39,120 nucleotides of DNA from a bacterium (GCA_021157735.1 JAGGVZ010000046.1:1-39120); one strand, 5' to 3'. Shown: positions 1-39,120, numbered from the stretch's first letter. Notes: a model not told the origin generated them from the letters alone. Numbers and translations are program-made.

Positions 1-2
1 AA

Positions 3-281
3 TACCATCTTGACTGGCGTTTGCTTCCAGCCATAGCAGGATTAGAATCTGCTTTTGGGAAAAAGCTAGTTCCTAATTCGTTTAACCCTTTTGGTTGGGG
101 AGGAGGCTATTATTACTTTTCTGGTTGAGCAGAGGCAATTGAAACAGTAGGTCGGTCCCTTTCTGAAAATTACTATCGGCGGGGATTGGATACCCCGGAG
201 AAAATTGGTCCAGTATATGCTCCTCCTAATCCTCGCTGGGGAATTTTAGTAAGAGCGTTGATGGAGAGAATTTCTCCTTAA
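3..281 (+). pseudogene. 5'-truncated glucosaminidase/lysozyme-like cell-wall hydrolase with an in-frame TGA at 126-128
   Basis: Manual translation from position 3: YHLDWRLLPAIAGLESAFGKKLVPNSFNPFGWGGGYYYFSG*AEAIETVGRSLSENYYRRGLDTPEKIGPVYAPPNPRWG...ISP(TAA 279-281). The AIA..ES..G, NPFGWG and F.(S/G)W.EAI pattern resembles glucosaminidase-like proteins, and the TGA sits where W is expected. Confidence 0.6.
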
Positions 282-341
282 TCTGCCTTTCTTTTGGAGG
301 AGCTTTATTTTTTCCCCTTGTTTGATAAAATAAAGAAGTTA

Positions 342-414
342 GCGCCCGTAGCTCAACTGGCAGAGCACCCGCCTCTTAAGCGGATGGTTGGGGGTTCGAG
401 TCCCTCCGGGCGCA
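342..414 (+). tRNA. tRNA-Lys(CTT)
   Basis: Cloverleaf: acceptor GCGCCCG/CGGGCGC, anticodon loop CT-CTT-AA, T loop TTCGAGT. No encoded CCA. Confidence 0.95.
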
Positions 415-553
415 CAAAGTAAGTCCCGGAGGGCGAGAACCCCGAGGATCCAAGCTTGGAGAGGGTGTTTCCCTTGGGGAAAGGTTTTTGAGCTGATAAG
501 AAAGGGTTCTGAGAGGAAGACCATACCGCGGTGAGAGTCCCTCCGGGCGCACA
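398..553. repeat. tRNA-Lys 3'-end direct repeat (19 bp) enclosing a structured 118-bp element
   Basis: GAGTCCCTCCGGGCGCACA occurs at 398-416 and 535-553. An inverted partial copy CCCGGAGGG-CGA-GAACCC lies at 425-442. Confidence 0.85.
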
Positions 554-567
554 GATTACATTGGGTA

Positions 568-652
568 GCCGTGGTGGCGGAATTGGCAGACGCGCAGGAT
601 TTAGGATCCTGTGCCCGACAAGGGCATGTGGGTTCGACTCCCACCCACGGCA
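568..652 (+). tRNA. tRNA-Leu(TAG)
   Basis: Acceptor GCCGTGG/CCACGGC, anticodon arm CAGGA-TTTAGGA-TCCTG, long variable arm, GGTTCGACTCC. Confidence 0.95.
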
Positions 653-2095
653 CTATTTTGTAATATCTTTCCCAAAATCAAAGCTTTTCCAAAGAGAAAC
701 AAAAAACTTCTTTAGTCTTTGAAAAAAGTTTGTTTTGGGACGATAAAGGACAAAGTCAGATGAAGTAATGATTGGCTTTAGAGTGATAGCCTCAAGATTT
801 TTCCATTCAAGGGTAACTGTTTGTTGAGAAGGGGTAAGGATTTTAAAGGAAAAGCGAAACTTTCCCTTGTCTCCTGGTTCTACTTTATTGGAAGAGAAAA
901 GACAAAGGGGAGTAATTTTAACCTCTTTGGTTTCTTCTGGAAGCCAGCAAAATTCTCCTTTTTCTCCCCAAATTTGTTGACCAGTATTTTTAATTTCTAA
1001 AATTGCTGTGTAGGGAGAGTTGGGGACGATAAAAAGAGGAAGGTTAATTTTTTCTATTTCTCCCCCATTTTCTTGTTCCGGCCACCACGATTTTTTGGGA
1101 ATTTGTTGGGTAATTTTATAAAACGAATAAGGAGTTTTTTCTGCATCAACCCAAGAAAAATTAGAGAATTTTCCGTGAGGAAAGTAAAGAATAAAAGGAG
1201 TAAATGAGTAAATTTTTTTATCAGTATTCCAGATATTGAATGCTTGTTCAAAAAAATTGTTCAGCCGTTGGGCAGGATAAAAAGAACGCTGTTCCTTTTC
1301 TCCTTCACGGTGGGGCCAGCCGGTCTCGGTAATAAAAACGGGAATTTCTTTTTTAAGACCGAGTCTTTTGAGAAGTTTTATCTCTTCCCGATAACCAACA
1401 ATAGTTCCCCATCCTTTATCGCTTGGTTTTCCTGCAAAACCGTGATTAGGGTAAGAATGAGAAGCTAACCCTTCTATTGATGCTAAAACCTCCGGGTTAG
1501 CGAGAGCCTGACGGTAAAATTTTTGCGGAGAAGAATATGAAGGTGGACGATGAGGAGCAACTTGATCTGCACCGGCGAAAAGAAGGAAAAAGTTTTTATC
1601 TTTTTGTTTGAAAATTTTGGAAGCAGCGAGGAAAATTTCTCCATATTCTTGAGGATTAACTTCACCTCCCCACTCTTTTCCGTGGTTAGGTTCATTGAAG
1701 ACAATAATATATTTAGTTTTAGTGGGCCAGTTGAGTTGCGAGAGAAAAGTAGCTTGCTTTTTTAAGGTGAGAAGAGACGGTTTTTCCCAGGCTCCTTTTT
1801 GGGAATTGAAGTGGGTTGCCAACCTTACCAAAGGAACAAGGTGTTTCCTTCGGCATTGATTAAAAAATGTTTGCCATTGTTGATAATTAAGTTGGTCGTC
1901 TCTGATGACTATTGTAACCCACCCCCAATCTCCTCCTTGAGAGTTGACTAATTCAGCTGCCATAGAAACTTGTGAGGTATCCCCAAGGTGAATACCAAAC
2001 TTGTTAATTTCCTGGGGAGAAAAAGCCTTAACCGGAGAAACACCTAGAGATGCTAAAATTATAAAATTCAAAAGTAATTTTTTTATTTTGGTCAT
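653..2095 (-). CDS. Secreted glycoside hydrolase (clan GH-A-like TIM barrel) with C-terminal Ig-like domain
   Basis: N-terminal signal peptide ending VKA; acid/base motif FNEPNH; nucleophile motif ITETGW; SHSYP motif. Confidence 0.7.
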   Translation of the reverse strand: MTKIKKLLLNFIILASLGVSPVKAFSPQEINKFGIHLGDTSQVSMAAELVNSQGGDWGWVTIVIRDDQLNYQQWQTFFNQCRRKHLVPLVRLATHFNSQKGAWEKPSLLTLKKQATFLSQLNWPTKTKYIIVFNEPNHGKEWGGEVNPQEYGEIFLAASKIFKQKDKNFFLLFAGADQVAPHRPPSYSSPQKFYRQALANPEVLASIEGLASHSYPNHGFAGKPSDKGWGTIVGYREEIKLLKRLGLKKEIPVFITETGWPHREGEKEQRSFYPAQRLNNFFEQAFNIWNTDKKIYSFTPFILYFPHGKFSNFSWVDAEKTPYSFYKITQQIPKKSWWPEQENGGEIEKINLPLFIVPNSPYTAILEIKNTGQQIWGEKGEFCWLPEETKEVKITPLCLFSSNKVEPGDKGKFRFSFKILTPSQQTVTLEWKNLEAITLKPIITSSDFVLYRPKTNFFQRLKKFFVSLWKSFDFGKDITK

Positions 2096-2120
2096 TGGCT
2101 TATATTATATCTTTTTTGTA

Positions 2121-3209
2121 ATGGCTGATAGAAATCAAATTCTGGAAAAAATTGCTGCTTTAGAAGAGGAAATCCGTTCTACTCCTTATCATAAGGGGAC
2201 AGAGCATCATATTGGGTTGTTAAGAGCCAGGATTGCTAAGCTAAGAGAGGAACTTTATCAACCAAAGAAAGGGGGAGGAAAAGCAGGATGGGGAATAAAA
2301 AAAGAGGGTGATGCTAGTTGCGTTCTTGTCGGTCCACCTTCAGCGGGGAAATCTACTCTTCTTAATGCTTTAACAGGAGCAAATTCCAAGACTGGTTCTT
2401 ATGATTTTACTACTTTAAGAATGATTCCCGGAGTGATGTTCTACCGAGGAGCGAAAATTCAGATTTTTGATTTGCCCGGATTAATAGCGGGAGCTTCCCA
2501 AGGAAAAGGAGACGGTAAACAGATTATTTCTGCTATTCGAGGGGCAGATTTAGTTATTTTAGTGGTGGATGTAACTCGTCTTCATTTATTTTCCGAAATG
2601 AAAGAAGAACTTTCTCGGGCTGGAGTGAGACTTAATCAATCCCCTCCAAAGATAAAAGTTAAAAAACTGTCTCGAGGAGGAGTGAGAATAATTAACCCTT
2701 ATCATAATTTCCCTGAAGAAACTTTAATAGAGATTGCTTGCGAGTTTGGGATTAAAAATGGAGAGATTATTTTTCAAGAAAAAATAGATTCTTTGGAGAA
2801 AGTAATTGATGTCTTGATGGGAAATAGGGCCTATTTACCCTGTTTAGAAGTAGTTACCAAGATAGATTTGCAGCCTGGTTTCAAAGGAAAAGGGGTGGTG
2901 GGGGTAAGTGCTTTGAAAGATATAGGCTTGGAGAAGTTAAAAGAAGCGATTTGGGAAAAAGTAGGACTGATTAGAGTTTATTTAAAAAAAGACAAAAAAA
3001 GTCGTCCTGATTTTTCTCAACCTTTAATTTTAAAGAAGGGAGTCCAGGCGATTGAGGCGGCGGAGGCAATTTCTTCCCAATTGCGAGAGGAAACGAAAAG
3101 GATTTTTATTTGGGGACCGGGAGCAAAATTTCCGGGACAGGAAATTCCCTTTTCCCATCCTTTAAGAGACGGAAGCATTCTTTTCTTTGAAAAGAGAGTT
3201 AGAGATTGA
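2121..3209 (+). CDS. DRG-type OBG-family GTPase with TGS domain
   Basis: ATG at 2121. N-terminal LEEEIRSTPYHKGTEHHIGLLRARIAKLREEL (DRG signature); GPPSAGKS, YDFTTL, DLPG, TKID; C-terminal IWGPGAKFPGQ..HPLRDG. Confidence 0.88.
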   Translation: MADRNQILEKIAALEEEIRSTPYHKGTEHHIGLLRARIAKLREELYQPKKGGGKAGWGIKKEGDASCVLVGPPSAGKSTLLNALTGANSKTGSYDFTTLRMIPGVMFYRGAKIQIFDLPGLIAGASQGKGDGKQIISAIRGADLVILVVDVTRLHLFSEMKEELSRAGVRLNQSPPKIKVKKLSRGGVRIINPYHNFPEETLIEIACEFGIKNGEIIFQEKIDSLEKVIDVLMGNRAYLPCLEVVTKIDLQPGFKGKGVVGVSALKDIGLEKLKEAIWEKVGLIRVYLKKDKKSRPDFSQPLILKKGVQAIEAAEAISSQLREETKRIFIWGPGAKFPGQEIPFSHPLRDGSILFFEKRVRD

Positions 3210-4467
3210 GAAGCCGGGAAGTTATTTTAACGGAGACAATTTTTCCCTGAAGGTTTTGGGAAGAGGGATAGGTTATTCCGATATAATTATCTGTTAAGCC
3301 GTACCATTTCTGAGGAGCAACTTGTTCCAAAAAAAGTACAGGAAAAGTCTTTCCTATTAACTTTTCTTTAAAGGCTTTTTCTTTCTCTTTTCCTATTTTT
3401 CTAATTAAAGCAGCTCTTCTTATTTTTTCTTCTTTGGAGACTCTTCCCCACTCTTTTTCCATTTTTGCCGCCGCTGTTCCCGGTCGAGGGTTATAACGAA
3501 AAACATGGAGGCGGGAAAAAGGTAATTGCTGGATAATTTTTACTGTTTCTTTGAACTCTTTTTCCGTTTCTCCGGGAAAACCAACAATAATGTCGGTGCC
3601 TAATCCTAGAAAGGGGTTATCTTGGGTTAATTTATCGACAACTTTGAGGTATTGAGACAGGTGGTAGGGGCGATTCATCTTTTTAAGAATTTTTTCCGAG
3701 CCGGATTGGAGGGGGAGGTGAAGATAGCGGGAAAATCGCGGAGAGTTGGTTTGCCATCGCTTTTTAAGAAAGTTTATTAAAGAGGGAGAAATCCCTTCTG
3801 GGTTTAGGGAACCAAAACTAATCCGAGGCAAAGAGGTTTCTTTTTCTATCTTTCTTAGAAGAGTTAAAAGAGAAAAGCTCTTCCCCCGGTAGAAGGAGAG
3901 GTTGGTTCCGGTAAGGACTACTTCTTGAAAGCCCTTTTTTTCTGCCTGTTTTATTAAATAGATTGCTTTAGCGGGAGGAAGAGAAATTAGCGAAGAACGG
4001 AGGAAAGGGACGATACAATAAGTGCAAAACTGGCGGCAGCCACTTTGGATCCGGAGAAGAAAGCGGTGGGAGCGAGGAAAGGGATGATTGATTTGAAAAG
4101 AAAAAGGACAGTTAATTTTTTGAAGAATTTTTTCTTTTTCTGGATTATCAAAAGTAAAGGAGGCAAAAGAAAACGCCTGAGGAGAAAAACTTACCCCGCA
4201 GCCAATGGGAATAATTTTTGCCTGAGGATAGCGTTTTTTTAACAGTTTTGCCGTTCTTTTTGACTCAGCAAATCCTTTTTGGGTGACAGCGCAAGTGTTA
4301 ATGATTATCAGATAGGGAGAAACAGAATCACTTTTCCAACCTTGTTTTTCTAGCCAACCAGCGATAGCAAGAACTTCGGCCTGATTGGTGCGACAGCCTA
4401 AGCTTTTAACCAAAAAAGTTTTTCTGGGAGCATGGTCAATTATTTCTTTAAATTTTGAGATACTCAT
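3199..4467 (-). CDS. mtaB: Radical SAM tRNA methylthiotransferase, MtaB/MiaB family (MtaB-like)
   Basis: LGCRTNQAE, NTCAVT, GC, CRQFCTYC (CxxxCxxC), HLPLQSGS, DIIVGFPGET, and a C-terminal GLTDNYI TRAM-like region. Confidence 0.75.
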   Translation of the reverse strand: MSISKFKEIIDHAPRKTFLVKSLGCRTNQAEVLAIAGWLEKQGWKSDSVSPYLIIINTCAVTQKGFAESKRTAKLLKKRYPQAKIIPIGCGVSFSPQAFSFASFTFDNPEKEKILQKINCPFSFQINHPFPRSHRFLLRIQSGCRQFCTYCIVPFLRSSLISLPPAKAIYLIKQAEKKGFQEVVLTGTNLSFYRGKSFSLLTLLRKIEKETSLPRISFGSLNPEGISPSLINFLKKRWQTNSPRFSRYLHLPLQSGSEKILKKMNRPYHLSQYLKVVDKLTQDNPFLGLGTDIIVGFPGETEKEFKETVKIIQQLPFSRLHVFRYNPRPGTAAAKMEKEWGRVSKEEKIRRAALIRKIGKEKEKAFKEKLIGKTFPVLFLEQVAPQKWYGLTDNYIGITYPSSQNLQGKIVSVKITSRLLNL

Positions 4468-5614
4468 GCCTTAACTCCTCCAAACAGTTTTCTTTAATTG
4501 CTTGTCTTATTTGTTTCATCAGCTGGGTAAAGAAATAGAGATTGTGAATAGTAAGAAGGCGATAGCCTAAAAGCTCTTTGCTTTTGAAGAGATGATGGAG
4601 ATAAGCACGGGAGAAGTGACGGCAAGTGTAACAACGGCAGTCTTTTTGTAAAGGAGAAAAGTCAGTTTTATATCTTTTTTTGGTGATATCCAAAGGCTTA
4701 GCAACCTTTTTGGCTAGAAACTTTCCCATCCTAGCTAGTCGTGTGGGGATAACACAATCAAAAGTGTCAATTCCTCTTTCTACAAAATCAAAGATATCGT
4801 CTATTTGCCCTACTCCTAAAAGGTGTCTTGGTTTTGAGGAAGGAAGGTGAGGAATTATCCAATCCACCACTTGGCGCATCTTTTCTTTCGGCTCACCTAC
4901 AGAGACACCGCCGATGGCAATTCCATCAAAATCCAAAGAAGCAATAAATTTGGCTGATTGTTCTCTGAGATTTTTAAAGTAGCTTCCTTGGACTACTCCA
5001 TAGAGGAACTGGGGTGTTTTTTGTTGTTGGTTAAGCTTTTGATGGGTTCGAAGGGAAATTTCTGCCCAGCGGTGGGTTCTTTCAAGAGAGAGGCGGGCTT
5101 TTTCTTTGGAGATTGGATAAGGGAGGCAGTCGTCAAAAGCAATAATTAAATCTGCTCCTAGTTGATGTTGAATGGTAATAGACTCTTGGGGGCCAAGGAA
5201 GATTTCTTTTCCATCTATCGGAGATCGGAATAGAACACCGTTATCTTGGATTTTAACCAGTTTTCCTCCAAAAAGTTCATCCTGATTTTTGGGGCGAAAA
5301 TGGGGTTGCCCAAGGCTAAAGACTTGAAAACCACCCGAGTCGGTAATAATGGGCCCTTTCCAACCACAAAATTGATGTAATCCTCCGGCTTTTTGAATTA
5401 CTTCTGGTCCCGGGCGAAGGAGCAAATGATAAGTATTGGCAAAGAATATTTGTACTTCCAATTGAGAGAGTTCCTCGGGCGAGAGGCTTTTAACTGAAGC
5501 ATTAGTCCCCACGGGAATAAAAGCAGGAGTTTCTATTTCCCCATGAGGAGTTTTAATAATCCCTAACCTTGCTTTGGTTTTTTTACTTTGGTAAATTTTC
5601 TGAAAAAGAGACAT
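4448..5614 (-). CDS. tgt: tRNA-guanine transglycosylase
   Basis: ETPAFIPVGT, NTYHL, TDSGGFQVFSL, GVVQG, GGVSVGE, DCVIPTR and zinc ligands CRCYTC...HN. Confidence 0.95.
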   Translation of the reverse strand: MSLFQKIYQSKKTKARLGIIKTPHGEIETPAFIPVGTNASVKSLSPEELSQLEVQIFFANTYHLLLRPGPEVIQKAGGLHQFCGWKGPIITDSGGFQVFSLGQPHFRPKNQDELFGGKLVKIQDNGVLFRSPIDGKEIFLGPQESITIQHQLGADLIIAFDDCLPYPISKEKARLSLERTHRWAEISLRTHQKLNQQQKTPQFLYGVVQGSYFKNLREQSAKFIASLDFDGIAIGGVSVGEPKEKMRQVVDWIIPHLPSSKPRHLLGVGQIDDIFDFVERGIDTFDCVIPTRLARMGKFLAKKVAKPLDITKKRYKTDFSPLQKDCRCYTCRHFSRAYLHHLFKSKELLGYRLLTIHNLYFFTQLMKQIRQAIKENCLEELRHEYLKI

Positions 5615-5645
5615 TTTTCTGGGAATATGATATCATTTCTTAAAA

Positions 5646-5733
5646 GGAGGAGTCGCCTAGCGGCCGATGGCACCGGTTTGCTAAACCGGGTCCCCTAAAA
5701 AGGGACACGCGGGTTCGAATCCCGCCTCCTCCG
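5646..5733 (+). tRNA. tRNA-Ser(GCT)
   Basis: Acceptor GGAGGAG/CTCCTCC, anticodon arm CCGGT-TTGCTAA-ACCGG, long variable arm, G discriminator. Confidence 0.95.
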
Positions 5734-5741
5734 CTATTTTA

Positions 5742-6269
5742 ATGGATATTTTTCTTTCCCCACCAGTAGCTTTTCTCCTAATTATTTTTTTAGGAGCAGT
5801 TATTTTTTATCTTGTTTACGTGTTTTTTATCCATGAAGGCCCTGTTTATCTTCCTTCTTCGTTTTCTGTGGCCGAGAAAATGATGGAACTGGCAGGAGTG
5901 AAAAAGGGAATGACGGTATTAGACTTGGGTTCTGGGGACGGAAGGATTCTGTTTGCTGCCGCTAAAAGAGGGGCACGGGCAATAGGATACGAAATCGACC
6001 CTTTTTTAGTCTTGGAGACTAGAAAGAAAGTAAAAAAAATGGGATTGCAAAAATTGGTAAGAGTCCATTGCCAGAGTTTTTGGAAGGCCGATTTTAATCA
6101 GGCCGACGTTATTGCTGTTTATCTTTTACCTAAGTATATGGAAAAACTGGAGAAACTTCTTAAAAAGAGGCTAAAGAAAAAGATTTTGGTAGTTTCTAAT
6201 TTTTATCGTTTTCCCCATCAGTCTCCGCTTCTTCAAAAAGGGCGGGTGATTCTTTACGAATTTCCTTAG
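5742..6269 (+). CDS. Membrane-anchored class I SAM-dependent methyltransferase
   Basis: N-terminal TM helix, PVYLPS, VLDLGSGDGR, GYEIDP, ADVIAVYL. Confidence 0.85.
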   Translation: MDIFLSPPVAFLLIIFLGAVIFYLVYVFFIHEGPVYLPSSFSVAEKMMELAGVKKGMTVLDLGSGDGRILFAAAKRGARAIGYEIDPFLVLETRKKVKKMGLQKLVRVHCQSFWKADFNQADVIAVYLLPKYMEKLEKLLKKRLKKKILVVSNFYRFPHQSPLLQKGRVILYEFP

Positions 6270-6343
6270 TGTCCCTGGGGAGAGTCGAACTCCCGACCTT
6301 CCGCTTAGAAGGCGGACGCTCTATCCATCTGAGCTACAGGGAC
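6270..6343 (-). tRNA. tRNA-Arg(TCT)
   Basis: Reverse complement GTCCCTG...TCCGC-CTTCTAA-GCGGA...GTTCGAC...CAGGGACA. Confidence 0.95.
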
Positions 6344-6348
6344 TGGTG

Positions 6349-6422
6349 TCGGAGCGGCGGGACTTGAACCCGCGACCTCAGCGTCCCAAACGCTGCGCGC
6401 TCGCCAACTGCGCCACGCTCCG
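6349..6422 (-). tRNA. tRNA-Pro(TGG)
   Basis: Reverse complement CGGAGCG...CAGCG-TTTGGGA-CGCTG...GTTCAAG...CGCTCCGA. Confidence 0.95.
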
Positions 6423-6429
6423 GATTTTG

Positions 6430-6514
6430 TGCCGCGGGAGGGATTCGAACCCTCACGCCCTTGTGGGGCACAAGATTTTAAGTCTTGCCTGTCTGCCAAT
6501 TCCAGCACCGCGGC
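6430..6514 (-). tRNA. tRNA-Leu(TAA)
   Basis: Reverse complement GCCGCGG...CAAGA-CTTAAAA-TCTTG, long variable arm. Confidence 0.95.
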
Positions 6515-6883
6515 TTATTTTTGATTTTCTAGCTTTTCCTCAATTTCTGCTAAGACCTTTAAAATCTGCTGTTGATAGTGTTGATTTTTCTCTTCCAAAT
6601 CAAGAATTTTATCGACAATATCCTTTTCTCGTTTTTGGGCAGCTGCTTCTCGCCGATCTCGAGCAATTTCCGCTTTGTTAGAGGCAATCAAAAGAAAAAT
6701 ACCAATAAAGATTGCCTCTAAAGAAACAGCGAGAGTGAGGATATTAATATCAAATTTGTAAATGAGCCAAAAAGCAAACCAGGCAGCGTGGAGAATGACT
6801 CCTAGCCAGCTGCCAGCAATTTTGCTCACAAACGCGAGCGTAATTTTCTCTAATTTTTCTAAAGGCTTTTCTTTCTCTTCCAC
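6515..6883 (-). CDS. DUF1003-like small membrane protein
   Basis: Two TM segments, GSW..VILHAAWFAFW, LTLAVSLEAIFIGIFLLIASN, C-terminal coiled coil. GTG start. Confidence 0.75.
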   Translation of the reverse strand: MEEKEKPLEKLEKITLAFVSKIAGSWLGVILHAAWFAFWLIYKFDINILTLAVSLEAIFIGIFLLIASNKAEIARDRREAAAQKREKDIVDKILDLEEKNQHYQQQILKVLAEIEEKLENQK

Positions 6884-6887
6884 GCGG

Positions 6888-6958
6888 TTCGGGGACGTGG
6901 ATTCGAACCACGATTCGCAGCTCCAAAGGCTGCTGTCCTACCGTTAGACGATCCCCGA
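6888..6958 (-). tRNA. tRNA-Gln(TTG)
   Basis: Reverse complement TCGGGGA...GCAGC-CTTTGGA-GCTGC...CGTGG-TTCGAAT-CCACG-TCCCCGA. Confidence 0.93.
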
Positions 6959-6965
6959 ATGTAGG

Positions 6966-7038
6966 AGCGGCGGAGGGGATTTGAACCCCCGACCTTCTCC
7001 TTGGCAAGGAGACGTTCTGCCAGCTGAACTACCGCCGC
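6966..7038 (-). tRNA. tRNA-Gly(GCC)
   Basis: Reverse complement GCGGCGG...TCTCC-TTGCCAA-GGAGA...CCGCCGCT. Confidence 0.95.
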
Positions 7039-7053
7039 TGGTAATGAGCTAGG

Positions 7054-7126
7054 AGCGGGAGACGGGATTCGAACCCGCGACCTTCTCCTTGGAAGGGAGA
7101 TGCTCTACCAACTGAGCTACTCCCGC
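7054..7126 (-). tRNA. tRNA-Gly(TCC)
   Basis: Reverse complement GCGGGAG...TCTCC-CTTCCAA-GGAGA...CTCCCGCT. Confidence 0.95.
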
Positions 7127-7135
7127 GCAACTGGG

Positions 7136-7208
7136 TGCCGAGGGTCGGAGTCGAACCGACATCCCGGGTTTTTCAGACCCGTGCCGTGACCGGCTTGGCT
7201 ACCTCGGC
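7136..7208 (-). tRNA. tRNA-Phe(GAA)
   Basis: Reverse complement GCCGAGG...CGGGT-CTGAAAA-ACCCG...CCTCGGCA. Confidence 0.93.
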
Positions 7209-7283
7209 AAAATGCCTATTTATAGGAAAAATTTTAACGTATATTTTTTAAATTATACAATATTTGCTCTGTTTTTAAAAGGG

Positions 7284-7368
7284 TGCCGAGGGGGGGATTT
7301 GAACCCCCACGCCCTATACGGACACAGCCTCCTCAAGGCTGCCTGTCTGCCAATTCCAGCACCTCGGC
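7284..7368 (-). tRNA. tRNA-Leu(GAG)
   Basis: Reverse complement GCCGAGG...CAGCC-TTGAGGA-GGCTG, long variable arm. Confidence 0.95.
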
Positions 7369-7414
7369 TCACGATAAATATAATATCAAAATCCTCTTTC
7401 TTTAGCTACTTCAG

Positions 7415-7488
7415 TGGCCGCTAGAGGACTCGAACCTCTGACCTTCCGGATGTAAACCGGACGCTCTAACCAACTGAGCTAAGCGGCC
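7415..7488 (-). tRNA. tRNA-Val(TAC)
   Basis: Reverse complement GGCCGCT...TCCGG-TTTACAT-CCGGA...AGCGGCCA. Confidence 0.95.
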
Positions 7489-7492
7489 TCAG

Positions 7493-7577
7493 TGCCAGAG
7501 GGGGGATTTGAACCCCCACCCCCAAAATGGGGACACGCTCCTGAAGCGTGCCTGTCTGCCAATTCCAGCACTCTGGC
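7493..7577 (-). tRNA. tRNA-Leu(CAG)
   Basis: Reverse complement GCCAGAG...CACGC-TTCAGGA-GCGTG, long variable arm. Confidence 0.95.
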
Positions 7578-7610
7578 TTTGAGGCGTATTTCAATTTTAA
7601 CAAAGAGAGT

Positions 7611-8981
7611 CTAGTAGTTCAATTGAACAGCTGTTTTTTGACAAATATTATAGGTAGTAGGATAAAAAAGAAAAATGGCCGGCACCTCTTCGGAGAGAAA
7701 CTTTTGAAAATCCCAATAAATTCTTTTTCTTTCCTCTTTATTAAGAATTACTCTCCCCTCCTCTAGTAGTTTATCTATTCTAGGATTAGAGAACTTGGTG
7801 ATATTAGCCGGTTGGTTGGAGTGCCAAAACATATATTGATCGGGATCGGGAGGAATGACACCGTATCCCAAGATGACATCAAAATCTTGGTTTTTAGGAA
7901 TAAACGGAAGAATTTTAAGTTCGGTTTCGATTCCCAAGTTCTCTTTCCAATCTTTTTTAATTTTTTCTCCCCAGTCGGAGAGTTCAAAGGTAGTGGTAAT
8001 TTGTATTTTTAAATTCCCCGAAAGAGTAGCTTCTTTTTCCGCTTTTGAAAAAAGCTCCTTTGCGTGTTTAGGAGAAAATGGGTAAGTTTTGACATTAGGA
8101 TTATAGGCCCAGGAAAGAGGAGAGATAGGAGTTAGAGCCCGAACCGACTCTTTTGGTTTATGGATACTGTAAGCTAATGCTTGACGAAATCTCTTGCTAT
8201 CAAAAGGAGATTTGGCGGTGTTAAAAAAAATAGCCACATATTTTTTGGTCGATTTTTTAGGAGGAGAAATAGTTAAGTTGGGCCAACCCCTAATCGGTTC
8301 TAAAGAAGAAAGACCATAGGCGCAGTCTATTTCCCCTAGCTTTAAAGCAAGAAGAAGTTCTTTCTCTCCCGGATAAAAGCGGAAGGTAATTTTTTTGGGA
8401 ACTTTGTTGGGGTTCATTGCTAATAAATCTAGACGGGAGAAAAAACCAGCATTAACCCGAAGAGAAGTCACTTTATAATCTCCCAGGCCCACAAGATTTT
8501 CTTTAAATAAAGGAAGGGAAACTAGCGCTGGCAAGGGGGCAAATGGTTTTTCCAAATCAAAAGCTAAAGTGTAGTCGTTGACGGGGAAAATTTTTACCCC
8601 CTCTATTTGGTAAGAAACGTCTTTTGCCTTTAGAGGAGTTTTATCTTGCCAGTGAAGCAGAGGGTCAAGGTGAAAAAGATATCTTTTTCCCTGATTCTTA
8701 ATTTCCCAAGAAGTAGCTGCTCCAGGGAGAGGGTTGTCGTTTGAAGAAAGCTTAGTGAGTCCGAAAGAAATTAGTTTGGTGATTTCCAAAGGAAGAGTCT
8801 CGCGATTATATTTCCCTATTACCCCAACTACCAAGCGCGAAGGAAAGATTTTTTGTTTCCAAGAAATGAGTTTTTTTTGAATAAAAAAGAAAAAGGCACC
8901 AATAACTACTCCCAAGAGGATAAGCTTAAAGTTTCTTTTGATAAAAAGGACGGCAATTTTTAAATTGGTTTTAAACGCCAT
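7611..8981 (-). CDS. ABC transporter substrate-binding protein, family 5 (peptide/nickel type), membrane anchored
   Basis: N-terminal TM helix; LISFGLT, WQDKTPLKAKDV, FRQALAYSI, PDPDQYMFWHS, NPRIDKLLEEGR. Confidence 0.85.
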   Translation of the reverse strand: MAFKTNLKIAVLFIKRNFKLILLGVVIGAFFFFIQKKLISWKQKIFPSRLVVGVIGKYNRETLPLEITKLISFGLTKLSSNDNPLPGAATSWEIKNQGKRYLFHLDPLLHWQDKTPLKAKDVSYQIEGVKIFPVNDYTLAFDLEKPFAPLPALVSLPLFKENLVGLGDYKVTSLRVNAGFFSRLDLLAMNPNKVPKKITFRFYPGEKELLLALKLGEIDCAYGLSSLEPIRGWPNLTISPPKKSTKKYVAIFFNTAKSPFDSKRFRQALAYSIHKPKESVRALTPISPLSWAYNPNVKTYPFSPKHAKELFSKAEKEATLSGNLKIQITTTFELSDWGEKIKKDWKENLGIETELKILPFIPKNQDFDVILGYGVIPPDPDQYMFWHSNQPANITKFSNPRIDKLLEEGRVILNKEERKRIYWDFQKFLSEEVPAIFLFYPTTYNICQKTAVQLNY

Positions 8982-8990
8982 TCTTTAAGT

Positions 8991-9203
8991 TTATGCTCCT
9001 GCCGCCAGTCTTAAAAAAGAGATAATCAAAAAGATGAAGATAATGGACAAAGTTGCCACAAAAGTTATTTTTTCCCATCCCCTTTTGGTTACCTCAGGAG
9101 CGAAAAAGGAGGTATAACTGGTTCGGTCATCAGCCGGTTCTTGGAGAAGGATGAAAATAATAACCAGAAGGGCAAAGACGGCTTGAAGAATAACTAAAAT
9201 CAT
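8991..9203 (-). CDS. secG: Preprotein translocase subunit SecG
   Basis: 70 aa, two TM helices, ILLQ after TM1, TKRGWEK before TM2. Confidence 0.75.
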   Translation of the reverse strand: MILVILQAVFALLVIIFILLQEPADDRTSYTSFFAPEVTKRGWEKITFVATLSIIFIFLIISFLRLAAGA

Positions 9204-9604
9204 TTTTTAAGAATCCAGTTAATAGTACTAACGGCAAGGTTGAAAAGAAAGGAAAGGAGAATAAAGGTGGTAAAAAGAGAAAACTGAACAGGAGCAATTA
9301 TTAACCCCTGACGATTAATCCCCGGAAAGTAATAAGCAGAAATGGAAAAACCGGGAATAAAAACACTAACCAGGTAAAAGCCCGCAACATTAATTACCCA
9401 CCGCAGCAACCCCAGAGTAAGAAGATTAATAGGCAAAAGAAGAAGTTTCAAGACTGGTTTTAAGAGAAATTCGAAGGCAACAAAAGCTAATCCGGCAAGT
9501 AAAAGGGTTTTAATTCCTTGTTGAAAATGAATTGCTCCTGTTGCTTCGGCAATTATCTTCAGTGCCAAGATGGTAATAAACCAGGCCCGAATAACCTTTT
9601 TCAT
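9200..9604 (-). CDS. 4-TMS 'phage holin' family membrane protein (YvlD-like)
   Basis: LLKPVLKLLLLPINLLTLGLLRWVINV motif, then VFIPGF. Confidence 0.85.
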   Translation of the reverse strand: MKKVIRAWFITILALKIIAEATGAIHFQQGIKTLLLAGLAFVAFEFLLKPVLKLLLLPINLLTLGLLRWVINVAGFYLVSVFIPGFSISAYYFPGINRQGLIIAPVQFSLFTTFILLSFLFNLAVSTINWILKK

Positions 9605-9624
9605 TTTTTAAAAGCTTAACAAAA

Positions 9625-11463
9625 TTACCCCCTTTTTGCAAATAAACCCTTTGCTTTCCAAAGGAGAAAGAAAAAAAGAAAGATGCTTCCACTAACAACA
9701 AGAATTTTCCCGAGCAGTTTTTCCTGACTAACAAAAAAGGGTAATGAAAGCGATTTTTCTTCTCTAAATGAACCAAGAGAGAGTGATATTTCTACCGCTG
9801 GTTTGTCTATTAACTGCTTCCACCACGGAGGGAGAGGAACAGTGATTTTTTCCTCCCCTAAAGGAGGGAGAAATTCCACCGTTTGGGCTGTTTTTTCTTT
9901 TCCCGGAAGAACAATTTCTAACTTTAGATTTTCTACCGGATGCAAGTTTTTATTTTTAATGACAATCTCCCCCCAAGAGAGATTTTTAAAAAGAAAAGAG
10001 CTTTCTTTTTTCCGTTGAAAAGAGAAAGAGAGATTTTGAAGGGTTTTTTTGGGAAGAACTACTACTGGTTGACGGGCAAAGCTTACCTGAATGGTTTTTT
10101 CATTAGGAAGAGAAAAATTTCCCGGCGGTGACGGAGAACTGCTACTGGTCCCGTGGATGACAAAGGCAAAATGGTTAAAATCAAAGTTGTGAAAGTAATC
10201 TACCCCTCCGGTAGTTTTTTCCCAGGTAGGATCAACCTGAACCCATTCTTTTCTGCTTTTATCCCAATACTCCGGCCAAGCGTGGAGAATATTTTTTTCC
10301 AGAGAAAGGGGTTTTAACTTGGGATTGTTGGTGTAAGCAAACCCTTCGATTTCCCGAGCAGGAATACCTGCTGCCCGACAAAGGGCAATAAAAAGGTCGG
10401 TAAATTCTGTACAAACACTCTCCTGAGGTCTAGCTAAAGCGGCAACAGCCCCTTTTCTTTCTACCTTTTCATTAATCGCCTGATAGTCATACTGAAGGTG
10501 AGAAACCACAAATTGGTATATCTTCTGAGGGGTTTTTAGTTCTTGAGCAAGACGAATAATTTGCGGGTGGGAGGTTTCCCAATATTGGTCTTCTTTTAAA
10601 AAAAGAGGAAGGGTTTTTTCTTGGTTGTAAAAACTTGTTTTCTGGGGAGAGGCAAAAATCTTAACTTGGCCTTGGACGGTAACCGTGAATTTTTCCCGCG
10701 GCGAAAGAAGATATTCTCCAAGCCAGTTTCCGTTTTCATCAAGAAAAATTCTTTTCGGGAGAGGGTCTATCTTTGTAAAAATTACTTCCTGGTAGTTAGT
10801 TTGGGGAGGAAGAGGAATAATGCTTTCCCCCGGCTCATTGTGAGGGTTAGTAAGCAGATATTTGAGAGCAAAATCGAAACTTTGGAAATCACCAAAAGAG
10901 ATAAGATTGTTTCCTCTCAGGGAGTTTTTTTCAAAGACAAGTTTGGTTTGGATGCCTAAGTTTTCGATTTTTTTAATCCTTGCCGAAGAGTAAGCCAATT
11001 TCCCAAAGGAGTTGGGGACGATAACCGTAAGAACAAAAGAGTTTATCTTTTCCGGATGGGAAAGTTTGGGGAGGGCAATTTCCCAGACTCTCCCTTTATG
11101 GGTTGCCCATTGAGGTAGTTGATATTGAACGTGAAAAACCAGTTTTTTTCCTTTGCCCACGACCTGCTGATTAAATCGAAGTCGTATCTCAGTGGTGTCT
11201 TTTTTCTCTTTAACTTCCGCAAGAATATTTCCTTTCTCATCCCAAGCACTAATATTTTGGACCTTTTCACTGGTTTCCAGCAGATATTCAGTAGGATAGA
11301 TATTAGAAAAATTGTTAGTAAGGGTAATAGTTTGGTGAACAGTAGCATCGCCTCGGGGATTTATTTGGTAAGTCACGGCAAAATCGGTTTGAAAACTTTC
11401 CAACGCTTTTACTGGAGAGGCGGCGAAAAAAAGAAAGAGACAAAAAAGAAAGACTTTCTTCAT
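9625..11463 (-). CDS. Secreted/membrane-anchored transglutaminase-like domain protein
   Basis: Start reassigned to ATG 11463 (MKKVFLFCLFLFFAASPVKA signal peptide). Triad motifs VCTEFTDLFIALCRAAGIPAR, HAWPE and VDPTW; C-terminal TM helix. Confidence 0.85.
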   Translation of the reverse strand: MKKVFLFCLFLFFAASPVKALESFQTDFAVTYQINPRGDATVHQTITLTNNFSNIYPTEYLLETSEKVQNISAWDEKGNILAEVKEKKDTTEIRLRFNQQVVGKGKKLVFHVQYQLPQWATHKGRVWEIALPKLSHPEKINSFVLTVIVPNSFGKLAYSSARIKKIENLGIQTKLVFEKNSLRGNNLISFGDFQSFDFALKYLLTNPHNEPGESIIPLPPQTNYQEVIFTKIDPLPKRIFLDENGNWLGEYLLSPREKFTVTVQGQVKIFASPQKTSFYNQEKTLPLFLKEDQYWETSHPQIIRLAQELKTPQKIYQFVVSHLQYDYQAINEKVERKGAVAALARPQESVCTEFTDLFIALCRAAGIPAREIEGFAYTNNPKLKPLSLEKNILHAWPEYWDKSRKEWVQVDPTWEKTTGGVDYFHNFDFNHFAFVIHGTSSSSPSPPGNFSLPNEKTIQVSFARQPVVVLPKKTLQNLSFSFQRKKESSFLFKNLSWGEIVIKNKNLHPVENLKLEIVLPGKEKTAQTVEFLPPLGEEKITVPLPPWWKQLIDKPAVEISLSLGSFREEKSLSLPFFVSQEKLLGKILVVSGSIFLFFFLLWKAKGLFAKRG

Positions 11464-11509
11464 AAATTTAATATAACCTTTTTTGAAGAAAATTTGAAGA
11501 AATTTCCTC

Positions 11510-11538
11510 TTGACTTCGGGTTTTGTTAGTGTTTTAAT
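11510..11538 (+). promoter_or_regulatory. Putative sigma70 promoter of lexA
   Basis: TTGACT (11510-11515), 17-bp spacer, TG-n-TTTAAT (-10 at 11533-11538); ATG 9 nt downstream. Confidence 0.55.
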
Positions 11539-11547
11539 AATGGGGCA

Positions 11548-12168
11548 ATGCCACCTATTCTTTATCGCCGTCAACGCCAAACCCTCGACTTCATCAATCA
11601 ATATATCCAAAAATTTGGCTACTCCCCTACTCTGACCGAAATCAAAGAAGCTTTAGGTTTATCTTCTCTTTCTACTGTTTGCGAACATTTAGAGGTTTTG
11701 GAAAAGAAGGGCTATATTCGTCGCTATAAAGGAGCTGTCCGGGGAATAGAAATTATCGATGAAAAAAAATTGCCGGCTCTGGATAAAGGAATAGAACTGC
11801 CCGTTTTGGGATATATTGCCGCCGGCAAACCAATTGAGCCATACACCGACCCTGACGCCACCGTTTTTGTCCCCCGCAAAATGGTTTCCGGTAAAAAAAG
11901 GTCCTTTGTCCTTCAAGTCAAAGGTGATTCTATGATTGAGGAAGGAATTTTGGATGGTGATTATATTGTTGTGGAAGAGCAAAAGGAAGCCAACAACGGT
12001 GATATTGTCGTGGCAATTCTTCCCAACGGTTTTGCTACCTTAAAAAAGTTCTATCGAGAGAAGAACAGAATTCGCCTGGAGCCTGCCAATGCCAAAATGA
12101 AGCCTATTTATGTTAAAAATGTCTCCATCCAAGGCAAAGCGGTAGGAGTGATTAGAAACTTCCGTTAA
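11548..12168 (+). CDS. lexA: SOS repressor LexA
   Basis: wHTH (GYSPTLTEI...HLEVLEKKGYI), cleavage site IAAG, catalytic GDSM and TLKK. Confidence 0.95.
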   Translation: MPPILYRRQRQTLDFINQYIQKFGYSPTLTEIKEALGLSSLSTVCEHLEVLEKKGYIRRYKGAVRGIEIIDEKKLPALDKGIELPVLGYIAAGKPIEPYTDPDATVFVPRKMVSGKKRSFVLQVKGDSMIEEGILDGDYIVVEEQKEANNGDIVVAILPNGFATLKKFYREKNRIRLEPANAKMKPIYVKNVSIQGKAVGVIRNFR

Positions 12169-12177
12169 AACAAGAAG

Positions 12178-12870
12178 ATGAAAGGCACTCTTTATTTGGT
12201 GGCTACCCCCATTGGTAATTTAAAAGACTTTTCTTTCCGAGGAAAAGAAGTTCTTTCCTCGGTTGATGTTATTTTCTGCGAAGATACCCGTCGTTTTCGA
12301 AAATTGCAGGAGAAAATGGGAATTACTCCCCAGGGGAAAATCTTTTCTTTTTTTAAAGAAAATGAGGAAAAGATGACCCAAAAGGGAGTAGAGTTTTTGA
12401 AAGAAGGAAAGACGGTCGCTGTTGTCTCTGACGCGGGAATGCCCCTAATTGCCGATCCCGGTTGGCTTTTGGTAAAAGCAGCCTGGGAAGAAAAAATTCC
12501 CTTGGTTTGCGTTCCCGGACCAACCGCTTTTTCCATGGCCCTGGTTCTTTCCGGCTTTCCGGTGAAAAATTTTGCTTTCTGGGGATATCTTCCTAAAAAC
12601 AAAAAGAAACAAAAAAAGATTTTTTCTCATTGGCAAAAAATGGCTTCTCTTTTTGGGTTAAACACTTTTGTGTTTTATGAGTCTCCCCATCGCCTCCTCT
12701 CTACCTTGCGCACTTTTTCCCAGGTTTTAGGGGAAAAGGAGATTTTTATTCTCAAAGAAGCGACCAAAAAGCACGAGGAACTTTTACGGGGAACACCAAA
12801 AGAGTTGTTAAAACTTTTCTCAAATAATAAAATAAAAGGAGAGTTTACTTTGGTTTGTTATCTAAGATGA
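12178..12870 (+). CDS. rsmI: 16S rRNA (cytidine1402-2'-O)-methyltransferase
   Basis: LYLVATPIGNL, CEDTR, VSDAGMPLIADPG, FYESPHRL, KGEFTLV. Confidence 0.93.
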   Translation: MKGTLYLVATPIGNLKDFSFRGKEVLSSVDVIFCEDTRRFRKLQEKMGITPQGKIFSFFKENEEKMTQKGVEFLKEGKTVAVVSDAGMPLIADPGWLLVKAAWEEKIPLVCVPGPTAFSMALVLSGFPVKNFAFWGYLPKNKKKQKKIFSHWQKMASLFGLNTFVFYESPHRLLSTLRTFSQVLGEKEIFILKEATKKHEELLRGTPKELLKLFSNNKIKGEFTLVCYLR

Positions 12871-13538
12871 AAGATAATTTTAAAAAATTAATTGAGGCAG
12901 CCAAAAAATCCTTGGAAAATCCCGGTCACTCCCCTCGTCCTCTTCCTAAAAAGGAATCGAAAAAATTTTCTGTTATTTATGTCTTCCGTCATACAGAAAC
13001 TTATGATAACCGCCGCAGGGTCTTTTCCGGAAGAAGAAACACCCGCCTGACCCCCCGAGGGATTAAGCAAGCAAAACAACTGGCGAAAAAACTTAAGGAC
13101 AAAAGAATAGAGCTTGCCTATTGCCCTCCTTTAATAAGATGCAAATGGACTTTGCGGGAAGTTTTGCGATATCATCCGGGCGTGAAAATCATCGTCGATC
13201 CTTTATTGGTGGAGCGCGATTATGGAGAGCTCACCGGAAAGAGCAAACTTAAACTGATGCGGGAAAATTTTGAATTAGCAGTTAAATATCGCCGCGGCTA
13301 TGATTTTCCCCCGCCAGGAGGAGAAAGTTTTAAAGACGTCCAGACCAAAAGAATTTTTCCCTTCTGCCGTCGTCTGGAGAAGGAGTTGAGTAAGACAAAG
13401 AAAAATGTGGCCATTTGTTGTACTAATAACACGATGAGGTTAATCCGCATGTATTTTGAAAAATTGACTGTTTTTCAAATGCAAACTTTGGAAAATCCTT
13501 TTGGTGATTATGCTGCTTATGTAGTTAGACCTCACTGA
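12867..13538 (+). CDS. Histidine phosphatase superfamily protein, phosphoglycerate mutase-like
   Basis: ATG overlaps the rsmI stop (ATGA). FRHTET, LTPRGIKQA, LVERDYGELTG, PPPGGES; adjacent to eno/ppsA. Confidence 0.8.
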   Translation: MKDNFKKLIEAAKKSLENPGHSPRPLPKKESKKFSVIYVFRHTETYDNRRRVFSGRRNTRLTPRGIKQAKQLAKKLKDKRIELAYCPPLIRCKWTLREVLRYHPGVKIIVDPLLVERDYGELTGKSKLKLMRENFELAVKYRRGYDFPPPGGESFKDVQTKRIFPFCRRLEKELSKTKKNVAICCTNNTMRLIRMYFEKLTVFQMQTLENPFGDYAAYVVRPH

Positions 13539-14574
13539 AGCTCAGAAGACGGTTGTACTTGGCAATTCTTTCTCCCCGACAAGGGGCTCCGAACTTAACG
13601 AAATCAACATTCTCTTTAATGGCTAGGTCAACAATCCAGCTGTCATTAGTTTCTTCTCCGCGATGGGAAACAATAGTTTTTAGACCATATCGTTTGGCAA
13701 CAGCAATCGCTTCTGTTGCTTGAGAAATGGTTCCTTGCTGATTAGGTTTGATGATTACCGCATTGAAAAGTCCCTGTTCTCCTCCTGTAGCTATTTTTTC
13801 TGGATTTGTAACGGTTAAATCATCAGCAACAATCATTATCTCTTCTTTTATCTTCTTTGCCTCTTGAAAGAAAACTTTCCATTCTTCCTTTTTTGTTTCG
13901 GGAAGGGGGTCTTCAATACTTACCACCCGATAACGTCGCACAATATCAAGGAGCGTAGAGGGGGAGGGGGGAGAAGTATCAGCAGCCACATCCAAAGCCA
14001 GCGGCAGTTCTGTCTCTTCTTCTAATATTTTGATAACCTCTTCCTCGTTGTTGATGCCGAAAGGAGAAAATCCTCCCTCACTCCCTACTGTGGTCGCCAG
14101 GCCCTCTTTCTCCAACCGCTTTTTTACCTTTTCATAAGCATTTTTTCCCTCCTCAATGTTACTCACAATCACCATAAATTCCTGAATTTTTAAAGCGGGG
14201 TTTCCATGTTTTTTCCCTTCAAAAACAAGCATCATCATTTGGGGTAATTGAGAAGGAGAAGGTAAGGGTTGGGATTTAAAAAAGGCAGCGGAAACAGCCA
14301 AGGTAGCATTGCTCCCCCACGAGGGATTGTTCAGGAGTCTATCCAGTTCCTCCTGGGTTTGAGGAGAATTTTTCCTCAAAAGAGGGGAAATTTCTTTTTC
14401 TATTTGAAAAATAGCTTTCTCTGGAGAAACAGATTCTTTTTCTTCTTTTCCCCGGGAGATTCCCTGAGGAACAGCCGCTACAAATTCTCCTTTATCGGTA
14501 AGTAATTTACACTCTATAGTCCAATTTCCCGCTGAATTAAGAATTTTTCGCGCTTTTATTTCTTTAATTTTCAT
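13525..14574 (-). CDS. eno: Enolase (shortened, about 349 aa)
   Basis: KARKILNSAGNWTIE, GSNATLAVS, QEFM, EGGF, SIEDP, DDL, KPNQ, SHRGEET, RGERIAKYNRLL. ATG overlaps the ppsA stop. Confidence 0.9.
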   Translation of the reverse strand: MKIKEIKARKILNSAGNWTIECKLLTDKGEFVAAVPQGISRGKEEKESVSPEKAIFQIEKEISPLLRKNSPQTQEELDRLLNNPSWGSNATLAVSAAFFKSQPLPSPSQLPQMMMLVFEGKKHGNPALKIQEFMVIVSNIEEGKNAYEKVKKRLEKEGLATTVGSEGGFSPFGINNEEEVIKILEEETELPLALDVAADTSPPSPSTLLDIVRRYRVVSIEDPLPETKKEEWKVFFQEAKKIKEEIMIVADDLTVTNPEKIATGGEQGLFNAVIIKPNQQGTISQATEAIAVAKRYGLKTIVSHRGEETNDSWIVDLAIKENVDFVKFGAPCRGERIAKYNRLLSFSEV

Positions 14575-16847
14575 CTTTTTCCGCGGCGGATTTTTCTTTC
14601 CACCCAATAAACAATTTCTCGGGTTCTTTCAATGGCATCAGGATTTACCGAGATACTGGTAATTCCCCAACGAACCAACTTTTCTACCAGTTCGGGATAA
14701 TTACTAGGGGCCTGGCCGCATATAGAACTGGTAATGCCGTTTTTATTAGCGATTCTAATCACCCTCCTTAGTGACCAAAGGACAGCTTTGTTTCTCTCGT
14801 CAAAAACTCCTGCTACTTCACTGTTGTCCCTGTCCACTCCCAGAGTAAGCATTGTGAGGTCGTTGGAACCAATTGAAATTCCATCAATTCCTGCCTCAAT
14901 AAAATCTTGGAGGAGAATCACATTAGAGGGGATTTCCACCATCATCCACAATTTAAAGCTCGGACTCCTGGTTAAACCTACGGAAGCAAGAATTCTTTTT
15001 ATCTGAATTAGCTGTTCTGGCGTCCTTACGAAAGGCACCATTAGCCAGAGGTTTTTCAGTCCCATTTTGTTACGGACTTTTTTGATAGCCTCCAGTTCTA
15101 ATTGGAAAACTTCCGGAGAGGTTATATAGCGGATTGCTCCCCGAAAGCCAAGAAGAGGATTTTCCTCATGGGGTTCAAATTTCTCCCCTCCTTGAAGATG
15201 GCGGTACTCGTTAGTTTTAAAGTCGGTCGCCCGATAAACAACAGGGCGGGGGTAAAAAGCCCGGCAGAATTTAGCAATTCCTTTGGCCAATTCATTGGTG
15301 AAAATCTCCCCTCGCTTTTCTTCAAGTAATTTTTTGGGATGAACACCAATGCCGGCAATCATAAATTCTGCTCTTAGCAAACCAACCCCATCAACTTTCT
15401 CCTGGGCAACTCTTTTTGCTAAACTTGGCTCTCCCAGATTGACATAAATTTTAGTCGCCGTTTTTACATTTTTAGGCAGAACCTTTTTCTTTATTATCTT
15501 TTTCTTTTTAACTTCCCCTCGATATATTTTCCCGTTGGTGCCATCTACGGTAATAATTTCTCCCGTCTTGATAATTTTAGTTGCCTTTCCTGTTCCCACC
15601 ACACAAGGAATGGCCAGTTCTCGGGAAACAATCGCCGCGTGAGAGGTTTGCCCACCTTTATCGGTAACTATTCCCTTTGCCAACTGCATCGCCGGGACAA
15701 AATCAGGACTGGTCATCACCGTTACCAAAATATCGCCCTTTTTCACCTTTTTAATTTCTTTAGCTGAAAAGATAACTTTTGCCGGTCCAGTTGCTATTCC
15801 CGGTGAAGCCGCTTCTCCCTCCAAGAAAAGCTCCGCTTCTTTTATTTCCTTTTTAGAGGAAGAGGGAGACTTTTTCTTTAAAGTAGTAATCGGTCGTGTT
15901 TGCAGGATGTAAAGTTTATTTTTTTCCATTCCCCACTCGATATCTTGGGGGAAGAAGTAGTGTTTTTGAATGGCAATTCCCAGCTTCGCTAATTCAATAA
16001 TTTGGAGACTATTTAATTTTTGGACATTTTGCAGACTTCTGGGAACAGCAACTTTGGCTGTTTTCCCCCTGATTTTAATCAGCTGAACTTTTTGGGGATG
16101 GACCTCAATTTTGGTAATTTTTAAACTCTTTTTATCAACACAGTAATGGTCAGGAGTGACTGTTCCTTGAACAATAAGTTCTCCTAATCCCCAAACTGCC
16201 TCGCACACCAAGGTGTTTTTGTCATTGGTGATGGGATCGGTGGTAAACATTACCCCGGATACCTGCGATTGAATCATCTTTTGAATGGGAACGGCAATTC
16301 CTACCCGAAAATGGTCAAAGTGGTTTTTTTGCCGATAAAAAATTGCCCTGGGGGTGAAAAGGGAAGCCCAACAGTCGCGGACCCGGTTGACTACACTTGC
16401 CTCTCCCCGGACGTTAAGGAAAGTTTCTTGCTGTCCAGCAAACGAGGCGTCGGGGAGATCCTCAGCAGTAGCGGAGGAACGAACAGCCACATACGCTTGC
16501 TTTAATCCTCCCAGCGAGCCTAGTTTTAGGTAAGCTTTCATAATCTGTTTGGCAATTTCCTCGGGAATGGGAGTATTTTTAATAAGTCGTTGTATTTTCT
16601 CTGCTGCCTCCTGAAGTTCGGTTACATTTTCTGGATTAAGAACCTGAAGAATTTCTTCTATTTGTTTTTGTAAGTTACCGGCTTTGAGAAAATCGAAATA
16701 AGCATCAACAGTAACGACAAATCCCGGAGGAACAGGTATTCCTATTTGGGTCAACTCCCCCAAATTTGCTCCCTTTCCACCGGCGATGGGAATATCCTCT
16801 TTGGTAATCTCCTCAAACCACCGGATATATCTTTTCATTGCCTTCAT
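14571..16847 (-). CDS. ppsA: Phosphoenolpyruvate synthase
   Basis: GGKGANLGE, AVRSSATAEDL, SFAGQQ, TSHAAIVSRE (phospho-His), SIGSNDL, ICGQAPS. Start could be ATG 16847 or 16838. Confidence 0.95.
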   Translation of the reverse strand: MKAMKRYIRWFEEITKEDIPIAGGKGANLGELTQIGIPVPPGFVVTVDAYFDFLKAGNLQKQIEEILQVLNPENVTELQEAAEKIQRLIKNTPIPEEIAKQIMKAYLKLGSLGGLKQAYVAVRSSATAEDLPDASFAGQQETFLNVRGEASVVNRVRDCWASLFTPRAIFYRQKNHFDHFRVGIAVPIQKMIQSQVSGVMFTTDPITNDKNTLVCEAVWGLGELIVQGTVTPDHYCVDKKSLKITKIEVHPQKVQLIKIRGKTAKVAVPRSLQNVQKLNSLQIIELAKLGIAIQKHYFFPQDIEWGMEKNKLYILQTRPITTLKKKSPSSSKKEIKEAELFLEGEAASPGIATGPAKVIFSAKEIKKVKKGDILVTVMTSPDFVPAMQLAKGIVTDKGGQTSHAAIVSRELAIPCVVGTGKATKIIKTGEIITVDGTNGKIYRGEVKKKKIIKKKVLPKNVKTATKIYVNLGEPSLAKRVAQEKVDGVGLLRAEFMIAGIGVHPKKLLEEKRGEIFTNELAKGIAKFCRAFYPRPVVYRATDFKTNEYRHLQGGEKFEPHEENPLLGFRGAIRYITSPEVFQLELEAIKKVRNKMGLKNLWLMVPFVRTPEQLIQIKRILASVGLTRSPSFKLWMMVEIPSNVILLQDFIEAGIDGISIGSNDLTMLTLGVDRDNSEVAGVFDERNKAVLWSLRRVIRIANKNGITSSICGQAPSNYPELVEKLVRWGITSISVNPDAIERTREIVYWVERKIRRGKR

Positions 16848-16848
16848 T

Positions 16849-17526
16849 TTAAAGAGTTGCCAATAAATTGACAAGGGCTAATTCTAGTTCGGGAATTTCT
16901 CCTTTTCTGTTTTTATATTCCAAAGTAATTAGTTGGGAGTAGAAAGAAACGAGTTTGTCTTCGGGAAACTTTTCTTTTTGAGAAAGAAGTTTCTTTTTCT
17001 GCCAAGGCGGAAGGTTGCTTTTTGGAGAAAGGACAAGAAGCTGATGACAATGTTTTTTAAGGAAATAAAAAACCAGTTCTAGGGGCTGTTCTTTGATAAC
17101 TTTTTGGAAAAGAGGAAGAAAAACAGACTGGTTACCAGGAAAAATGGATTCCAAGAGCTTAAAGATGATTTTGGGTTGGGGAAAATAAAAAGTTTTCAAC
17201 TGGGGGAAGTGCTTTTTTAAAGTCGCAGAAAGACTGGTCTTTTCCTTGTCCCAAAAAATAATCATTTTTTTGGCGGAGAGAAAAGAAAAAAGAACTTCTT
17301 TGTCTTTGGGAGAAAAGCTTTTTAGCTGGTTAATCAAATAGATGTTGGTTTCCGGGAAAAAGGAAAGAGAACGGGCTTTTTCTTGGAAAGAAAGGGGATT
17401 AAAAGAATTTTTTTCGATGCTGACTACTTTTGCTCCCGGTGTTTTTTCTCGCAGCCAAGATAAAAGACTAGAGACCTTGTTTTGCACCAATAAAACATTA
17501 TCGCCATAAACATAAAAAGCCATCAT
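16849..17526 (-). CDS. holA: DNA polymerase III delta subunit-like (divergent, short)
   Basis: N-terminal YVYGDN, SLSFF motif, IFKLLESIF, C-terminal LEYKNRKG...LELAL. Confidence 0.6.
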   Translation of the reverse strand: MMAFYVYGDNVLLVQNKVSSLLSWLREKTPGAKVVSIEKNSFNPLSFQEKARSLSFFPETNIYLINQLKSFSPKDKEVLFSFLSAKKMIIFWDKEKTSLSATLKKHFPQLKTFYFPQPKIIFKLLESIFPGNQSVFLPLFQKVIKEQPLELVFYFLKKHCHQLLVLSPKSNLPPWQKKKLLSQKEKFPEDKLVSFYSQLITLEYKNRKGEIPELELALVNLLATL

Positions 17527-17543
17527 TTTTGTCTCTTTAAAGT

Positions 17544-17801
17544 TTATTCAGTTACTTTGTAGACTAAATCGCCTTCTTTGACCGGTTGTTCTACCTTCAT
17601 CCCTACCGTATCTCCTTTTCTTGCCGTTTGAATTGGCTCGTGTTCTATCTGCATTGAGGTAACCTCTTGAGTAAAGCTATTTCCGTGCCCTTCTATTTTA
17701 ATGGTATCGCCAACAGAAATACTTCCTTCTGTTACCTCTACCACCGCTACCCCAATTTTGTCAAAATAATGAGTAACCTTTCCTACCTGCATATCAGCCA
17801 T
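17544..17801 (-). CDS. Small translation-elongation-factor-like beta-barrel protein (EF-Tu domain II/U32 C-terminal-like)
   Basis: VGKVTHYFDKIGVAVVE...VGDTIKIEG...QEVTSMQIEH...VKEGDLVYK. SD-like GGGGGTGA upstream of ATG 17801. Confidence 0.8.
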   Translation of the reverse strand: MADMQVGKVTHYFDKIGVAVVEVTEGSISVGDTIKIEGHGNSFTQEVTSMQIEHEPIQTARKGDTVGMKVEQPVKEGDLVYKVTE

Positions 17802-17842
17802 TTTTCTCACCCCCTTTCTTAATTAATTCTATCATAATCTTT

Positions 17843-18337
17843 TTAGGAGGTTTTAAGAACGGTTAGCGCATGGCAGATAGCTACCCCCAAAGCATCGGCA
17901 GCGTCATCGAAGTGAGTCTTTTTCTTCGGAGGAGTGCGGAATTTAAGGAGTCGTTTAACTGTTTTTTTCATCTCCTCTTTTTTTGCCCAGCCATTTTGCG
18001 TTACTACTGATTTTATTTTTAAAGGTGCATATTCGAAAATCTTTAAAGCATTGTTAACGGCAGCAAGACGAATTACCCCAATTGCCTCACTCACCCTCAT
18101 AGCTGTTTTAGCGTTGTTGTAAAAAAAGAGTTTTTCAATGGCCATTATTTCTGGTTTTTGCTCTTTGATAATAAACTCTGTTTGTTGGTAAATACTTTGG
18201 AGACGAATGTTAGGATCAATGTCTTTGGAGGTCGTTATCCAGCCAAACTTGACTAGCTTGATTTCTCCTTTAGAATTGACATCAATGACGCCGAATCCGG
18301 TTGTTGCTGTTCCCGGATCAATGCCTAGAATTCTCAT
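17843..18337 (-). CDS. ruvC: Holliday junction resolvase RuvC
   Basis: MRILGIDPG, AIEKLFF, EYAPLKIK, DDAADALGVAICH. Start reassigned to ATG 18337. Confidence 0.95.
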   Translation of the reverse strand: MRILGIDPGTATTGFGVIDVNSKGEIKLVKFGWITTSKDIDPNIRLQSIYQQTEFIIKEQKPEIMAIEKLFFYNNAKTAMRVSEAIGVIRLAAVNNALKIFEYAPLKIKSVVTQNGWAKKEEMKKTVKRLLKFRTPPKKKTHFDDAADALGVAICHALTVLKTS

Positions 18338-18382
18338 TGTTGAATATAGTATAATTAATCTGATTAAAAGGAACAAGAGCAA

Positions 18383-18454
18383 GCCGCTATCGTCTATCGG
18401 CTAGGACGCCACCCTTTCAAGGTGGCAAGGCGGGTTCGACTCCCGCTAGCGGCA
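18383..18454 (+). tRNA. tRNA-Glu(TTC)
   Basis: Acceptor GCCGCTA/TAGCGGC, anticodon arm CCACC-CTTTCAA-GGTGG, GGTTCGACTCC. Confidence 0.95.
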
Positions 18455-18455
18455 C

Positions 18456-18484
18456 AAAAAAGACTCGCGGAGGAATTACTCTGC
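18456..18484 (-). terminator. Possible weak terminator hairpin between convergent tRNA-Glu and rplS
   Basis: Imperfect inverted repeat GCGGAG (18467-18472)/CTCTGC (18479-18484) near A6 at 18456-18461 (T-tract on the minus strand). Confidence 0.3.
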
Positions 18485-18507
18485 TGGAAAAGGAGAAAAA
18501 AGAAAGG

Positions 18508-18804
18508 TTATTTTTTCTTTCTTAGGAAGTAGAGTTTGCTTCTTCTGATTTTGTTGCGGATTTTTCCGACTACTTTAAGGCTACTAATCCAAGGAGAATT
18601 AAGGGGAAAAATTCTTTCTATTCCAATATTTCCTTCGCCGATTTTTCGCACCGTAAACATTTTGTTGTCCCCCTCTCCTCTAATCTTAATTACCGTTCCC
18701 TGAAAAGGCTGGACGCGCTTTTTCCCTCCTTCTTCAATAATGTAGTTTATTTTGACAACGTCCCCCACCTTAAAACTGGTATCTTTCCATTTTGCTTGAT
18801 TCAT
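18508..18804 (-). CDS. rplS: 50S ribosomal protein L19
   Basis: FKVGDVVK, RVQPFQGTVI, FTVRKIG..IGIERIFPLNSP, RRSKLYFLR. Confidence 0.95.
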   Translation of the reverse strand: MNQAKWKDTSFKVGDVVKINYIIEEGGKKRVQPFQGTVIKIRGEGDNKMFTVRKIGEGNIGIERIFPLNSPWISSLKVVGKIRNKIRRSKLYFLRKKK

Positions 18805-18838
18805 AGCGGTAATATTGTAGCATTGCTTTTGGGAAAAC

Positions 18839-21800
18839 TCAATGAGAATTATTACCGCTTTTAAGGATTGTCTGAATAGCTTTTTCTAGTTCTTCGCTAT
18901 AATTTACTCCTCCATTGAACCTGATTGTCTTTCCGTTGGGAAATTCAATAATGCAAGGAGTTTTCCCGGGGTTGTTTTTCAAAAGGGTGTTGAGCCTCAC
19001 TAAGGATTGGGTGCTAAACCCAGGAGGAATTTTAATTACCAAACTGGAGTCTTCTTTAAAATCTTTGGGGTGAACAATTTTTTCTGCAATCAAGGAAACA
19101 CGATCCTCTCTTCTGTCCACCTTTCCCTCAACCAAAATTAGTTGGTTGTCCTGAAGGAGTTCTTTTACTTCTTGGAAAATTTTAGGGAAAACCACGGTCT
19201 CGATTTGTCCGGTGTCGTCTTTAATCTGGACAAAAGCCATTTCTTCATTAGTTCTTCGGGTGACTGTTGTTTTCACCCGAAGAATAATTCCCACTACTCT
19301 GGTTCGACCACTGGTTTCCTCACCGTCCAGTTGGCTAATGGAATGAAAAGCAAGTTTTTTGTATTGGTTTATTTGCTTTTGAAGAGGATCTTCAGTGAGG
19401 TAAAATCCGAAAAGTTCCTTTTCAAAACTTAAAATTTCTTGAAGAGAAAATTCTTCTACTTCAGGAAGAGAAACAGCCATTGGCTGGGGATTGCTATTGC
19501 TGTTTTCTGAAGAATTCCCCTGATCGAACAGGCTGGTTTGTCCCGAGGCTTCTTGCCGTTGTTTCTCCTCTGCTCTACTCCTCACCTGGTCCAGAACCAT
19601 CAGTAAAGCCGCTCTTTTTCCAAAGCGATCCATTGCTCCTGCCTTAATTAAGCTTTCAATTACCTTTTTGTTTATTTTTTGGGTGTTGGTCCGCTGGCAG
19701 AAATCAGCTAAAGAACTGTACGGTCCCCCTTTCTCTCTGACTTGGAGGATTTCCTCTATTGCTGCCTCGCCGACATTTTTTATTGCCGAAAGTCCAAATC
19801 TAATTGCCAGTCCTTCTTTTGATTCCGGGTCCTTTTCAATAGTAAAGCCTTCATGGGAGAGGTTGATATCGGGGGGAAGAACCTTAATCCCCATCCGTCG
19901 GCACTCCTGAATTGCCAGGGGAATTTTAACATCTTTTGCTTGTTGGGTACCAGAACTAGCTTCGGCAGTAAGCAGGGCGGCCATAAATTCTACCGGATAG
20001 TTGGCTTTCATCCAGGCTGTTTGGTAGGCAATCATCGCGTAAGAAACAGAATGGGCTTTGTTAAATCCGTAGCCAGCAAATTTTTCTATTAAAGACCAAA
20101 CGTTTTCGATTACCTTCTTATCATATCCTCTTTCTAAGGCTCTTTTGGTGAACCTCTCTTTTTCCTTTTTCATTAACTCTATCTTTTTCTTCCCAATAGC
20201 CCGGCGGAGGATATCGCCTTCTCCGAGGGTATATCCGGCCATTACCTGGGGGATTTCCATACACTGTTCTTGGTAAACGGCAATGCCATAGGTTTCGGCA
20301 AGAACTTTTTCTAAATCTGGATGGGGATAAGTGATAGTGCGAGGGTTTTTCTTGCCCCTGATAAAATCATCAATAAATTGCATTGGTCCTGGCCGGTAGA
20401 GAGCGACCATAGCAGCAAGATCAGAGAATCGTGAGGGGCGGAGCTTTCTTGCCACCCTTCTCATTCCCTCACTTTCCAGTTGGAAAACACCGGTAGTTTC
20501 CCCTCGGGAGATCATTTCGTATACTTTTTTGTCGTCAAGAGGGATTTCTGAAATATCCACATCTATTCCCCGGGTGGCTTTTACGAATTGATGAGCTTTT
20601 TCCAAAATAGTTAAATTCCGCAATCCCAAGAAGTCCATTTTTAAAAGGCCAACAGCGTTGTCCGAGACATTCAAATCTAGAGAGTACATATCATATTGGG
20701 TGGTGATTCCTCCCCCCTTGCTATCTAATTGAAGAGGAGTATAGTTAACTAGTGGTTTATCAGAAATGACTACTCCGGCTGCATGAGTAGAGGCGTGACG
20801 CGCTACCCCGGTAAGTTTTTTGGCCAGGTCAAGAATTTTTCTTACATCAGGGTCGCTTTCATAGGCAGATTTTAGCTCGGGATTTTCCTCCATCGCTTGG
20901 TCGATAGAAATTTTCTTCCCCGGAGCGGCTGGGATCATTTTGGCAATTCTGTCCCCTACTGAATACGGATGCCCTAAAGCCCGAGCTACATCTCTGATTG
21001 CTAATCGAGACTCCATCGTTCCAAAAGTGATAATTTGGGCCGTGTGGTCTTCACCATATTTTTTCCGGACATATTCAATCACCTCATCGCGACGATCATC
21101 AGGAAAGTCAAGATCAATATCAGGAGTTGATTTTCTTTCCGGATTTAAAAATCGTTCAAAAGGCAGTTTATGGTAGAGAGGATCGATAGAAGTAATTCTT
21201 AAAATATAAGAAACGATAGATCCGGCCGCACTTCCCCTTCCCGGCCAACGCGAATCCCTTGGCTTTTTGCCCAGTTAACCAGATCCTGAACGATGAGAAA
21301 ATACTCCGCGTAACCCATTTTGATAATAATATCTAGCTCGTACTCCACTCTTTCTTTTACCTCTTTGGTGATTTTTTTATACCGCAAAGGCAGTCTTTCA
21401 TAAGTTAATTTGCGCAGGTAAGATTCCGCTGTTTCTCCTTCCGGGAGAGGAAACGAAGGATAGACTTTTTGCCCTAGGGGAATTTCCAAGTTACACTTTT
21501 CCGCTATTTCCTGGGTATTTTTAATTGCCTCGGGATAATCTTTGAAGATTTCTGCCATTTCTTCAGGAGAACGAAGATAAAAATCAGGAGAATTAATCAT
21601 ACTTAAGCGGTTGGGGTCATTTACTGTTTTTTGAGTTTGGATGGCCAGAAGGACATCTTGGGCCTCGGCGTCTTCCGGTTCAATATAGTGGGAATCATTG
21701 GTAGCTACTAAGGGAATTCCTAATTCTCGAGAAAGTTGGATGATTCCTTTATTAGCAATTTCTTGCCGAGGAATTTTGGGGTGGTGCTGGATTTCAAGAT

Positions 21801-22323
21801 AAAAGTCATCGCCAAAGATTTCCAAAAATTCTTTTGCCTTTTCTTTTGCCTTTTCGTATTGGTTTTGGATAATTAACGAGGGAATTTCTCCCTCAAGACA
21901 GGCAGTGGAGGCAATAAGTCCTTTGTGGTATTCTTTTATCAATTCCATATCGGCGCGGGGTTTATAATAAAATCCTTCCAAATGGGCCTTGGTGACAATT
22001 TTCATTAAATTGCGATACCCTTCCAAGTTTTTAGCCAAAAGAACTAGATGAAAGTTGTCACTATCCACTTTAGTCTCTTTGTCAAAGCGAGACCGGCGGG
22101 CGACATAGATTTCGCAGCCAATAATCGGTTTTATTCCCTCTTCTTTACAAGTGTTGTAGAACTTTATTGCTCCATACATCGCCCCATGATCAGTAAGAGC
22201 AAGGCTCTTCATTCCTAGTTCTTTAGCTTTGGCAACTAAAGGTTTTATTTTGGAAAGGCCGTCCAAGAGAGAATACTCGCTGTGGACATGGAGATGAGTA
22301 AACTCAACTTTCTTTTTTGCCAT
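18839..22323 (-). CDS. dnaE: DNA polymerase III alpha subunit, one gene interrupted by a 1-nt frameshift near 21243
   Basis: PHP domain (HLHVHSEYSLLDG) in ORF 21199-22323. Adding one C restores VGPGRGSAAGS...PDIDLDF, continuous with ORF 18839-21082 (HAAGVV, YGFNKAH, OB fold), giving about 1161 aa. Confidence 0.93.
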
Positions 22324-22357
22324 CTCTAAATTAATTCTAGCGAAAATTCTTTATCAT

Positions 22358-23680
22358 TCAAGAGAGGCTTTTTAGCTCTTGGATGATTAACTGGGCCGCT
22401 AGTTTAGGGTCAGCTTTTCCTTTGGCTTTTTTCTGGACCTGGCCGATAAGAAATCCTACTACTTGGGTTTTGCCTTTTTGGAAATCTTCTACTGCTTTAG
22501 GCTGCTCTTTAATTACCTCTTTTATTAATTCTGCCATTTTCTCTTTGTCTAAAGAATACTGGTTCTGGGCCTTTTTAAGGGAGGCAATAATTTCCTTTGG
22601 AGTTTTGTTTCTCATTTGGGCCTGGTTGACAAGTAAACTGGCGATTTGTTTGGGAGTGAATTCTTTTTTGCCTAAAAGCACCGCTTGATAAAAGTTGGCT
22701 ATTAACTTTTTACTTTTTAAAAGTGTTTCAAACCAAACCGGAGGAATTTCCCACGCTGTTAATTTTTCCTCCCATTCCCATGGTAATTGGGGGAGGGAGC
22801 TTTTAATTTCTTTTATTTCTTCTGGGGAGAATTCAAAAGGAGGGATATCTGGTTCGGGAAAGTAACGATAATCCTTGGCAACCTCTTTGCTTCGTTGAGA
22901 AAAAGTTACTCCTCTCTCCGGGTCAAATCCTCGCGTTTCTTGTTTGGGGATTTTTCCTTGTTTGAGAATTTCTACTTGCCGATTTATTTCATATTCAATC
23001 GCTTTTTCTACAAAACGAAAAGAATTTAAATTTTTGACCTCTACTTTATAAGTTGGTAGGCCAGTTTCTGTTTGTCTTTGGACAGAGATGTTAGCCTCTA
23101 GTCTCATTGAACCTTTTTCCATATCGCAATCAGATACTTCCAGCCAACGAAGCACCTGCTGAAGCCTTTTAAGATAAGCTTTTGCTTCTTGAGGGGAATG
23201 GAGGCATGGCTGGGTAACGATTTCCACAAGGGGAACGCCGCTCCGGTTATAGTCAATTAAGGTTTCTTCTCCCTGATGAATTAGCTTTCCCGTATCTTCT
23301 TCCAGGTGGACGTTGTCAAGAAAAATTTTCTTTTTTTGGTTATTGATAAGAACGGGGACATATCCTTTTTCTCCAATAGGGCGAAAGTGCTGGCTAATTT
23401 GGTATCCCTTTGGCAAATCAGGATAAAAGTAATTTTTCCGGTCAAACCAAAATTGGCGGTTTATTTGGCAGTGAAAAGCGGTCGCAATAAGAATAGTTTG
23501 TTTAATTGCTTCTTGGTTAGGGACAGGGAGGGCCCCTGGAAGTCCTAAGCAGATAGGGCAAACATGAGTATTAGGAGGTTCTCTAAAATGGCGGTTGGGG
23601 CAGGAGCAAAACATTTTGCTTTTGGTTTTTAGCTCCACGTGGACTTCAAGACCGATGATTGGCTGCCAGGATGAGTTCAT
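22358..23680 (-). CDS. gatB: Asp/Glu-tRNA amidotransferase subunit B
   Basis: IGLEVHVEL, CLGLPGALP, RKNYFYPDLPKGYQISQ, YRYFPEPD. Confidence 0.97.
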   Translation of the reverse strand: MNSSWQPIIGLEVHVELKTKSKMFCSCPNRHFREPPNTHVCPICLGLPGALPVPNQEAIKQTILIATAFHCQINRQFWFDRKNYFYPDLPKGYQISQHFRPIGEKGYVPVLINNQKKKIFLDNVHLEEDTGKLIHQGEETLIDYNRSGVPLVEIVTQPCLHSPQEAKAYLKRLQQVLRWLEVSDCDMEKGSMRLEANISVQRQTETGLPTYKVEVKNLNSFRFVEKAIEYEINRQVEILKQGKIPKQETRGFDPERGVTFSQRSKEVAKDYRYFPEPDIPPFEFSPEEIKEIKSSLPQLPWEWEEKLTAWEIPPVWFETLLKSKKLIANFYQAVLLGKKEFTPKQIASLLVNQAQMRNKTPKEIIASLKKAQNQYSLDKEKMAELIKEVIKEQPKAVEDFQKGKTQVVGFLIGQVQKKAKGKADPKLAAQLIIQELKSLS

Positions 23681-24917
23681 TGCCTCTTTTGAGAATAAAA
23701 CCTCCCAAGAAAAGAATCAATAACCCCATAAAGGCAAGAAAGAGACGGACGCTAATAAGATCAGTAAGCATGGCGGTAAAAATACTTGGAGGAATAACTG
23801 CGAGAGTCATTAAAAAGTCCAAAGTACCAAAAACTCTTCCCCTTACCTCCAAGGGAGTATTTTCTTGGATGAATGCTTGACAAGGGGCATAAGCGATAGA
23901 GGCGGAAAGGCCAATGATAAAAGAAAAGAGAGGGGCCAACAGAACCCTTCCTCTAGGAAGAGAGGGAAGAAGGAGGGAAAAGAGAGTGATAAAAGCTCCC
24001 ATAGAAGTCAGTCCTCCGGCAATCCACCCCTTTTTTCTTAATTTAAACTGATGGCGGGTTAAGATTAGTGTTCCTCCTACAATACCACAAGCAAGAGGAA
24101 AAACAACCAGATAACTGGCGTCATAAGGGGTAAGTTTAAGAATTTCACTGGAAATGCTCGGGATGAGAAGAGCGCTGGTAGTGGTGACGACCCGAAAAAG
24201 AAGAGCGAGGCCAAAGCTGTAAAGCAGAAGAGGACAAGTGATTAGAAATTGATAACCCTCTTTTATTTTACTCACCACGCCGTCAAAGAAACTTTGAAAT
24301 CCTTCGATAGTAGCCGCGGGGATATCGTGGGGGAGCAAAGCGGCACTAAGCCCGGAGAGAATAATCACGGCGGCGGCGATAAAGACTACCTTCACAGGAG
24401 TAAAAAGCCGCGTTAAAATTCCGCTTAAACCTGAGCCAAGGATGAAAGAGGCTTGATCGGTAAAAAGGAGAATATTGTTAGCAACGACCAAATTTTTTTT
24501 CTTAACAATAGCAGGAATAGCCGCAAGTTCCGCAGGGTTATTAAACTGGTTGACCACGGAGTAGAAAAAAATAAAGCCGTAAACTAAATATTTTTTCCCC
24601 AAATAGAAAGAAAGACCGTAAATTAAAGTTAAAAGTGCTTGGATAACGTTAGTGTATACCAAGGTACGTTTTTTGCTCCAACAATCTACCAAAGATCCGG
24701 AGAAAGGACCAATTAAGAGAGTAGGCAGAATATATCCAACCCAAACCATTCCTATCGCTACCGTAGAACGGGTAATTTCAAAGGTTCTTCCCAAGATAAG
24801 AAAGAGAAGAATATAATTGGCAATTTGAGAAAAAAAGTGAGAAGCCCAAAGACGGGCAAAATAGCGTTTTTCTTTGCGGCTGAATCTTTTTTTCCAATTA
24901 ATCTTTCCCTTTTTCAT
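23646..24917 (-). CDS. MFS transporter (DHA3/macrolide-efflux-like)
   Basis: About 12 hydrophobic segments; GSLVDCWSKKR (motif A), PAELAAIPAIV, QENTPLEVRGRVFG. Start set at ATG 24917. Confidence 0.85.
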   Translation of the reverse strand: MKKGKINWKKRFSRKEKRYFARLWASHFFSQIANYILLFLILGRTFEITRSTVAIGMVWVGYILPTLLIGPFSGSLVDCWSKKRTLVYTNVIQALLTLIYGLSFYLGKKYLVYGFIFFYSVVNQFNNPAELAAIPAIVKKKNLVVANNILLFTDQASFILGSGLSGILTRLFTPVKVVFIAAAVIILSGLSAALLPHDIPAATIEGFQSFFDGVVSKIKEGYQFLITCPLLLYSFGLALLFRVVTTTSALLIPSISSEILKLTPYDASYLVVFPLACGIVGGTLILTRHQFKLRKKGWIAGGLTSMGAFITLFSLLLPSLPRGRVLLAPLFSFIIGLSASIAYAPCQAFIQENTPLEVRGRVFGTLDFLMTLAVIPPSIFTAMLTDLISVRLFLAFMGLLILFLGGFILKRGNELILAANHRS

Positions 24918-26301
24918 ATTGGTAGGCAATTTGCAAAACCAACTCTTCTTTTTTCTGTCCGGCAATTATTTGCAAGCCAACGGGCAGTTTTTGCGGAGAA
25001 GCACAGTTAATACTTATTCCCGGCAATCCCGCCAGACTACTTGCTTCTACCAGCACATCTTGTTTTTCTCCAAACATCGGTTCATCTTTTCCTTGTCCTA
25101 GTTTAAGGGGTAGATAGGGTGATGTTGGTGCCACTAAAGCATCCACTTGAGAAAATATTCTTTCGAAATCTTGGCAGATAAGTTTTCTTACTTTTTGGGC
25201 TTTGGCGTAATACCGATCATAATAGCCGGCAGAAAGAACATAAGTTCCCAACATGATTCTTCTTTTTGCTTCTTTGCCAAAAAATTCTCGAGAACGGCCG
25301 TATCTAATGCCGTCATATCGGGCTAAATTTGAGGAAACTTCGGCTCTTTGAATAATGGTATATACAGCAATTGAATATTTAGGATTTAGGACAGAGACTT
25401 CTTTCATGCGAAAACCAATTTTCTTTAAGGTTTTGATTGCTCTTTCTACTGCCTCCTTTACTTCTTTTTCCATTTCGGGAAGAAAGTATTCTTTAGGAAT
25501 TCCTAAAGTAATTTTTGAGGGAGAAATTTGCTCAAGACTTTCTTCGTAGTTGGGGACGGGATTAGGAAGAGTAGTCGCGTCGCGAAGGTCTTTTCCAGCA
25601 ATGACCCTCAGTAGTAAAGCAGCATCAGCTACTGTTTTAGTGATGGGACCAGGAGAATCCAAAGAAGAAGCCATGGCGATTAGTCCCCATCGGCTGACCC
25701 GCCCATAGGTAGGTTTTAATCCCACTACGCCACACCATGCTGCCGGTTGACGAATAGAACCAGCTGTTTCTGAACCTATTGCGGCAATCGTTTGATGGGC
25801 AGCTACCGCCGCGGCACTTCCTCCTGAGGAGCCACCGGGAACACGACTTAAATCATGGGGATTTTTGGTGGGGCCAAAATCAGAGGTTTCAGTAGAAGAG
25901 CCATGAGCCCAAGCATCCATATTAGTTTTTCCGATAATAATAGCTCCCGCTTTCTTTAATTTTTCTACTACGGTCGCATCATAAGGAGGAACAAAATTTT
26001 CTAAAATCTTGGAAGCAGCGGTAGTTTTTATCCCTTTTGTACAAAAATTATCCTTGACAGCGACAGGGATACCGAACAAGGGTTTCTTTTCCGTAATTTT
26101 TGGATTTTCTTTTAAGATTTGTTCAAATTTTTTTGCTTTTTCAAGAGCCCTTTTTTCACAAACAGTAATAAAAGCATTAATTTTTTTATCTGTTTGTTTT
26201 ATTTGCTCCAAACAGCTTTTTACCAACTGGGTGATAGTCAATTTCCCTTCTTTTATTTTTTCTCTTGCCTCAATAATGGTAAGTTCGTTTGGTTTTTTCA
26301 C
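24898..26301 (-). CDS. gatA: Asp/Glu-tRNA amidotransferase subunit A
   Basis: AVKDN, GKTNMD, PGGSSGGSAAAV, GSIRQPAAWCG, SSNLARYDG. GTG start at 26301 just after the gatC stop. Confidence 0.95.
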   Translation of the reverse strand: MKKPNELTIIEAREKIKEGKLTITQLVKSCLEQIKQTDKKINAFITVCEKRALEKAKKFEQILKENPKITEKKPLFGIPVAVKDNFCTKGIKTTAASKILENFVPPYDATVVEKLKKAGAIIIGKTNMDAWAHGSSTETSDFGPTKNPHDLSRVPGGSSGGSAAAVAAHQTIAAIGSETAGSIRQPAAWCGVVGLKPTYGRVSRWGLIAMASSLDSPGPITKTVADAALLLRVIAGKDLRDATTLPNPVPNYEESLEQISPSKITLGIPKEYFLPEMEKEVKEAVERAIKTLKKIGFRMKEVSVLNPKYSIAVYTIIQRAEVSSNLARYDGIRYGRSREFFGKEAKRRIMLGTYVLSAGYYDRYYAKAQKVRKLICQDFERIFSQVDALVAPTSPYLPLKLGQGKDEPMFGEKQDVLVEASSLAGLPGISINCASPQKLPVGLQIIAGQKKEELVLQIAYQYEKGKD

Positions 26302-26302
26302 C

Positions 26303-26593
26303 TTATTCTTCCCAACGAATTCGGGGAACAACAAAATAACCGTCTCTTTTTTTAGGAGCGTTCTCTAAGACTTTGCTGGGACTGAGGCTTTCTTGAACTT
26401 TATCTTCTCGGCTGACGTTTTTGAGGTCAAGAGAACCAAAAGCGGGAGGAATTTTGGTGGTATCTATTTCTTTTAAAATATTAATATACTCAATAGTTTC
26501 TTTAAGCTGTTTTGCAAGTTTTTCCTTTTCTTCTTTGATTTTGAGGTGAGCCAATTTAGCTAAGTGGTTGATGGTAAGACTTTTCTTTTTCAT
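26303..26593 (-). CDS. gatC: Asp/Glu-tRNA amidotransferase subunit C
   Basis: HLAKLAHL, NVSRED, LENAP...GYFVVPRI; directly upstream of gatA. Confidence 0.93.
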   Translation of the reverse strand: MKKKSLTINHLAKLAHLKIKEEKEKLAKQLKETIEYINILKEIDTTKIPPAFGSLDLKNVSREDKVQESLSPSKVLENAPKKRDGYFVVPRIRWEE

Positions 26594-26605
26594 CTTTTAA
26601 TTATA

Positions 26606-27742
26606 CTACACCTTACCAAAAAACCTTTCTGCTTTAAAGAGGAGATTTGTCTTCTCTTTCTGGAGAATACCAGGAGTATTCTTAACAGCTTTTTCGATAA
26701 TGGCTAAAGTTTGATCATAAATTTGCCGGTTAACAAAATAGGGAGTGCCATCTTTCCCTCCGTGGGCAAAAGTGTAGCGGGCGGGATCTTGGTATGAGGG
26801 TTTAGCGCCATAGATAATTTCTGCTACTAGAGAAATAGCCCGGATGGTTTTGGGTCCTACACCAGGAGTCATAAGCAGTTTTTCAAAATTAGTTGGTTGA
26901 GCAATTAAAGCCTGATTGATTGCCCGTCTAAATTGAGGTGATTCAAGAGACAATAAAGTTTCTCTTTCTACGGGGTGATGGTGAAATTCTGTTCCTGGTA
27001 AGGATAAAAATTTAAATTGCCAATCCTTTGTCTTGACAGTGAGGATTTTTAAATCCCGCAGAAAAGTCTTTGGTTTCCGGACAAGTTGAACCGCCACTTG
27101 GCGGTTGGCCCGACTTTTTTTAGAGGTTAGGTTGAGTACCGTAGGTAAGAATATTTGCGAACTGATGCCACTATGAGGTTCTTCAATAAATTTCTTTTTA
27201 GTATCCCCCAGCCAGTGATATCTTCTTGCTCGTCCCCGAGAAATATTCATCCCTTGTTGAATTACTGTCCACTTTCCTGTTTTGGTAAAAATGAAATTAT
27301 GGTGGTAAAGTTGAAAGCCATCTTGAATTAAAGCACTATCTACTTTAGCAGCTGCTCGGGAAGAATATTCTAATCTTTTCACTACTTTTTCATTTAATCC
27401 TAAGCGCCAGCCCCAACTGTTAATTTCTTCTGGCGTTTTCCGGGAGGTTTTCCCTTTTCCTCCACAGATGAAAACACCCAAGTCTTTCTCCAGTCCCTGA
27501 AAAGCAACCTTTAAAGCTCCCAAAGTAGTGGTGGTTAATCCTGAAGCATTCCAATCGAAAGCCAAAACACAACCCAATGACTGGAACCAAACTGGATCAG
27601 CCAGCCTTTTCAAAAACTCTTCTGGCCCAAATTCTCTAATAATGGCAATTCCAATTGCCCGGGCCAGCCGGACCATTCGCCCAAACAGCCATCGTGGACA
27701 CCGTCCATAGTCTAAAGTAAACTCCGCAACCCCAGTACGCAT
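26606..27742 (-). CDS. DUF763 family protein with a C-terminal HhH-like motif
   Basis: PRWLFGRM, RLADPVWFQSLGC..DWNASGLTT, AKVDSALIQDGFQLYHH, QQGMN, PGVGPKT, FAHGGKDGTPY. Confidence 0.85.
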   Translation of the reverse strand: MRTGVAEFTLDYGRCPRWLFGRMVRLARAIGIAIIREFGPEEFLKRLADPVWFQSLGCVLAFDWNASGLTTTTLGALKVAFQGLEKDLGVFICGGKGKTSRKTPEEINSWGWRLGLNEKVVKRLEYSSRAAAKVDSALIQDGFQLYHHNFIFTKTGKWTVIQQGMNISRGRARRYHWLGDTKKKFIEEPHSGISSQIFLPTVLNLTSKKSRANRQVAVQLVRKPKTFLRDLKILTVKTKDWQFKFLSLPGTEFHHHPVERETLLSLESPQFRRAINQALIAQPTNFEKLLMTPGVGPKTIRAISLVAEIIYGAKPSYQDPARYTFAHGGKDGTPYFVNRQIYDQTLAIIEKAVKNTPGILQKEKTNLLFKAERFFGKV

Positions 27743-27828
27743 TTCTTTTTCATTTTATCACTAGTCTCAGGTCTGTAGAAAAAGCCCGTTCTTCATTGAA
27801 ATCTCTTGTCAATCTGCTTCTTTTGTGG

Positions 27829-27837
27829 TGTTATAAT
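27829..27837 (+). promoter_or_regulatory. Extended -10 promoter of the S66 peptidase gene
   Basis: TG-T-TATAAT, 6 nt upstream of ATG 27844. Confidence 0.55.
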
Positions 27838-27843
27838 ACCGTA

Positions 27844-28881
27844 ATGAGCCGAAAGCAATTGTTTGCTTCCCGGTTGCAAAAAGGCGATACTATTGCCATT
27901 GTAAGTCCGTCTGGATGCGGAGCTGGGCTTTTTTCTCACAGAGTCAAAAGAGGTATAAAAAATCTTGAGCGTAGAGGCTACAGGGTTGTCTTTGGAAAAA
28001 ATGCTTTCAAAGTAACTGGTTATACAGCAGGCTCTCCCCAAGAAAGAGCCGAAGATATTAATCAACTTTTTAAAGATAAAGCAGTAAAAGCAATTGTGTG
28101 TGCTATTGGTGGTAATCACTCTAATCAACTTTTACCTCACCTGGACTGGAAAGCGATTAAAGATAACCCCAAAATTTTTTGTGGCTTTTCCGATATTACG
28201 GTTTTGCATCTCGCTATTCACAAAAAAACTGGACTTATTACTTTCTATGGACCAAGCTTTTTAAATCAGTTTTCTGAATACCCTACAATACACCGCTATA
28301 CCTGGGAGTATTTTTGTAAAGCTGTTGCTTCTCCTTCTCCAATAGGAAAAATTACCCCTTCTTCTTGGTGGACAGACGAAGTTTTAGATTGGGCTGAAAA
28401 AAAGGACTCACAAAGACCAAGAAGGAAAAAGAAAAATTGCGGTTGGATTTGGTTAAGGAGTGGGCGAGCATGCGGCCGATTAATTGGAGGATGTATTACC
28501 TCTCTCATGCATCTTAGAGGGACTTCTTATTTTCCTTCGTTTAAGAATGCCCTATTCTTTTGGGAAATACCCGAGGGTGAAAGTATATACGAAGGAGAGC
28601 CCGTTTCTGTAATAGATTCATATTTGACCGATCTTGAGTTAAGCGGAGTTTTCGAAAAAATTAAAGGAATGATAGTTGGAAGACCTTATCGTTATAACAA
28701 ACGCCAAGTTAAAGATTTAGTCGAGGTGATAAAAACAAGGACATCTGGCTATAATTTTCCTATTTTATTCAATGTTGATTTTGGCCACACAGATCCAATA
28801 ATCACATTACCCATAGGCGTGAGGGGAACTCTCGACTCTCAGCAAGATCTCTTTTCGATAGATGGAAAAGCTGTATGCTAA
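27844..28881 (+). CDS. S66 family LD-carboxypeptidase, MccF-like
   Basis: LQKGDTIAIVSPS, AGSPQERAED, AIGG, GFSDIT (catalytic Ser), TFYGP, GRLIGG, DFGHTDP (catalytic His); aromatic loop WWTDEVLDW. Start at ATG 27844. Confidence 0.88.
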   Translation: MSRKQLFASRLQKGDTIAIVSPSGCGAGLFSHRVKRGIKNLERRGYRVVFGKNAFKVTGYTAGSPQERAEDINQLFKDKAVKAIVCAIGGNHSNQLLPHLDWKAIKDNPKIFCGFSDITVLHLAIHKKTGLITFYGPSFLNQFSEYPTIHRYTWEYFCKAVASPSPIGKITPSSWWTDEVLDWAEKKDSQRPRRKKKNCGWIWLRSGRACGRLIGGCITSLMHLRGTSYFPSFKNALFFWEIPEGESIYEGEPVSVIDSYLTDLELSGVFEKIKGMIVGRPYRYNKRQVKDLVEVIKTRTSGYNFPILFNVDFGHTDPIITLPIGVRGTLDSQQDLFSIDGKAVC

Positions 28882-28982
28882 AAAATGATTAAACCGCCGC
28901 AATCAAAATAAATGGGATAAGGATTCATACGGGTTGAAGGGTAGATTCAGTGTTCTACGATATTATTTGTAGACAATGAAAA

Positions 28983-29210
28983 ATGGATATTTTTGTTTCT
29001 GTAAAAACAAATGCTGGGCAGGAAAAGGTTGAGAAAATAGATGAAACTCACTTTAAAGTTTGGGTAAATCAGCCAGCTAAAGAAGGCAAAGCCAATAAAG
29101 CGGTTATTAATTTACTTGCTAAAGCTCTAGGTATACCTAAATCAAGATTAATAATTATTAAAGGGCAAAAGTCACGACAAAAGATAATTAAAGTTTTTTC
29201 CTCTAGTTAA
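28983..29210 (+). CDS. DUF167/YggU family protein
   Basis: VSVKTNA, KVWVNQPAKEGKANKAVINLLAKAL, IIKGQKSRQK. Confidence 0.88.
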   Translation: MDIFVSVKTNAGQEKVEKIDETHFKVWVNQPAKEGKANKAVINLLAKALGIPKSRLIIIKGQKSRQKIIKVFSSS

Positions 29211-29278
29211 CTACTTCTTGACTCTCAGAACAGCTCCAATATACAGCTTAATTAGCCAAAAGATATTAAAATAAATAA

Positions 29279-30143
29279 ATGAATAATTCTCTTTTAAGTT
29301 GGACAAAAGCTACTCTTCAAAAATTATCTTTAAAACCAGACCTAAAACATAAAGGTCAGCATTTTCTTGTGGACAAAAATCTGGGGAAATTTTTAATTTC
29401 TCAACTGCCGGAATTACCGATAATTGAGATTGGTTCTGGCTTGGGAGCAATTACCGGGTTTCTTGTCCAGAGAAATCTTCCTGTTGTTGCGGTAGAAATT
29501 GACCGCCGGTTTGAACCAATATTAGCTCCTTTACAAGAAAAATATTCCAATCTAAAGGTAATTTTTGCCAACGTTCTGAAAGTTGATTTTTCTCAAATAG
29601 AAAAAGAGTTTAAATTTAAAAACAAGGTTTGGCTGACAGGAAATCTTCCCTATCAGTTAGTGGAGCCGTTATTATTAAAATTGGTAAGAAATCCGAAAGA
29701 AAGAGAGGTAATAGCAGGGGCTACCTTTCTTATCAGTGAACGCTCGGCTCGGGAGATGGGGAAATTGAAGCCGCCACGAGGCAAATTAGGAATTTTGGCT
29801 ACTAGTTTATTTAATTTCCAGTTAATTAAAGTTGGAATCGGGAAAGAAAATTTTTGGCCTCCTTCCCGGACTAGTTCTGCCATCGTTAAGTTAACTAAAT
29901 TAAAACCAAAAGAGCTTTACTCTTCTCCATCTCGCTTCTTTGGTACCGACTGTTTACCCATCCAAGAAGCAAAGTAAAAAATAGTCTTCGAGAAGGACTG
30001 GTTATCTTATTCCAAACCACTAAGAACCAAGCAAGAGCAATAATTAAAAAATTAGGATTATCGGAAAATCTATTAGAGAAGACAGTTGAACAACTCAATG
30101 GGAACCAGCTTGAAGAACTCGACAAGGCCATCTTCAAAGTTAG
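29279..30143 (+). CDS. rsmA: rRNA adenine dimethyltransferase RsmA/KsgA family, frameshifted near 29940 (true end uncertain)
   Basis: GQHFL, IEIGSGLGAIT, VEID, NLPY, FWPP. After a -1 shift it continues WYRLFTHPRSKVKNSL...KTVEQLN...LDKAIFK. A TAG-TAA-TAA stack at 30141-30149 needs a further -1 shift; otherwise the frame runs to 30276. Confidence 0.75.
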
Positions 30144-30149
30144 TAATAA

Positions 30150-30233
30150 TCAAAAGTCTTTTCCGCTCTGCTCTCTTTCTAGTTCGGAGAAGAAATTTTC
30201 TGTTTTGATCAGTTCTCTCTTTTCACTTATCAT
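30150..30233 (-). pseudogene. Internally deleted remnant of an HD-domain paralog (27 aa)
   Basis: MISEKRELIKTENFFSELEREQSGKDF* matches the N-terminus (MLSRAQRKQLI) and C-terminus (KIKNFFRELKKEHLGNDL*) of the HD protein at 33498-34148. Confidence 0.75.
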
Positions 30234-30244
30234 TTTACTTTTCC

Positions 30245-30785
30245 TCACCGATAGTCTTCGTTGGCTTTTCGAGTAAATTCTGCTAACTCGGCATCGGTCA
30301 TTAGCTTAATCCCTAGTTCTTTAGCAGCCTGTTTAATTCGCTTTTCCGCCCATTTTTTTCACTTGCTTGGGTGATAAGAACTTCTAATATGATAACCCCA
30401 AACTTTACTCCACTTTAGCGCTATTTCTACATCTTTGTATCTATAGTTATGATGCTTCTGAGAAGATTCTTGAACCTCAGTGAATCCCAATTTTTTAAAC
30501 ATGGTGACGACCTTTTCTACTTGAGAAGGATCAATAGGAATTTCTGTCTCTTCAAAATCACTCCCCTTACCTATTTTGTTTAACTTCAAAACTATTTTTG
30601 CTGTTCGCTTTGGTTTATTGTCAACAACTTTAAGAAGTTTATCAGGAAGAATAAAGAAAAGGATGTTCTTATCATCTGGCCCCAAATCTTCAGCATTCTG
30701 ATCCAAAAACTTTTTTTAACTGATTGTATTTTTCCTCTGAAAAAATGGCTCGAAATTCAATTTCGATTCTTTTCTTCTGGTCCAC
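30245..30785 (-). pseudogene. CYTH-domain (triphosphate tunnel metalloenzyme/class IV adenylate cyclase-like) gene with multiple lesions
   Basis: From GTG 30785: MDQKKRIEIEFRA (ExE motif), frameshift in the T7 run 30711-30717, then FLDQNAEDLG...FEETEI...LGF...NYRYKDVEIAL..WGYH, further lesions at about 30350-30390, then AEKRIKQAAKELGI...RKANEDYR*. Confidence 0.75.
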
Positions 30786-31887
30786 AATGGATCTTGGCAA
30801 GACTTTTAATGTAATGGTTGATGATTTTATCTGCTTCGTTTTTCCAGGAATAGTTTCTTTCTACCCATTGTCTAGCCTTAACCAACTTCTTTTTTGGAAT
30901 TGAACGCGAGAAAAGTCGAGTTATTAGTTGGGGATATTTATCTAAATTATCCTCTATGATTAGATGATTTCTAATTGTTTCCTTCAACCCCTCGATTGCT
31001 AAACCAGTAGCAATAGTTGGTATTCCTGCTGACAAATAAACGAGTATTTTTAGGCGAGTTCCTGATCCTGATGTAAGCGGAGCAAGAGCTATTCTAGTTT
31101 GTGAGAGTATCGGGTTTATATCGACAACTCCTCCAGTAAATTTAACTTTTTCTCCAAATTTTTTCATTTTCTGAGAGAGATATTTAGGGTAATTGCCTAC
31201 AAAAACAAATTCGGCTTGAGGTAAATTTTTTACAACAGGAGGAATAATTCTTTCTCTGATTATATTTACTGCTTCCTCATTTGGTTTATAAAACATATTT
31301 CCTAAAAATAAAACCAGTTTTTTGTTTGTTCTATTATTTTCGAATTGATAATTTTCTGGAGTAATGCAGCCACGATATAAAACGATTTTTTTCCTATCGA
31401 TTCCTATTTCGACTAAATCCTGCTTGTCTTTTTTTGAGCGGGCTAGAATTAAGTCGCTTTTTTCGCCGGCAATGCGTTCATATTTAATTGCCTTTTCAAT
31501 TTTCTTTTTGCTTCCGCCAAGGCGCGTGATTAATGTGTGATTAACATTGAGTACTTCCCAAACCTTTAAGCACCTTTTTCCTACCAAGTCTGCTTGAAAG
31601 GAAACTGCTTCAGCGCTGTCGAAGTGGCAGACGTTAATCTTATATTTTTCAATTAGATGTTGATAGAGTCTTGAGTTAATATAAAAATCACTTGGCTTAA
31701 TAAAAATTGTAGTAAAAGGTTGTTTTAAATATAACTGGTAATTATCCCAACCACGATAACACCGAAATAGAAAAACATTTGTGTTTTTCTTTTGTGCCAT
31801 TGTTTTAATTAGGCCGAACAATGATTCTGACCCACCTTCTTGAGGAGGAAGAAATGGTCCATCGCGGAAAAAGGCTACTCTAAGCAT
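30757..31887 (-). CDS. Glycosyltransferase family 4 (GT-B)
   Basis: FLPPQEGG, LFLGNMFYKPNEEAV, FVFVG, FTGGV, APLTSGSGTRLKILVYLSAGIPTIAT, NYSW. Confidence 0.88.
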   Translation of the reverse strand: MLRVAFFRDGPFLPPQEGGSESLFGLIKTMAQKKNTNVFLFRCYRGWDNYQLYLKQPFTTIFIKPSDFYINSRLYQHLIEKYKINVCHFDSAEAVSFQADLVGKRCLKVWEVLNVNHTLITRLGGSKKKIEKAIKYERIAGEKSDLILARSKKDKQDLVEIGIDRKKIVLYRGCITPENYQFENNRTNKKLVLFLGNMFYKPNEEAVNIIRERIIPPVVKNLPQAEFVFVGNYPKYLSQKMKKFGEKVKFTGGVVDINPILSQTRIALAPLTSGSGTRLKILVYLSAGIPTIATGLAIEGLKETIRNHLIIEDNLDKYPQLITRLFSRSIPKKKLVKARQWVERNYSWKNEADKIINHYIKSLAKIHCGPEEKNRN

Positions 31888-32444
31888 TGAAGCAAAATTA
31901 TCTTTATTACCTTTTTAATTGGCAACTTACTAGAAATACTTATCTTTGGGACTTCCGGCTCCATTAGTGGAAAGATGTTTTCATAAAAGTGCTTCATCTT
32001 TTTGAGACAATAGTTATTGGTCCATGGGCTGCGAGGACTTGGTTTGCGGTTTTTTCTGATGAAACAGAATTTTATTGGGCTACGAAGATAAATATAAAGA
32101 TTAGGTGGAATTAGCTTCTTTCTAAAACTATTTAGATACCATTTTCGAGCAATGGTAAAGGAACTGTGATGCTCGGGGTCATTTCTAACAGCATAATTAA
32201 AAGCTAAAGTTGAGATGTAATTTCTGTCTACAACTACATGTTGATGTTTAGAACACATTTTCCTAGCCAAGGTACACTTGTTTTCATCATTGATAAAATA
32301 AGGGTTTTTAAAATCTTTTTGCTTCTTTATTTCATTTACATCTACTACAATTTGCTCTACTAAACCAAAGGAATATTCCTTTGCCAATAGTTCTGCAATA
32401 GTTGTTTTACCTGCTCCGGGTAATCCTTCCAAAACTATAATCAT
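31875..32444 (-). CDS. Thymidylate-kinase-like P-loop nucleotide kinase
   Basis: IIVLEGLPGAGKTT (Walker A), VVVDRNYISTLAF, PPNLYIYL..P...RK. Confidence 0.8.
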   Translation of the reverse strand: MIIVLEGLPGAGKTTIAELLAKEYSFGLVEQIVVDVNEIKKQKDFKNPYFINDENKCTLARKMCSKHQHVVVDRNYISTLAFNYAVRNDPEHHSSFTIARKWYLNSFRKKLIPPNLYIYLRSPIKFCFIRKNRKPSPRSPWTNNYCLKKMKHFYENIFPLMEPEVPKISISSKLPIKKVIKIILLQCLE

Positions 32445-33489
32445 GTCTTTTGTTAACCTCTCTTAATTTGCTTTTGTCAGCAACAAAATACCACGATTTA
32501 TTTTTGAACAGTTGGTAATTAGTTCGAAAACGGCCCTTGATTAGAAGTTCTTTAATCCAATATGGCATGTGGGAAATAACCTTTTTTCTAATTACTTCCT
32601 TTTTAATAAAAAAGACATCCTTTCCTAATATAAGCTTTTTGTTAAACTCTTGATATTTTTTAAAAGTAAGTTTTCTTAATAATCGTGCTTTTCCTACATA
32701 TTGTTTTTCGTTGAAATTTCCAAATAACTCTTGTAATTTTTTCCTTGCTTCTTTGTTGTATACAGTTATTTCTAAAAAACCATTTCTTTTCAGAAGAGGG
32801 AAAATTGCAAAGAAGAATTCTTCTGGAACAGAAAAAAAATCAATCACATTAGTAGTGATAATAAGATTAAATTTTCCTAGCTTTTCTGGAGAATAATAGC
32901 AAATATCAGCTATTATAATTTTTTTAGGAAGTTTAAATTTTACACCACTAAAGCCGATAAGCCCCACTCCTTTTTTGATTAAGGAAAATTGCCTTTTGTC
33001 TTTTGGACCTCTCGTTATTCCAAGTATTTTGTCGAAAATTTTTACAGAAACTCTATCATCTCTTGTTAAGAGAAATTTTTTGAATTGATTAAGAGCTGCC
33101 AGATATTCTTCTTTTGGGATATCAATCTTTTCTCGTTGATGAGCTCTTTTCCTTTTCCCTATTAAATGGAGAAGAAATGCTTTGCCTACATCTTTTAGGC
33201 TAGCTCCTCGATCTATTAACCAACATGCATATAATTGGGATATTGCAGCTATAGGATTTTTTTCTACGACAACGGTTGAGTAACCTTTAGCAGCAAGATA
33301 ACAAGAATATAATACTCCCCCAACGACTAGAATCTGATTGGATGTTCTTTGTGATAAATCAATTTGTTTGCTTACAGAATCAAGCCAAAATCGACTTTGA
33401 TTTGGCCAAAAGAAGGTTCTTTCTTCTTCGTACTTTTCTGCTTGTTTAACTAAAGATGGTAATACCTGTTGAAGTTTTTTCTCATTCAT
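32407..33489 (-). CDS. Hypothetical protein with a class I SAM-dependent transferase-like fold
   Basis: ILVVGG...LAAKGYSTVVVEKNP (motif I/II-like), insertion, then ADI...KFNLIITTNVIDF...LLKRNGFLEI. Start set at ATG 33489. Confidence 0.55.
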   Translation of the reverse strand: MNEKKLQQVLPSLVKQAEKYEEERTFFWPNQSRFWLDSVSKQIDLSQRTSNQILVVGGVLYSCYLAAKGYSTVVVEKNPIAAISQLYACWLIDRGASLKDVGKAFLLHLIGKRKRAHQREKIDIPKEEYLAALNQFKKFLLTRDDRVSVKIFDKILGITRGPKDKRQFSLIKKGVGLIGFSGVKFKLPKKIIIADICYYSPEKLGKFNLIITTNVIDFFSVPEEFFFAIFPLLKRNGFLEITVYNKEARKKLQELFGNFNEKQYVGKARLLRKLTFKKYQEFNKKLILGKDVFFIKKEVIRKKVISHMPYWIKELLIKGRFRTNYQLFKNKSWYFVADKSKLREVNKRHDYSFGRITRSR

Positions 33490-33497
33490 GTTGAGAA

Positions 33498-34148
33498 TCA
33501 AAGGTCATTTCCTAAATGTTCCTTTTTTAGTTCTCGAAAGAAATTTTTGATTTTCTCAAATCTCTTTCTTGCTACTGATTTACTGGTCTGAAAATAAAGC
33601 TTTCTTAAAAGTTGCTGACGACCTTTCTTTCCTTCTTTTTTCCAATATTCCATTTCTTCCGCTAAGTTTAATTTTGCTAATGCCGCATAAGTAAAGGTAC
33701 GCCAAATTTGTAAATAGCCGAAATTACCTAACTCGTCAGCATCTTTTAATACTTTTGCTTCTAGTAATTTTGGCTCGTTTTCTTTGCTTTCTAAAATAAT
33801 TTGACTACTTTTTTCGATTAATCTTTTATCTTTAACTACTTTGCCAATGATTGATTCCAGTTTTTGAACAGCAATAGAAACATGATCTTTATTAGCTTGA
33901 GATTGATAGTCAATCATTCCCTGTTTGTTAACGGCCTCGATTTTACCAATGTCGTGGAATAAAGCAGCGATAAAAAGAGCGTCAAAGTCAACACTTAGCT
34001 TTTCTTTTTCAGCTATTTTTATTGCAAAAGTAGCTACTTGAACTCCATGAAAAAAACGATACTCCTTTCCCCCTCCTAACTCGAAAGTATTTTTGAAGCT
34101 TTGATAAAGAATATCAATTAATTGCTTCCTTTGCGCTCTGCTTAGCAT
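33498..34148 (-). CDS. HD-domain metal-dependent phosphohydrolase
   Basis: RFFHGVQV, AALFHDIGK, DHVSIA, EAKVLKDADEL. Confidence 0.9.
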   Translation of the reverse strand: MLSRAQRKQLIDILYQSFKNTFELGGGKEYRFFHGVQVATFAIKIAEKEKLSVDFDALFIAALFHDIGKIEAVNKQGMIDYQSQANKDHVSIAVQKLESIIGKVVKDKRLIEKSSQIILESKENEPKLLEAKVLKDADELGNFGYLQIWRTFTYAALAKLNLAEEMEYWKKEGKKGRQQLLRKLYFQTSKSVARKRFEKIKNFFRELKKEHLGNDL

Positions 34149-34270
34149 TTTATCTTTTCTTGTCGATAGTCTTCGTCAACTTTTCGAGTAAATTTTGCTA
34201 ATTCAGAAGAAGTTTTTCTGCTTGCCAAAATTCCTTGTAGTGAAAGGATGCTTTTTATTGACTCAATCAT
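34142..34270 (-). pseudogene. Remnant ORF (42 aa) carrying the 3' end of a second CYTH gene copy
   Basis: ...SELAKFTRKVDEDYRQEKIKC* versus CYTH C-terminus AELAEFTRKANEDYR*. Bases 34141-34208 align ungapped with 30226-30293 (54/68 identical by hand count). Confidence 0.7.
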
Positions 34271-34292
34271 TAGTTCTTTTCCATTCGTTACA

Positions 34293-36887
34293 TTAGCCTT
34301 TCTTTTCTAGTTTTAGTTCCCCCTTCTTTACTGTAATTACAACCCTGGCCCCTTCTTTCACTTTTCCTTCTACAATCATCATCGCCAGGGGGTCAAGGAT
34401 TTTGCTTTGGATAAGACGTTTTAAGGGGCGGGCGCCAAAAACCGGATTGTAGCCGTGTTTTGCCAACCACTTCTTAGCTTCTGGAGTAACCTCGATTTTG
34501 ATTCGTTGATCAGCCAGTCTTCGTTCCACCTGCTTAATTTGTAGGTCGACAATTTGCTCAATATGTTTTTCATTAAGAGATTCAAAAAGAACAATTTGGT
34601 CGAGCCGATTAATAAATTCGGGTTTAAAAGAATGGTCAATAATCTCTCTCACTTCCCGTTCCATTTCTTCTTTTGATTTCTTTCCTTCGGCGTACTGGCG
34701 GATTATTTCACTCCCAAGGTTGGAAGTCATAATAATGACGGTGTTTTTGAAGTCTACCGTTCTTCCCTTGCCGTCGGTGAGGCGGCCATCGTCTAAAACT
34801 TGAAGGAGAATGTTAAAAACCTGGGGGTGAGCTTTTTCAATTTCATCTAACAAAATAACTGTATATGGTTTTCGGCGCACTGCTTCAGTTAGTTGTCCTC
34901 CTTCTTCATAACCTACATATCCCGGCGGGGCACCAATTAACCGGGCAACTGAGTGTTGTTCCATATATTCGCTCATATCAATGCGCACCATGGCATTTTC
35001 ATCATTAAAAAGAACTTCTGCCAAAGCTTTGGCTAGTTCTGTCTTCCCTACTCCAGTGGGACCAACAAATAAAAAGGAACCGATTGGTTTTCCTTCTTCT
35101 TTTATTCCCGCTCGGGCCCGACGAATGGCATTGGCCACTTCCTTAACAGCATTTTCTTGATTGACTACTCTCTTGTGAAGTTCATCTTCCAAATGAGCTA
35201 ATTTTTCTGACTCGGCGGCAACGAGACGAGAGACAGGAATTCCGGTCCAACGAGAAACAATTTTGGCAATATCTTCTTCCGTTACCTCTTCTTTAATTAG
35301 CCGTTCTTCCCGGGGAATCTTCTGCCATTTACTTTCCCATTCTTTTAATTCTTTCTCTACTTGGGGTATTTGCCCGTATTTAATTTCTGCCGCTTTATTC
35401 AAATCCAGTTCTCGTTCTGCTTTTTTAAGATTTTCTTGGAGCTGATCTAATTTGGCTTTTAATTCTCTTATTTTGCTAACAATTTCTTTTTGCCTTTCCC
35501 AAGCAGACTTTAAGTCTCTTAATTTCTCCTTTTTCTCGGCGAGTTCTTTTTCTAACTTTTTTCTTCTCTCTTGGACGGTTTTAGCTTTTTCCTTCTTTAA
35601 AGCCTGGAGCTCAATTTCAATCTGAGTAATTTTTCGCTGTAACTCATCCAGTTCTGTGGGCATTGATTCTACTTCTATCTTAAGTGATGAGGCAGCTTCA
35701 TCGATAAGATCTATTGCTTTATCAGGCAGGAGACGATCACGGATATAGCGGTCAGAAAGAACAGCGGCGGCCACAATAGCATCGTCGCTGATTTTGATAC
35801 CATGGTGAATTTCATATTTTTCTTTAAGACCGCGGAGGATAGCAATAGTGTCTTCAACGGTAGGTTCCTCGATATAGACCGGTTGGAACCGCCGTTCCAG
35901 GGCAGCATCTTTTTCGATGTATTTGCGGTATTCCGCTACCGTAGTAGCGCCAATAGCATGAAGTGTCCCCCGAGCTAAAGCTGGCTTGAGCATGTTGGCG
36001 GCATCCACCGCTCCTTCCGCCGCTCCCGCGCCTACTAAAGTGTGCAGTTCATCAATGAAAAGAATATATTTTCCCGCTCCTGCCTCAATTTCTTTTAAAA
36101 CAGCCTTTAATCTTTCCTCAAATTCACCGCGGAACTTGCTTCCTGCCAACAAGGCGGCTAGATCCAAAGCCAGAATCTCTTTATTTTTCAAACTTTCCGG
36201 GACATCGCCAGCAACAATTCGCTGAGCCAGCCCTTCTACAATCGCTGTCTTCCCTACTCCTGGATCACCAACAAGGACAGGGTTATTTTTTGTCCGTCGC
36301 GAGAGAATTTGCATTACCCGCCGAATTTCTTTATCGCGGCCAATCACGGGGTCTAATTTTCCTTCTCGTGCCTGTTGGGTTAAGTTAATCGTGTATTTTT
36401 CCAGAACGTTATATTTCCCCTCTGGATTTTGATCGGTTACCTTTTGTGTTCCCCGGAGTTCGTTTAAAACAGCCTTAACCTTTTCTTTATCTATTCCTAA
36501 TTTTCGGGCAATTTCTTGAGTGGCCGAGTCTTTTTCCAATAGGGCAAGGAAAAGGTGCTCGCGGGAAATAAATTCGTCACCAAAAGACTCCGCTTCTTTT
36601 TGAGCTTGATTTAAAACCGTCCCTAGTTCTTGAGAAATATAAACTTGTCCTAGCTCTCCCCCTACTGTTGGTAAAGATTGAAGTTTTTCTTCCGCCTCTT
36701 TAACTAGCTCTTCAAGACTAATTTCTAGTTTTTTCAAAACTTCCACTACCACTCCCTCAAAATCAACTATCAAGGCGAGGAGAAGATGAAGAGGAAGAAC
36801 TTGGGGGTGGCGGTATTCTTGGGCTAACTCTTGGGCTCTAACCAAAGCTTGTTGAGAATTGTATGTTAGTTTTTCCGGGTTAATCAT
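34293..36887 (-). CDS. clpB: ATP-dependent chaperone ClpB
   Basis: Clp N-domain, two AAA+ modules ([16 protein letters not shown]), long coiled-coil M domain, RIDMSEY, GARPLKR. Confidence 0.96.
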
Positions 36888-36896
36888 CTTAACTAA

Positions 36897-36925
36897 ATAA
36901 TAGCTATCCTTTTGAATAATTGCAA
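36897..36925 (-). promoter_or_regulatory. Putative sigma70 promoter of clpB
   Basis: On the minus strand TTGCAA (36925-36920), 17-bp spacer, TATTAT (36902-36897); 9 nt before the ATG. Confidence 0.55.
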
Positions 36926-36972
36926 TATGCTATTCCTTGTAAAAAATCTTTGTGGGTTTTAAAATAAAAAAG

Positions 36973-37743
36973 ATGAAGGAAAAAAACCTGTTGAAGTGGC
37001 TGTTTCTGGGAATTTTGGTAGTTGTGTTAGGAGGGGTAGTTTTTGTTTTAGGGAGGATTTCGGGGGAAAAGACCCAAAGCAGAAAAGCAGCTTCTTTAGT
37101 TATCCCCGGTTACCAACTCGCTGAAATTGAAGGTGCCCCGGCAGAATATGTTGTCGATTTAAAGAATCAGGGAGAAAAAAGGCAGTTGGTAAGAGTCTAT
37201 ACCGAAAACAAGGAAACAAAGACTTTGCCGGTAATTATTAAGGTTTTTTCTTTAGGAAAAGACGGCTTTAAGGAAGAATTCAAATTCGAAGCAAAATTTC
37301 CTGGAAAAGCCAAGCCTCCTTTTGATGTGGCTAATCAATTAGAGGAAGTAAAAGTAGAAAAGAACTTTTGGGGAGACGGAAGGACAGTGGTATTTTTCTC
37401 TCTTTTTTCAAACTATTACGGCTCAGGAGGAAAAAATTATTTAATTTTTCTTAGCTACAAGGAGGGAAGATATCAGGTGGTTCAGGGTCCAGTCCTCGAT
37501 GAGTTAGCTGACTACCGGTTTACAGGCAAAAACGGGAAAGGAGAAGAACTAGTAGTAGCAAAAGCGGTTTGGAACACTGAAGAGGAAGGTCATTTCTCTC
37601 CTCACCGATACACTCTTGAGCACTGGATTTGGAATGAAAATAGCTATGAAAAAGCAGGTTTAGAAAGGACAACTGAAAATAAATATGACCCCGCTTCTAA
37701 TGTCTTGGACCAAATCATCCAGAAAGAGCCCCACTTGCTTTAG
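36973..37743 (+). CDS. Hypothetical membrane-anchored extracellular protein
   Basis: ATG 36973, single N-terminal TM helix, beta-rich body (NYYGSGG, EGHFSPHRY). Confidence 0.75.
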   Translation: MKEKNLLKWLFLGILVVVLGGVVFVLGRISGEKTQSRKAASLVIPGYQLAEIEGAPAEYVVDLKNQGEKRQLVRVYTENKETKTLPVIIKVFSLGKDGFKEEFKFEAKFPGKAKPPFDVANQLEEVKVEKNFWGDGRTVVFFSLFSNYYGSGGKNYLIFLSYKEGRYQVVQGPVLDELADYRFTGKNGKGEELVVAKAVWNTEEEGHFSPHRYTLEHWIWNENSYEKAGLERTTENKYDPASNVLDQIIQKEPHLL

Positions 37744-37827
37744 TCAATTTTTTATTTTGGAAATTTAGCGAGCTAATTATCAAAAAAATTCAAACAAAAA
37801 AGGATTGTGAGATTTTTTGCTTTTGGT

Positions 37828-38655
37828 TTACTGATTGTGAAATAGTAAATTTTGGGAAACTTTTTCTCCTTTTAGGTTAGTGAAATGAAAATTTGGGTAG
37901 AGACTTCTGTAAATTTCGCTCATTCTGCGAAACTCTTTTTTGGGGAAATAGCACCATGGAAGACTTTGTTTTTTTATTCTTAATTTTTTTGATTCATAGG
38001 ATGGTGGAAATCCTGGGAGGTTGGTTATGTCTTGGACTTCTCCCTCTATTAGCCCTTTTTCTATAAGTTCTTTCCACCAAACACCATCTTGCTCTTTTTC
38101 AGAAATTGCGCTTTTTGGAGGTTGGACGGTGTAGACCTTACAGGGAATTTTTTTTAGTCCAAGCATTTTCATGGCCCCTGTTCGGTGCGTGCCATCTCTG
38201 ACGAAATAAACAGGCCCTTGTGGTCCTTGCATTTTTATCACCTCGATAGAAGAAGATCCCATACTCGAAGAATAGAGATTTATTCCAAAAATTCTTGCTA
38301 TTACTTCAGCCTGCTGTTCTAAATTATCTGTTTTAAATGCTTCAATAAGCGCTTGAGATATTTTTTGATGTTTTCCTTTTCTTCCATGATACTCATCTTT
38401 CCAGTTTTTTACAGCAGGAGAAACACTTCCTACAATTAATTTTACTGGCACCCATTCTTCTGTTGATTCTGTTATTTTCCCATAGTCTGGAAGGTGGCAA
38501 AATGGGATTTTCTCTAGTTCCTCTTCCTTTTCCTGCAGCTTTTCAGCTATATCTTTGTTTTCTAATTTAGTCCAAGGTTCTAATTCCTTCCGAAACTCTC
38601 CCAGAGCCTCCTGCATTATTCGTGAAAGAGAACTTTCATATTCTTGTTCGTCCAT
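37828..38655 (-). CDS. Hypothetical protein with a ParB/Srx-like DGxHR motif
   Basis: Long open frame; IEVIKM...YFVRDGTHRTGAMKMLG..KIPCKV resembles the ParB/sulfiredoxin core. ATG 38655 has GGAG upstream (alternative start 38673). Confidence 0.6.
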   Translation of the reverse strand: MDEQEYESSLSRIMQEALGEFRKELEPWTKLENKDIAEKLQEKEEELEKIPFCHLPDYGKITESTEEWVPVKLIVGSVSPAVKNWKDEYHGRKGKHQKISQALIEAFKTDNLEQQAEVIARIFGINLYSSSMGSSSIEVIKMQGPQGPVYFVRDGTHRTGAMKMLGLKKIPCKVYTVQPPKSAISEKEQDGVWWKELIEKGLIEGEVQDITNLPGFPPSYESKKLRIKKQSLPWCYFPKKEFRRMSEIYRSLYPNFHFTNLKGEKVSQNLLFHNQ

Positions 38656-38701
38656 CTTTCTCCATTTTACCATTCCCAAAAATTCAACGCTTTCTGTATT
38701 T

Positions 38702-39118
38702 TTATTTTTCAGCAAGTCTCATTAATTCCCGGTAGCGGCAGTATTCGCAATTTTCCCCGGGAGGAGGAATTTCTTCAGAATCAAGACATTTTTTAATTTC
38801 AAAAAGAGTTGGTTCTACCCAGGAATCATCGCCTTCGTAAGCGATAATTTTCACTTCAAATTCTAGACGGGCGTCAAACTTGGGCCGATTTTTGGCGGCA
38901 TTGGCAAAAATAAAATAGCCGGTATTAGAAACTTTAAAACCATTCTTCCTGAAAAGCCACTGATAAACTTCCATCTGCTTTTTATACCCCTGCTTATACT
39001 CATCTTCCAAAGAAATATCTTTCTCCGTGCTTGTTGCCTTATAATCTACAATCAAAAGCTCGCCATTTTTATTTATCCAAAGATCATCCACGGCGCCAAA
39101 AATTAAAAGATTAGTCGG
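38702..39118 (-). CDS. PD-(D/E)XK nuclease family protein (RecB/Cas4-like), 5'-truncated by the window edge
   Basis: GAVDDLW...IVDYKAT, QMEVYQWL (QxxxY), C-terminal CEYC. Confidence 0.85.
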   Translation of the reverse strand, partial: PTNLLIFGAVDDLWINKNGELLIVDYKATSTEKDISLEDEYKQGYKKQMEVYQWLFRKNGFKVSNTGYFIFANAAKNRPKFDARLEFEVKIIAYEGDDSWVEPTLFEIKKCLDSEEIPPPGENCEYCRYRELMRLAEK

Positions 39119-39120
39119 GG

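Follow-up and report, generated by a model that had tools for sequence, protein, structure and literature searches.

What does a compact, AT-rich run of reading frames do in the chromosome of a Microgenomates (CPR) bacterium, and how much of it is still intact? The locus lies in a 39,120-nt stretch (the window) of a 680-kb, 89.8%-complete assembly, where five co-oriented reading frames, all on the minus strand, occupy positions 30245 to 34148. The flanking genes, clpB, ksgA, gatCAB, dnaE, and tRNA genes, mark the surroundings as a bacterial chromosome. A preliminary description had taken the five frames as overlapping or nearly abutting genes that suggest a single operon. The frames are indeed present, with overlaps of 4 to 38 nt between intact neighbors (HD/MT-like, 4 nt; MT-like/kinase, 38 nt; kinase/GT4, 13 nt) and of about 34 nt between GT4 and CYTH, but the CYTH frame is broken, and the five-gene unit is reduced to four intact genes (HD, MT-like, kinase, and GT4). 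The features, including two remnants at the edges, are as follows.

30148..30231, minus strand: remnant of a second HD gene, its start fused to its last ~20 codons and its middle deleted (repeat D2)
30245..30790, minus strand: CYTH (triphosphate tunnel) pseudogene in three pieces, recognized by frame breaks relative to an intact ortholog
30757..31887, minus strand: GT4 (GT-B fold) glycosyltransferase, 376 aa (Pfam Glyco_trans_1_4, 65.8; cut-off, 27)
31875..32444, minus strand: thymidylate-kinase/dNK-like P-loop nucleotide kinase, 189 aa (Pfam dNK, 34.5; Thymidylate_kin, 28.0; cut-off, 27 for both)
32407..33501, minus strand: class-I SAM-methyltransferase-fold (MT-like) protein of a rare family, 364 aa, assigned from a structure model
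33498..34148, minus strand: YpgQ-like HD phosphohydrolase, 216 aa (Pfam HD, 39.6 bits; cut-off, 22)
34141..34290, minus strand: remnant of a CYTH 3' end, between clpB and the HD gene and reaching the HD start codon (direct repeat D1)

The CYTH gene had been proposed as a working member. Its first ~26 codons, with an ExExK-type start, fall in a different reading frame beyond an A7 run (30711-30717), and a short out-of-frame stretch at ~30362-30395 is followed by an in-frame TGA (30359-30361), which is a stop codon here because the HD and GT genes end in TGA. A 115-aa CYTH fragment scores 21.4 bits against a Pfam cut-off of 23.2, and intact orthologs are 185 to 194 aa long; the search put identity to the intact 186-aa G755 ortholog at 62%, and the tblastn alignment put it at 52%. 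One study supplied four public runs (X1 to X4), and their contigs span the CYTH breaks without indels. CYTH orthologs from six other genomes all lack HD, MT, kinase, and GT neighbors, and CYTH is outside the recurring gene set. Decay extends beyond this pseudogene. Repeat D1 (30226-30289 versus 34141-34204) is 64 nt long with 81% identity and a spacing of 3915 nt; its local alignment score is 71, compared with a shuffle maximum of 34, and the translation of its remnant parallels the CYTH C-terminus. Repeat D2 (30148-30206 versus 33496-33554; 71% identity; score, 43; shuffle maximum, 36) is collinear with D1.

Consistent with the earlier impression that the genes are richer in AT than their surroundings, the GC content of the cluster was 33.3%; the genome has 41.2% and clpB 42.7%. 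Compared with 914 genome windows of equal length, the cluster ranks among the lowest 0.9% (z = -2.84). The island is low in GC in each of the five genomes compared. It is also rare, the MT-like gene occurring in 1 of 40 relatives and the full-length GT gene in 3 of 400 sampled genomes of the class. We tentatively regard the four genes as a rare, AT-rich, horizontally acquired operon or island.

The domain calls made earlier held: HD, dNK/Thymidylate_kin, and Glyco_trans_1_4 exceed their Pfam cut-offs and the methyltransferase fold is recovered by modeling, but Methyltransf_23 and the CYTH fragment fall short of theirs. The closest solved relative of the HD protein is 5dqv (E, 1.3e-6; residues 26-214; H...HD...D ligands aligned), in a match of only ~31 bits between proteins of similar length. 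PMC8177086, in part, identifies 5DQV as the Mn dNTP diphosphatase YpgQ of B. subtilis, and the HD protein is thus predicted to be a (d)NTP pyrophosphohydrolase of the YpgQ type. It is 74% identical to the copy in the related genome G023 and 51% to that in G553, and it has a weak PADLOC match to Cas10. The MT-like protein stays below the cut-off of every Pfam methyltransferase family that it matches (Methyltransf_23, 17.7 bits; cut-off, 27), whereas its structure model confirms a Rossmann-like methyltransferase fold. The top structural neighbors of this model (Foldseek, Atlas) are CARNMT1 and OvoM/OvsM, which methylate nitrogen in imidazole rings, and TIGR04345 is a weak match. An acidic residue, E80, is kept by most of the 23 family members; motif I is degenerate, reading VVGGVLYS where GxGxG is expected, and SAM binding is putative, a point against the reading favored below.

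The kinase has a P-loop and a DR..S motif, and the best PDB matches of its family profile are thymidylate kinases, aligned over the full length at E ~1e-8. It scores 42.1 bits against TIGR00041, the tmk equivalog, under the cut-off of 83.25, and it is not the tmk of this genome: a canonical tmk (158 bits) lies beside thyX on contig C29. With thyX, tmk, and ndk all encoded elsewhere in the genome, the cluster kinase is accessory. For the GT profile, the best PDB match is WbnH (3.3e-12), followed by BshA and PimA-type GT4 enzymes. GT orthologs with 37 to 67% identity occur in G023, G553, G036, and G472. The preliminary description had named an ordinary surface-polysaccharide locus around the nearest GT4 homologs, with the other genes unlinked, as a finding that would count against it. 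No polysaccharide locus was found around any GT ortholog examined, all four full-length orthologs in other genomes have nucleotide-kinase-type genes in the locus (adjacent in three, one gene apart in G036), and a distant copy on the metagenome contig L008 also adjoins such a gene. In the 610-aa protein P0064, GT and kinase are fused, residues 417-610 aligning with kinase residues 3-187. This GT subfamily travels with nucleotide kinases.

Conserved co-occurrence had been suggested as a check on the gene set, and the block does recur. The order HD, MT-like, kinase, GT is repeated in the Microgenomates-class genomes G023 and G553 with 34 to 74% identity. In G023, genes for a ThyA-like protein, HD, MT-like, kinase, and GT follow one another at the site where the window has its block, with clpB and DUF763-gatCA to either side; in G553, the row is HD, NDK, MT-like, kinase, and GT. 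Parts of the block are found on three metagenome contigs: L008 has ThyA-like, MT-like, GT, and kinase genes (23 to 26% identity to the proteins of the window), L007 has part of the block with a ThyA homolog, and L006 has HD followed by MT-like. The fuller copies of the island, found in G023 and partially in G553, L007, and L008, add a cytosine-type ThyA homolog and NDK-like, Ham1, and Nudix genes.

The ThyA homolog adjoins the block in G023 and L007/L008, and lies elsewhere in the genome in G553. Those of G023, L007, and G553 have Asp at the position of E. coli ThyA N177 and keep C146, R166, S167, and D169. Asp at that position marks the cytosine-using MilA, BcmA, and T4 dCMP hydroxymethylase (PMC5175136, in part). 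The best solved relative of the G023 protein is MilA, a CMP 5-hydroxymethylase (E, 1.5e-7), barely ahead of thymidylate synthases; G023 also has ThyX, and its ThyA homolog is therefore an extra gene. As to deoxy or ribo substrates, Ser at S167 is of the deoxy type, and Lys at R126 may be of the ribo type if it is equivalent to MilA Lys133'. No ThyA homolog was found in the window or its 89.8%-complete genome with PF00303 and the G023 protein as queries; the first step proposed below is therefore missing here.

Such a gene content bears on a housekeeping explanation, namely that salvage genes (HD, kinase, and NDK) are clustered with an envelope GT, the kinases recycling or supplying the nucleotide carrier of the sugar donor, and that no modified nucleotide is involved. 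CPR genomes rely on salvage, which favors this explanation. HD, NDK, Nudix, and NMP kinases are ordinary salvage enzymes too, and GT4 enzymes act mostly on lipids and glycans; both points weigh against a modification pathway, and so does the variety of other loci in which the class carries YpgQ-like HD genes. The neighbors of these HD genes include NDK, guanylate kinase, Nudix, and histidine phosphatase genes, in favor of housekeeping, as are the O-antigen, bacillithiol, and PIM glycosyltransferases among the best PDB relatives of the GT. The NDP released by GT reactions could be recharged by kinases. However, tmk, thyX, and ndk are already present elsewhere in the genome; the block is rare and, in every genome that carries it, low in GC, unlike core metabolism; it includes no sugar-1-phosphate nucleotidyltransferase or polysaccharide export gene; and the cytosine-type ThyA homolog and the MT-like protein would be left unexplained. 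We consider this explanation improbable.

The losses in this genome, on the other hand, raise the explanation that the locus is non-functional here, an imported island that has lost its first enzyme and is eroding. The CYTH pseudogene, the CYTH 3' remnant, and the deleted HD remnant all border the four-gene unit, and a search of the window's genome recovered no counterpart of the ThyA-like, NDK-like (232 aa), Ham1, and 355-aa genes of G023. In another assembly of the same organism, P0001 is identical to the MT-like protein over residues 5-260 and then continues, near 32722, in a different frame of the same DNA, an indel there truncating the MT-like gene. Both the decayed pieces and this indel count against a working pathway. 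Against erosion, the four genes (3.3 kb together) keep their full length, their overlaps, and their motifs (P-loop, DR..STLA, H..HD..D, and conserved MT-like and GT columns), and six homopolymer runs of at least 7 nt lie inside them without a frameshift. No indel is reported in them where contigs of X1 to X4 provide coverage, which is thin for the MT-like gene, and the G553 block consists of the same four genes plus NDK only. A dead locus seems to us a poor bet.

The reading that we favor, with less than even confidence, takes the locus as a reduced version of a pyrimidine-nucleotide modification island, so far undescribed, that belongs to Microgenomates-class (CPR) bacteria. What we observe is the gene content, the folds and families, the recurrence, the GT-kinase fusion, the Asp of the ThyA homologs, the decay, and the low GC. 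The idea that the genes build or recycle a modified nucleotide fits the nucleotide-enzyme partners seen in relatives, but the product and its class (metabolite, nucleic-acid modification, or defense molecule) we only infer, along with each substrate, the sequence of steps, and the end target. The enzymes would act in series on a pyrimidine nucleotide. In the fuller copies, the short ThyA homolog would add a one-carbon group to C5 of (d)CMP, and the MT-like protein, with a fold closest to that of heterocycle N-methyltransferases, would add a methyl group. The thymidylate-kinase-like kinase and the NDK-like protein may then raise the modified monophosphate toward the triphosphate, while the YpgQ-like HD protein, Ham1, and Nudix may return unwanted (d)NTPs to monophosphates. 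The GT4 would add a sugar, either to the modified base in nucleic acid or to the nucleotide itself.

The closest parallels are the phage clusters for cytosine glycosyl-hypermodification, DLP3 gp76-80 (Acinetobacter), RB69 gp45-48 (Escherichia), and RL38J1 gp214-216 (Rhizobium), which, as given in part of PMC13326640, set a ThyA homolog, a thymidylate-kinase-like kinase, and a GT4-like GT-B enzyme side by side and add an NTP pyrophosphatase. The island family has all four roles, and the window shares the Tmk-like kinase gene overlapping a GT-B gene. Because a few relatives carry the block beside a predicted cytosine-modifying enzyme, it resembles these phage DNA-decoration toolkits. The window's copy differs in having no ThyA homolog, and the island differs in lying on a CPR chromosome with clpB and gatCAB to either side, in showing no sequence relationship to the phage proteins that could be detected, in using an HD (YpgQ-like) pyrophosphatase rather than the dCTPase type of that source, and in its extra MT-like gene. 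The relatives' ThyA homolog keeps D169 and therefore does not have the D169N signature that the same partial text gives for 5-hydroxy-dCMP. Among 50,697 phage records, there was no member of the MT-like or kinase family, a point against the reading we favor, and the GT had two weak partial matches; IMG/VR pattern scans with the MT-like and GT alignments gave no match. The T4-type pathway comprises a dCMP hydroxymethylase, a dNMP kinase, a dCTPase, and DNA glucosyltransferases. It is described in part in PMC5175136, and it shares with the island the cytosine-type Asp in the relatives' ThyA homolog as well as the order of ideas: a monophosphate is modified and then phosphorylated, the canonical triphosphate is cleared, and a sugar is added once the base has been incorporated. 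However, the island's kinase, pyrophosphatase, and GT come from different protein families, and no phage genes are nearby.

The same enzymes may instead yield a free small molecule, such as a pyrimidine nucleoside or nucleotide in modified form that serves as an antimetabolite, as a signal, or to terminate chains in viruses, with HD, kinase, MT-like, and GT proteins serving tailoring, activation, or self-protection, in parallel to bacimethrin, mildiomycin, and viperin-plus-kinase systems. MilA at the head of the solved relatives of the G023 ThyA homolog, the small-molecule N-methyltransferases nearest to the MT-like fold, and the GT-kinase fusion, which suggests one soluble substrate for both activities, agree with this. 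In the bacimethrin and mildiomycin pathways, BcmA or MilA and the N-glycosidase MilB are followed by a methyltransferase and a kinase. BcmA and MilA are CMP hydroxymethylases (PMC5175136, in part) and MilB is an N-glycosidase (PMC4081090, in part); the likeness is a single cluster that combines a cytosine-type ThyA homolog with a methyltransferase and a kinase. HD enzymes, e.g., OxsA, also occur in nucleoside-analogue pathways (PMC8177086, in part). However, the island has no MilB/BcmB-type N-glycosidase, its kinase is a P-loop enzyme of the Tmk-like rather than the ThiD-like type, and its GT is a GT4; neither such an N-glycosidase, nor a ThiD-type kinase, nor a viperin was found by Pfam in the window, G023, and G553 clusters.

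Viperins enter through G472, where a radical-SAM protein precedes the GT ortholog and a Tmk-like kinase. Its best NCBIfam and PADLOC matches are viperins at 59 and 60.6 bits, weak against the NCBIfam cut-off of 180 and about equaled by generic radical-SAM models. The window kinase matches the PADLOC models PDC-M51B (2.3e-11) and, weakly, VakA (1.7e-8), and a viperin-kinase linkage is documented in part of 10.1101/2023.09.13.557418; the likeness is a nucleotide kinase linked to a nucleotide-modifying enzyme. On the other side, a Pfam domain search of the window found no radical-SAM gene, nor is there one in the G023 or G553 cluster, and the available part of that source mentions no GT4 partner ("glycosyl," 0 times). 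The anti-phage role suggested earlier found no counterpart among known systems, as no PADLOC-DB 2.0 system was matched as a whole; the matches were isolated, with none for the MT-like and GT proteins. Partners of the NDK-like, Ham1, and Nudix kinds suggest that the pool is handled at the triphosphate level, much as phage pathways for DNA modification do. We consider a free product unlikely.

For the modification island that we favor, the logic would be that of phage cytosine hypermodification (a ThyA homolog, a Tmk-like kinase, a GT-B enzyme, and a dCTPase), carried out by unrelated family members from a bacterial chromosome. Since the window has no ThyA homolog, this bacterium may use salvaged or already modified nucleotides, or may be losing the locus.

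The locus had been described preliminarily as an operon of five co-oriented minus-strand genes. Four of them were found to be real genes, on that strand and within 30245..34148, but the fifth, the CYTH gene, is a pseudogene. The frames are the following.

33498-34148, minus strand, HD, a YpgQ-like HD phosphohydrolase (216 aa)
32407-33501, minus strand, MT-like, a class-I methyltransferase-fold protein (364 aa)
31875-32444, minus strand, kinase, thymidylate-kinase/dNK-like (189 aa)
30757-31887, minus strand, GT, a GT4 glycosyltransferase (376 aa)
30245-30790, minus strand, CYTH, broken frame

Because consecutive frames overlap, by 4, 38, 13, and approximately 34 nt, we read the five as a single operon. 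Promoter-like and terminator-like sites (11 and 1 seen) were not above shuffles (12.9 and 2.7), and Rfam gave 0 matches to a riboswitch or other RNA in 28500-35000. The AT-richness and spot GC counts reported initially were correct: the cluster has 33.3% GC versus 41.2% for the genome (680,529 bases in 63 contigs, 89.8% complete, with the window as one entire contig) and 42.7% for clpB, and only 0.9% of 914 same-length genome windows are equally AT-rich (cluster z = -2.84). Several kilobases of contig C43 of the same genome, at 32-34% GC, match this AT-richness and may be another imported island.

The flanks are housekeeping, with clpB upstream, and then ksgA, DUF167, LD-carboxypeptidase, DUF763, gatCAB with an MFS gene, dnaE, and tRNAs. 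Eleven tRNA genes lie within 1.3 kb at 6269-7577 on the minus strand, out of 14 in the whole window. The dnaE gene (18839-22323, minus strand) is in two frames separated by a gap of about 116 nt, by either a frameshift/assembly error or a true split; 21199-22323 covers PHP and DNA_pol3_alpha profile positions 1-62, and 18839-21082 covers positions 116-260 together with the domains finger, HHH, and OB. Past clpB, 36952-39118 may be a small defence-like patch, with a 263-aa protein weakly matching a SAVED-fused 2TM effector (PF18303, E 8.7e-5, below cut-off; PADLOC 2TM effector, 0.0048), a 295-aa protein without a family match, and a PD-(D/E)XK/Cas4-like nuclease truncated by the contig end.

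The HD protein matched Pfam HD at 39.6 bits, and its best solved relative, 5dqv (E 1.3e-6, metal ligands aligned), is described in PMC8177086 as Bacillus subtilis YpgQ, a Mn-dependent (d)NTP diphosphatase. The kinase matched dNK and thymidylate-kinase models, under the TIGR00041 cut-off, and the profile of its five-member family aligned end to end with thymidylate kinases. It is an extra gene, since thyX and tmk are encoded side by side on contig C29 of this genome, and ndk on C19. The GT is a clear GT4, the best solved relatives of its profile being WbnH, BshA, and PimA/B-type enzymes. Plain salvage, with an envelope GT alongside, is one reading of such a set, and a rather improbable one to us. 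The MT-like family is a rare one (approximately 39 representatives in 1.84 billion). Relatives of the GT number 41, and those of its subfamily about 24. The structure model of the MT-like protein used a 23-sequence alignment in place of a 5-sequence one (pLDDT 53.9, poor). A database protein from another assembly (P0001) is identical to the MT-like protein over residues 5-260, then follows a different frame of the same DNA near 32722 and stops at 276 aa; it is either a variant with a one-base indel or an error of that other assembly.

The CYTH frame is broken at two sites. An intact 186-aa orthologue, from genome G755, aligned to the window in three pieces (62% identity in the search, 52% over the tblastn alignment). 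An A7 run (30711-30717) separates the first ~26 codons, including the ExExK-type start, from the rest, and these codons are in a different frame; past the WGYH motif, the true reading is out of frame for ~11 codons and returns at a second A7 run (30353-30359), and the open frame meets a TGA at 30359-30361. An alternative genetic code was ruled out for this in-frame TGA: HD and GT terminate at TGA, so that the CYTH TGA is a genuine stop, and under table 11 clpB and other long genes have open frames. Sequencing error was also considered. In ksgA (29279-30150, plus strand), there is an early stop at 29977, and the C-terminal part resumes in another frame from ~29950; one additional T after 29935, present in both covering contigs (runs X1 and X2), repairs this apparent frameshift. 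The window thus carries at least one assembly indel, and the ksgA break is probably such an indel rather than a broken gene. For CYTH, error is not favored: contigs from four vent metagenome runs (X1-X4, all of one study, which may include the window's own sample) span the break sites with 0 gaps, yet correct the ksgA indel. As the breaks are reproduced in contigs that fix ksgA, we retained the term pseudogene. Cover by these contigs is thin or absent over parts of the MT-like gene.

Two pieces of debris surround the unit.

34141-34290, copy of the CYTH 3' end, upstream of HD and running into the HD start codon (81% identity over 64 nt, spacing 3915 nt, score 71 versus a shuffle maximum of 34)
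30148-30231, HD start fused to HD end, downstream of CYTH (score 43 versus a shuffle maximum of 36)

Most simply, HD, MT-like, kinase, GT, and CYTH once formed a unit that was repeated in tandem, and one copy of it is left. A dead gene and such remnants are what would be expected if the locus were a functionless relic in this genome, and the four other frames are intact; we regard this as quite unlikely, and it concerns the window copy only, so it overlaps other readings. CYTH, in any case, drops out of the gene set: intact orthologues occur in 6 of 400 class genomes, and their flanks of ~1.5 kb contain no relatives of HD, MT, kinase, or GT. The CYTH gene of G023, a genome discussed next, had no match to the window by tblastn.

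Searching for the combination elsewhere, as the preliminary description had suggested, we found the block again in two genomes (G023 and G553) and, in part, on loci L006 to L008. The rows are as follows, with identities to the window.

G023: CYTH and Nudix on the opposite strand; then a 355-aa unknown, a 232-aa NDK-like protein, Ham1, a short ThyA homologue, HD (74%), MT-like (49%), kinase (66%), and GT (67%)
G553: HD (51%), NDK, MT-like (34%), kinase (36%), and GT (43%)
G036: ThyX-like, 420-aa unknown, P-loop kinase, APH-type phosphotransferase, GT, and NDK, with Ham1 and Nudix nearby and a YpgQ-like HD ~10 kb off
G472 (L056, G472:C1, 6884-9695): viperin-like radical-SAM protein, GT4 orthologue, and Tmk-like kinase; then tmk and an HD_4 gene on the opposite strand
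L008, a metagenome contig: ThyA-like, MT-like (23%), GT (26%), and kinase
L007: ThyA-like then MT-like, near-identical to L008
L006: HD then MT-like

Among 40 relatives, the MT-like gene was present in one (G023, of the same order and a different family), where the island occupies the same chromosomal site, after clpB and before DUF763-gatC-gatA. A full-length GT orthologue was found in 3 of 400 sampled class genomes. In G472, a different nucleotide-modifying enzyme may form the basis of a variant island. The 355-aa protein heading the fuller island of G023 (L004, G023:C12, 2767-3834) had no Pfam, NCBIfam, PHROG, or PADLOC family match; by eye only, its N terminus resembles a sulfotransferase or P-loop-type motif. 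In a phylum-wide profile search, 29 of 401 genomes were hit, and the 28 other than the window's were rejected as members of the MT-like family, matching a generic methyltransferase core at 24-32 bits versus 318.8 for the window. For more distant GT4 matches (E ~1e-25, seven class genomes), tblastn of the ~1.5-kb flanks revealed no relatives of HD, MT, or kinase.

The MT-like/kinase/GT trio thus compared is maintained at low sequence identity, accompanied by HD in the three genomes with the whole block. Nucleotide-kinase-type genes lie beside this GT subfamily in all four full-length genomic orthologues and on L008, adjoining in four cases and one gene away in G036. The two are also fused in a 610-aa database protein (P0064); its N-terminal part shares 36% identity with the GT, and its residues 417-610 align with the entire kinase. 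The block is lower in GC than its flanks in every genome (32.8 versus 46.4%, 35.2 versus 40.8%, 31.7 versus 34.6%, and 37.4 versus 47.7%).

The ThyA homologues of the relatives point to the likely base. Those of G023, L007, and G553 retain C146, R166, S167, and D169 of Escherichia coli ThyA and have Asp at the N177 position, whereas the 497-aa ThyA-type protein of G472, encoded elsewhere in that genome, has Asn. As presented in PMC5175136, enzymes that use cytosine nucleotides (MilA, BcmA, and T4 dCMP hydroxymethylase) have Asp in common at this site, and uracil users have Asn. The 5-hydroxy-dCMP signature described in PMC13326640 is absent, because D169 is not Asn. Ser at position 167 is of the deoxy type; the Lys found at the R126 position may be of the ribo type, provided that this site corresponds to MilA Lys133'. 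In G023, ThyX is present as well, which makes the ThyA homologue an additional gene. In the window's genome (89.8% complete), only ThyX was found; the ThyA homologue, Ham1, and relatives of the 232-aa NDK-like and 355-aa proteins were looked for and not found.

The closest likeness is to phages DLP3, RB69, and RL38J1, in which, according to PMC13326640, a thymidylate-kinase-like "nucleotide kinase" lies between GT4-like glycosyltransferases and a ThyA homologue and a dCTPase is also encoded; the ThyA homologue produces modified dCMP, and sugars are put on DNA. The island family has the same four roles. However, it adds MT-like, NDK, Ham1, and Nudix genes, is located in bacterial chromosomes, and shows no detectable sequence kinship with the phage genes. 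IMG/VR pattern scans with the MT-like and GT alignments gave no matches, and tblastn against phage records gave none for the MT-like protein or kinase and two weak partial ones for the GT. Conserved linkage, the fusion of two of the genes, and the kinds of partner gene support the initial idea of a nucleotide-modification operon; the fifth gene is dead, and we infer all substrates. Our preferred, still tentative, reading is a pathway of a phage-like kind modifying a pyrimidine nucleotide, probably cytosine, with the copy in the window being a reduced one.

In bacimethrin and mildiomycin chemistry, a cytosine-type ThyA homologue supplies a small molecule. A free nucleotide or nucleoside analogue as the product is a competing reading, somewhat unlikely in our estimate; in contrast to those pathways, no N-glycosidase or ThiD-type kinase was detected in the island. 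Viperin with a nucleotide kinase is a pattern described in 10.1101/2023.09.13.557418; the best matches of the G472 radical-SAM protein are viperin models, far under cut-off, and the window kinase matches the PADLOC model VakA weakly. The combination had not been recognized as a named system, and PADLOC likewise gave no system match for the locus. No published description of the gene set in CPR bacteria was found in a literature search poor in subscription journals and excluding supplements.

YpgQ-like HD genes of this class also occur in other nucleotide-plus-sugar islands, e.g., in genomes G507 and G790, and nucleotide-pool enzymes beside glycosyltransferases are thus a broader theme in these genomes. 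In these two (L079, G507:C10, 4933-9839; L082, G790:C30, 1271-7913), a conserved row consists of a nucleotidyltransferase (PolyA_pol head)-NDK fusion, GT2, YpgQ-like HD, GT4 with a weak "GT4-conflict" match, and a ~308-aa unknown, with a carbamoyltransferase in L082. Elsewhere (L081, G036:C7, 5981-8155; L080, G737:C4, 4924-7095), a YpgQ-like HD gene adjoins a DNA methylase pair (N6_N4 and D12 class) and two Nudix genes.

Ultra-small CPR bacteria lack de novo nucleotide synthesis and live attached to other cells. To our knowledge, glycosylated or otherwise hypermodified pyrimidines have so far been known from phage DNA. It is a bolder and unlikely proposal that some Microgenomates (CPR) chromosomes encode a phage-like pathway to C5-modified, N-methylated, and glycosylated cytosine nucleotides, either for their own DNA/RNA or released as a glycosylated nucleotide analogue against phages or the cell that hosts them. 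If so, both the rare MT-like proteins and the GT4 subfamily linked to kinases would be new enzymes that modify nucleotides or nucleic acids, and a cellular, chromosomal version in CPR bacteria would extend the range of such chemistry. It would also give a testable role to two uncharacterized families, the MT-like proteins and the GT4 subfamily associated with, and once fused to, a nucleotide kinase; if its product were instead a nucleotide analogue in free form, the island would become a candidate module for defence or attack.
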